Shown: piece after piece, positions 1-64,000 of the stretch | Layout: each line of letters begins with the position of its first letter | Position numbering within the stretch: the stretch's first letter is position 1 | From: Squalus acanthias | Taxonomy: Eukaryota | Length of the DNA: 64,000 nt | NCBI GenBank assembly: GCA_030390025.1 | Contig: CM059432.1 | Coordinates: 62,312,001-62,376,000, forward strand | Direction: 5' to 3' | The notes under the pieces: model-generated | Told to the model about the DNA's origin: nothing | Seen by the model: the letters and a program-made list of their open reading frames with translations, nothing else | Databases searched by the model: none | Program-made: the position numbers and the translations under genes

Positions 1-149
1 GCCCACCCTCCTCTTATCTATATTTCTTCTTGGAAACATCTGCTGCCACTTTACTTCCGTTTGTACACTGCATTTCTACCTCTCCATCACTACTGTCAAC
101 CCCTCAACAGCCTCCTCTTACTATCAGACTATCTGTCAGACATCCAGTC

Positions 150-905
150 TTGGATGAGTCACAACTTCCTGTAGCTCAACATCAGGAAGACTTTGACACT
201 ATCACAAACTCTTCCCTTGCCATCCTCTACCAGCCACATTGTCAGGTTGAAGCAGACCATTTGTACATTTGCTGTTTTATTTGATGCTGAATGGAGCTTT
301 AAACTCCAGGTCCTATCTGACAACAAGGCTGCTTTATTTACACCTCTCAACATTGCCTGTTTCCACCATGTATACATGCCTTGGTCACCTCCAGACATGA
401 CTATGCTAATATTTTTCTTGCTGGCCTCCCATTCTCCATAAGCTCCCAACTTATTCAGCGCTGCCACACATATTCTGTCTTGCACCAAGTCATATGGGTA
501 GGCATGATTGCTCACCAGTCATGTCCTCGCTGACTTATACTGGTGGTTCTTTGTCTCCCAACATAGTGCATTCAAAATCCATATCTTCTATAAATCTCTC
601 CGTAGCTTTGCTCCACCCTATATCTTCAATTCCCTCTCGCCCTACATCCCACCCCAAATGCTTTGTGCCTCTTACTCCGCCTTCTGTGCACCCCGATCTC
701 ATCATTGGTAGTAGAGCTTTCAGCCACCTCAGTTCTATTCTTTGAAACTCCCTCTCTAAGCCTCCTCAAAACCTATCTCTTTGGCCAACTTTCAGTTACG
801 CCTTGTAATCTATCCCTATCTGGCTTAGTGTCCATTTTTCATATGTCTCTTGAAGCACCTTGGGGAGTTTCTTTATGATAAAGGCACTAAATAAATGCAA
901 GTTGT
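150..905 (+). mobile_element. Decayed L2 LINE 3' remnant
   Basis: VLFDAEWSFK...KAALFTPLNIA resembles the L2 RT C-terminus; ends in the L2-type tail ataaatgcaagttg. Confidence 0.6.
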
Positions 906-935
906 AGAATGACCATATGATCTGTTTTTGCCGAT

Positions 936-1335
936 TTTGGTTAAGGGATGAATGTCGGCCAGGACGCTGGAAGGACTGCCTGCTTTTCTTTGAATAATGC
1001 CATTGGGTCTTTTGTATCCATTTAACCAAGTAGACAAGCCATCAGTTTTAACATCTCAATTCAAAGATGGCATTCAAATAATGCAGCACTCCCTCAGTAC
1101 TGCACTGAAGTGTCAGCCTAGATGAGAATAGGTTGCATAAACTTGAAGCTAAGGCGGGTAAATGGAATTGATGTACAGGTTAGCCATGATCTAATTGAAT
1201 GGTGGAGCTGGCTCGAGGGGCTGAATGGTCTACTATTCCTATGTTCCTAGAGTATGTGCTGAAGTCTATAGTGGGGCTTTAACCCAGGCCTTTCTGACTC
1301 GGAGGTGAGAGTGCCGACAATTGAACCAAGCTATC
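936..1335 (-). mobile_element. DeuSINE/SacSINE1-like SINE, decayed and interrupted by a CR1 3' tail (~1150-1248)
   Basis: Reverse-complement similarity to 49637-50097 (gcagcactccctcagtactgcactg, ttctgactc). Confidence 0.7.
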
Positions 1336-4300
1336 ACTTGAAGGGTAGTTAGGAAGCAGTGGACATTTGTTAGAGGAATTATATCTTGGGGGTGGAGAAT
1401 GTCCCTGTTAGAACCACAACAATTATATGAGCAGCACAAAACAAATTCCTACAAAAATTAGTATGCAGTTTCTAAAATAATGATGAACCCTACTGAGTTT
1501 ATCGTAGAATGGTTACTGGCAAGCCTATTCGGCCCGTCGAGCCCATGCCGGCTCTCTGCAAGAGCACTTCAGCGAGTCCCACTCCCCCACTCTATCCCCG
1601 TTGCCCTGCAAATTTCTTTCCTTCAGATACTTATCCAACTCCCTTTTGAAAGCCGTGATTGAATCTGCCTCCACCACCCTTTCAGGCAGTGCATTCCAGA
1701 ACTTAACCACTCGCTCTATAAAAAAGTTTTTTCTTACGTTGCCTTTGGTTCTTTTGCCAATCACCTTAAATCTGTGTCCTCTGGTTCTCAAACCTTCTGC
1801 CAATGGGAACAGTTTCCCTCTATCTACTCTGTCCAGACCCCTCATGATTTTGAAAACCTCTATCAAATCTCCTTTCAATCTTCTCTGCTCCAAGAAGAAC
1901 AACTCCAGCTACTCCAGTCTATCAACGTAACTGCAGTCCCTCATTCCCGGAATCATTCTCGTAAGTCTTTTCTGCACCCTCTCTAAGGCCTTCACATCCT
2001 TCCTTAAGTGTGGTGCCCAGAATTGGACACAGTACTCCAGTTGGGGCTGAACCAGTGTTTTATACAGGTTCATCACAATTTCCACACTTTTATACTCTAT
2101 ACCTCTATTCTCTATTCATGAAGCCCAGGATCCCATAAGCCTTTTTAACTGCTTTCTCAACCTGCCCTGTCACCATCAATGATTTGTGCACACATACCTT
2201 CAGGTCTCTCTGTTCGTGCACCCACTTTAGGATTGTACCATTTAGTTTATATGTCCTCTCCTCATTCTTTCTACCAAAATGTATCACTTCATACTTTTCT
2301 GTGTTAAATTTCATCTGCCACGTGTCCGCCCATTTCACCAGCCTGTTTGTCTTCCTGAAGTCCATCACTCTCCTCCTCACTGTTCACTATACTTCCAAGT
2401 TTTGCGTCATCTGCAAATTTTGAAATTGTGCCCTGTACACCCACGTCCAAGTCATTAATATATATCAAGAAAAGCAATGGTCCTAGAACCGAACCCTGGG
2501 GAACATCACTGTATACCTTCCTCCAGTCCGAAAAACAACCGTTCACCACTACTCTCTGTTTCCTATCACTTAGCCAATTCCGTATTCATGCTGCCACTAT
2601 CCCTTTTATTCTATGGCCTTCAACTTTGCTGGCAAGCCTATTATGTGGCACTTTGTCAAACGCCTTTTGGAAATTCATGTACACTACGTCAACTGCATTA
2701 CCCTCGTCAACCCCCTCTGTTACCTCTGTTGTGCGAGGCCCCTTGGGGAGGAGCGATCATAATATGATAGAATTCTTCATTAAAATGGAGAGTGAAGTAG
2801 TTGACTCAGAGACTAGGGTCCTGAATTTAAATAAAGGAAACTACGATGGTATGAGGCACGAGTTGGCTAGGATGGATTGGGGAACGTTACTTAAAGGGTT
2901 GACAGTGGATAGGCAATGGCAAACATTTAATGATTGCATGGATGAACTACAGAATTTATTCATCCCTGTTTGGCATAAAAATAAAACAAAAAAGGTGACT
3001 CAACTGTGGCTAACAAGGGAAATTAGGGATAGCATAAGATCCAAGGAGAGGACATATAATTTGGCCAGAAAAAGCAGCAAACCTGAGGATTGGGAGCAGT
3101 TTAGGATTCAGCAAAGGAGGACAAAGGGATTAGTTAAGAGGGGGAAAATAGATTATGAGAGTAAGCTTGCAGGGAACATAAAAACTGACTGTAAAAGCTT
3201 CTATAGATATGTGAAGAGAAAAAGATTGGTGAAGTCAAGTGTAGATCCCTTGCAGTCAGAATCAGGGGAATTTATAATGGGGAACAAAGAAATGGCAGAC
3301 CAATTAAATACATACTTTGGTTCTGTCTTCACAAAGGAGGACACAAATAACCTCCCAGAGATGTCGGGGAACATAGAGGCTAATGAGAAGGAGGAATTGA
3401 ATGAAATCAGTATTTGTAGGGAAATGGTGTTAGGGAAATTGATGGGATTGAAGGCCGATAAATCCCCAGGGCCTGATAATCTACATCCTAGGGTACTTAA
3501 GGAAGTGGCCCTAGAAATAGTAGATGCATTGCTGGTCATCTTCCAAAATTCTATAGACTCTGGAACAGTTCCCATGGATTGGAGGATAGCTAATATAACC
3601 CCACTATTTAAAAAAGGTGGTAGAGAGAAACCAGGGAATTATAGACCAGTAAGTCTGACATCGGTAGTGGGGAAAATGCTAGAGTCCATTATAAAAGATG
3701 TAATAGCAGAGCACTTGGAAAACAGTGACAGGATCGGACAAATTCGACATGGATTTACAAAAGGTAAATCATGCTTGACTAATCTACTGGAATTTTTTGA
3801 GGATGTAACTGGTAGAATAGATAAGGGAGAACCAGTGGATGTGGTATATTTGGACTTTCAGAAGGCTTTCGATAAGGTCCCGTATAAGAGATTAGCGTGC
3901 AAAGTTCAAGCACATGGGATTGGGGGTAAGGTACTGTCTTGAATAGAGAACTAGTTAGCAGACAGGAAGCAAAGAGTTGGAATAAATGGGTCTTTTTCCG
4001 AGTGGCAGGCAGTGACTAGTGGGGTACCGCAGGGATCGGTGCTAGGACCCCAGCTATTCACAATATATATAAATGATCTAGACGAGGGAACTAGATGTAA
4101 TATCTCCAAGTTTGCAGATGACACAAAGCTGGGTGGGCTGTGAGGAGGATGCAGAGAAACTCCAGTATGATTTGGACAGGTTGGATGATTGGGCAGATGC
4201 ATGGCAAATGCAGTATAATGTGGATAAATGCGAGGTTATCCACTTCGGTGGCAAAAACAGGAAGACAGATTATTATCTGAACGGCAATAGATTGGGAAAA

Positions 4301-4971
4301 GGGGAAGTGCAACGAGACCTGGGTGTCCTTGTGCACCAGTCGCTGAAGGTAAGCATGCAAGTGCAGCAGGCAGTTAAGAAGGCAAATGGTATGTTGTCCT
4401 TCATAGCGAGAGGATTCAAGTACAGGAGTAAGGATGTTTTGCTGCAGTTGTACAGGGCCTTGGTGAGACCACACCTTGAGTATTGTGTGCAGTTTTGGTC
4501 ACCTTATCTGAGGAAGGATGTTCTTGCCATGGAGAGAGTGCAGCGAAGATTCACCAGACTGATACCTGGGATGGCAGGAATGACGTATGAGGAGAGATTG
4601 GGTCGATTAGGCTTATATTCGCTGGAGTTTAGAAGAATGAGAGGGGATCTCATTGAAACTTATAAAATTCTAACAGGACTAGACAGACTAGATGCAGGAA
4701 GGATGTTCCCAATGGCGGGGGAGTCCAGAACCAGGGGTCACAGTCTAAGGATAAGGGGTAAGCCATTTAGGACAGAGATGAGGAGGAATTTCTTCACCCA
4801 GAGAGTGGTGAACCTGTGGAATTCTCTACCACACAAGGCAGTTGAGGCCAATTCATTAAATATATTCAAGAAGGAGTTAGATATATTTCTTAAGGCTAAA
4901 GGGATCAAGGGATATGGGGAGAAAGCAGGGACAGGGTACTGAATTTGGATGATCAGCCATGATCTCATTAA

Positions 4972-5865
4972 ATGGCGGAACACATTTGCAGTAAGTGTTG
5001 GCTGCTCGAGGAACTCCGGCTCCGTGTTGATGAGCTGGAGTCCGAGCTTCAAACACTGCGACACATCAGGGAGGGGGAGAGTTACCTGGACTCCGTGTTC
5101 CAGGAGGTAGTCACACCAATTAGAGTAACTAATTCAGAAGTAGCCCGTGGTCAGGGACAGGAAGGTGTGACTACGAGTGAGGCAGGTACAGGGATCCAGG
5201 AGGTAGTGTTGGAGGAGCCGCAGCCCTTGCTCTTGTCCAACAGGTTCGAGGCTCTTACTCCCTGTGTGGATAGGAGCGGGGACTGCAGGGAGGATGAGCA
5301 ACCTGGCCACAGCACCGTGGTAAGGGGGGCCATTCAAGTGGGGGGAGTAAAAAGAAATGTTGTAGTGGTAGGGGATAGTATCATTAGGGGGATAGATAGG
5401 GTTCTTTGCAGCCAAGAGCGAGAGTCCCGAAGGCTGTGTTGCCTGCCCGGTGCCAGGGTTAAGGACATCTCCTCTGGGCTGGAGAGAAACTTGGAGTGGG
5501 AGGGGGAGGATCCAGTTGTCGTGGTCCATGTTGGTACCAATGACATAGATAGGACAAGGAAAGAGGTTCTGCTGAGGGAGTTTGAGCAGCTAGGGGCCAA
5601 ATTAAAAAGCAGAACCTCGAGGGTAATAATCTCTGGATTACTACCTGAGCCACGAGCAAATTTGGCTAGGGTAAATAAAATCAGGGAGTTGAATGCGTGG
5701 CTCAAAGACTGGTGTGGGAAAAATGGGTTTTGCTTCTTGGGACACTGGCACCAGTACTGGGGCAGGAGAGAGCTGTTCCGTTGGGACGGACTTCACTTGG
5801 CCAGTGCTGGGACTAGTGTCCTGGCGAATCGAATAACTAGGGCTGTGGAGAGGGCTTTAAACTAA
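4972..5865 (+). CDS. CR1 ORF1p (half zinc finger, coiled coil, SGNH esterase), N-terminally truncated
   Basis: CSKC, leucine-zipper-like LEELRLRVDELESEL, and SGNH blocks GDS, PGA, GTND, DGLH. Confidence 0.88.
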   Translation: MAEHICSKCWLLEELRLRVDELESELQTLRHIREGESYLDSVFQEVVTPIRVTNSEVARGQGQEGVTTSEAGTGIQEVVLEEPQPLLLSNRFEALTPCVDRSGDCREDEQPGHSTVVRGAIQVGGVKRNVVVVGDSIIRGIDRVLCSQERESRRLCCLPGARVKDISSGLERNLEWEGEDPVVVVHVGTNDIDRTRKEVLLREFEQLGAKLKSRTSRVIISGLLPEPRANLARVNKIRELNAWLKDWCGKNGFCFLGHWHQYWGRRELFRWDGLHLASAGTSVLANRITRAVERALN

Positions 5866-8800
5866 TTAGTGGGGGGGAGGTTTCAAGAGAGCAAAAAATA
5901 AAAATGACAACAGAGAGGGTCATAGACATAGGTAGCAGTAGGGGAATCACAAATCAGAGCGTGGCAGGAAGGGACAGAGTGTGTGGAGTAAAAGGTAAAC
6001 TGGTAAAAAGTGAAAAAGCAGGAACTAAGTGCCACAAAGCATATTTGAAAGTTCTCTATCTGAATGCACGTAGCATTCGTAACAAAATAGACGAGTTAAT
6101 GGCACAAATAACTACATATGGTTATGATATTGTGGCCATTACAGAAACATGGCTGCAGGGTGACAATGCCTGGGAATTAAACATACCAGGTTATTTAACG
6201 ATCAGGAAGGACAGGCAGGAAGGAAGGGGAGGTGGGGTGGCTATGTTAATAAAGGAAGGAATCACTGTAATACAGAGTAATGATATTGGGTCAAAAAATC
6301 ATGATAATGAAACAGTTTGGGTGGAGATAAGGAATAATAAGGGGAAAAAAACATTAGTGGGCGTAGTCTATAGGCCTCCGAACAGTTGCAACTCTATTGG
6401 ACGGAGTATCAATCAGGAAATAGTTGAGGCATGTAATAAGGGAACATCTATAATTATGGGGGATTTTAACTATCATATTAATTGGACAAATCAAATGGGG
6501 CAGGGCTGCCTTGAGGATGAGTTCATTGAGTGTATTAGGGATGGGTTTCTTGAGCAGTATGTAACTGAACCGACCAGGGGGCAAGCAACCTTAGATCTGG
6601 TCCTGTGTAACGAGACAGGATTAATTAAAAATGTCCTAGTAAAGGATCCCCTTGGAATGAGTGACCATAACATGGTTGAATTCCATATTCAATTAGAGGG
6701 TGAGAAGGTTGGATCTCAAACAAGCGTGCTAAGCTTGAATAAAGGAGACTATGAAGGTATGCGAGCGGAATTGAGTAGAGTGGATTGGGAAAATAGATTA
6801 AAGGGTAAGACGACACATGATCAGTGGTGTACATTCAAGGAGTTATTTTACAACTTCCAAAAAAAATATATTCCACTGAAAAGAAAAGGGTGTAAAAGAA
6901 AGGACAGTCATCCGTGGCTAAGTAAAGAAATTAAGGATAGTATTCGACTAAAAACAAGGGCATATAAGGTAGCGAAATCTAGTGGGAGGACAGAGGATTG
7001 GGAAAACTTTAAAAGGCAGCAAAAAATAACAAAAAGATTGATTAAGAAAGGGAAGATAGATTATGAAAGTAAATTAGCAAAAAATATAAAAACAGATAGT
7101 AAGAGTTTTTATAGTTATATAAAAAGAAAAAGGGTGGCTAAAGTAAATGTTGGTCCCTTAGAGGATGAGACCGGGAAATTAATGGTGGGAAATATGGAGA
7201 TGGCAAAAACACTGAATGAATATTTTGTATCAGTCTTTACAGTAGAGGACACTAAGAATATCCCAACACTGGACAAACAGGGGGCTATAGGGGGAGAGGA
7301 GCTAAACACGATCAAAATCACTAAGGAAGTGGTACTCGGTAAAATAATGGGACTCAAGGCGGATAAATCACCTGGACCTGATGGCTTACATCCTAGAGTC
7401 TTGAAGGAAGTGGCGGTAGGGATTGTAGATGCATTGGTAATAATTTTTCAAAACTCCCTGGATTCCGCTAAGGTCCCGGCAGACTGGAAAACTGCTAATG
7501 TAACACCCTTATTTAAAAAGGGCAGTAGACAGAAGGCTGGTAACTATAGACCGGTTAGCCTAACATCTGTGGTAGGTAAAATTTTGGAGTCCATTATTAA
7601 GGAAACAGTAACAGGACATTTGGATAATCATAATTTAATAGGACAAAGTCAGCATGGTTTTACGAAGGGGAAGTCATGTTTGACAAATTTGCTGGAGTTC
7701 TTTGAGGAAGTAACATATAGAGTGGATAAAGGGGAACCAGTGGACGTAGTGTATTTAGACTTCCAAAAGGCATTTGACAAGGTGCCACACAAAAGATTAT
7801 TGCTTAAGGTAAAAAATCACGGGATTGGGGGTAATATTCTGGCATGGATAGAGGATTGGCTATCTAACAGAAAGCAAAGAGTTGGGATAAATGGTTCATT
7901 CTCAGACTGGCAATCAGTAACTAGTGGTGTTCCACAGGGGTCAGTGCTGGGTCCCCAACTCTTTACAATCTATATTAACGATTTGGAGGAAGGGACCAAG
8001 TGTAACATATCAAAATTTGCAGATGATACAAAGATGGGAGGGAAAGTAGTGAGTGAGGAGGACATAAAAAACCTGCAAGGGGACATAGACAGGCTAAGTA
8101 AGTGGGCAGAGATTTGGCAGATGGAATACAACACTGGAAAGTGTGAGGTGATGCACTTTGGCAGGAAAAATCCTAGAGCAATTTATTATCTTAATGGCAA
8201 GAAACTGGAGAGTACTGAAGTGCAAAGGGATCTGGGGGTCCTGGTGCATGAAACTCAAAAGGTTAGTATGCAGGTGCAGCAAGTGATTAAGAAGGCAAAT
8301 GGAATGTTGGCTTTCATTGCTAGGGGGATAGAATATAAAAATAGGGAGGTATTGCTTCAGTTGTACAAGGTATTGGTGAGACCGCACCTGGAATACTGCA
8401 TACAGTTTTGGTGTCCTTACTTAAGGAAAGACATCCTTGCTCTCGAGGCAGTGCAAAAAAGGTTCACTCGGTTAATCCCGGGGATGAGGGGGTGGTCATA
8501 TGAGGAGAGGTTGGGTAGATTGGGACTCTACTCATTGGAGTTCAGAAGAATGAGAGGCGATCTTATTGAAACATATAAGATTGTGAAGGGGTTGGATCGG
8601 GTGGATGCGGGGAGGATGTTCCCGATGACGGGTGAGACGAGAACTAGGGGACATAGTCTTAGAATAAGGGGCTGCTCTTTCAAAACTGAGATGAGGAGGA
8701 ACTACTTCACTCAGAGGGTGGTAGGTCCATGGAATATGCTGCCACAAAAAGCTGTAGAAGCTACAACATTAATTAAATTTAAAACAGAAATAGACAGTTT

Positions 8801-9086
8801 CCTAGAAGTAAAGGGCATTAAGGGTTACGGGGAGCGGGCAGGAATTTGGACATGAGTCTAGGTTCGGATCGGTCATGGCCCTGTGGGTAGTGGAGCGGGC
8901 CCAGGGACTGTGTAGCCTGATTCTGCTCCTATTTCGTGTGTGCAATTCTGTTAGATGCAGGAGATGGTTCTGTGATAGATAGTAGATTGGCGGTTAGGAT
9001 CAGATCAGCCATGATCTTATTGAATGGCGGAGCAGGCTCGAGGGGCCGATTGGCCTACTCCTGCTCCTATTTCTTATGTTCTTATG
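4983..9086 (+). mobile_element. CR1 LINE 'C': young, slightly 5'-truncated, inserted in the 3' UTR of B
   Basis: Flanked by atggcggaaca (4972-4982) and atggtggaaca (9084-9094); both ORFs open; ttcttatg tail. Confidence 0.92.
5904..8855 (+). CDS. CR1 ORF2p: APE endonuclease plus reverse transcriptase, uninterrupted 983 aa
   Basis: NARSI, ITETW, YRPP, GDFN, SDH (APE); [29 protein letters not shown] (RT). Confidence 0.96.
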   Translation: MTTERVIDIGSSRGITNQSVAGRDRVCGVKGKLVKSEKAGTKCHKAYLKVLYLNARSIRNKIDELMAQITTYGYDIVAITETWLQGDNAWELNIPGYLTIRKDRQEGRGGGVAMLIKEGITVIQSNDIGSKNHDNETVWVEIRNNKGKKTLVGVVYRPPNSCNSIGRSINQEIVEACNKGTSIIMGDFNYHINWTNQMGQGCLEDEFIECIRDGFLEQYVTEPTRGQATLDLVLCNETGLIKNVLVKDPLGMSDHNMVEFHIQLEGEKVGSQTSVLSLNKGDYEGMRAELSRVDWENRLKGKTTHDQWCTFKELFYNFQKKYIPLKRKGCKRKDSHPWLSKEIKDSIRLKTRAYKVAKSSGRTEDWENFKRQQKITKRLIKKGKIDYESKLAKNIKTDSKSFYSYIKRKRVAKVNVGPLEDETGKLMVGNMEMAKTLNEYFVSVFTVEDTKNIPTLDKQGAIGGEELNTIKITKEVVLGKIMGLKADKSPGPDGLHPRVLKEVAVGIVDALVIIFQNSLDSAKVPADWKTANVTPLFKKGSRQKAGNYRPVSLTSVVGKILESIIKETVTGHLDNHNLIGQSQHGFTKGKSCLTNLLEFFEEVTYRVDKGEPVDVVYLDFQKAFDKVPHKRLLLKVKNHGIGGNILAWIEDWLSNRKQRVGINGSFSDWQSVTSGVPQGSVLGPQLFTIYINDLEEGTKCNISKFADDTKMGGKVVSEEDIKNLQGDIDRLSKWAEIWQMEYNTGKCEVMHFGRKNPRAIYYLNGKKLESTEVQRDLGVLVHETQKVSMQVQQVIKKANGMLAFIARGIEYKNREVLLQLYKVLVRPHLEYCIQFWCPYLRKDILALEAVQKRFTRLIPGMRGWSYEERLGRLGLYSLEFRRMRGDLIETYKIVKGLDRVDAGRMFPMTGETRTRGHSLRIRGCSFKTEMRRNYFTQRVVGPWNMLPQKAVEATTLIKFKTEIDSFLEVKGIKGYGERAGIWT

Positions 9087-11999
9087 GTGGAACAGGCTCG
9101 AGGGGCCGAATGGCCTACTCCTGCTCCTATCTTCTATGTTTCTATGTAGAACTCAATCAAGTTAGTTAAACACGATTTGCCTTTAACAAATCCGTGCTGG
9201 CTTTCCTTAATTAATCCACACTTGTCCAAGTGACTTTTAATTTTGTCCCTGATTACTGTTTCTAAAAGCTTCCCCACTACCGAAGTCAGTTGGCCTGTAG
9301 TTGCTGGGTTTATCTTTACACCATTTTTTGAACAATGGTGTAACATTTGCAATTCTCCAGTCCTCTGGCACCACCCTCGTATCCAAGGAGGATTGGAATA
9401 TTATGGCCAGTACCTCCGCGATTTCCTCCCTCAATTCACTCAGCATCCTAGGATGCATCCCATCCGCTCCTGGTGACTTATCTACTTTAAGTACAGCCAG
9501 CCTTTCTAATACCTCCTCTTTATCAATTTTTATCCTATCAAGTATCTCCACTACCTCTTCCTTTACTACGTCTGTGGCAGCATCCTCTTCCTTGGTGAAG
9601 ACAGATGCAAAGTACTCATTTAGTACCTCAGCCATAACCTCTGCCTTTTTGGTCCCTAATCGGCCCCACCCCTCCTCTTGCTACCCTTTTACTATTTATA
9701 TGCCTATAAGACGACTTTTGGATTACCTTTTATGTTGGCTGCCATTCTATTCTAATACCCTCTCTTTTCCCCTTTTATTTTATTTTTCACTCCTCCTCTG
9801 ACCTTTCTATATATAGCCTGATTCTCAGATGCAACCTGACATCTGTCATACGCGCTCTTTTTCTGCTTCATCATATTCTCTATCTCTTTCATCATCCAGG
9901 GAGCCCTGACTTTAGTTGCCCTGCCTTTCCCCCTAGTGGGAATGTACCTCGACTGTACCTAAACTATTTCCTCTTTAAAGGCAGCCTATTGTTCCATTAC
10001 AGTTTTGCCTGCCAATCTTTGATTCCAGTTTACCCGGGCCAGATCCGTTCTCATCCCACTGAAATTGGCCTTCCCCCAGTTAAACATTTTTACTCTAGAT
10101 TTCTCCATGACCTTTTCCATAGCTAATCTAAACCGTATGATACTATGATCACTGTTCCCTAAATGTTCACCTACTGACACTTGCTCCACTTGACCTACCT
10201 CATTCCCCAGAACCAGATCCAGCAATGCCTCCCTTCTCGTTGGGTCGGACACATACTGATCAAGAAAGTTCTCCTGAACACGCTTCAGAAATTCTTCCCT
10301 TTCTCTACCCTTAACACTATTACGATCCCAGTCTATATTAGGATAGTTGAAGTCCCCCATTATTACTACTCTATAGTTCTTGCACCTCTCTGTAATTTCT
10401 TTGCAAATTTGTTCCTCCATATCTTTCCCACTATTTGGTGGTCTATAGAATACACCTAGTAGTGTAATGGCACCTCTATTATTTCTTAACTCTAGCCATA
10501 TAGATTCTGTCCTTGACCCCTCCAGGACTTCCTCCCTCTCCAGCACTGTAACATTCTCCTTGACCAATACTGCCACACCACCTCCAATCTTACCTTCCCT
10601 ATCTTTCCTGAACACTTTATAACCAGGAATATTAAATACCCAATCCTGCCCTTTTTTGAGCCAGGTCTCAGTTATTGCCACAACATCATATTCCCATGTG
10701 GCTATTTGTGCCTGCAGCTCACTTACCTTGTTTACTACGCTTCGTGCGTTCACATACATCCACTGTAAACCCATCTTAGACCATCCTGTATTCTCTCTTA
10801 GTTTGACCCCCTCTAATACCTTACTATTTCTTACTTTAGTGCTCTTTGCCTCTTCCAATACTTTGAGCACTTTATTTCCCCTTTCTAATGTTACATCCTG
10901 GTGCCCACCCCCCTGCCAAATTAGTTTAAACCCTCCCCAACAGCACTAGCAAACCTCCCCGCGAGGATATTGGTTCCGGCCCTGTTGAGGTGCAACCCAT
11001 TCGGCCTGTACTGGTCCCACCTCCCCCAGAACTGGTCCCAATGCCCCAGGAATCTAAAGCCCTCCCTCCTGCACCATCTCTCCAGCCACGCATTCATCTG
11101 CGCTATCCTCCTAATTCTATACTCACTAGCGCGTGGCACCGGGAGTAATCCAGAGATTACTACCTTTGAGGTCCTGCTTTTTAATCTCTTTCCTAGTTCC
11201 CTGAAATCTGCCTGCAGGACCTCATCCCTCTTACTACCTATGTCGTTGGTACCGATATGGACCACGACCTCTGGCTGTTCACCCTCCTGCCTCAGAATGT
11301 TCTGCAGCCGCTCAGTGACATCCTTGACCCTGGCACCAGGGAGGCAACATACCATCCTGGAGTCACGTCTACGGCCGCAGAAACACCTGTCTGCTCCCCT
11401 AACAATCGAATCCCCTCCCACTATTGCTTTCCCACTCTTCTTCCTCTCCCCCTGTGCAGCTGAGCCACCCGTGGTGCCGCAACTTGGCTCTGGCTATACT
11501 CCCCAGAGGAACCATCGCCCTTCACCAGTACTCAGAACCGAATACTGGTTGGAGAGCGAGATGCACTCAAGGGACTCCTGCACTACCTGCCTGGTCCTCC
11601 TTTTCTGTCTGGAGGTCACCCATTCCCTTTCTGCCTGCACACTCTTTATCTGCGGAGTGACCACCTCCTGAAACGTGCTATCCACAAAGCTCTCAGCCTT
11701 ACGGATGCACCGCAGTAATGCCAGCTGCTGCTCAAGCTCCAAAACCCGGAGCTCGAGCTCCTCCAGCTGATGACACATCCTGCACATGTGGTTGTCCAGG
11801 ACACAGGAAGCGTCCTGGAGTCCCCACATGGCACAGGATGTGCATTCCACAGGACTGAGCTGCCCTGCTATGCCTTTACGTAATAGACTATTAACTAGAA
11901 ACACTTACCAGCTACTCACCAATCAGCTCCTTCCCTGGTTGTGACGTCGCTTTAGCTGTTTTGCAGTTGTTACTTTTGTTGTTGTTTTTGCTGGAGGTT

Positions 12000-12166
12000 C
12001 TCCGCCTCCTCGCTGCCACCACTGCTCCAGTCTGCGCTCTCTCTGGGCCTCCCGCTCAATTTATCCTCTGTCTCCTCGCTGCCGCTGCTGCTCCAGTCTA
12101 CGCTCTCTCAGGTCCTCCCGCTCGGTTTATACTCCGCCTCCTCATTGCCGCCGCTGCTCCAATCTC
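12000..12166. repeat. 66-bp tandem repeat (~2.5 units) at the 5' end of CR1 A
   Basis: Units start at 12000, 12066 and 12132 (ctccgcctcctcgctgcc...gctccagtct..gctctctc.gg.cctcccgctc..tttat). Confidence 0.9.
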
Positions 12167-12988
12167 TTTGTTTAGTAATCTGATTGATTTCATGTTTATT
12201 TTTCTCTTTCACTTTTGATTTTTCTATATACCTGGTACTATCATTTTCAGTTAGTGTAATAAACATTGAGATATTGTGTGATTTTCCTTTTGGTTTATTT
12301 CCGTGAGAAACTAAAGAACAAGCATTACCTGTAGACACATCCAAAGTTGTGGTGAGGTGTTTATATGACCAGACTGCTCCGCCAAGTGGTAACTCTGTGT
12401 ATCAATATCTGTTCATTTTGTTTAACTGAGCCATATCAAAATTAGAGAGTTGTGGCTGTATACCCTGTACAGTTTAACCTGGAAACTGAGAATCTTCTCA
12501 GCCTATCAGCTGTGCCTCTTCTAGTTGCCACAAAGTGTGGAGCACAAAGAGTGGTTTTGTGGAAACTGCCATCACATTTTCTTCTCGCTTGTGGAGAAAT
12601 GCCTGCCCCCTGCTCAACATCACCTTGCAGCAGTAATGTGACTGAGATTGGATACTCAATAGAGTGGGGAGTGTTGTTCCACTCTATGGAACTGCACATT
12701 GATATTTCAACATATATAAAATCTATGAAATGTTGCATGACCACTGACCAGTTTCGTGTTGGACCTGACATTTGAAATTAAGTCAGAATGCAGAGCTGTG
12801 GCTTGTATATCTGCCTCTTGCTGCCTGTTCACCCCATTTCCTTAGTAAGAAGATAAAGACCTATTTAGGACTAAGTTATGCAGAACAGAATAGCAGCTGT
12901 AACCCCTTTGGGATGCAAGGTGACTTTAAAAAAATGTAATTCAAGTCTACAAAACCTCCCATCTATCACAAAACAATTTTATATTTCT

Positions 12989-13120
12989 CTGACAAAAGGT
13001 CATCAACCTGAAACGTTAACTCTGTTTCTCTCTCCACAGATGCTGCCTGACCTGCTGAGTATTTCCAGCCTTTTCTGTTTTTATTTCAGATTTCCAGCAT
13101 CCGCAGTATTTTACTTTTGT
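12989..13120 (+). mobile_element. Penelope-like solo terminal-repeat insertion
   Basis: 14-bp TSD aattttatatttct (12975-12988, 13121-13134); same sequence as the termini of the element at 32352-34420. Confidence 0.85.
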
Positions 13121-13314
13121 AATTTTATATTTCTATCCCTCTGACTTTACTTCTTACAATAAGTTGTAAAATGAACAAATTTACAGAAGTACAAACTAAA
13201 AATTCTTATAAGAATTCTAACAGCCTCTAAAGTCTGGGAATGAAGAGGTTAAAGTTGCTGGTGATTTGGAGCTGAAATCTCAGTTTGTCATAACTCAGTT
13301 TGTAAAATAGAGCA

Positions 13315-14180
13315 ACAGAATGTTACAAGTGGAAAAAGGCCATTTGACCCATTAAGTCTTCTTCCGCACGTGAGAGGCGAATCCCACTCTCCTACTTGCA
13401 CCCTCTACTCTTTAATATTCCCCTTTTAAGAAACTAATTCACTTTTTTAAATTACTTATGGACTCCACTTCAACAGCTGTTTGTGACAGAATGCTACATC
13501 ATAGCTACCCCCCCCAGTAAATAATATTTTTCTAGCCTCTCCTTTAACTTGTTATTATTTTAAATTTGTGTCCTCTCGTTATCATCTTGCTGATTAGTGG
13601 GAACAATCTATCATTACTTGCCTTATTGTAACCCTTCACAATCTTGAAGCACTCTATATCAGGTCATCCATCAACCTTCTTGGCTCTTGGGGGGAAACAC
13701 CCTAATTTCTCAAATCTCCCTTCATAACTGCAGCCCACACACCTGATAACATCCTAGTAAATCTGTGCTGCTTCTTTTCCATTACTTTTATATCCTTCCT
13801 GTAATGAAGTGCCCAAAACGAAACATACTCCAACTGTGGCCTAGATAAGGTCTTGTACAAGTTATGTATATAGTAAATCGTCCCACACAACCCCCATGGA
13901 ATATCACTCCTCACATTTTTCCTGTCCAAGATACTTAGCCCTACACTTTGCTTTCTGCCCTCCAACCATCTTTCTATTCCCTTTAATTCTATGTGCATTA
14001 CCTTTGTCATGGGTCTCTTGTGTTGTCTTATCAATTGCTTTTTGAAAATCCATATAAATCACATCTACTGCATTTCCTTTACCTCTCTTATTTCTTCAAA
14101 GTGTTCTATAAGGTTGGTCAAGCATTACCCATCCTTTAGAAGTCTGTACAATCTGGCACAGGTTACGTTGTTTTTTCAAG
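13315..14180 (-). mobile_element. Old CR1 3' fragment
   Basis: LYKTLSRPQLEYVSFWALHYRKDI...RFTRML remnant. Confidence 0.75.
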
Positions 14181-15042
14181 TGCTTAAGTAATTTCATTCC
14201 ATATTATAGATCCTAAGGCTCCAAATTTCATTTGGGAAACCGGAAAATGGGACAGAATCCAGTTGCACTGGGATTCTGCCCTGTTTGTGCCCTTATATGA
14301 AATTACAACAACAACTACATGCATTCATATAGCGCCTTTAAAGTAGTAAAACGTCCCAAGGCGCTTCACAGGAGAGTTATCAAATAAAATTTGACAGCGA
14401 GTCGCATAAGGAGATATTAGGACAGGTGACCAAAAGCTTGGTGAAAGAAGTAGGTTTTAAGGAGGGTCTTAAAGGAGGAGAGAGGTAGAGAGGGACAGTT
14501 CTACAATCACCCTTGGTGAGTCGACAGTCCCAAAATCCACCTCCTCTGGAAAAAGAGGCAAAGTACTTGTTTAATATTGCCATTTGTCAACACTGTAAAA
14601 GTTAATGGTGGTGATTCTGCATTCCAACATACCCAGGAGCAATGCTTGCAGGGAGAAAATCATAGGCTTTACAGCCTGTTATTTTCCATTCATAAAGTTC
14701 CTGAGCTAAGTTCCCTGTGAGCGCCATTTCCCACTGGAGGTGCTGGAAAGAAGACATAGAGCTTTGACTGTGAGGTCACTTCTCCAACACATTACTGCCC
14801 AGATCTTGTATCTGTACAAAATCAGTTAAAATGCTATTGCTTAAGGTATTTAAAACAGAATCTATACTATGAGATTGTCAAAGATGGCAATGTAGGATCC
14901 ATCAGCAAATTTATAGTATAAAAATTGTGGTGTTGTGGAAACTAGATATAGGACCAAGCTATTGACTCCAGAGGCAGCACCATCTATTCCTCAAAACTAA
15001 ATAGTAGATGCCCTATAGTGATAGAAGGCGTACAGAAACATA

Positions 15043-16620
15043 GAGCCAGAAATTGCTAGGATAATAATGACGCATTAACGGCGCTCGCCATTATTAATGC
15101 GTAAAAAATGCTGCAATTTACAGATTCTCCACAAATTCCTGGACAATTTGAGCCGCTCCACCATTGAACTTAATGGTGATCATGAAACTGCTGGATTTAC
15201 AACGTTAATAAGGGCTAGTAAATAATGTCATAGAGGACCCTAGTAATGATGTAATTTATTGTCCTGACATGACACTCAATCGTGGAGGCCCATAATAAGA
15301 CCAAGGAAGCTGTGGAGGCTAATTTCAGCAGGTACTGAGGGAGTGCTGCACTGTCGGAGGTGCCACCTTTCGGATGAGACGTTAAACTCAGGTGGATGTA
15401 AAAGATCCCATGGCACTATTTCGAAGAAAAGCAGGGGAGTTATCCCCGGTGTCCTGGTCAATATTTATCCCTCAATCAACATCACTAAAACAGATTATCT
15501 GGTCATTATCACATTGGTGTTTGTGGGAGTTTGCTGTGTGCAAATTGGCTGCCGCTTTTCCTACATTACAACACTTCAAAAAGTACTTAATTGGCTGTAA
15601 AGTACTTTGGGATGACTGGTGGTCATGAAAGGTGCTATATAAATGCAAGTCTTTTTAGCGAATTGTTCCTAGTGCTTTTTTATCCAATTTATTTGTCTTG
15701 ACAGTATTTTGTGCCAATCTTTACATCCACACTCCTGTTGGTGTCAGAAGGCAATAATTTTCAGAGTGCAAAAAGCTGTTTCGACACTCAGAAATGCAAA
15801 TTAGATAGTTTTCTTGCAGAAAATAACATTTTAGGATAAATTATATGAGTAATTTGAGACATGATGTGGTAAATGTAGCTTGGGAGGAAAAAAATGACTT
15901 TGGCCCTATGGTTTCTGAGCCTCTCCACCACTGGAGTTTTCCTGGTGTTATTTCTGGGTCTGTGTTAGACTGACTGCTATGATTAGTCAACAACCCCATT
16001 ATCATTGTATCATGCTACTACCGGATGGTAGAAAGCAAACTCGATTGATCTTGGTGTTTTTTTGTCTCGCAATTCCTATGTTCCTATGAAAGCAGTGCAA
16101 TGGTGTACCCACTGGGTGTTCCACTGTTCCTGATCGTGCTGGTTCTAAACTTCATGGGCCAAGAATGTTTGCACATTCCGCACACATACTCTGCTATTCA
16201 CTCATTAACTTCTCAAGGACCAATACAACAATTCCCTAACACAACTGGATTACAATATCCTCTTCTTCAGCTTGTTCCTTTTAATTTTTTTCTTACTTTT
16301 CCTTTGTGTCTCTTTTATTCTCTCTCTCTCTCTTAAGCCACTCTCTTTCGTTCCCTCTCTTTCTCTTACTAATTTGACCCTAGTTTACCCTATTTCTTTC
16401 TCCATCATTCGCTCTGTTTTTTTCTACATCCTTTTCTTTCATTGGTTGAGATAAGCCATTGGGCACGACGTTCATGAGGTCCTAGATGCAACATGGAAAT
16501 TGTTGTGCCTCGATCTTCCAGCAATTTGCGGCATAAATATAGTGCAATGTCAATGGTGAGCTAAAAGGTCTAATTAAAATTGTTCGTTGCGAGATCCACC
16601 ATTGCAGCTATTTCTGGCCC
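15043..16620. mobile_element. Old Harbinger-type MITE with nested SINE (15331-15655) and CR1-tail fragments
   Basis: Termini gagccagaaattgc and gctatttctggccc are inverted repeats; arms resemble 50784-51510. Confidence 0.5.
15331..15655 (+). mobile_element. DeuSINE/SacSINE1-like SINE, 5'-truncated
   Basis: High identity to 49742-50095. Confidence 0.85.
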
Positions 16621-16664
16621 ATTGCCTCACCATAGGAAAATAGTATAGGTCCACCAATAACTAA

Positions 16665-16885
16665 ACTGTTTAGGCTGGCGAGTAATTGAACCCTGCAGAC
16701 CAGGAAGAACCCAGGTTTGATACATGGTCTGTGCTGAGTTGATTGATGGGTGTCAGGAGAGGGCTTCAGTGGCCTTAGTGTTCTTGTGTTAGGAAAGGGA
16801 AAATCACTCACACTGCCTTTCTGCTTCTGATTGCTATCTATTGGCCCCTCCTGAAACTGAATATGTGAGGACAGGATTTGAGTAG
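16665..16885 (+). repeat. Unclassified old SINE-like family (also ~41865-42190 and ~57490-57830)
   Basis: Three copies share cagaccagga..cccaggtttgat..ggtctgtgctgagtt and ctcctgatcgctatc..acccct-like blocks. Confidence 0.5.
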
Positions 16886-16949
16886 TATTAAATGAGCTAT
16901 GAACATTTTTTCAATGTATACAGATTTAAGTCAGTTCTGTTTAGGTCTT

Positions 16950-17085
16950 ACAAAAGCAAAATACTGCGGATGCTGGAAATCTGAAATAAAAACAGAAAAT
17001 GCTGGAAATACTCAGCAGGTCAGGCAGCATCTGTGGAAAGAGAAACAGTTAACGTTTCAGGTCGATGACCCTTCATCAGAACTGG
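16950..17085 (-). mobile_element. Penelope-like solo terminal-repeat insertion
   Basis: Perfect 17-bp TSD agttctgtttaggtctt (16933-16949, 17086-17102). Confidence 0.88.
17046..17084 (-). ncRNA. Minimal type I hammerhead ribozyme motif
   Basis: CAGUU-CUGAUGA-A-GGGUC(AUC)GACCU-GAAA-CG-UU-AACUG: conserved core, stem I, stem II and a palindromic ACGU helix III. Confidence 0.75.
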
Positions 17086-17770
17086 AGTTCTGTTTAGGTC
17101 TTGCCTGCCTATGTTGATTTGGTTTTCCTTGGCGTCTTCAGCAAGGTTCAATTGGATCAACAAAACAACTAACAGCAGTAACCTACCTGAAGAATGCTTT
17201 TTCCAAAACTCTCAACTCAAATATTAGATTGTTGCTGATTTTTTGAGGGTCTTTTTCAAAGATGCACTTATATTATTAAAAAAACTAACACATCTCAAAT
17301 TAGATCTCTGGGACCCATGCAGAACCCGTTCCTCAGCAAGTACTACACGTGACGTAGAAAAATATCTCCAGCTGCTTCACAGATGTGTAAGGAAAAAATG
17401 GACGCCGAGCCAAAGAAGGAGATAATCGGAGGGCGGTCATAGAGGGAATTCCAGAGAATGAATTATCTTTTAATGACCAAGCAATGTTGTGCCTTTTGGT
17501 ATAGCTTTAAACCTGACTTAAATAGTGAATGAAACATTGTATTGCCAGTATTCCACTTGGGAGGAAGTATGGTTTAATAGCTTGTTCACTTTCTTGATGG
17601 AGGTAATTTATTACCCATATAATATCCTACATAAAACATTAACAGTCTAGGAGTTGCAATGGTACACATCAAACTCTCAGCCAGTTTCACATGCTAGACT
17701 CCTGCCCTTTAACACAGCTATTCTTATTTAGTCATGGTTGCGCTGCAGTGCAAAGCATTTCATAAGATAG

Positions 17771-18199
17771 AATAGCAAAATACTGCGGATGCTGGAAATC
17801 CGAAATAACAGAAAATGCTGGAAAAACTCAGCAGGCCAGGCAGCATCCGTGGAGAGAGAAACAGTTAACATTTCAGGTTGAAGACCTTTCGTCAGAACTG
17901 GAAAAAAGCAGGAAATGGAATAGATTTTAAAGCAAATTTAGCGGCTGGGAAAAGGGGGAGGGGATGAAAGAACAAAAGGGAAGGTCAGTGAAAGGATAGA
18001 AAGCAGGAGGGATTAAGAGACATTAAGAGATATTCAAGGCAAGAGGAGGTGGTAATGGGACAGGTTAAGGAACAAAGGATGGCTCTAGATGAAGTGTGAA
18101 TTGCGCTGGCAGAATGAAGGACAGCTGCCATGTTAACTCTGTTTCTCTCTCCACGGATGCTGCCTGGCCTGCTGAGTTTTTCCAGCGTTTTCTGTTGTT
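17771..18199 (-). mobile_element. Penelope-like insertion with inverted terminal segment
   Basis: 14-bp TSD atttcataagatag (17757-17770, 18200-18213); 18130-18199 is an inverted copy of part of 17795-17871. Confidence 0.85.
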
Positions 18200-19384
18200 A
18201 TTTCATAAGATAGTATGGGGCAGAGAGGGAAGAGAAACTTTTAAATGCTCATCCTATCCTGAAGATTCCACCTAATACTGGCCACAGAGAAGTCCATCAT
18301 ACAAACTGTTCTAGCTGACGAGAAAATATAGGGGCCATTAATGTGGTCCGAGGTATGCAGTGCTCCATGCACCTGTGTACAAATGAGCCAACTTTGATTA
18401 TAATGCAAGGTCAGCTCATTTTGGATGCTCCTGCTGTATAGCACATAGCTGGGGTGGAGCTGGACTGTTATTCTGGGTTGCAGGAGCAGGCGAAGTGCTC
18501 CTGGCTGCCTCTGAAATGCCAGTATTTATTTTCCAACGGGGAGGCAAAGGACACCCATGGCAGTGTAGAACTTATGCCTTGCAAAGGCAAAGTGCAGAAG
18601 AGGAGGCAGCTGAGTGGGCCACCCAGACAAAGAAAATACTTTTTACTGATTGACTTCCCGTTAAACACTTGTTGGGAATGGGCACACAAACTCAAGCACT
18701 CCAGTCCCACTTTGGGGAGCCTTTGAATTTAAAATATTTTTATGACCCTAATGAGCCTTGCACAGAGTGTTTGTGCAGGCTCCCAGGGCTCTTTGTGCTG
18801 GTTGGCTGCATTGTACCAAACTGAGCTCATTGGGCATATCATAGGCCTCTGTGCCTGATAAACTGGACACCTTCCATTGCAATATTGGCCCTATAGCATA
18901 AGCAAGATAATGAAATAATACAATATAATTTTGGTATCACATTTGCTGTTGTCATTTATCTACAGAATGGAACAGGGAGGGATAATGGACAATTGTACCT
19001 TAAACTTGCAGTATTGGCAATTAATTTATTGCCTTGTTTCCCCCAATAAAAAGCAGATGCTTAGTAAATACAAATTTAGGCTCTTTAATTTCACAAAAAT
19101 GACTAGTACACTAGATGATTTCAATCACAAAGAAGAACACACAGGCAGTAATAGAAGAGATCGAGGTTATTTGTGGGAGTTGCATCATGCCAGTGTTTGC
19201 TGAGTGCAGGACTCTGGTATCCTGAAACCTGATAAACTCTGAACTTTGAGTTCATTAGTGCCATTAGATTATGCATTTGTGTGTTAATCGTTACTATATT
19301 ATTCCCACTGTTGCTGTAATTCTCCTAACAGGAGCTCCTCTGAAGCAAATTATTGAGAAGGATTCTCAGACTAAGTCAAACTAT

Positions 19385-20133
19385 GGCCCGTAATTTCCGA
19401 TAAGAGGCTTCCTGTCTGCGGGTGCCTCCTATCGGGGAAAAAAATCTACGCTTCTACCTGAGGGCTCCCGAGGTCCGGACACTTCCGATGCTGGGCCTCT
19501 CCACAGTCGAAATGCGCAGGGCCCACGTATCCCAGGAGCGCATGCGGTTCGCAAGCATCCCTGGGATAACGTGGGCCAGGCCAGCCAATAGGAGAAGGGA
19601 ATCTCCCTTCATACTTTTGACAGATTGACCTGTCAAATATATGAATGGGGATCACCCCAAAAAGACACTAAAACATAAAAAAAAATTTAAATCATATTTT
19701 TAAAATGAGTTAAAAGTACATTAAATTAAATATTTTAAACAAAAATGTAATTTTTTGAAAAAAAATTAAAAAAATTTACGGGGCTAAAAATAAACTTACC
19801 TTTTTTTAAAAAGTATTTTAAAATTATAAATGAGTGGGAAAAAAAATATATTTTTTAACTTTTTTTCAACTCTTATGCTGGTAAAAGCAGGCGTAAGATT
19901 TCTAAGGGTTTTCAGCAGGCGGAGGTTCTGCAGAAAGCGGAACTCTCCACCTGCAGAGGCCCTTCTCCAGGGCAGGCATCCGATCTGTCAAGAGCATTCT
20001 TGACAGATCGGAAATGCCGGTTTTCAGCGCATGCGCTTCGCATGCCTGAAACCAACATTTCCGATGTCCCTACGGGTGTGTTCCAAATAGTACACAGCGC
20101 GTACACACCCGTAGGCATCGGAAAATACAGGCC
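19385..20133. mobile_element. PIF/Harbinger-type MITE, hairpin-rich
   Basis: TIRs ggcccgtaatttccgat / atcggaaaatacaggcc, TAT TSD on both sides, AT-rich core; second copy begins at 63752. Confidence 0.8.
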
Positions 20134-22790
20134 TATGTGTTAAATGAAATGCTTAACTAAATGAAACTCAAACTTCAGTAACCCATTTTGGCTTAGAATT
20201 TGAATGTTTGGTTATTCCACTTTATTTTATAATATGGGCTGTATTCAAATGTATAAATGTTGATACAATAATGTAGAGTTTCATCAAAATGTACCTAAAA
20301 TACCCATTTTAACCATGGTTGTGAGTTATATTAATGCAGTAATAACCCAAGATCTGCAGTTAGCATTCATTTTATTATTCTCTTGAGCTAAATTTATTTA
20401 AGACAGATGTAGACAGCCAACAGTCTGTTCTGTTGCCCACTAAGGTCACTTAAAATTCTTGGCATAAATTAGCAGAAGGTAATGAAAACTATTTTCTCAT
20501 ATGTGAGGATTCTTCAGTCATGTTTAGTATTGCACTTATATATAAAACAAATAAGTGTGAGAGTTTAGGACTTATATAATCATAGGTGCTTAAATGTTAA
20601 CTGTACTGCGTTAATGGTTTCCACAAGCTATACTAAACATCAAAAAGTGTTCCAAATAGTGCACTGAGCAGGTACATAAAACAAAAATAATTATATTTTG
20701 ACAACTGTTATTCATACATAAAATTATTAATTTCCTATAAACTGTTGTTTGTTAATTCACATGCAATAAATGTCTCATCAACTTTCCTGTAATCCTGTTG
20801 CATTCATTTTTGTTGTTTACAGCTGGCCTGGATTTTCTACTTTCAACCATTCACATTTTCAAGAGATAGGAACAAGTAAACCATCAGCCGGATCAGAAGG
20901 ACCTTTTCACGTGAAGTCAAATTTTCATGCATTACTTTCCAGTAAAATTTGGGGACACATGGAAAGAGTTAAAAATGCATTGGACAGAAGATTAAAAAGC
21001 AATATTTCTTTCCGGGGTTACAATAGTTTGACACTTATGCTATATAAAAAAGGACTCAGTGGGTGGACACAGATCTACCAATTAGATTGGGGGGGGGGGG
21101 TGGTTTCCAGAGTCCACTTTCTGCCAAGCTTTAAAACTCCACAAGGACAAAGATTACGATTGGCCCTTTCATGATTTAGAAAACAGCCCTCACGTAGTTG
21201 TGTTAATTTACAAACTTGGATCAGTTGTAGATTTCTACAATTGCAGTCAATGTACAGTATTATGATTTATGACTTGCTAAATATATTGTGATGCATCTAT
21301 TTTCCATGTACTTTAATTGCTTATGCGTGCAACTCTGGTGCCAAGTATTGTTCTATAAACAATGTTAATGTAACATTTGGAATCTGTAAATTTTGATGTT
21401 ACTCCCACTCACTGGAGTATTAAAGTCACTAAAAATATTTACATTTTGAATATTTTACGACACACATTTGCTTATATTCATAAGCATAGAAGTTAATGCT
21501 GTCAATGGAAAATATTCCTCATTCTGTAAACATAACTAAAGCTGCAGATATAAAAAAGCAGGCTATCGTCAATCAAACAGGGGAAGACTGCCGAGATACT
21601 GCCTCTTGAAACGATGACGTACTCACTGTATCCATGCAGTTCTGCCCCCTACCCACACTCCCATCCAACCCACTCCCCCACCCCGGCACTGCATACAAGG
21701 CCTTAATCAAGTATTGAGCCTCATTTATTTGAAGGAGAACTGAGGTTAATGCAACAAGGCAAGAAATGCTTACACATAAGATTGCAAGTTCTAAACACTC
21801 CAGGTCAGAAAAAGGAACCAACGGACAGGAGGGCAGAAGCTTCCTACATGGAAGTTGAATTACATTCAAAGAATGAAGAAAACCACACCAAACATAGATA
21901 AGCTAACATTTTCATTTGTTCAACCTCCACATATATGAATAGTTCCAGAGAGATATAGTACATGGAAATAGGTAACTCTATGACACTTTGGAACACAGGG
22001 GCAATCATTGTCTTGAGCTGCTAAAACCAAGCAATAAATAATCCTTTGTAAAAACAGATATTTTACTCCATGTGGCCATCTTTTTTGTTAGTATGAAATG
22101 CAGTTCTTTGCATTTCAGCCCATGGATGGTCACAGGATGAGCCCTTTACCGTGCCTGGTTTACAACCAGATAAAGAATGAAGAAATACATTTACTGTGTG
22201 CTGCTTAGTAATTGTTTTTCCTAATTTGTTATTAATAAATAGATATTCCTGGTTCTTTCACTATAGAAAGCCAATGCTCCAGAAACGTCAATCACGGATA
22301 CTTTCACTCAGAGAGGATGCAGCTGACAGGTAAAACTTAAGTAATGTGACATCCTGGAATTAATTTTAGGCAAAAAATTTAAGATGTTTTCTGTGAACTG
22401 TTATCTGCATAAAAATATAGGTGGATTAACTACCAGAGCATAAATGGCACTACTGTGCAATGGAACTTAGTTGTAGAACTTTATCATGTCCTCAGGATGT
22501 CCCAAAATGTTTTACAACCAATTAATTATTTGTAAATGTGGTCACCTCTGACACAAGCAAACATAGTTTCTAATGTAAACACCTGCATCCACATAAAACC
22601 ATGGATTCAAATGGGTTAGCTCAGAGCTTGTGAAGAATAACATTAAGATCCTAAGATAGAATTAAATTTACAAGTGTCTTTAATATATCTGAATACAGTT
22701 GTGTTTTCAAACTGAATTCTCCTACTATTCATGTGATAGGATGCAGTGGTAGATCCTGAGAGAGTGACAATTGTACATAGTAGAGAATAG

Positions 22791-23140
22791 CATAAGAACA
22801 TAAGAAATAGGAGCAGAAGTAGGCCATTTGACCCTTCGAGCCCGCTCCGCCATTCAGTAAGATCATGGCTGATCTTCTACTTCATCTCCACTTTCCTGCA
22901 CTATCCCCATATCCCTTGATTCCCTTAATATTCAAAAATCTATCGATCTCTGTCTTGAATATACTCAACGACTGAGCTTCCACAGCCCTCTGGGGTAGAG
23001 AATTCCAAAGATTCACCACCCTCTGAGTGAAGACATTTCTCCTCATCTCAGTCCCTTATTCTGAGACTGTGACCCCTGGTTCTAGACTCCCCAGCCAGGG
23101 GAAACATCCTCCATGCATCTACCCTGTCAAGCCCTGTAAG
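22791..23140 (-). mobile_element. CR1 3' fragment (B/C-like tail)
   Basis: cataagaacataagaa tail plus 3' UTR and the end of ORF2. Confidence 0.85.
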
Positions 23141-23429
23141 CATGAGGTTATCACATCACAAACATCTGAACTTGTTACCTCAGCTCCAACCAACAAACTT
23201 TTTTCCATTTAGCATTGTAAGCGTTTGAAGGGAAAGCATTTCCAAATACTAATACGATATCCACTTGCATGATTACGCTGGTATCAAGTACCAAGCCATC
23301 AAATGAAGGCTCCAGGGGGTATTGTGCCAAATCCATCTATGAAAATTGTATGTGTCAAAAGTTCTTAGGGACAACAACATTTCACGCGTGGAAACCTTGT
23401 GTTTTCTTGCCCCAAAGGAACTTTGCTGA

Positions 23430-26400
23430 ATCATAGAAATTTACAGCACAGAGGGAGGCCATTCAGCCCATCTTGTCCGTGCCAGCCGACAAAGAGCTAT
23501 CCACCCTAATCCCACTTTCCAGTTCTTGGTCTGTAGCCCTGTAGGTTACGGCACTTCAAGTGCATATCCAAGTACTTTTTAAATGTGATGAGGGTTTCTG
23601 CCTCTACCACCCTTTCAGGTAGTGAGTTCCAGACCCTACCACCCTCTGGGTGAAAAAATTTCTCCTCAAATACCCTCTAAACCTCCTACCAATTAGTTTA
23701 AATCTATACCCCCTGGTTATCGACCCCTCTGCTAAGGGAAATACGTTCTTCCTATCCACTTTATCTAGGCCCCTCATAATTTTATACACCTCAATTAGGT
23801 CTCCCCTCAGCCTCCTCTGTTCCAAAGAAAATAACCCCAGCCTATCCAATCTTTCCTCATAGCTAAAATTCCCCAGCCCAGGCAACATCCTCGTAAATCT
23901 CCTCTGCACCCTCTCTAGTGCAATCTCATCCTTCCTGTAATATGGTGTCCAGAACTGCACGCAGTATTCCAGCTGCGGCCTAACTAGTGTTTTATACAGT
24001 TCAAGCATAACCTCCCTGCCCTTATATTCTATGCCTTAGCTAATAAAGGCAAGTATCCCGTATGCCTTCTTAACCACCTTATCTACCTGTCCTGCTACCT
24101 TCAGGGATCTGTGGACATGCACTCCAAGGTCCCTATGATCCTCTGCACTTCTCAGTGTCCTACCATTTATTGTGTATTCCCTTGCCTTGTTAGCCCTCCC
24201 TAGATGCATTACCTCACACTTCTCCAGATTGAATTCCATTTGCCACTGTTCTGCCCACCTGACCAGTCCATTGATATCTTCCTGCCGTCTACAGCCGCCT
24301 TCTTCATTATCAACCACATGGCCAATTTTTGTATCATCTGCAAACTTCTTAATCATACTTCCTACATTCAAGTCCAAATCATTGATATATACCACAAAAA
24401 GCAAAGGACCCAGTACTGAGCCCTGCGAAACCCCACTGGAAACAGCCTTCCAGTCACAAAAACACTCTTCGACCATTACCCTTTGTTTCCTGCCTCTGAG
24501 CCAATTTTGGATCCAACTTGCCACTTTGCCTTGGATCTCATGGGCTTTTACTTTCATGACCAGTCTGCCATGCGGGACTTTATCAAAAGCCTTGCTAAAA
24601 TCCATATAGACTACATCAAACGCACTACCCTCATCGACCCTCCTTGTTACCTCCTCAAACAACTCAATCAAGTTAGTCAGACACGACCTTCCCTTAACAA
24701 ATCCATGCTGACTGTCTCTGATTAATCCGTGTCTTTCTAAATGAAGATTTATCCTGTACCAAAGAATTTTCCCCAATAATTTTCCCACCACCGAGGTTAG
24801 GCTGACTGGCCTGTAATTACTCGGTCTATCCCTTTCTCCCTTTTTAAACAACGGTACCACGTTAGCAGTCCTCCGGCACCACACCTGTAGCCAGAGAGGA
24901 TTGGAAAATGATGGTTAGAGCCTCTGCTATTTCCTCTCTTACTTCTCTTAACAGTCTGGGATACATTTCATCCGGGCCTGGGGATTTATCCACTTTCAAA
25001 GATGCTAAACCCCTTAATACTTCCTCTTTCACTATGTTTATTTCATCTAATATTTCACACTCCTCCTCCCTGATTGCAATTTCTGCATTGTCCCTCTCTT
25101 TTGTAAAACCAGACGCAAAGTATTCATTAAGAACCATACCCATGTCTTCTGCCTCCATACACAGGTTACCTTTATGGTCCCTAATAGGCCCTACTCTTAC
25201 TTTAGTTATCCTGTTGCTCTTAATGTGTTTATAAAACATCTTTGGGTTTTCCTTGATTTTACTTGCCAATATTTTATCATGCCCTCTCTTTGTTTTCTTA
25301 ATTTCCCTTTTAATTTCACCCCTGCACTTTCTATATTCCTCTAAGGTTTCTGCAGTATTGAGCCCTCGGTATCTCTCATAAGCTTCCCTTTTTTTCTTTA
25401 TCCTTCCCTGTATGCCCCTTGACATCCAGGGAGCTCTAGATTTGTTAGTCCCACTCTTTTTATTAAGGGAACATACTTGCTCTGAACCCTCACTATCTCC
25501 TCCTTGAATGCCTCCCACTGCTCTGACACTGATTTACCTTCAAGTTTCTGTCTCCAGTCCACTTTGGCTAAATCACATCTCAGCTTAGTAAAATTAGCTT
25601 TTCCCCAATTGAGAACTTTTATTCCTGGTCTATCCTTGTCCTTTTCCATAACTATGCTAAATCTAACTGAATTATGATCACGACCACCAATATGCTCCCC
25701 CACTGATACCCTTTCCACCTGCCCAGCTTCATTCCCTAAAACTAGGTCCAGAACCGCCCCCTCTCTTGTTGGGCTTGCTACGTACTGGCTAAAAAAGTTC
25801 TCCTGAATGCATTTTAAGAATTCTGCTCCCTCTATACCTTTCACACTAATTTTATCCCAGTTAATATTAGGGAAGTTGAAATCCCCTACTATTACTGCCC
25901 TATTTTTGTATGTCTCAGAAATTTGCCTACATATTTGCTCTTCTATCTCCCTCTGACTGTTTGGGGGTCTATGGTACACTCCCAGCAGTGTGATTGCCCC
26001 TTTTTTGCTTTTCACTTCAACCCATATGGCCTCGTTGGATGATCCTTCTAAGATATCATCCCTCCTCACAGCTGTAATTGTTTCTTTAATCAATATTGCG
26101 ACCCCCCCCTCCTTTTTTATCCCCCCTCTCTATCTCGTCTGAAAACCCTGTAACCAGGAATGTTGAGCTGCCATTCCTGCCCTTCTTTCAGCCATGTCTC
26201 AGTAATAGCTCTATCATTCTCCCACGTGTCTATCTGTGCCCTCAGCTCATCTGCTTTATTCCCTAGACTCCTTGCGTTGAAGTATATGCCATTTAGCACT
26301 GCCAAACTCCCTTGTTGTCTATTTTCTAGCCTTTGTTTCCTCTGCCTTCCAAACTCGCATACTAATTTTCTGCCTTCCATTTCCAGCTTTGCTTCTCTCC

Positions 26401-29400
26401 CTTCTGAATCTACTCTCAGGTTCCATCCCCCTGCCAAGCTAGTTTAAACCCTCCCCAACAGCACTAGCAAACCCCCCCGCGAGAATATTGGTCCCGGTCA
26501 TAGATAGAGTTATACAGCACAGAACGAGGCCCTTCGGCCCATCGTGTCTGCGCTGGCCATCAAGCCCTATCTATTCTAATCCCATTTTCCAGCACTTGGT
26601 CCGTAGCCTTGTATGCTATGGCGTTTCAAGTGCTCATCTAAATGCTTCTTGAATGTTGTGAGGGTTCCTGCCTCTACCACCCTTTCAGCCAGTGAGTTCC
26701 AGATTCCAACCACCCTCTGGGTGAAAAAGTTTTTCCTCAAATCCCCTCTAAACCTCCTGCCCCTTACCTTGAAACTATGCCCCCTGGTTATTGACCCCTC
26801 TACTAAGGGGAAATGTTCCTTTCTATCTACCCTATCTATGACCCTCATAATTTTGTACACCTCAATCAGGTCCCCCCTCAGCCTTCTCTGCTCTAAGGAA
26901 AACAACCCCAGCCTGTTCAGTCTCTCTTCATAGCTGAAACTCTCCAGCCCAGGTAACATCCTGGTGAATCTCCTCTGCACCCTGTCCAATGCAATCACAT
27001 CCTTCCTATAGTGTGGCGACCAGAACTGCACACAGTATTCCAGCTGTGGCCTAACTAGCGTTTTGTACAGCTCCATCATAACCTCCCTGCTCTTATATTC
27101 TATGCCTCGGCTAATGAAGGCAAGTATCCCATATGCCTTCTTTACCACCTTATCTACCTGTCCTGCTGCCTTCAGGGATCTATGTACATGCAGACCAAGG
27201 TCCCTCTGATCCTCTGTCCTTCCTAGGGTCCTACCATTCATTGTGTATTCCCTTGCCTTGTTAGTCCTCCCAAAATGCATCACCTCACACTTTTCAGGGT
27301 TAAAGTCCATTTGCCACTGTTCTGCCCATCTGACCAACCCGTCTATATCGTCCTGTAGCCTGAGGCTTCCCTCCTTGCTATTTACCACTCCACCAATTTT
27401 CGTGTCATCTGCGAACTTACTGATCATACCTCCTACATTCATATCTAAATCATTAATGTACACTACAAACAGCAAGGGACCTAGCACCGATCCCTGCGGT
27501 ACACCACTGGACACAGGCTTCCAGTCACAAAAACAACCTTCGACCATCACCCTCTGCCTCCTGCCACTAAGCCAATTTTGGATCCAATGTGTCAAATTTC
27601 CCTGGATCCCATGGGCTCTTGCCTTCTTGACCAGTCTCCCATGCGGGACTTTGTCAAAAGCCTTACTGAAGTCCATGTAGACTACATCAACTACACTACC
27701 CTCATCCACACACCTAGTCACCCCCTCGAAAAATTCAATCAAATTGGTTAGACATGATCTCCCCCTGACAAAGCTATGCTGAATAACCTTGATTAATCCT
27801 TGCCTCTCCAAGTGGAGACTAATTCTGTCCCTCAGAATTTTTTCCAATAATTTCCCTACCACTGATGTTAGGCTCACTGGCCTGTAATTCCCTGGTTTAT
27901 CCCTACTACCCTTCTAGAATAATGGTACTACATTAGCTGTCCTCCAGTCCTCTGGCACCTCCCCTGTGGCCAGAGAGTTTCTGAAAATTTGTGTCAGAGT
28001 CCCTGCAATCTCCTCCCTTGCCTCACACAGCAGCCTGGGATACATCTCGTCTGGGCCTGGGGATTTATCCACTTTTAAGCCCGCTAAAACCACTAATACC
28101 TCCTCCCTCTCAATGCTAATTTGTTCAAGTATATCACAATCCCCCTGCGTGATTTCTATCCCTACATCGTCCTTCTCCATAGTGAACACAGATGCAAAAT
28201 ATTCATTTAAAACCTCACCTACATCTTCCGGCTCCACACACAGCTTGCCACTTTGGTCCCTAATGGGCCCTACTCTTTCCCTGGTTATCCTCTTGCCCTT
28301 AATATACTTATAAAACACCTTGGGATTTTCCTTTATTTTGCCCGCCAGTGTTTCTTCATGCCCCCTCTTCGCTCTCCTAATTTCTTTTTTACGTACCCCC
28401 CTGCATTTTCTATACTCCTCTAGGGCTTCCACTGTTTTTAGTCCTTTGTATCTGCCAAAAGCCTCACTTTTTTTCCTAATCCATTCTTGTATATCCCTTG
28501 ACATCCAGGGTTCCCTGGACTTGTTGGTCCCACCCTTAACCTTTACGGGAACATGTTTCCTTTTTGAATGACTCCCACTGCTCTGATGTGGATTTTCCTA
28601 CAAGTAGCTGATCCCAGTCCACTTTGGCCAGATCCTGCCTTATATTAAAATCGGCCTTCCCCCAATTTATAACCTTTATTTCCGGTCCATCTTTGTCCTG
28701 TTGAGGTGCAACCCGTCCGGCTTGTACAGGTCCCACCTCCCCCAGAAACGGTCCCAATGCCTCAGGAATCGAAAGCCCTCCCTCCTGCACCATCTCTCCA
28801 GCCACGCATTCATCTGCACTGTCCTCCTATTTCTGTACTCACTAGCACGTGGCACCAGGAGTAATCCAGAGAGTACTACCTTTGAGGTCCTGCTTTTTAA
28901 TCTCTTTCCTAGCTCCCTAAAATCTGCCTGCAGCACCTCATCTCTCTTTCTACCTATGTCGTTGGTACCGATATGGACCACAACTATCGACCACCCTTCC
29001 CCCTCAGAATGCCCTGCAGCTGCTCAGTGACATCCTTGAACCTGGCACCAGGGAGGCAACATACCATCCTGGAGTCACGTCTGCGGCCGCAGAAACGCCT
29101 GTCTGCTCCCCTATCGAATCCCCTATGACTATTGCTCTTCCACTCTTCCTCTTCCCTCCCTGTGCAGCTGAGCCACCCATGGTGCCGTGGACTTGGCTGT
29201 GGCTGCATTCCCCAGAGGAACCATCGCCCCCACCAGTATTCAGAGCTGAAAACCGGTTAGCGAGCGAGATGCGCTCGGGATTCCTGCCATACCTGCCTGG
29301 TCATCCTCTTCTGTCTGGCAGTCACCCATTCTCTCTTTGCCCGCACACTCTTCAGCTGCGGGGTGACCACCTCCTGAAACACGCTATCCACGAAGCTCTC

Positions 29401-29570
29401 AGCCTCGCGGATGCACTGCCGTGACTCCAGCCGCCGCTCAAGCTCTGAAACCCGGAGCTCGAGCTACTATAGCTGGCGACACTTCCTGCACATATGTCGT
29501 TGTCCACATGGCACAGGATGTGCATTCCACAGGACTGAGCCGCCCTGCTATGCCTTTACTTTATAGACTT
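23430..29570 (-). mobile_element. CR1 LINE 'D': near full-length, decayed (23430-26499 and 28695-29570)
   Basis: Frameshifted RT and APE ORFs at 23604-26437; esterase ORF1 split by element E and continuous across 26499/28698. Confidence 0.92.
26500..28698 (-). mobile_element. CR1 LINE 'E': 5'-truncated, nested in ORF1 of D
   Basis: 433-aa open RT ORF (26576-27877), one upstream stop, own 3' tail at 26500; gtc microhomology at both junctions. Confidence 0.9.
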
Positions 29571-29799
29571 TAGACACCAGAAGCTTCTGCACATTTAATT
29601 GCAATGTTCCTTGGTTGGATGGTAGCTCACCTTTCTCAGAAACGTATCCCCATTACAGTCAGAAATTAAGGGTACTGTACTTCCAGATAGTCTCTGTCAC
29701 TCAGTATGATAAGGCCAATCACTTGTCAACAAAATGATTGCGGCAGCCTCTCATTACAAGTTTAGTATCCTGTGCAAAGAGCACATATGCTGGTGATGA

Positions 29800-29945
29800 T
29801 GGTGTTTCACCTTGTAAACACAAATCTGTCACTTCTTTGATACAGGTTTGCACTGCAAATTGCATATCCTTGGGGTGGCTTGAAAGGCTCTGATAGAGTA
29901 AAAGGTTTGTTGCTTCATATCTATGGGAAGAGCCATCCCTATTCC
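29800..29945 (-). pseudogene. Decayed PIF/Harbinger (HARBI1-like) transposase fragment
   Basis: Frameshifted MALPIDMK / FYSIRAFQA / QFAVQTCIKEVTDL, resembling the ALP..K...FYA.GSFQ...SQ..V..CI.EVT.AL helix-turn-helix region of Harbinger transposases. Confidence 0.55.
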
Positions 29946-30893
29946 AGATGTTGTCTGCATGCCATCATGTAGAAGATGGTACTACTCTCAGACTTTTGTG
30001 TGAAGTGGAGGCAGCACACGTTTCCTAACATGTTGAATGGTTGTGACAGGTGCAGACACAACATTTCAGATGTTGTTGTACCTCCATTTGACGGCCCTCC
30101 ATGAACTCTTCCTTATCTGAAGCATCTAGCATGTTCAAAAATCAGCAAGGAATGGCTATGTTCACCATGTTGTACGTTGCAATTTAGATGCCTGAAGCAA
30201 TGAAGAATACTGAAGATCATAGAACTTAGAGAGCATCAAGATCATGTAACATGATCAAAGGAATGGCCATGGCTGTGGGAGGGGAGGAGCTGACATGGAA
30301 CGTCGGATTGAAATGGACAAGCAGAGCAAAGAAGTCAGTGGAGGATTGGGAGGGTGAATTCAAGACCAAACCCTTTGAGAATGACAAGTTACTCAGTGCA
30401 AAGCCAGACTGGAGGGAGAAGAATTTGACGAGGAAGGTGCTTAAGGTGGTAATAGATAATGAGCATCTTAAAGGAGAGATGGGAGGGCGATAGAGGGTGA
30501 GGTGTTCAAAAGAGCAGAAGCCAGAGGAAGAGAGGAAAAGGCTAAGGTGGGATCTCACTACAAGCACCATACCACCATCGTGGCGGTTTGGGTGAAGAAC
30601 ATGGTGTGATGTAATTCAGGTGCTGTGGTCTCAGTGCGGGGGAAGAATTCACCAATGGTGAGCCAGGTTGCTGATGAATGTGCTGTGTATTTCCAGGATT
30701 TTCTGGTTTTATTTTTACTTAATATATATCTTACATTGAACAGCAAGAATCCATAAATTAGGTAAATCAAAAAAGTATTAGAATTGTTTTTCAGTATAAC
30801 CAAATCAGAAGAGCACAAGAATATGGAACAAAATGGTTTTGGTCCATCTATTCGTTCCTTCGACAGACGAAGTACAATTTGGCTCATACAGAC

Positions 30894-31120
30894 GAGGGTG
30901 ACCATATGTCCCCGTTTCACGACCCTCAGAGAAGAAATTTCTCCTCATTTCCATTTTAAATGGGTGCCCCCTTATTCTGAAATTATGCTCCCTAGTTCTA
31001 GATTCCCCCAGGATGGGAAACATCCACTCTGCATGCAACCTACATTTTCAATCGTGGCTACTTTGCTGTGCTCCCACCCTGTGTGTCCCCGGATTCGGTT
31101 TAGAAAATACGGTCACCCTA
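30894..31120. mobile_element. hAT (Blackjack-type) MITE with an internal CR1 fragment
   Basis: TIRs gagggtgaccatat / atacggtcacccta; degenerate 8-bp TSD atacagac / atatcgac. Confidence 0.6.
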
Positions 31121-32351
31121 ATATCGACTCTCCCCTATCTACTCAATTTTGAGAGGTGGATAACTGCATAAGTTAAACCTTTGATAAGATGAAACTGTGC
31201 AGTTTCTCCTGGACCCCTAAGATAATATAGTGCAGGTTCATGATATTATCCTAACATAACAATCTACATTATTCAGCCCTGACCAGTTACATTCCATAGT
31301 TGATATTTCCATGTTTTCAACAGTGAAGGAGCCATTAAACTCAATAGAGCACTTGATTATCTGTATTTATCCCTCTAGCCTTCAATCCTATTTTTAACTA
31401 GATATTCACCCAGCTTTTTTAAACCCTTAAGCTACAATTCATGGATTGTGACTATATATTCAGGTAAATTTCCTGAAAATATATGTTGAAGTGTTAATTT
31501 TGGATGGAAGACTATATTCTACATACCTGTGAAGTTATTTTTTTTTTAATCCTAGTGCTGGTGGTGGGAGGAAATCACCCAGCATTTCCATTCTGGGTCT
31601 CAACCCAGTGATCCCAATAGAAAGGCATGTGTGTGGATGAGGCCAAAATCATGTCTATGTAGCAGAGGAAGAGGAGGGCAGCCTCCTGAAGAAGCACCCA
31701 TCACTCTTTTTAATCCTTGTAAGCACCGACTCAGGAATCAACACCCTATGTAGGAGCGAGAGCAGAGGGAAAGGATGGCACAGGACACAGCTCTCCAGAG
31801 AATGACCTCTCCTCCTAGCTCTGCTGTAGAGGGCACAGATGAGGACTTTAAAGTAAGACTGATAGGTGTGCACCAGCAATTGTTCACTGCATTGGATGAC
31901 CTGCCAGGGAGCCAGCCACACCATGGCGGACAGTGTGGAGTCGTCCACTTCCAACTTGTGTAGGGTTATTATACATGGCATTGAGGCAATGCAGTCAACC
32001 TTGCATCTCTATGTACACTGCAGGGATGTCCTCAGTAGCAGAGGCTGTAGGGACAGCTTCGATGGAAGCTCCGACTGCTGCCATTCAGACTTTGGACTCT
32101 GCCATCTCCACCGGGTTCCAGAGTTTGCGTGAAAGCAGGGATAAAAGCTTCAGTGCTGTCCCTGCCCAACTGCATTTTCTGTTTTAATTTCAGATTTTCA
32201 GCATCCGCAGTGTATTGCTTTTGATTTAATGAATATTGCCATTTATGTTAAAACACACTGGTAAGTCTGCATAAATGTCAATATTTATTACTAGCCAAAA
32301 AGAATGAAAACAGTAACACACTCTCCCCAATTCAAGGCTACAATCTAAATA

Positions 32352-34420
32352 TAAACAGAAAATGCTGGAAATACTCGGCAGGTCAGGCATCTGTGGAGAG
32401 AGAAACAGAATTAATGTTTCAAGTCGATGACCTTTCATCAGAACTAGGAAATGTTACAGATGCAACAGGTTTTAAGCAAGTGCAGGGCAAGAGGGGTAAA
32501 GAACAAAAGGGAAGCTCTGTGATAGGGTGGAAGGCAGGAGTAATTACATGACAAAAGGGATGATGGTGCAAGGCAAAAGTGGGTGGTAATGTGACAAGTA
32601 AAGAAACAAAGCTGGGTCTAGAGGAGCTGTAAATGGCAACAGCAGAATCATTACCAGCTATCCAAAAAAATGGGAGCTGTGGTTATGATCTGAATTTGTT
32701 GAACTCGGTGTTGAATCTAGAAGGCTGTAAAATGCCTAATCAAAAGATGAGGCGCTGTTCCTCGAGCTTCCGTTAAACTTCATTGGAAAAGTATAGGAGG
32801 CCGAGGACAGAGAGATCAGAGTGGGAGTGGGTCAGAGAATTAAAATGACAAGTGACTGGAAGCTCGGTCATGCTTGCGGACTGAACAGAGGTGTTCAGCA
32901 AATCGATCACTCAATCTGTGTTTGATCTCCCCAATGTAGAGGAGACCACATCGTGAGCAGAGAATTCAGTATACTAAATTGAAAGAAGTACAAGTAAATT
33001 GTTGTTTCACCTGGAAGGAGTGGTTGGGGCCCTGGATGGTGGGAAGGGAAGTGGTGAAAGGGGCAGGTGTTGCATCTCCTGCGCTTGCGTGGGAAGGACG
33101 GAGAAACTGGAAGAATGGAAGAGTCCTTACAGGAAGCGGGGTGGGAGGAAGTATAATCAAGGTAGCTGTGGGAGTCAATGGGCTTATAGTAGATATTGAT
33201 TGACAGCCTATTCCCAGAAATGGAGATAGTCAAGGTGAGCCTCAATTTCTCTGCTGTCCTCACTCACTCTAACCTACCACCTTCCCTATGAACTTGCAGC
33301 ACTCTGTTCTCTCAGGTCCAACCCTGACATTGTCATTAAACCTGCTGACAAGGGCAGTGCTGTTGTTGCTTGGTGCACAGACCTCTACCTTGCGGAGGCT
33401 GAGTGCCAACTCTCCGACAATTCCTCCTACCTCCCCCTGGACCATGACCTCACCACTGAATCAAGCCATCGTTTCCCAGACCATCACTGACCTTATCTCC
33501 CTTGGAGAGCTTCCCTCACCCACCTCATGACTTCCAACCCTGCACAGCCCACTTCTACCACCTTCCCAAGATCCATAAACAGGACTGCCCTGGTGGATCC
33601 ATTGTTTCAGCCTTTTCTTACCCCATGGAACTTATTTCTTTCTATCTTGACTCTTTTTCTCTCCTCTTGTCTAGTTGCTTCCGACGCCTTCTGCCACTTT
33701 ACTGGCCCAAACTGTCTCCTTTTCACTATGGACGTCCAGTCTCGCTACACCTCCATCCCCCACCGGGACAACCTATAGGTCATCCGCTTCTTCCTTGAAC
33801 GGAGGTCCAACCAGTTCCCATCCATCACCATCCTCCTCTGCCTGGTTGATCTTGTTTTTACATTGAACAACTTCTCATTTGAGTCCTCTCACTTCCTCCA
33901 AATAAAAGGTGTCGCTATGGGAACCCGTAGGGGTCCTAGCTATGCCTGCCTTTTCGTGAGCTTTTGATTAGGCATTTTACAACCTTCCGGACTCAACATC
34001 GAGTTCAACAATTTCAGATCATAACCACTGCACCAACTTTTTTGGATAGCAGGTGCTGGTAATGATTCTGCTGTTGCCATTTACAGTTCCTCTAGACCCA
34101 TCTTTTGTTTCTTTACTTGTCCCATTACCAACCCCTCTTGCCATGCACCATCATTCCTTTTGTCATTTAATCACTCCTGCCTTCCACCCTATCACAGACC
34201 TTCCCTTTTGTTCTTTACACCCCTCCCCCTCTTCCCTGCCTCTGTACTTGCTTAAAACCTGTTACATCTGTAATGTTGCCTAGTTCTGATGAAAGGTCAT
34301 CGACCTGAAACGTTGACTCCGTTTCTCTCTCCACAGATGCTGCCTGACCTGCTGAGTATTTCCAGCATTTTCCGTTTATATTTCATATTTCCAGCATCCG
34401 CAGTATTTTGCGTTTCTACA
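32352..34420. mobile_element. Penelope-like retroelement remnant in inverted arrangement
   Basis: Plus strand RT motifs KPADKG, YHLPKIHK, FTMDVQSRYTSIPH, KGVAMGT. Minus strand YYKPIDSHSYLDYTSSHP and CTSFNLVY (thumb/GIY-YIG). The ends are ~400-bp inverted repeats. Confidence 0.85.
34282..34318 (+). ncRNA. Minimal hammerhead ribozyme motif
   Basis: AGUU-CUGAUGA-A-AGGUC(AUC)GACCU-GAAA-CG-UU-GACU. Confidence 0.72.
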
Positions 34421-36153
34421 TACCAATTTCCAGGTTCAAATGACAGTTATTAACTATGTGTTGTCTGAACTCCTAGATTCAATTATAGCCTGTAACTTGC
34501 TCCCAGGAAACCATTTATTGTTGATGTGAACACTGATTTGCTAAACCTCTGAGGACTGCAGGGTGTGTCCCATTTTTGCAAACATTTTATTTTTAGTTTA
34601 TTCAAAGATCACTCTCAATTAAGATTTCTATAGATTGTACTTAAAAAAAAAAAATCTGCTTCTTTAAGTAACATTTAACAAATTTACAGGAAATATTTTA
34701 TAATAGTTGCAATTTTTTTTTTAAAGCCAAAAGGTATAGCTTGTGTGGTTATGCACCCAAAATTAAGTATGAGTGTTTTAAATTTTACTCTGCTACCACA
34801 GGAAGAAGACAATGAGCTGCCACTCTTTTGAACTATCCCACCGAATCACATGTTGGGTGAGTGTGGAGCCAGGGACTTCCCTATGGGGTAGGGGAAACAG
34901 TGAAAAATCAGAGTGCAATTGTCCAAGAAAATATTGCATCCTTCCTCACAACAAACCCAAGACTGGTAGAAGGGTGCAAGGTGCTTATTCGAATAAATTA
35001 AACCCAATAGACATATAATACCAGGGAAAAGCCAAGGTAGTGGTTCATTTTGTGAGTTATGTAGTAAACTTAATGAGATTTACTTCTATTTCAATTGCTT
35101 TTGAGCCCTACACAAAAGAAACACACACTGTTACTTCTGTGAGCCATTCACTTTATTGCAGCAAGATGAGTACTTTTAATTATAGCAGAGATATCAAATT
35201 AAACAAATTTGATTTTTTACCAAACCGAATGGGGCTAGGTAGGAATGAACACAGGTAGAGACTACTGAATGATCCTTGAAGTAACTGTAGTCATTATCAG
35301 CATAACATGGAATACAAACATTTAATATGGCTTTATTCCAGTAAATATTAAAGTGTACCTATGATTATAGGACTTAATTTTTCAAGCTTCAGCAACAGTG
35401 CCATTCATCTTGAAAACATAATGCATTGTTGTTGAATATTCCAATATTCTTGAAACACAATTTTTCATTATCTATAGCATGATATATGTCTCAGATAGTA
35501 TTGAAAAGTATTGTATTATCAACATTTTGGGTGGGTGATATATTGAATGGGAATTAAACAAATGTAAGGATTGGAGTGTGTACATAATATGCACTTTTTT
35601 CATTTATTACATTTTCAAATATTACTTTACAGAACACTAAATATTACAAATGTCAATATAAATGAAAGCAAAGTGATGAGCTGACTGTTGTCTGACAAAA
35701 CATTGAGATTCAAGAAATAAGGGGTAAGTACTGAACTTTCATTCTAACACAATTACCGCTATGTGTTCCACTTTCTTATTTTTGAATTAACATCTTTCTT
35801 TCCACAGAAGTCATTAGACCGCTATCGATCCCAGAAGAACAATTGATTAGGGAAGTGAAGCAGATGCACAATGTGAGGAGCTTCTGCCCCAGAGGTAAAC
35901 TCAGTCGTACACAGGCTCCAATCAGTCTGTAAACCTGCTGGGCAGCAGAATCACTAATGATTCTGACAGTACATCAGCTTCACTTCCTCTCATTTTAAGT
36001 GCCAGTGTTTGAGACTCTATGCTTACATAAAAAATACGAATGTAAAACACACAGGGGAATAAGGTACGACAAGAACTGGTATTTAGATGGCAGCTGGTGA
36101 AAGATCACTAATAGATCAAATACTGGTCACAAAGACCAATATAATTTCTAAAC

Positions 36154-36159
36154 TTTATT
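36154..36159 (-). promoter_or_regulatory. Candidate PRKDC polyadenylation signal (alternative at 36474-36479)
   Basis: AATAAA on the minus strand ~600 nt after the stop, followed by G/T-rich sequence. Confidence 0.45.
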
Positions 36160-36758
36160 TTACAGTGTTTTATACTGGAAGTACTTACCATAGATTTATG
36201 TTCTCCTTTAATTTTGTACAGTATGTACTAAGAAACAACATCCTTTAGGCAAGATGAATAGACAGTTTCTTATGCACTCTGTCATCGAATGACTTCCTTC
36301 TAGATTGCTCCAACAAACTTTTTAAACTCCAAGTTCAGATCACCCTCTTCTGTGCCACTATGACATTTTCAATTATTACAAGAGCCTTCCTTATGGCTTG
36401 AGTCTAAAACCCCTCATCCCACTGCCAGCTTCAAAGTTACCATTTTAAAATTATGCTTTCTCATTCTTAAACATTTATTCCCTCCATGGATCCTATTTCC
36501 GTGAAGAAGCATCTGGCCTTTGCTCACTGCCTATTTTGATGACAAGCCCACGATTGGGAACTTTATGGGGAATCACAGGCAACAAACCTAAAATTTCTTA
36601 CTATTTGTCAGCCATGTTTATATTAAAAGGAGAAAAAACAGCTCTCTAGTATTTAAAAAAAATATAATCTAGGTACCTGAATATAAAGATTAATGTCTCT
36701 TTACATCAAACCTTTTTTCCTGTCTTCCCCAGTTCATATCACAGTTTACTGCATTCCA

Positions 36759-36963
36759 TCACATCCATGCCTCCCAACCTACCCACACTCTACCCAGGAT
36801 ATTTGGGTCTGTGGCTTGGTCAATCAGGCAATCCACCTGGCGCTCTACAGAAAGCCCTTCTTCTGGTTCTCTGGATCGGACATTGTGGTCCTTGTCTCCC
36901 ATGGCTACAGCTACATAGCTAGTGTAAGCCTTTAATTTTTCATGCCCCAAACGTAACTCATCT
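36759..36963 (-). CDS. PRKDC: DNA-PKcs terminal coding exon (FATC domain)
   Basis: DELRLGHEK...[36 protein letters not shown], the canonical FATC C-terminus. Confidence 0.98.
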
Positions 36964-37076
36964 CTGAAATGAAAACAACATTTAAATTAACATAAATTTG
37001 AGAAAAGGTGACTTGTGCATAATACTTAAATGTGACAAAACAACACTGAAACCCCAGAAAACTCAGGGAACACAAA

Positions 37077-37810
37077 GGCCTGGATTTTATGATAGAACTA
37101 ACGGGGAGACCATCAGCGCTCACATTATTAAAGTATAAATCAGACAGCAACATCCGCTGACCTCACATGCGCAGTTAAACGCAGAAATCAGGAAGTTGCT
37201 GTCTGAGTTGCCGTGCTCCTCCAGAAGCTACATTATACCGGCATCTCGCCAAGAGACTCGGCATTGAAACACATGGAACAGCGTGAAGTTGCTGTACTTA
37301 TGTGATAGATACACACTAAGCTTGACAGAAAAAATTAGGGCTTGTCCATTCCAGTGTAAGTACATTTTTAATGGCGTGATAAGTCTTAATTACTGTCAAA
37401 CAACCTCGCTGAAAATTTATTTTTACAAGTGTGAAGTCTCATTACTTCAGATTTTAATTATTGTTGGAGATTTAAAAAAATTAAAATTATAATTTTTTTT
37501 ATTTCCCCCCCCCCCCCTCTTAATACCATCTTTCTTTCCCTCTCTTTATTTGCTTTCTGTACATGATTTGGCATTGAATTAAATATTCTTAACTGACACT
37601 TCTGGTTTAGAGTTTGCGCTGCTCATTAACGCTTCTTCAATCTGATTGGTTAAGGAGATACACAGTTGCTTGCCCTGTTCACACAGATCCCCTGTAGAGG
37701 GCACCAGGCCAAAATGGCTTTCCAATCACAGCAAGTTCTAGTGCAAAAGCTCATAGAAAGTATGGGCAAATATAAGTGTAATTCGCCACTGATTGCAAAA
37801 TCCACATCCC
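37077..37810. mobile_element. Harbinger-type MITE, related to 50784-51510
   Basis: Shared internal sequence; imperfect TIR ggcctggatttt / aaaatccacatccc. Confidence 0.6.
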
Positions 37811-38124
37811 AATATGTTTTACAGTTCCAAACACGCCTATCCAAATTGCACAAAAAATGCTGAGCTATTTTAGTGGCTGCACTTTTGTTTTTAAAAACCC
37901 TACGTTTCCTGAACATCTTTACATTGTCTAATTTTGTTGTTAAATTCGTAACTGAACATACTCAAATGGAAGGAATGGTGAATAGAAATCAAAATGAATG
38001 GAGACTTTACCTTATTTATTTCGCAGATTTATCTAGATACTCTTTTACTCATGCAATAATAAGAGGGCTTTAAACTCTTGTGTTAACATTGATTTGCTTT
38101 CAGATAAATTATTGGGATATTAAA

Positions 38125-38635
38125 AACTTGCATTTATGTTGCAAATTTCACATCCTCAGGATGTCCCAAAGTGCTTTACTTGTGAAGTAGTACTTTTGAA
38201 GTGTTGGCACTATTATTTTGCTGGCAAACACATCAGCCAATTTGTACATAGCAAAGAATCATAACAACAACAACTTGTATTTATAGAGCACCTTTAGCAA
38301 GTAAAATGTCCCCAAGGTGCTTCACAGGAGAAAAGCAATGAGGTGAATGACCAGTTAATCTATTTATGGTTGTGTTAGTTGAGGGATTAACATTGGCCAG
38401 TTGACCCAGAGAACTCTCCTGCTCAGTGTTAAGTAATGCCATAGGTTCTCTTACGCCTGTCTGACCGTCTCTGCCAACACATCTAATCCAAGAAAAAGCA
38501 CCTCCCGCAATGCAGTAACCCCTCTACTTCACGGAAGACAGCCTACATTACTGGAGCTCAAGTCCTGCAGGGGGCTTGAATCTACAACCTTCTGACTCAG
38601 AGACAAGAGTGGTGACACTGAGCCAAGGCTGACAC
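38125..38635 (-). mobile_element. DeuSINE/SacSINE1-like SINE, decayed (another at ~43795-44190)
   Basis: Reverse-complement tRNA head (cttgaa..acaaccttctgactcag..actgagcca) and L2-type tail. Confidence 0.7.
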
Positions 38636-39408
38636 TTGTTAAAAGTGGATATTTCAGAACACAGAATTTTTAAATTAATGATGTTAATATTATTAATAAT
38701 ATTTATACACAAGAATGATGTTTTACAAGTAGAATGTCGGTCTACCTTTTGAGGCAAACTACATATTCGAGAAGATGCGCCAGGGTTAGAGACCTAGAGA
38801 TTTAGCATCTAAGCAGATAAATAGCAAATTGCTTTTAATATTGTGAAATGCAAGGTAATGCAAAATCACTGCTAAAAATAGTGAATGTGAATATATGAAA
38901 TACTCTTTCACTGATGTCAAATGCAGCAGGATAATAATTTAGATATACTAACTGACCAAACAACAGCATCATCCTAAGGCAAAGGAAATACGGTGTTAAG
39001 AGTGCATAAGATTTATGGAGTATCTCTATCAGATACACTAAAAAGCAAGGGTGACATCTTGTTTTGTTTCCTGAACTTATAAAAGAATCCAGGTACTAGA
39101 AAAGGTGGAGAGAGGTTTAAGGAACTGAATCTGTTTTCAATGAAAAAAGACTTGGGGGTGAGGGAAATTTGTAGGGTGGAGAAATTCATTGTATTAAACC
39201 AGGAAGTAAGAACTAGGAAATCATGTTCAGTAACTTGGAGTAACAACTCCATACTCACATTTACAATCCAACAGTCTGAATGAGTCTTGTACACAAACTC
39301 AAACAAAGCAAACCAAGTGAACTATTTTCTAGTTCCTGTGTTCGGTTGTCACAAAATTCAGTTTTATAAGCAATAACCACACCAATTCTAAATGTAAAAC
39401 CAACCAAC

Positions 39409-39548
39409 CTGGTGATAGCAGATGGGTTAGCTCCTTCAAGTTTCCGTTTAGCATAGTTCACCTTCTGCATTGGATACCAGCTTACTTCATTTGTGTTAAC
39501 TTCCTTACTCCATGTCCCTCCTTTTTTTAATTGTTTCAGCTCAAGGTT
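39409..39548 (-). CDS. PRKDC: DNA-PKcs penultimate exon (PRD region)
   Basis: NLELKQLKKGGTWSKEV...WYPMQKVNYAKRKLEGANPSAIT(R); 140 bp. Confidence 0.96.
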
Positions 39549-39746
39549 CTGCAAAAAGGGAGAAATGTGAGCAGTACCGCTTTTAAAAAATCAGTGCGTA
39601 ACAAACTCTTTGAATTAAATTATATTCCACATACTTTAAGTAAGCAAACTGTTTAACCAGAAAAATAACTGGCTACCTAAAGTAGTTTGGGCATTTTTTG
39701 AACAAATAGCTTGCACTCAACATATTTTACCTATTGAGCACAGAAT

Positions 39747-40080
39747 TATCATAGAAACATACAGCACACAGGGGGGCCATTCGGCCCATCGTGCCTGTGC
39801 TGGCTCTTTGAAAGAGCAGACGTGCTTAGTCACACACCCACGCTTTTTGTCCATAATCCTGCAAGTTCCTCATCCTCAAGTACCTGTCTAACTCCCTTTT
39901 AAAATTATTTATGGAATCAGCTTCCACCACCTTTTCAGGTAGAGCGTTCCAGATCCCGACAACTCAGTGAAAAAAATTCTCAATTCCCCTCTAGATCTTT
40001 TGCCAGTGATTTTAACTCTGACGTCTGGTTATTGACCCACTCGCCAGGTGGAATAGTTTTTCTGTATTCTATCAAAACCT
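39747..40080 (-). mobile_element. CR1 3' fragment
   Basis: catagaaacatacagcac tail and end of ORF2. Confidence 0.75.
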
Positions 40081-40625
40081 CTGGGTATTCTGCGGTGAGT
40101 GTCTCACCTCATGACTCCCCAAAGCCTTTCCACCATCTACAAGTAAGGACTGCGATGGAATACTCTCCACTTGCCTGGATGAGTGCAGCTCCAACAACAC
40201 TCAAGAAGCTCGACACCATCCAGGACAAAGCAGCCCGCTTGATTGGCACCCCAGCCACCACCTTAAACATTCACTCCCTCCACCACCGGCATACCGTGGC
40301 TGCAGTGTGTACAATCTACAAGATGCACTGCAGCAACGGGCCAAGGCTATTTCAACAGCACCTCCCAAACCTGCGACCTCTTCCACCTAGAAGGACAAGG
40401 GCAGCAGGCGCATGGGAACACTATCACCTGCAAGTTGCCTTCCAAGTTGCACACCATCCTGACTTGGAAATATATCGCCGTTCCTTCATCATCACTGGGT
40501 CAAAATTCTGGAACTCACTCCCTAACAACACTGTGTGAGTATCTTCACCACACAGACTGCAGTGGTTCTCAAGGGCAATTAGGGATGGGCAGTGACACCC
40601 ACATCCCAGGAATGAAAAAAAAGTG
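40081..40625 (+). mobile_element. CR1/L2-group LINE 3' fragment (second copy ~61100-61735)
   Basis: MEYSPLAWMSAAPTTLKKLDTIQDKAARLI...FWNSLP, a non-LTR RT C-terminal region, repeated at 61234-61686. Confidence 0.75.
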
Positions 40626-40973
40626 AAAACTTAAAGAATGAGAACCACTGTAGACATGACCTAGCATAATTCACAAGAGGTAGAATAAAATTGACAGGTC
40701 AGTGAGCTTGAAAATTGGTGTTGATGCAGCCATTTACTGTTGAAGATTTTGACAAAGGAGACCATCATCCCATTTTCATTCCTGCTCTTCATACCTCAGA
40801 AAGCAATGTAGATTTCACATTATACTTTGGTTACAGCCAAGTCATAATCTCTTACATCATTTCAGAAGTTCCTAGGAGGAGATGCATCACACTAAAACTG
40901 CTGTCGAAGAATTATGAAATCCATTCATTTTAATTACAGCGCAGTATCACTGCTCCTTTCCATTGCCAGTTAC

Positions 40974-41162
40974 CTTCCAGTCTAACGATGGCTCTTTCAC
41001 AAAGATGTCCATGGTACTGAGGAGGAGATCTGGATCTAGACGGAACGCTCGCAATCCATGCACCATTGTGCTGTAGATAAGGCCAGATTCCTTCATTGGG
41101 AGCATGAGGTTCAGAAACTGACGAGTTAGGCGGAATGGCATCAACTCTGGCACTAGCAGAAA
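40974..41162 (-). CDS. PRKDC: DNA-PKcs exon (kinase C-lobe)
   Basis: [28 protein letters not shown]...[10 protein letters not shown]; 189 bp, phase 0-0. Confidence 0.97.
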
Positions 41163-42874
41163 CTAAAAGGAACACAGAGCCATAACCAACACTTAAGCCT
41201 TACAACACACAGATTTTAAAATAAGCACATCTTTTCTGCCACAGAAAATTACAAAATGAGAGTAGGCAAATGTACAGAACCACAAAGCTAATCCTGATCC
41301 AACCATCACATTGCATTTATATCCAATATACATTTTGTAAAAACATTGAAGGATGTTCAGATTCAATCCAAAATTAACTCTCCCAGGCCATTTTCTTCTG
41401 AAGGTGCTGACTCACACCGAAGTACAGTCCCACTGATGCTGTTGGCCTCCGCTATCTCACCCACATGATCCTAGACACCGAGTCTTTGCAGCTGAGCCCA
41501 TTAAGTGGAGGTGAGGCATTTCTCCAGAATTTGAGAATTATATAAAAAGGGGAGTCAAACAAGATGACACTCACTGCTTACTAAAATATCTTTATCGCTT
41601 GTTGCAAAGCATTACAACATATTGGTGTACTAACTTAGTGTCTTATGGTTGATACTCTGCAGGTAGGTCCTGCGGCTCACTACACAACAAATTACTGAAC
41701 TGTCTTGGGAAGCTCCAAGCACAGATCTGAAGATTTCCCAGAAAAGAAAGGAAAAGTGGAAGGTTAAACCAACCACTGCCTTCCTTGAGCACCACCTAGC
41801 ACCATGTTCAGAACTGACAGTACCAGAATCCTGAGAACAGGTCATCTTCTCTCCCACCAGACAAGGAACAGTGCATTTTCAGACGTACAGACCAGAAACG
41901 TCCTAGGTTTGATCTGTGGCCTATACGGAGTAAGCCAATCTCAAATCGGGCAGCGGAAAAGGTGCTACAATTGGCATCACACCCAAAGTGAGAAGGGAAA
42001 AAAGTGTCACATTACCACTCCTGATCGGTATTCAGCAACCCTTATACAGCGAACCTGTGTGGATGTCAAATAAGAGTGTATCAACTACCTCTAGATTCAC
42101 AAATGGAAAATGACCTTTTAGATGAGTACCAGAGAGTGATTGGAACCCATGGAACTTTACTCCAACAAGGAGTCCACATCTTCAGGAAAGGGAAGAAATT
42201 TGGGGAGAAAAAACATCATGTGACTGGAATTGAAATACTAAGGAACATTAAGCTTCCCTGTCGCATACAGTGAAATAAATCTCAATATCGCTGCTGTTCA
42301 AATCATGAGAAGTGACTGCAGACACCAGCCATCCATGGCATCCCTGCAGTGAAAAACTAAAAACTGTAAGCGTAAATAATCCCCTAACTGTATACACCAA
42401 ACATAATAGCACAATCTAGAGTATGTCCCAAGGCAGTAACAGATCTTGAGTTGAGATGACATTGATAAATGCTCAAGCTTAAGAGTATCGCATATCTTCT
42501 GAGGATTGAGCCAGCTTTATCTTTTTGCACTTTAAGACTCTTGTAGATACACTTCAGGAATAATTGATATAAAAATAGCAACAAAATTAAGAGCTATCTC
42601 ACTTTTAGTGCAAAAATAATTAAGTTTTCAAATGAAACCAAAAATTTCCAGAATATCCAAATTAAATATCAGAACTTGACACTCCATGAACTTTCCTCAA
42701 ATTAGCTGATTTTACAATATCCCAGGATGGCAAGGTCAGTTTTTTTTAATAAAAAGGGCAGCTGACAAATACTAACATCTAAGAATTATTTGCTAGTGGT
42801 AATTACATACTTTTCTGCTTTTCTTTTCCTCTTCCTGATAAATTTCATCACAGAACAAGATCTCATAATCATAC

Positions 42875-43076
42875 CTGAGTAGCAGAACCAAATGCATGAC
42901 CAAAATCTATTCCCACCATGCCCCCGGTTTCCAGGTTGATCATGAAATTGGAGAGATGCCGATCACCGATACCCAGAATCCAATGGCTGACACACATTAA
43001 TGCATGAGAACTGGCAAAGTGGGAGCGAAGAGCGAGGAAAGCTTCTGGAGTGGTACTCATCTTTGTAAATGCTCTC
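42875..43076 (-). CDS. PRKDC: DNA-PKcs exon (catalytic loop and DFG)
   Basis: [45 protein letters not shown]...[13 protein letters not shown]; 202 bp. Confidence 0.98.
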
Positions 43077-44392
43077 CTGGATAAAATGACCAGAATAGGG
43101 AGAATGAGAATTAGGAAACAAAATTACATTAATGTAAACTTGGCTTTCAATTGCTTCATTAAAAAAATTTCAGAAGAAAGAAACAGTAATTTAGCACAGT
43201 GACTACTTCATAATCTCACACAATGCTAAAACTGATTAACAAAAATGCTAAGCCACAGCCGATCTCCCCCTTCATATTTCTTTCATTTTCTGTGTTTCTA
43301 ATGATTTTAACACAAATCAGATATAAACATAACACCAAGTTCTGGCTGAGATGAAACCTAACTGGAACAACAGACTTGTAACGTTGTTGCTCGATTTGTT
43401 GTATAAATGTCATAAAACATTAGGATTAGGTGCTGTGCTTTCGATAGCACAAAACATGTATTAAATCCAATACTGATAGCAGGCTGTTGTCACCCATGTG
43501 GTTTTTGAAGCAGGCAACAACTGACACTTATATAGCAGCTTTAATACTGTGCAACATCGCACAATGCTTCACAATAGAGCAGATGGAACATCAAGCAAGC
43601 CTGGGAGAAGGTATGGGGAGGTGACCGAAAGTAGACCGCATTATTGCATATCCTGTGCTCAAGTACTTAACTATTTTTAGCATTCCATAATGCAGGGCAC
43701 CTCATGTGCAACAGTACTGCAGACACAGAGAACAGCATTATTAGACTCAACCTGCACAATCATGTGATACACTCCAGAGCTCATGCAAGAAAAAAATTGC
43801 ATTTATATAGTACTTAAGGATGTTCAAATTGCTGTACAGCTAAATTAATAACTTTTTTTTTAGTAGCTGCTGTTTGTTGCTTTGCAGGCAGTCAGTTTCC
43901 ACAAATAGCAAATGAGATAAATGATCAGTTAATTTATTTTGAGAATGTTGGTTGAGGGCTGAATATTAGCCAGGATACCAGTTCTTTTTAGAATAGTGTC
44001 ATGTGATCTTTTACATCCACCTGAACAGGCAGACACGGTTTTGGTTTAATGTCTAACCTGAAAGACGACACCCATGACATTGCAGCTCTTCCTCAATACT
44101 GCACTGAAGTGTCCGACTAGTTTATGTGCTCAAGTCCTAGACTGGACTTCTGACTCAGAGGCAAGAGTGTTACAAATTGAGCCAAGCTGATGTAGGTGTG
44201 ACCATACCTGTTTTGGTGTTCACACATGTACGCAGCACTTTTAAAAAATGCAACAGACTCCATACTAGTCGCTTGCCCCTTTTGGAGTGATGGCAACTCT
44301 AATAGAAGGATTGGCAATTTGTTTAGAAACTTATCAATTGAGCTGCTTTCTGTTGACTCATTACCAGTAGGCTCCTCCAGTCAAAAGGTTAT

Positions 44393-45282
44393 GGGGGAAA
44401 AATTCAGTATCGCCCCGTTTGGGACGCAATTATCGGCCGGGCGCAAAGATTAGCGCCTGGCGCTAATTATCACCTCCGACTGCAAAATTGACTTTTATCG
44501 CCCCTGGAGGTGATTGGAGCACTAAATCAGGCGCTACACATCTGTCTTAAGGCGCAAAGGCCGAGGAGCGAGGCGCTAACTCAGAGCACTGGCGAAGCTC
44601 ATGTGATGTCAGTCAGCAATGGAACACAGACACAATGGCGCAGGCCAGTTCTTAAAGGGCAGGGTTGATATTGCTTTCCATCCACATCCTGCTCATTGCA
44701 GCCTTGAATCTCGGCCTGGAGAGACCTGTACATTACATCTGCTGGAAAGAACAATGGAGAGAACCAGGGAAAGAGCTCAGAGTGCAACCCCCACAGTCTG
44801 TTCTAAATTGATACAAGGAAGGGCAAATCAAAATGAACCTGCAAAGTGCTGCTCAGTACCCAAAACTCCTTAACACAGCGTTGAATCTCTCCAGAAGTCT
44901 CTCTCTCTCTCAGAATGCGTGGTTCAAAAATGTCACCAACAAAAAAAGGCAGGAAGCGGTCGCCTTTAAATAGCACTCCCCCAGTCCCTTCCTGACTGCA
45001 AAACGCTCCCCTCAACCTGTCGTTGCTAGCGGCAGGCGGTAAGGCAGGGGGCGCCACTCAATATCCGCTCTGGGGCGCTACCGGGGCGTTGCGCACTCGA
45101 CTAACGTCACGATCTGCCGGCGCAGGAGATCGTGGCGGTGAGTGTTTAGCGCCGCCGCAAAATGTCTAGTTAATTTCGCGAGCAGCGCAAAAATCGCCGC
45201 GCCCGGGCGCTAGTTGCTTTGTGCCCCATTAGCGCCCTCTTAAGGCGCTAACGGGAGGCGCAACCAACTGAATTTTTCCCCC
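44393..45282. mobile_element. Non-autonomous PIF/Harbinger element
   Basis: Perfect 16-bp TIR gggggaaaaattcagt / actgaatttttccccc, TAT TSD (44390-44392, 45283-45285), CpG-rich arms. Confidence 0.85.
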
Positions 45283-45895
45283 TATGTCTCTAGGCTATTA
45301 TGTTTCTTTAAATACTTTAATACATTTGTTTATTTTGTTCCTCTGATGACAAAGTATATTAAATTTGAGATCCACCTAAAATTTAGAACAAAAAACCAAG
45401 GATGAGAAAAGACTGTTTGGTTCCTATTAGCTTAACCCTCTAATCTCTAACCCTCCCATCACCATCCAACCATATTTTAAATAACCCCAATTAAAGTTAA
45501 AAAAAAATCCTGTGACCAATGTTTCAATAAACTTTGTCAAAGAGTGGACAAGCTTGGTGTTAGACCTGTAAGACTTGGCCATACTATCACAGATGGGCAC
45601 ACAGGGACGACATTGTGAACCTGAGGATAGGAGCTCTGGGCAGGTCTCACATGGATTTATGCCTAGTTTGATAAAGCTTCCAAGGCAACATTAGCACCCA
45701 AAGCTTAGAACACATCCAGCTACTGTCAAAATAGGAGACTGATAGGAAAGCAACACAGAATTCTCCATCAAGCAGCAGCAAGCAATTATTTTGGCGAGAA
45801 AAGTAACTAACTCACATAATGGAGAAGTGGTGAGGGCAGTCAAATGAACTATAAATCATTGTACCTGCATGTTATTGAATAGGTTATTGATAATT

Positions 45896-47712
45896 GACAA
45901 GGGAGAATCAGGCTGAATATAAAAAGTACAGAGGAGAAGTGAAAAAGGAAATAAGAGGGGCAAAGAGAGAGTACGCGAATAGATTGGCGGCTAACATAAA
46001 AGGTAATCCAAAGGTCTTCTATAGGCACATTAACAGTAAAAAGGTTGTCAGAGACGCAGTGGGGCCGATTAGGGAACAAAATGGAGATCCATTGGTGGAG
46101 GCAGAAAGCATGGCTGCGGTACTAAATGAATACTTTGCATTGGTGTTTACCAAGGAAGATGACTTTGCCAAAGCTATGGTAAATGAGAGGTTGCTGGAAT
46201 ACTGGATGAGAGCAAAATAGATAAAGAGGAGGTACTTAAAGTGGATAAGTCACTCGGTCCGGATGGAATGCATGGTAGGTTGCTGAGGGAAGTAAGGATA
46301 AAAATTGCGATGGTGCTGGCCACAATCTTCCAATCCTCCTTAGATACAGTGGTGGTGCCAAAAAACTGGAAGATTGAAAATGTTACAACCTTGTTCTAAA
46401 AAGGGGCGAAGGATAAACCTGGCAATTACAGGCCAGTCAGTTTAACGTCAGTGGTGAGGAAGCTTTTAGTAACAATAATCCGGAAGAAAATTAACAGCCA
46501 CTTGACTAACTTGATTGAGTTTTTGATGAGATAACAGAGAGGGTGGATGAGGGCAGTGCAATTGATGTTATGTATATGGACTTTCAAATGTGTTTGATAA
46601 AGTACCACATATTAGCAAAATTGAAGCCCATGGGATAAAAAAATTGGCTAAGGGGTAGAAAACAGTGAGTTGTGGTGAATGGCTGTTTTTCGCACGGACG
46701 GAGGTATACAGTGGAGTTCCCCAAGGTTCAGTACTAGGACCACTGTTGTTTTTGATGTACATTAACGACTTGGACTTGGGGGTACAGGGCACAATTTCAA
46801 AATTTGCAGATGACATGAAACTTGGAAGTGTAGTAAACAGTGAGGAAGATAGTAATAGATTTCAAGAGGAGATAGACAGATTGATGGAATGGGCGGACAC
46901 ATGGCAGATGAAACTCAACACAGAGAAGTGTGAGGTGCTACATTTTGGTAGGTAGAATGAGGAGAGACCATACACACTAAATGGCACAATTTTAAAGGGG
47001 GTGCAAGAAGAGAAAGACCTGGGGATGTTTGTGCACAAATCGTTGGAGGTGGCAGGACAGGTAAACAAAGCAGTTAATAAAGCATATGGGATCCTGGACT
47101 TTACAAATAGAGGCATAGAGTGCAAAAGCCAGGAGGTTATGCTGAACCTATATAAAACACTAGTTTGGCCCAGCTGAGTATTATGTCCAATTCTGGGAAC
47201 CGCACTTTAGGAAGGACGTGAAGGTTTTGGAGAGGATACAGAAGAGATTTATTAGAATGGTTTCAGGGATGAGGGACTTCAGTTATGTGGATAGACTGGA
47301 GAAGCTGGGGTTGTTCTCCTTAGAGCAGAGAAGGCTATGAAGAGATTTGATTGAGGTGTTCAAAATCATGAAGGGTTTAGATAGAGTAAATAAAGAGCAA
47401 CTGTTTCCAATGGCTGAAGGGTCGATAACCAGAGGACACAGATTTAAGGTGATTGGCAAAAGAACCAGAGGAGACATGAGGAAAAACTTTTTTATGCAAT
47501 GAGTGGTTAGGATTTGGAATGCACTGCCTGATAGGGTGGTGGATACAGATTCAAATAGTAGTCTTCAAAATGGAATTGGATAAATACTTGAAGGAGAAAC
47601 AGTGAGGAAGATAGTAAGGGATATGGGGAAAGAGATGGCGAGTGGGACTAACTGGATTGCTCTTCAAAAGAGCCGGCATAGACTCGATGGTCCAAATGGC
47701 CTCCTTCTGTAA
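45896..47712 (+). mobile_element. CR1 fragment (A-like ORF2 family), intronic and antisense to PRKDC
   Basis: Frameshifted RT ORFs ([14 protein letters not shown]) and 3' UTR. Confidence 0.9.
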
Positions 47713-47714
47713 TA

Positions 47715-48225
47715 GCAACAGAAAATGCCGGAAAACATCAGCAGGCCAGGCAGCATCCATGTAGAGAGAACCAGAGTTAACGTTTCAGGTCTGTGACCCT
47801 TCGTCAGAACTGGAAAAAGTTAGAGATGTAACAGATTTTAAGCAGGTGCAGAGGCAGAGAAAGGGGGAGGGGAGGAAAGAACAAAAGGGACGGTTATGTG
47901 ATAGGGTGGAAGGCAGGAGAGATTAAATGTTGCAACTGGGGATGGCAGAATAATCAACAGCTGCCGCCTGAAAAAAAATAGGGGCAGGGGTTATAGTCTG
48001 AAATTGTTGAACTCAATGTTGAGTCCAGAAGGCTGTAAAGTGCCTAATCAAAAGATGAGGCGCTGTTCCTCGAGCTTACGTTGAGCTTCATTAGAACAGT
48101 GTAAAAGGCCGAAGACAGAGAGGTCAGAGTGGGAGTGGAGCGGAGAAATAAAGTGACAAGCGACCAAAAGCTCGGGGTCACCCTTACGGACTGAACGGAG
48201 GTGTTCCGCAAAGCGGTCACCCAAT
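47715..48225 (-). mobile_element. Penelope-like 3' fragment
   Basis: GIY-YIG C-terminal part LGDRFAEHLRSV...VACHF...RKLEEQRLIF followed by the terminal repeat. Confidence 0.85.
47775..47811 (-). ncRNA. Minimal hammerhead ribozyme motif, sense within a PRKDC intron
   Basis: AGUU-CUGACGA-A-GGGUC(ACA)GACCU-GAAA-CG-UU-AACU. Confidence 0.75.
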
Positions 48226-48294
48226 GTGCTGTACTCTTCTATATGACTGAAGTACAATCATGATATAATATTCATATTTAATGCCTTTAATCAC

Positions 48295-48366
48295 CTTAAT
48301 AGATCTTGTGGTACAGCTCGCTCACAGTCTCTGAAAGCTTTGACTGTTTCAGTCCGACTGGCTTTC
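48295..48366 (-). CDS. PRKDC: DNA-PKcs exon
   Basis: (M)KASRTETVKAFRDCERAVPQDLL(R); ttgcag acceptor, gtgatt donor; 72 bp. Confidence 0.92.
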
Positions 48367-49636
48367 CTGCAAGGGAAAAACGTCAAAGTATTATTAGACA
48401 CCTTAATAACTCCTCTGGATCAAATGTGAAATTTGTTTGTCAAGCAAGGGAACAATTCTATGCAAAACATCTACTCATAGTCCCTGCGGTGGCACCATTT
48501 ATTCTACCAGTACAAGCAGCGAGACCCAGTTGATGAGATTCACACAAAAAAGTCTGATTTCAGCAATACCATGATAGTGGTCAGAGGCCAACTACTTCTC
48601 CACAGTGAGAGGGGGAAATTCAAAGGGTAAGTCACCGCTGGGTAATTCTGAACACATCCCATGGCCACTTTCAGAGAGACATTGGCAGATGCCGGGCAGG
48701 AGGTCAGCACTCACTGATACTGCATGACACAAAAAATGGGAAATACAACTACTCTACTAAAGATTTTAAAATTAATACTGCATTTTTATATAGGCTATAA
48801 AGCAGCATTAGCTGGTTCTATTTAAACTGATGCACAGGCAACAAAACATCACAATATACTTTTGGATTAAATATACACAATGAAGATTTCTGAATTAGGG
48901 AGGAAGATCAAAATTAGTTCCCAACATTTCTCTTGGAAAACAGGAACTTGAAAAGAGGTTAGTGTGCGTGCAAGTACACGCGGCAGTCACAAAAACTTGT
49001 CCTCTTACACTTTGAATACAGCGCCTCTGTACTAACTGAATGTCATATGAATATGATTAATTTTAAGGTTTCCAGTATTTTTTTGTGATCAATTGGGGTT
49101 CGATACTTTTTCCTGCTAACCTGGCCTGACAGCAGCTCAACATTGTCACAGTAACTGGGCCATTTTAGGCTAATACTGGTTATTTGGATCGCCTGGTATG
49201 AATGCATACTGGAAACTGAAATCTTGATTTGAGGCTACTTAGTTTAACTCAGTAATCAGACTTCTTGCACAAATAGCATTGCTTCATCAGTATATCAAAC
49301 GACTGTAAAGTTTCCTTTTCCTCATTTCTCAATGATCTTCTCCCCTCCTCCTATTCTTAGGATATTGGACGGATTTTAATTTCAGTTATGTCCATAAATG
49401 GATGAAACTGGTGCATAATCAACCAAAACTACAGACGGAGACCAGTTGCACTTGATCTCCACTAATAACGTACCATGTATATTTCTGGCATTTTGAAGCT
49501 CTGGCTTGAAGCACCAGCCAAAAAAGGAGTTTTAGTTTGATACTTTAATAAGGAAGAAGTCATCATTAAGATGTCGGTGCTATTTCCCAGCCTTTACGTT
49601 GGATCTGGACTCATTCATGTATATGTCCATGTACAT

Positions 49637-50097
49637 GCTGTGGCTCAGTTGGTAGCACCCTCGCCTCTGAGTCAGAAGGTTGTGGGTTCAAGTCTCACTC
49701 CCGGGACTTGAGCACATAAAGCTAGGCTGACACTCCAGTGCAGTACTGAGGGGGTGCTGCACTGTTGGAGGTGCCGTCTTTCGGATGAGACGTTAAACCG
49801 AGGCCCCGTCTGCTCTCTCAGGTGGACGTAAAAGATCCCATGGCACTATTTCGAAGAAGAGCGGGGGAGTTATCCCCGGTGTCCTGGCCAATATTTATCC
49901 CTCAACCAACATAACAAAAAAAATTATCTGGTCATTATCACATTGCTGTTTGTGGGAGCTTGCTGTGCGCAAACTGGCTGCCGTGTTTCCCACATTACAA
50001 CAGTGACTCCGCTTCAAAAAGTACGTCATTGACTGTAAAGCGCTTTGAGACGTCCGGTGGTCGTGAAAGGCGCTATATAAATGCAAGTCTTTTTTTT
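49637..50097 (+). mobile_element. Near full-length tRNA-derived DeuSINE (SacSINE1-like)
   Basis: A box tggctcagttgg (49641-49652), B box ggttcaagtct (49685-49695), Deu-domain-like gagacgttaaaccgaggccccgtc...gtaaaagatcccatggcact, and L2-type tail gcgctatataaatgcaagtc. Confidence 0.88.
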
Positions 50098-50404
50098 ACA
50101 ATGGGTATCCAGGGTTGTTAGTGAGCAGCTTGATGCAGAAGTTAATATAAAGCCCAGGAGACATCAAAGTAATGGTTTGAAGGATGCCTTGTAAGTGGGT
50201 TTATTGTGTTTTTCCTATCTTTTGGCCCAGTTAATTAATGTATGACTTCAGTTATCAACCTCTGAAATATTCTGTCTACTAGATTTGAGTATAAGCAGTA
50301 CTAATCAGGTCGTACAGTCTGAGCCATCATTTAAGGTTAAAAGCAGCTGAAGCACCCAAAATGCTTAAAAGTTAATGTTATGTTCCAAGGCAAATTTTAC
50401 TCAC

Positions 50405-50497
50405 ATGTACATATGTGCATATCGAAGCACATTTTTTTCCTTTAGTCCTGACATCTTTGATAGCCAGCCATCAAACTGTTCGCTGGGTGCTGGTCTT
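50405..50497 (-). CDS. PRKDC: DNA-PKcs exon
   Basis: RPAPSEQFDGWLSKMSGLKEKNVLRYAHMY, similar to recalled human PRAPPCEYKDWLTKMSG..AYMLMY. GTGAGT donor; tandem AAG-AAG acceptor (50497 or 50494). Confidence 0.88.
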
Positions 50498-50783
50498 CTT
50501 GACGCAGTTTGAAAATGGAAATAAACATAAGTGACTTAATCTACAAAGTCTTTGCTGAAATATTATTGATTCTATGACCAGAAATCTTGTCAAATAAAAA
50601 TCGGGAAATTTGAAAAAAACACTTATTTTTGTTATTTTTAATGGAGTTGTATATATTACATTGGCAAGGTTGGTGGTCAAAATCATTCTTGTGAAACTCA
50701 AATGCATTTTCACAATTTTCATTACTTAAAAAAACACAGTAGTTAAATCCTGCTAAACAGTCACCTCAATAGACAAAAATACT

Positions 50784-51510
50784 GGGCCATAATTTTCTGT
50801 CAAAATAATGGTGAGGCTAATGGCGCCGTTATTTATGCGCAAATGCTAAAGCAACTTCAGGCAAGGGCAGATGTGCAGCTAAATGCAGAAATCCAAAAGT
50901 TGTTGTCTGAGATGCACCACTCCGTCATTAGTTTTGCGAAAACGGCATCTTGGTGTCTGTCTCACCATCAAAATGCATTGAACAGTGTGAAGTTGCTGTA
51001 TTCGAACTAAACTTGCCACAGAAAGTTGTCTTGTCTAAGTACCCTTTTAATGATGTGATAAGTGTTAATTACTGCAGTCAACCGCTCTGGCACGGAAAAT
51101 TCACTATTATAAGTGTGAAGTCTCATTCCTTCAGGTTTTAATTGTTACTGGAGATTTTAAAAATGTTAAATTTTAAATTTTTTTCTTTTCCCTTCTGTTT
51201 CATTTTTCTCTCTTAATCCAATCTTTCTTACCCTCTCTTTATTTCTTTCCTGTACCTGATTTGGCATTGAATTCACCCACTCTAATTTACACTTTCTTCT
51301 TCATCCTTGCGCTATTAATTTCACAATCCTTCAATCTGATTGGCTAAGGAGATATACAACTGTTTGCACTGTTCACTCAGATCCCAGATGCCCAGTTTCC
51401 CTCGGTGTGACATTATCAGTTTGCACTTTCAGCAACTTGCCACACAAAAAATTAAAAAAATGAAATGGGCAAGAGCAAGTTAGATGCCCTGGCACAGAAA
51501 AGTATGGCCC
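50784..51510. mobile_element. Harbinger-type MITE
   Basis: TIRs gggccataattttctgt / acagaaaagtatggccc; flanks act / aat. Confidence 0.75.
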
Positions 51511-51719
51511 AATAGTTTTGGGTTAGAAATTTTAGCAAACAAGTGTAAATCAGAATGATGCAGTAAAATTCACTGTTTGGATCATCTAAAGCATTTATCC
51601 CCGATTTATTGCACAAATTTCCACTGGACCCACCATGACTTTTATCCTACAGAATGACTTAGTCCTTAATTGCCTTGGTGCCTTGCATTGGTGCTGCATC
51701 TGATCATTTCATACGTTAC

Positions 51720-51803
51720 CTTTTTTGCTCATCCTCGGTCATGTTGCTTAAAAGGAAATCCTTGACTATGCATGTGGTGTCCAGCCATTCTATCAAACCA
51801 AGT
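51720..51803 (-). CDS. PRKDC: DNA-PKcs exon (kinase hinge)
   Basis: (R)LGLIEWLDTTCIVKDFLLSNMTEDEQK(R); taag acceptor, AG|GTAAC donor; 84 bp. Confidence 0.92.
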
Positions 51804-52127
51804 CTTAAGAGAAACATAACACAATTACTATTTATGAAATGCTATAAAAATGATTTACTGTTTATAATGTTTTCTGCTATATAACATTAACAGCATCAAA
51901 TATACCAGATAGCCTTTAAGGTTGCAAAAATCTGGGTTGATTAAAAAAGAGTATCTAGTTAACATATATATTTGGACTATTTCAGAAATACAAGAGCACT
52001 GGAAACACCATACGGGGGAAGGCTTTCTCTGTTCACCATTTGTAATGAAATCTTAAACGTGGTCTTTATACTTGTGTTTATGATTTGACTATAAACAGCA
52101 AATAAAGGAAATCTTTCCCTATAGGTA

Positions 52128-53783
52128 AATGAGGATTGTTCAAGTAGTCATAGTGAAAGAGGAGGTAGTTGAGATACTGGATGGGATAAAAATTGATGAA
52201 GAGGAGGTACCAGAAAGGCTGGCTGTACTTAAAGTCGATAAGTCATCAGGACCGGACAGTATGCATCCTAGGATGCTGAGGGAAGTAAAGGTGGAAATTG
52301 CGGAGGTACTGGCCATAATCTTCCAATCCTCCTTGGATACGGGGGTGGTGCCAGAGGACTGGAGAATTGCAAATGTTACACCCTTGTTCAAAAAAGGGTG
52401 CAAGAATAAACCCAGCAACTACAGGCCAGTTCAGTTTAACCTTGGTACTGGGGAAGCTTTTAGAAACGATAATCCGGGACAAAATGAACAGTCGCTTGGA
52501 CAAGTGTGGATTAATTAAGGAAAGCCAGCACGGATTTGTTAAAGGCAAATTGTGTTTAACTAACTTGATTGAGTTTTTTGATGAGGTAACAGAGAGGGTT
52601 GATGAGGGCAATGCGGTTGATGTGCTGTACATGGACTTCCAAAAGGCGTTTGATAAAGTGCCACATAATAGGCTTGCCAACAAAGTTGAAGCCCATGGAA
52701 TAAAAGGGACAGTGGCAGCATGAATACGAAATTGGCTAAGTGACAGGAAACAGAGAGTAGTGGTGAACAGTTGTTTATCGGACTGGAGGAAGGTACATAG
52801 TGGTGTTCCCCAGGGGTCGGTACTAGGACCACTACTTTTTCTTGATATATATTAATGACTTAGACTTGGATGTACAGGGCACAATTTCAAAATTTACAGA
52901 TGACACAAAACTTGGAAGTATAGTGAACAGTGAGGAGGATAGTGATAGACTTCAAGAAGATACGTGACAGATGAAATTTAACGCAGAAAAGTGCGGTGAT
53001 ATATTTTGGTAGGAAGAACAAGGAGGCGCAATATAAACTAAAGGGTACAATCCTAAAGGGGGTGCATGAACAGAGAGACCGGAGGGTATATGTGCACAAA
53101 TCGTTGAAGGTGGCAGAGCAGGTTGAGAAAGCAGTTAAAAAGCATACGGGATCCTGGGCTTCATAAATACAGACAGAGAGTAAAAAAGCAAGTAAGTTAT
53201 GATGAACCTTTATAAAACACTGGTTCGGCCTCAACTGGAGTATTGTGTCCAATTCTGGGCACTGCACTTTAGGAAGGATGTGAAGGCCTTAGAGGGTGCA
53301 GAAAAGATTCACAAGAATGGTTCCAGGGATGGGGGACTTCAGTTACGTGGATAGACGGGAGAAGCTGGGGTTGTTCTCCTTAGAGCAGAGAAGAGCGAGG
53401 GGAGATTTGATAGAGGTGATCAAAATCATGAGGGGTCTAGACAGAGTAGATAGAGAGAAACTGTTTCCATTGGCAGAAGGGTCAAGAACCAGAGGACACA
53501 GATTTAATGTGATTGGCAGAAGAACCAAAGGTGACATGAGGGAAAACTTTTTTACGCAGCGAGTGGTTAGGATCTGGAATGCACTGCCTGAAAGGGTGGT
53601 GGAGGCAGATTCAATCGTGGCTTTCAAAAGGGAATTGGATAAGTACCTGAAGGAAAAAGTTTTGCAGGGCTACGGGGAAAGGGCGGCGGAGTGGGTCTAG
53701 CTGAAGTGCTCTTGCAGAGAGCGGGCATGGGCTGGCCGGGCCGAATGGCCTCCTTCTGTACTGTAACCATTCCATGATTCTAG
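52128..53783 (+). mobile_element. CR1 fragment (A-like ORF2 family), intronic and antisense to PRKDC
   Basis: Frameshifted RT ORFs, highly similar to the reverse complement of element A. Confidence 0.92.
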
Positions 53784-54640
53784 TGGAATGCTCAACTCTT
53801 ATCCAAGCTGTTGCATGTTTAAGTCCCAGTGCTGCTGTCTGCCACTGTTCGGTGAGTATTTTCACGAGTTGTTCTTTGGATCACTAGATCAAACTGGGAA
53901 GAAGCAAGCAAGAGGAAAATCTGCCATGGTCTGTCTCATCCCACTTGAATCTCAGTATTTTCCATCCTGTCATGTAAATTGTTCCTGCCGCCTGGATGAA
54001 GGCCAATTAGTGATGAAAGGTGTGTGGAAAGGGGTGAAAACAAGTAAAATGCCAACTAATCCCCCATTGGTGATTTAGTTGCTAAACTCTCTTGTTGAAA
54101 TTACTGTAAAAATCATTATTTGAAGATTGCAGTTATAATTCTATATTGCATTGTCTTCACAATTGATACAACATTTGAGAGTACATGTCAAGCAAACAGA
54201 TGAAAGTGTGTATTTTATCATATAAAGTATCTTATGTTTTCCTGTGTTTCTTAAAACATTTATTTTTGGAAGAGATCAGGGAATGTCTAAGTAAAAACAA
54301 ACATCACTTTACTAAAGGGTTGAATTAAGATGAGATTTAAACCATTGCCACAGAACGAGGAAACCAACCTAGTCCAAAATATCTATAAATTCGAGTCAGT
54401 GAAGAAAACTGGTTTATCTGTGAAGATTTCCACAGCCAGGGGGATCGTACAGGTTTCAAAACTGTACCACAGAAAAGTGTCATCCTGACTGAGCTGGTGT
54501 TATCACTGCCCTTGGGGATAGGTGTGGGGTCAGTTCAACAGATGTTTTATTTCAATTATTCAAAGCTGATGCATGGCATCGTTAGAATGACTGTCAATTT
54601 CCAAGAATAACCATTTTTTGATTTAATCTAATTGCTGTAC

Positions 54641-54861
54641 CTAGATGTCATAGGAATGACTTGATACGTCTTCAACTGCAAGTTTCTTTGACTGCAAGCT
54701 GCATCTCGAGAAAGGATAATGTTCATGATGTCAAATAGCTGCTCGATTCGCTGATCTTGTCGTAAATCTTCTCCACCCTTCACAAGGAAAGGATATTCTT
54801 TTTCATCGTTGCCACGCATTATCAGGCGCTTTGGCATTCTTATAGACTTCATAACTTTTAT
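54641..54861 (-). CDS. PRKDC: DNA-PKcs exon (kinase N-lobe)
   Basis: [43 protein letters not shown]...VIPMTSR, the PIKK LxKxxEDLRQD motif; 221 bp. Confidence 0.97.
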
Positions 54862-56184
54862 CTGGGTAAAACCACAGAGTTCGTAGTTAAGATATGTACA
54901 CGTTATTACCACTGCAGTGAAATTGAGTTTGCATGAATAGAATGTGTTATTGAATCTGGAACATTGTCAAACTTACTACTGACTGCAGGAAACGTTTTAC
55001 ATTTAGATCGTTACCTCAGAATAATTTTTAAATTAAGTATTAGCTGCAAATCGCATGTGAACCCTTTTCAACGGTCTCGATCTTTTTTTCCCTCCAAATT
55101 GTTAATCCAAATAGTATGCAAATCACAATATTGTAATTCTGATATGAAAGAATTATGCAGTTTCATGTTGTAAAATTCTAAGTAAATTTCGTCCTGAACA
55201 CTTTTCAGCTCAGTACAACTGTACGACTGTAAACAGGAAGTCACAAAAAAACTTACTAACATAGTGGTTCACTAGTATGCACTCTCTCATTTACAATATC
55301 AGTTTTATATTTTTCTTGCAGAAGAAAGGCACATTTATATCTGACACTCAGATAAAATGACAACAATGAATGATAAGATGTACATGAACAGTTTGAATCT
55401 AGACACATTATACAACCAGATACAGCGCAAAGTGCAGGTTCCTTTGAGGATTGCAGTAATATTTCTACATGTATTGGGTTCACAAATGGTATAAAATTGG
55501 AACTTTCAGAGTACATTACAAACAAGTAGGTGAATGTATCCATGTTCCGTTCATAATGTATATATTTTTGTAAATTTTTGAAAAGAAAGTAAAACTTTAG
55601 AAAATAAAAGCAGAGTATGCATTGCCAAAGGGCTGAGTTGCACTTATCCTCTTTTATAAGGTCTGGTTGATGAGGCTGTGGAACAATTTGTAACGAAAAC
55701 TAGTTTTGACATTGGGTCCCCACCTGTAACATTAACTCAACTGACCACAGGGAGTGGTTGAAGCAAATAGTATAGATGTATTTAAGGGGAGGCTAGATAA
55801 GCATATGATGGAGAAGGGAATAGAGGGTTATGCTGATAGATTTAGAGGAGGCTTGAGTGGAGCATAAATGCTGGCATGGACTGGTTGGGCCGAATGGCCT
55901 GTTTCTGTGCCGTATATCCTATTTAATCCTATGTATCTGATCTCTGCATAGATGCTGCCTGACCTGCTGAGTGTTTCCAGCATTTTCTGTTTTTGGTTGA
56001 GTTCTAGCAGCTGCAGTTTTTTTGCTTGGAACAGTTTCCATCAATTTAATAACCTTTAATGAGGTAGGATGACATTTTTCTAGAAATACCACTGCATGCA
56101 TTACAAATGCCCCAAAATACAAATGACTAATTTCATCAATATTTGCTTGCAGGTAATTATAAATTTAAAATAGTTCATTCATAC

Positions 56185-56252
56185 CCTTTCATCGAACCCT
56201 GTGATTTGTGCATGGTATTCTGGCAACGGTTTGGATTTACCATCATACTGTC
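56185..56252 (-). CDS. PRKDC: DNA-PKcs exon
   Basis: (G)[22 protein letters not shown], read by hand (not in ORF track); ctag acceptor, gtatga donor; 68 bp. Confidence 0.95.
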
Positions 56253-57100
56253 CTAGACAGGAAAAAATAATTGTTATGGATGGCTTATCTATTTGAGTGT
56301 CTTGACCTAAATAAAGAGAAAATGCTTTTTAGGTATTATTTATTTTCTCATTCACTTTCCACTCCCCCTTCCCTCCAGCACTATATACCATACCACAGCT
56401 AACAGGATTGGCAAGCGATCTACTCCTAGGCCTTAGCCAAGTCGTTCCTTACAGCGATGCTTGTAGATCTGAGACCAGCTCACTGGAAAATACTCCCTTC
56501 TTATCTGTTGGAAAATGCATATGACCCACTTGTTTCGTTCCTCGAATATGTCACCAGTTGTGGGAAATGTCACAAGAGATGCTGTATTCTACAATTCCGC
56601 TGATTGTGAACACACTGCACAACCTTTGTAATGGGTGTTTGAGGTGGTATCATCAGCAACAATGGTCCAAGGTCAGTGAACCACCTTTGTTTTAAATTTC
56701 ATTTCTACCACTTCATTTCCCTGCTTCCATTTCTTTCAGAATACACAGAAATCTTTATTACAATTAATAGAGAGCAAGAAGCCAAAGGTATAAAACAGGA
56801 TTTACAGATGACCAGAATCATTAAAAAATGCTCCTTCTTAGAACTAAGGGCCAATGTTTCCTTTAAGTGTCAAATGATTTGAGTAATGCTGAAGAGAACT
56901 AGAGCTTTTAACCTTTAAAAATCACAAACTTGGTAGGCTCTCACTATTGAACAAACGTGTGACAGGAAGTGACATTTGACACACTCTAGCCAACATTATA
57001 AAGCCATTTCTTTATCTTTCCATTCAGCGAAGTTAAAAAGATTTAAAAAGTTACAAACAATAAAAAGAGCAGTGTCTTAAGTTAAGAGGATGTAACTTGC

Positions 57101-57308
57101 CAGGAATTTCTAATTCATTCCTTAGATACTCAGGCTTGAATTCACTCATCCATGGCGAGTACTCTTTCAGGTTCCCAGGTGGCTCCCGCTGCTTGTTGCT
57201 TACGAGTTTAAGGATTTCCATTGCTGCTTTGTCAAATGCAGTTAAGTCCATGACCAGTAGTTTTGAGCCTCCTTTTCCAAAATATTGATCAAAAGCCTTT
57301 TTGAACAT
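57101..57308 (-). CDS. PRKDC: DNA-PKcs exon, ends at a GC donor
   Basis: [17 protein letters not shown]...[27 protein letters not shown](G); 208 bp; donor G|GCAAGT. Confidence 0.93.
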
Positions 57309-58734
57309 CTGAAGTTTTGAAAGCATAATTACAGTAAGCTAGTGCCTTTTAGTCCACATAACTGTTATACAGATTATGTAAATAAAGACACAGAAACACA
57401 ATTCTAAACGTATAAGTACCTTTAATAAATGCCTAGCAACTTTCAAAAATGGATGAAAGCAATTTCTAAATGTTGTATAGTTTAAATTGAGTTGTGCAAA
57501 CCAGAGAGGTACAAGGTTGGTCTCTAGCCTGCGCTGAATTAGCCGGGTAAGATTAAGGATGCTCCAATAAGCCTCATCACCTCTGGGATGGGGAGAGGAG
57601 AAACAAGATTGGCAGAGGTTTCTGCTCCCGATCACTATCCAACAACCCCTACTAAATGTCTGCACAGTGGAAATTAGGTGAGGGCAGGATTGGACTCAGC
57701 TATGATGCCTCCATAGTCAAATTGATGGATGACATTCAGTCTAGGCTCACCCATGAAGAAACCCCACTTGGTGTAACAGGGATGGCTGATGCCAATGGAA
57801 CCATAGCACAAAAGAAGAGGTGCGGGGAAGGGTGAAAATTGGCAAAGCGGGGTGGAGGAAAGAGAGAAATAAAATATACAATAATAAATTCTAGAAAGTA
57901 ACAGATAATGTTAAGGTGATGAGAAATTATTATATCATTCCTGACCAACCAAGGGCAAAAGTCAGTTGGAGATGTAGTTTACGATGAAATTCTGAGATCT
58001 GCTTGGAACCTCCTGAACATGTAGCTTGCTAGATACAAATCTACTTCCTCAGTATTATCAACATTTTAACTAATTCTTTTTACCCATCTTAATGCCATTT
58101 TCTGGATGGATGGAGCAGGGAACCCGTTGACGGCAAAGGCCAATTTGCCTTCAAATTTTCCTCTCCGCCTATGGGGAAGCATCTAGTTTATTTACAGCCT
58201 GGTAACTGCAAATGTTGCTTCAGTATTTGGTCAACAATTGCTGCCAGGCCTAGTGCCCAATGTGTTGAGGCCCAAAATCAGATGCAGTGAATAAAACAGC
58301 AATAAATTATTTTGAATGCTTTCTGAATTTGAACTGTGTTCTCTTGGCACTCGTGTGCGCTACAGAAATGTTTAATTAATGATCTTAGCACTTGAGTGAG
58401 TCTAAGAGTTTTACTCTCAAGTCACAGTGAGTCTTATAAGTAACACAGTAATTGTAAAAATATTAAATTAAATGACTGAAAATAACATGAATTGATTGGA
58501 CCACAGGAAGGAATTCTTGAATTAACCTTGAATTGCCTAATTTAGGCTACATCTGTCTATGAACTCAGTCACTCACTCTTAAAGTTTCATTAAGTAATGC
58601 TATTTAAGCTGATTTAATTGATATCTCTTTCAGAGGGCAAAGCCCTTTCCCCCATCAGATCCAGACCCAAAAGTGAAAGGACAGCTTCGAATACTGATCT
58701 TTTGGACATAAAATCCTGAATAACTTTCACCAAC

Positions 58735-58878
58735 CTGAACATATCTTATTCTGAATGCTCCAAAACCTGGAGCTTGTAAAGATGCCAAATTTGAGCACAT
58801 CTCATCATACATGTTTTTCAGAAGATCTTTATTTTTCACTTTCTTCTCTAAATGATTCTTGAAATCGTTAACCCAGTC
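58735..58878 (-). CDS. PRKDC: DNA-PKcs exon (FRB region)
   Basis: [13 protein letters not shown]...[26 protein letters not shown]; 144 bp; preceded by an 83-bp GT-AG intron. Confidence 0.93.
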
Positions 58879-58961
58879 CTGTTAAAGAACAAAGATTTGT
58901 TATGGTGTTTATTTGTATGGCTTGAATTATTCTTAAGAAGTGTCTGAATTCTGAATGTTAC

Positions 58962-59049
58962 CTTAAAGAGCAAGTCTGGATTACTCAGCTGTTCTAAGGA
59001 ATGAATGAAATTTTCAATCACTCCCCCTTTATCCAGTTTAGTTTTCAAC
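58962..59049 (-). CDS. PRKDC: DNA-PKcs exon
   Basis: (R)[29 protein letters not shown]; ccaag acceptor, gtaac donor; 88 bp, phase-compatible. Confidence 0.95.
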
Positions 59050-59667
59050 CTTGGAGAGAAAAATGCATAAAGGACACTTAATAACAACTCACATTTACAT
59101 AGCACTTCTTACGTCAACAAATTTCAGCGCTTCATACTAGGGGAGGAAAGCTAGAGAGGACAGGAGGATAATGGCGAAAATGTGTCCAGTGATGGTGCAG
59201 TGGATGGAGTGAGGAACAAGCAGTAGCCAGGGGTAAGGTAAGAGAAAGGTTCATGCAGGGATATGTAGCTGAGGTAGGATGGGGCAAGGACAGGAGTTTT
59301 GAATTAAATTTGTTGAGACATGGGGAAATAGTGGAGCTTGCGGGGGGGGGGGGGGGGGGGGGGGGGAGATGAGGGTTGGGGGGCATGTGATGGAATTATG
59401 GAACTGTGTGTGGCTAAGGATGCAGATTTGTATCGTACTGAATGAGATGCCATTTCTGCAGGGCAGAATTAGAGAAGTTGAGTTTCAAGTTGTCCCTTAT
59501 AGCTCATCTGTCTAACATGGAGGATCAGCCTTACTGCCCTCCTCTGCAACCCAAGGCCTGGATTACTTGTGTTGCAGCAACCAAAACTGTGCTCAGTACT
59601 CCTGGTGTGATCTGACCAAAGCACATAAATTTAAATCAGTGAAAAATAAATTTAAAACTTTGCAGAG

Positions 59668-60705
59668 AGCAGTGGTGAACAATGTTTTTCTGACTGGAGA
59701 AAAAGTATGCATTGGGGTCCCCCAGGGGTCAGTATGAGGACCATTTCTTTTCTTATTATATATAAATGACCTGGACTTAGGTGTAAGGAGTATAATTTCA
59801 AGGTTTGTGGATGATACAGAACTTGGCAACGTAGTAAATAGTGAGCAGGATAGTAGCAGACTTCAGGAGGACATAGACAGACCGGTGAAATGGGCTGACA
59901 CATGGCAGATGCAATTTAATGCGGATAAGTGTGAAGTGTTGCATTTTAGGAGAAACAACATGGTGAGGCAGTATAATCGAACTGGTACTATTTTGAGCAG
60001 GGTGCAAGAGCAGAGGGACCTGAAAGTGCATATTCACAAATCTTTGAAGGTGGCAGGGCAAGTTGATAAGGCAGTTAAAGAAAGCGTATGGGTACTTGGC
60101 TTTGTAAATAGGGGCATTGAATACAAAAATAAGGATGTCATGCTAAACTTTTACAAATCTCTGGTTAGGCCTCAGCTGGAGTATTGTGTACAATTCTGGG
60201 CACCACACTTTAGGAAGGAAGTCAAGGCCTTGGAGAGGGTACAGAGGAGGTTTACCAGGGATGAGGGACTTCAGTTATATGGAGAGATTAGCGAAACTGG
60301 GATTGTTCTCCTTAGAGCAGAGAAGGTTAAGGGGAGACCTAATAGAGGTATTCAAAATTATATAGGGTTTTAATAGAGCAAGTAGGAAGAAACTTTCCTC
60401 TGACAAGTGGGTCAGTAACCAGAGGTCATAGATTTAAAATAATTGGCAAAAGAACTAGAGGGGAAATGAGGAGAAATTTCTTCACAGAGGGTTGTTAAGA
60501 TCTGGAACGCACTACCTGAAAGGGTGGTGGAAGCAGATTCCATAGGAACTTTCAAAAGGCAATTGGATGTGTACTTGGAGAACTAACTTGCAGGGTTATG
60601 AGGAAAAGCTGGGGTGTAGGACTAAATTGGACAGCTCTTTCAAAGAGCTGGCACAGGCACGACAGGCCAAATGTCATCCTTCTGTGCTGTAATATTCTAC
60701 GATTG
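59668..60705 (+). mobile_element. CR1 3' fragment, intronic and antisense to PRKDC
   Basis: RT C-terminal ORF 59807-60373 and CR1 tail. Confidence 0.88.
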
Positions 60706-61819
60706 TATTAGAAACAACTTCTTTATTCAAAGGGTGATAAATGTTTGTAATAATCTTTCAGAAAGATAGTAAAGTCAGAAATTAATTTGCATTCAAAATG
60801 CATTAAAAGCTAGTCTGGCAGAGATAGAGTATTAGAGGGATCAGCTTCGAAGGACCTATAGATCTTTTCTCGTGACTGACTTTTCTTCTGTTCTTAAGTA
60901 AGCTCCCTTAGCCTCTGTATTACATGACTCCTCATCCTTTGTGATTTCCATGTACATTCCTCTCATCTGACTTTTCCATCTACACATCTGCAGTCAGTCT
61001 CACCCTTCACATAAACATACCCACACCTATGGCCACTTATTCGATCTCAAGATCTCGCACTGCATCTTCAATCCCATGTCTTGATCACCAACAAGGCTAT
61101 TCCTGGCCAGAAACTCAACTGGACCAGCCACATAAAGAGCAGAGCAGGTCAGAGGTTGGGTAGTCTGCAGTAAGTGGCTCACTTCCTGATGCCTTAAAGC
61201 CTCTACACCACCTACAAGGCGCATGTCAGGAGGGTGATGGAATACTTTCCACTTGCCTGGATGGGTGCAGCTACACCAACACTCAAAAATTTCACCATCC
61301 AAGACAAAGCAGTCCGATTGATCAGCACTTCATCGACTAGCCTAAACATTCACCTGTTCAACCACCAATGTACCGTGGCTGCAGTATCTACTATATATAG
61401 AATGCACTGCAACAACTTAGCAAGGCTTCTTTGGCGGCACCTGCCAAACCCGGAACCTCCATCATCTAGACGGACAAGGGCAGTAAGTGCATGGGGACAT
61501 CATTACCTCCAAGTCTCTCAGCATCCTGATTTGGACATATATTGCCGATCCTTCATCGTCGCTAAATCAAAATCCGGAACTCCCTACCTAACAGCATTGT
61601 GGGAGCACCTGCACTACATGGACTGCAGCGGTTCAAGACAGTGGCTCACCACCACCTTGGTAAGGGAAACTAAAGAGGGGCAATAGATTCCAGCCTTGGC
61701 AGTGATACCCACATCCTGAGAATGAATTTTAAAAAATTGTTACCAGATTTGGCTGAATCATGTTTGAATTCCTTTAGTCCAACTTCTGTCCTACTCACAG
61801 GACTAGTCATTATCACTAT

Positions 61820-62412
61820 TGGCACTTGCTAACTGTGATCTGTTATTCCCTCATTGCCCTTCTTGACCCCTTAGCAGCTTTTGATAAAGTTGATTATGCA
61901 ATCCTCGTCTACCATCTCTCCTCCACTGGCCAGCCCACAGGACTGCTCTCGACTCCAACCTGTCCAAACACAGCTGGCGCTGTGGCTTCTCTTCCTGCCC
62001 TACAGTCACACAAAGAATGCCCCCCCCCCCCACCCCCACCTCCCCCCTCCATTTTCTCATCTATATGCTTGATACCATCCATAAGCAAGGGTCAGCTTCC
62101 ATATGTATGTTGGTGACATCCAGCTGTGCATGTCCTGCACTTCTTGATGCCAGGACCTTCAAACCCCAAATTCAAATCATTACCAAGACACTTGCTTTCA
62201 CATCTGCATCATCCACTTCTGCCCCATTGCCGCTGAAGCCTTTATCCATGCTCAACCCCTACACCTTTCCAATTCTCTCTCTACCTTTAAGAACCTTGTC
62301 AAAGAACTTCTATCTTTTTTATCCATATTAATAATTTTTATTTCTCGGCCCTCTGTAATGTACCTTGGGACATTTTCTATGTTACAGGTGTTATATAAAT
62401 GCAAGTTGATGT
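61820..62412 (+). mobile_element. Decayed L2 remnant
   Basis: LLDPLAAFDKVDYAIL motif; tail ttatataaatgcaagttg. Confidence 0.6.
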
Positions 62413-62558
62413 TAGACAATGTTGAAAAATCACAAAATTCTGATTCATTAGAAACCTACAAAAACATTTTTGCATATATGAAATGATTTTGTATTTTGCA
62501 AGCTGTACAAGTCTTTCAGTAAAAAAGCAGCTGACTTGATAACAGTATTTCTTTTTAC

Positions 62559-62770
62559 CTCTCAACAAACTCTTTGTTCCTATTGCCACTTGCAGATGGT
62601 TCAAAGGTATAGTTCTCACTGCTGATCATAAACGGGTACACAATAGCCTGTGGGTAGGAATCTGCAATCTCCTCTATGATGGACTGTACTACATTAGCTT
62701 CTTTTTTGTCAAGCACAGCCATCATTTGACTAATCCAACCAATGAACTGCCAGCATGGAATGGAAGACAC
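62559..62770 (-). CDS. PRKDC: DNA-PKcs exon (end of FAT region), first PRKDC exon in window
   Basis: [22 protein letters not shown]...YPQAIVYPF...KEFVER matches recalled human [22 protein letters not shown]. AG acceptor and GT donor present; 212 bp, phase 0 to 2. Confidence 0.95.
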
Positions 62771-63751
62771 CTGATGAATGTTCAAGAAGAATTACTGGAA
62801 TGTCATCTTTTATTTACAAAATAAGTAAATGCTTCATTTTAATAATTTACTTTCAAATCAGGTTTATAGCAGCACGTTCCATTTGCCAATTCAGGTGACT
62901 GGCTCATCAGTTATTTGCTAAAAAGCAAAGCAACTTTATTATAAATAACCTCTGATCAAAACTGCTTCCACTGATATTTGTCTAACATTAAAAATCGGAC
63001 ATTGAAACCCAAGAAATTGCCTCCGATTGTTATAATTCAATGACTCTCTACTCCTGACGACACAATATGAAAGTATCTTTATTCTTTTAAGATTACTTTC
63101 TTTTGCTTTCAGATCAAATTACAAATTTTGGTATTAAAAGTTAAAACCACCTTTATTAATTCCCCCTCAAACACTACCCCATTTATACAATTAAAGTAGT
63201 TAACCTCACAGGGTGAGAAACGGGAAAAAAGGTGTCACGCTGGTGCGGTAGGGGCTGCTTCTTTTTTGGTTGGGCATGAGCAGAGGGGACAGAACTTTAC
63301 TCGGCATTTAACCATACCTGACCTGGGTGTATCTGATACGGATAATGGGTATGCAAAAGAGAAAGTGTTCAATTCTCCGGCATTTAAATCTTCATCTCAA
63401 TAAGCATAAAATAATTGTGGTTAACTGGTAAGGGCTTCAGTCTCTGAATCAGTTTCACTTCAAGTGATGTACTGTTTAATAAAATCCCATGTTTACACTG
63501 TGTAGCTCCCAGCAACTTTCACAGAAACAGAAAGTGAATTGTAAAGAGTTAAATTACAGTTAGAGAGCAACAATTACAGCATTTCTGTTCATGGAAACCC
63601 CATCTCCCTTCTCCCTTCCCCCCCCCCCCCCCCTAAAAATCAGCTTCTATTCTTTGCTACAAACCGTGTGGTGCTATGTTAAAGTAAATCTGTTTCGAGG
63701 GATGCAGCAATTTGAATTCCGAAAGGCTGTGTCACATGCTGCTTTTATATT

Positions 63752-64000
63752 GGGCCGTATTTTCCGATCGGAGGCTTCCCGCGTGCGGAAGCCTCCGATC
63801 TGGAAAAAATCTACGCACTTGCCTGAGGGCTCCCGAGGTGTGTATAGTTCCGATGCTGGGCCTCTCGAACTCCAAGTGTGCAGGGCCCACGTATCCCAGA
63901 GGCGCATGCGGTGCGCAAGCGTCCCTGGGATCACGTGGGCCATGGGGAGCCAATCAAAGAAGGGAATCTCCCTTCATACACTTGACAGATAGACCTGTCA
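63752..64000. mobile_element. Harbinger-type MITE (same family as 19385), truncated by window edge
   Basis: Starts gggccgtattttccgat and is colinear with 19385-19635. Confidence 0.85.

Follow-up and report, generated by a model that had tools for sequence, protein, structure and literature searches.

Short Penelope-like terminal-repeat insertions in Squalus acanthias with 5′ ends near a minimal hammerhead motif

Introduction

Minimal hammerhead ribozymes (min-HHRs) of metazoan Penelope-like elements (PLEs) are described as type I motifs with a helix I of 4–5 bp, an additional nucleotide that separates positions 9 and 10.1 and a palindromic 15.2–16.2 segment without loop 3, and they occur mostly as single dispersed motifs, which were ascribed to truncated PLEs (Cervera & De la Pena, 2014; PMC4209133). 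They have been reported in the fish elements Xena, Poseidon and Neptune; the consulted sections of that work make no mention of sharks and leave 5′ truncation points unmapped. PLE hammerheads cleave poorly in vitro, and cleavage is dispensable for insertion in the sole reconstituted system (PMC11167929, PMC4209133). In PAc, a Poseidon element from Anolis carolinensis (Frangieh et al., 2024; PMC11167929), two internal starts of reverse transcription define a tail of 30–40 nt, targets are AT-rich, the hammerhead lies at the ORF start and insertions are not bounded by the cut; uncleaved RNA was the main substrate, no reads ended at the cut, and the genomic 5′ ends of PAc are not discussed in the sections of the text consulted. 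Endonuclease-bearing PLEs in general display 5′ truncation, an adjacent inverted truncated arm, a tail at one end, a terminal repeat that overlaps the ORF start, variable target duplications and solo repeats, while a preferred 5′ boundary at the upstream edge of the hammerhead is undescribed in the portions consulted of the corresponding accounts (PMC8557442, PMC3846280). Animal non-LTR retrozymes are short and non-coding, carry type I hammerheads, are kin to PLE terminal repeats, have long target duplications and also exist as monomers, and one has been reported from a chondrichthyan (PMC7229834, bioRxiv 10.64898/2026.07.22.740005).

The locus analysed here, in a window of 64,000 nucleotides from Squalus acanthias (contig CM059432.1), shares these structural features with the respective systems. 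It differs from retrozymes, which are tandem, with a hammerhead in each unit, and give unit-length and circular RNAs, in that the shark units are single, colinear with a PLE 3′ end and tailed like a PLE (PMC7229834, bioRxiv 10.64898/2026.07.22.740005, as far as consulted). The location of the shark 5′ ends may bear on the role of PLE hammerheads.

Solo terminal repeats and their parent element

Two short units, of 132 and 136 bp, were found between exact direct repeats.

12975–12988, + strand: left target-site duplication of solo unit 1 (14 bp, exact repeat)
12989–13120, + strand: solo unit 1, PLE terminal repeat with a tail of ~30 nt, beginning at hammerhead position C3
13040–13120, + strand: ATG and 27 open codons in solo unit 1, probably an ORF start
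13121–13134, + strand: right target-site duplication of solo unit 1 (14 bp, exact repeat)
16933–16949, + strand: target-site duplication at the 3′ end of solo unit 2 (17 bp, exact repeat)
16950–17085, − strand: solo unit 2, PLE terminal repeat with tail, beginning 6 nt before C3
17086–17102, + strand: target-site duplication at the 5′ end of solo unit 2 (17 bp, exact repeat)

The original prediction of two independent insertions with 14- and 17-bp duplications, made up of the terminal repeat only and starting at or within a few nucleotides of the CUGANGA core, is thus borne out, with the addition that each unit comprises a tail besides the repeat, and nothing else. Direct repeats at most 300 bp apart occurred at 4 of 20,000 random window positions for a length of 14 nt and at 1 of 20,000 for 17 nt.

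Both units are the terminal repeat and tail of a Neptune-type PLE with longer copies in the same window; they are colinear with the 3′ end of long copies that carry reverse transcriptase (RT) and GIY-YIG pieces, and the position of their end in the tail is identical. The RT piece matches 101 of 109 candidate proteins, the best matches being mostly elasmobranch (66–74% identity). Searches with tblastn gave the domain order RT, then C-terminal GIY-YIG endonuclease, the latter with E = 0.0076, below the Pfam cut-off, on a broken piece of 60 amino acids. A CxxC remnant of a Cys-rich linker lies at 32901–33120 (− strand); the full motif is present in the close homologues P0009 and P0018, and the linker is carried by 44 of 102 proteins. 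Such a Cys-rich, zinc-finger-like linker between RT and endonuclease is diagnostic and common to Neptune and Nematis (PMC8557442, in the part consulted), and together with the vertebrate host it points to Neptune, in contrast to PAc, which belongs to the Poseidon clade (PMC11167929). The traits of PLE insertion are all present (5′ truncation, an adjacent inverted arm, a tail of 30–40 nt at one end and a variable target duplication), and the insertions, with their long, variable duplications and tail end, are almost certainly PLE-made, as had been proposed; as elements they are unremarkable PLE remnants. Two classes of 3′ end, ~30 nt apart, occur in the window, and public contigs have loose ends at 34371–34377 and 34415, in parallel with the pair of start sites in PAc (PMC11167929).

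By analogy with the PLEs treated in the consulted parts of PMC3846280 and PMC11167929, the open frame in solo unit 1 probably represents the beginning of the PLE ORF, which the terminal repeat duplicates; the open frame of the solos gave a match at E < 1 in none of 102 proteins. The first ATG follows the predicted cut by 20–22 nt here, whereas the PAc ORF is reported to begin at stem II (PMC11167929).

Further copies in the window are the following.

17771–18131, − strand: 360-bp 5′-truncated arm with hammerhead and tail; a 14-bp duplication encloses this arm and the next
18132–18199, + strand: inverted tail-less arm of insertion 17771–18199, beginning 3–5 nt before the predicted cut
32172–32223, + strand: 52-bp 3′-terminal fragment with tail and no hammerhead; a duplication was looked for and none was found
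32342–33235, − strand: compound PLE insertion, inverted tail-less arm with thumb piece, Cys-rich linker, GIY-YIG, 3′ UTR and terminal repeat
33236–34415, + strand: compound insertion, main arm with RT piece, internal deletion, 3′ UTR and terminal repeat with tail
47706–48215, − strand: tail-less 5′-truncated copy of ~505 bp, hammerhead intact
55690–56026, + strand: solo unit 3, an older, diverged terminal repeat beginning 16 nt before C3 (nhmmer; covariance model E = 0.0016)

The six copies of the motif listed originally are all present, and they represent five insertions rather than six, those at ~32410 and 34282 being back-to-back arms of one compound insertion. Solo unit 3 was absent from that list. 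It is interrupted at 55743–55936 by a LINE 3′-end piece, differs from the compared copies at 27–28 of ~125 sites and is flanked by an 11-bp duplication with one mismatch (55679–55689/56027–56037), which was recognized by eye and was not returned by the repeat search. A 21-nt motif scan for extra copies gave no loci in viral contigs, six loci in metagenomes, with matches of only 21–31 nt, and three loci in prokaryote genomes (bacterial records), and so added no copies.

The hammerhead motif

17046–17084, − strand: intact type I minimal hammerhead of solo unit 2, predicted cut after 17051
12989–13021, + strand: damaged minimal hammerhead of solo unit 1, predicted cut after 13017

The motif of solo unit 2, the only intact one of these two, has a 5-bp stem I, CUGAUGA, an extra A, a 5-bp stem II with a 3-nt loop, GAAA and the palindrome ACGU. 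In solo unit 1, which begins at C3, stem I is left without its 5′ arm; in addition, G8 is changed to A and one C–G pair of stem II is broken. A minimal-hammerhead descriptor retrieved five sites in the window and none in each of 100 Markov shuffles, so the motif exceeds chance; these sites account for five of the six copies (copy 17085 and four other arms), the one escaping detection being copy 12989. Both the additional A that follows CUGANGA and the helix III of ACGU are present as noted originally, with the palindrome intact in four of the six arms. One departure from the min-HHR reported in PMC4209133 concerns pair 10.1–11.1, which is A–U or G–U here and a highly conserved G–C there. We are highly confident that this is the minimal hammerhead of PLEs described in 2014, and the identification of the motif as a hammerhead stands.

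The claim that the loop of stem II varies while core and stem are retained finds weak backing: relative to the majority of the six copies, changes affect 3 of 18 positions in loop II, 5 of 60 in stem II, 1 of 36 in the core, 0 of 24 in GAAA, 2 of 24 in CGUU and N7 in 3 of 6 copies. In the covariation check proposed at the outset, two-sided changes occurred in none of nine pairs among six similar arms that diverge too little for such a signal, and 500 of 500 shuffles did equally well. With an E-value limit of 5, Rfam returned no hammerhead, monomer folding of five stretches was no better than that of shuffles (z from −0.65 to −1.46), and the predicted self-duplex would have −3.5 kcal/mol.

Position of the 5′ ends

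Seven primary 5′ ends were considered, a count that omits both inverted arms as well as a fragment of 34 bp at 30681–30714 (E = 0.046). Three of them lie at 0, −6 and −16 from C3, and none lies at the predicted cut, which sits 29 nt (solo unit 1) and 35 nt (solo unit 2) from the 5′ ends, slightly correcting the ~30–37 nt originally given; only the inverted arm at 18132 begins close to the cut. The view that cleavage did not generate the 5′ ends is therefore upheld, and a cleavage-product model is rejected. The ends in the window range from 52 to more than 1180 nt. The chance of any three of seven ends falling within 16 nt is 0.03–0.40, that of the third copy alone 0.24–0.47, and that of at least three of seven in the 132–148 band 0.0006–0.006, the band having been picked after two of the ends were known.

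Contigs from four public runs, the two large ones apparently DNA, were aligned against the main arm (33236–34415) as reference, and their clipped ends were compared with simulations that rest on guesses at the aligner and at the contig tool's definition of ‘agreement’. All four runs had loose ends at the base that opens stem I (413, 625, 46 and 36 contigs), with agreement values of 0.40, 0.41, 0.46 and 0.51. Simulated agreement was 0.517 (0.508–0.527) and 0.516 for an even spread of ends and 0.417 and 0.415 for a 6-nt decay; in all three settings tried, the two large runs (0.40–0.41) fell below an even spread (0.51–0.53), although the same value would result if ~50–60% of the contigs carried unrelated upstream sequence from other families. 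Run X16 (0.51) matches an even spread, and the statistics favour a boundary in three of the four runs. The test is indirect because the reference is poor just upstream of stem I: its private mismatches pull junctions onto a single base from 15–20 nt, and in one donor from up to ~55 nt, which inflates the pile of loose ends. By count (413 of 10,773 partly aligned contigs; 24 of 1951 rows examined) the pile is not clearly over background, and the extent of the loose-end consensus, 16–20 element letters, was dropped as evidence, since this catchment alone yields it.

Overall, a non-random 5′ zone is likely. The preferred boundary that had been predicted has indirect support as one lying just upstream of the motif. 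It coincides with the 5′ edge of the ribozyme, but a putative transcription start, a splice-acceptor-like tract and a U-run lie at that place too, and its description as ribozyme-defined is not supported. A literature search, with most subscription papers outside its scope, returned nothing on 5′ ends clustering at a PLE hammerhead, and neither did a term search of three text supplement files of PMC11167929.

Discussion

The reading that we favour, with even confidence for and against, is that the solos are the shortest common insertion class of an autonomous Neptune-type PLE whose template RNA starts at the hammerhead edge. The GIY-YIG endonuclease would nick AT-rich DNA, as is established for PLEs, and reverse transcription would begin inside the RNA, ~100 nt downstream of the cut site, setting the tail end; such an internal start, shown in vitro for the anole PLE, is suggested in this element by the shared 3′ ends. 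RT would then copy the uncleaved hammerhead and halt in a narrow zone 0–16 nt before the core, as three copies show and as indirect evidence suggests genome-wide. Most likely, the template RNA would itself begin at this zone, with Pol II initiating on the first base of stem I or close to it, and a solo unit would thus be a run-off product. Longer copies would require either a template jump or an RNA read through in tandem, and the solos would be dead-end by-products of several PLE lineages, with no master copies of their own. Starts just before the ribozyme, and not at the cut, hint that the copied RNA begins there and, if the zone is real, it is probably caused by the RNA 5′ end. When scored against the initiator consensus, an initiator-like motif places +1 on the first base of stem I in all four long arms, a weak match because the motif recurs 5–8 times in each arm (274–391 nt). 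Drosophila Penelope has an internal promoter within its terminal repeat (PMC2377424); the D. virilis start is not at helix I but 46 nt upstream of a 75-nt intron whose end is at helix I (PMC4209133, PMC2377424, in the parts consulted). A stall of RT at the structure was disfavoured by reasoning, as RT should halt at the 3′ side of the hairpin and not at its 5′ side.

Ordinary random 5′ truncation would make the boundary an after-the-fact coincidence, the hammerhead merely lying 100–135 nt from the 3′ end. PLE insertions are mostly short, heavy truncation and a single terminal repeat are the PLE norm (PMC4209133, PMC8557442, bioRxiv 10.64898/2026.07.22.740005, as far as consulted), and the wide range of ends in the window, the chance of up to 0.40 for any three close ends and the one run in four that fits an even spread all agree with it; we nevertheless consider it unlikely in view of the two large runs and of the low chance for the 132–148 band, chosen post hoc as it was. 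A real zone might also stem from RNA processing or junction chemistry instead of a transcription start, through a 5′–3′ exonuclease that halts at a protein-bound hammerhead, splicing at the acceptor-like tract, or cDNA release at the U-run and annealing to an AT-rich target. The ragged ends (0, −6, −16) resemble a footprint; by eye, a branch-point-like motif, a pyrimidine run and CAG immediately precede the core in the long arms; in the sections consulted, the D. virilis intron terminates at helix I (PMC4209133) and the anole hammerhead requires the PLE protein to fold and cut (PMC11167929). Solo units 2 and 3, however, are unspliced, since they retain the AG, no upstream exon is joined in any of the three solos, none of the 15 joints listed (of 396) has a splice-type end at the acceptor, and the three junctions need only 1-nt microhomology (by eye), so that this origin appears improbable.

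The original prediction had instead seen a discrete, non-autonomous retrozyme- or SINE-like unit that has source copies of its own and depends on PLE RT for mobilization in trans. The three solos flanked by duplications do have uniform length and common ends; according to the sections consulted, terminal repeats contain sufficient cis signals for mobilization in trans (PMC3846280), and the retrozymes of vertebrates, which originate from the terminal repeats of PLEs, leave monomers behind (bioRxiv 10.64898/2026.07.22.740005). In an eight-row tree, from which the 52-bp fragment was left out, monophyly of the solos was not rejected (p-AU 0.12 for three solos, 0.10 for two), with none of five branches starred. 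This proposal was not borne out and is rated as quite improbable: no tandem unit exists in the 64-kb window, and hence neither a dimer nor a unit-length cleavage product; the 5′ ends are away from the cut; Pol III A and B boxes are missing from either strand of both solos tested, with no tRNA head and no Rfam match; and solo units 1 and 2 are about as far from each other (7 of 130 sites) as solo unit 2 is from the long arms (6 of 90 and 8 of 128). The anole protein, moreover, needs ORF sequence up to nt 172 (PMC11167929, part consulted), probably more than a solo contains. Recombination between the terminal repeats of a full-length element, in the manner of solo LTRs, would preserve an exact duplication and give a unit of repeat plus tail, and was proposed for rotifer solo repeats (PMC3846280); those repeats, as far as described there, had no duplications, the homology here spans only ~105 nt, and the hammerhead start of the upstream repeat would be left unexplained, making this origin very improbable indeed. 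The solos are thus probably not a separate mobile element, and we are rather confident that no separate solo family exists.

Should shark copies pile up at the upstream edge of the ribozyme and not at the cut, the 5′ terminus of an uncleaved template would be preserved in thousands of genomic insertions. This would tie the internal start of reverse transcription to pseudo-LTR formation, and a single genome assembly together with CAGE data would suffice to test it.

Contig depth, being neither copy number nor expression and shaped by the private changes of the reference, was dropped as evidence; over the terminal repeat it reached 3–4 times the upstream peaks in runs X1 and X9, and 9–17 times in the two runs guessed to be RNA.

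Results and discussion

Solo insertions and their parent element

The solo units of the window, which consist of the terminal repeat and tail of a Penelope-like element (PLE) alone, are genuine, unremarkable end-copies of that element. They show one regularity open to testing, an apparent crowding of 5′ ends at the upstream edge of the hammerhead, of which a literature search found no description; the hammerhead motif, its location and solo truncated copies were already known. The insertions considered are as follows.

12989-13120 (+), solo 1, 132 bp, flanked by 14-bp exact direct repeats
16950-17085 (-), solo 2, 136 bp, flanked by 17-bp exact direct repeats
55690-56026 (+), solo 3, with a diverged hammerhead at 55702-55737 detected by nhmmer and a covariance model
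17771-18199, compound insertion with an inverted tail-less arm
32342-34415, compound insertion with an inverted tail-less arm

The solos are of PLE origin, carry target duplications, share a tail end and begin upstream of the predicted ribozyme cleavage site (the cut). Solos 1 and 2 lie exactly where the original prediction had placed them, with exact repeats of 14 and 17 bp; of 20000 positions taken at random, 4 and 1, respectively, have repeats of such length. They are 93% identical, and eight further matching pieces are present in the window. Solo 3 is interrupted by a LINE 3′-end piece, is bordered by 11-bp repeats that differ at one position and begins 16 nt upstream of C3, the first base of the hammerhead core CUGANGA.

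The solo unit aligns colinearly with the 3′-terminal part of longer copies, which extend into the 3′ UTR, a GIY-YIG domain and the reverse transcriptase (RT). The RT piece matched 101 of 109 candidate proteins, the top named animal matches being from rays and sharks (66-74% identity), and a Cys-rich linker in the sequence points to a PLE of Neptune type. The single best match (protein P0002, 71%) is a partial protein from a contig of 474 bp assigned to a bacterium, and is probably host contamination. The insertion layout is that of textbook PLE architecture (PMC8557442, PMC3846280). Because of the compound insertions with inverted arms, the six copies counted originally represent five events. 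Both arms of 17771-18199 share several private changes, yet differ by a 2-nt indel just past the cut, and the inverted arm begins 3-5 nt ahead of the cut.

In solos 1 and 2, an ATG 20-22 nt past the cut opens 27 codons up to the tail end, for which no homologous protein was found among 102 candidate proteins; an ATG and open frame within the terminal repeat likewise occur in rotifer and anole (Anolis carolinensis) PLEs (PMC3846280, PMC11167929). The tail imperfectly repeats the sequence that precedes it (20-22 nt, 73-77%, period 27-29; 13061-13111, 16959-17009 and 55975-56021). By eye, 3′-splice-site-like motifs of a pyrimidine run plus AG lie ahead of the hammerhead core [47814-47830 (-)], of the ATG [17031-17045 (-)] and of the tail [16980-16998 (-)].

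The hammerhead motif

A type I minimal hammerhead descriptor matched five sites in the window and none in 100 shuffles. No Rfam model matched the motif. The motif of the copy at 17085 (solo 2) is complete: stems I and II have 5 bp each, the latter closed by a 3-nt loop, CUGAUGA is followed by a single additional A, GAAA is present, and ACGU takes the place of helix III. These features are shared with the minimal hammerheads of PLE terminal repeats (PMC4209133). In the copy at 12989 (solo 1), which begins at C3, stem I has no 5′ arm and G8 is changed to A; by analogy with the anole PLE, in which G8 changes abolished cleavage (PMC11167929), its ribozyme is very unlikely to cut.

Across six hammerhead arms, departures from the majority were found at 3/18 positions of loop II, 5/60 of stem II and 1/60 of the core, a trend in small numbers towards a variable loop around a largely conserved core and stem; two-sided changes occurred in none of the nine base pairs. 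Among the 40 of 424 rows listed from public contigs, the free position N7 is the sole strongly mixed hammerhead position besides one private change of the reference, being C in 52% (X1) and 41% (X9) of contigs in the two large sequencing runs. A putative second subfamily, in which loop II differs but the stem I arm, stem II and GAAA seem to be kept, shows in contigs that come loose ahead of 34326 (451 of X1 and 31 of run X16); the solo 3 hammerhead resembles it. Fold-back (opposite-strand) joints in and around the hammerhead were seen in public contigs at 34284-34340, 34289-34322 and 34301-34335, among the 15 of 396 joints listed.

Position of the 5′ ends

The seven primary 5′ ends in the window lie about 52, 132, 138, 148, 360, 535 and >1180 nt from the tail end. 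At least three ends inside the 132-148 band would be expected with a chance of 0.0006-0.006 for a fixed band, although the band was picked after two ends were known; for any three of seven ends inside 16 nt the chance is 0.03-0.40. None of the seven falls at the cut, which bears out the earlier view that the solos are not simple cleavage products; solos 1 and 2 do start upstream of it, at 29 and 35 nt rather than the ~30-37 nt proposed.

Contigs from four public runs (X1, X9, X16 and X17; 67013, 80011, 4019 and 3289 aligned) were compared with the long arm 33966-34445. All four contained contigs that come loose ahead of 34282, where stem I begins (413, 625, 46 and 36 contigs, with median loose lengths of 255, 123, 57 and 37). 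This pile proves little, since private changes just upstream in the reference draw junctions from 15-20 nt onto 34282, and 413 of 10773 partly aligned contigs is not clearly over background. A more informative measure is the agreement among the loose letters, which was 0.40 and 0.41 in the two large runs. Simulation, resting on a guessed aligner, gave 0.517 and 0.516 for an even spread (0.51-0.53 over three settings) and, under a 6-nt decay, 0.417 and 0.415; equally low agreement would arise if at least half of the contigs derived from other families whose upstream sequence is unrelated. X17 (0.46) fits decay and X16 (0.51) an even spread. These values lend moderate, though indirect, support to a preferred 5′ zone just upstream of the hammerhead. 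Pattern scans of viral contigs, metagenomes and prokaryote genomes gave no additional copies. In X9, many contigs carry a local duplication of a pyrimidine-rich UTR segment (34174-34217), perhaps a subfamily mark.

At the 3′ side, loose ends occur at 34371-34377 (tail-less class) and 34415 (tailed class). Two internal start sites of reverse transcription set the PLE tail, as described for the anole element (PMC11167929); as the two classes lie one period apart, both sites may follow one motif.

Origin of the solo units

With about even chances, in our judgement, the solos result from run-off at the RNA start: reverse transcription would begin ~100 nt past the cut, close to the mRNA 5′ end, and would reach the end of its template ~135 nt on, to give a cDNA that integrates as a solo unit. 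In four of four long arms, an initiator-like motif coincides with the base at which stem I begins; such motifs are common in this UTR. Penelope of D. virilis has an internal promoter within its terminal repeat (PMC2377424), and the anole PLE targets AT-rich DNA and works mostly from RNA that has not been cleaved (PMC11167929). Two points count against run-off: in D. virilis the start is 121 nt upstream of helix I with an intron in between (PMC4209133, PMC2377424), and a splice-acceptor-like tract lies ahead of the hammerhead core in the shark copies. Random 5′ truncation is a distinctly weaker contender, and 5′ ends set by RNA processing or junction chemistry seem unlikely.

A separate mobile family is a little more doubtful still. 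PLE-repeat-derived retrozymes, monomers included, have been described, one chondrichthyan included, in a preprint (bioRxiv 10.64898/2026.07.22.740005), and the retrozyme proposed originally would thereby fall within a described kind. Tandem hammerhead units, by which animal retrozymes are recognized, are absent from the window, and solos 1 and 2 lack the Pol III character of a SINE. Solos 1 and 2 differ at 7/130 sites, solo 2 and the long arms at 6/90 and 8/128, and solo 3 at 27-28 of ~125; a tree of solos and long arms neither supported nor rejected a clade of solos. The solos work like, and are, truncated PLE sequence, and a discrete retrozyme/SINE-like unit is unlikely. Recombination leaving solos behind is very improbable.

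Other repeats in the window

In a LINE at 4972-8855 (+), presumably of CR1 type, the endonuclease-RT frame is open over 1004 aa, and 297 aa of an esterase-type ORF1 are present; further LINE RT pieces lie at 2359-3942, 9986-10945, 24036-24914 and 26576-27913. A dispersed repeat of ~320 bp, which we take to resemble deuterostome/shark SINEs, has its best copies at 15320-15640 and 49743-50078 (82% alike) and weaker ones at 908-1100, 38336-38454 and 43881-44024; one copy lies between solos 1 and 2. At 32227-32290, a 21-nt inverted repeat (90%) adjoins a 52-bp PLE fragment. Tandem repeats occur at 9024-9140 (2 copies of 60 bp) and 12000-12165 (2.5 copies of 66 bp), and 25 consecutive G at 59342-59366.
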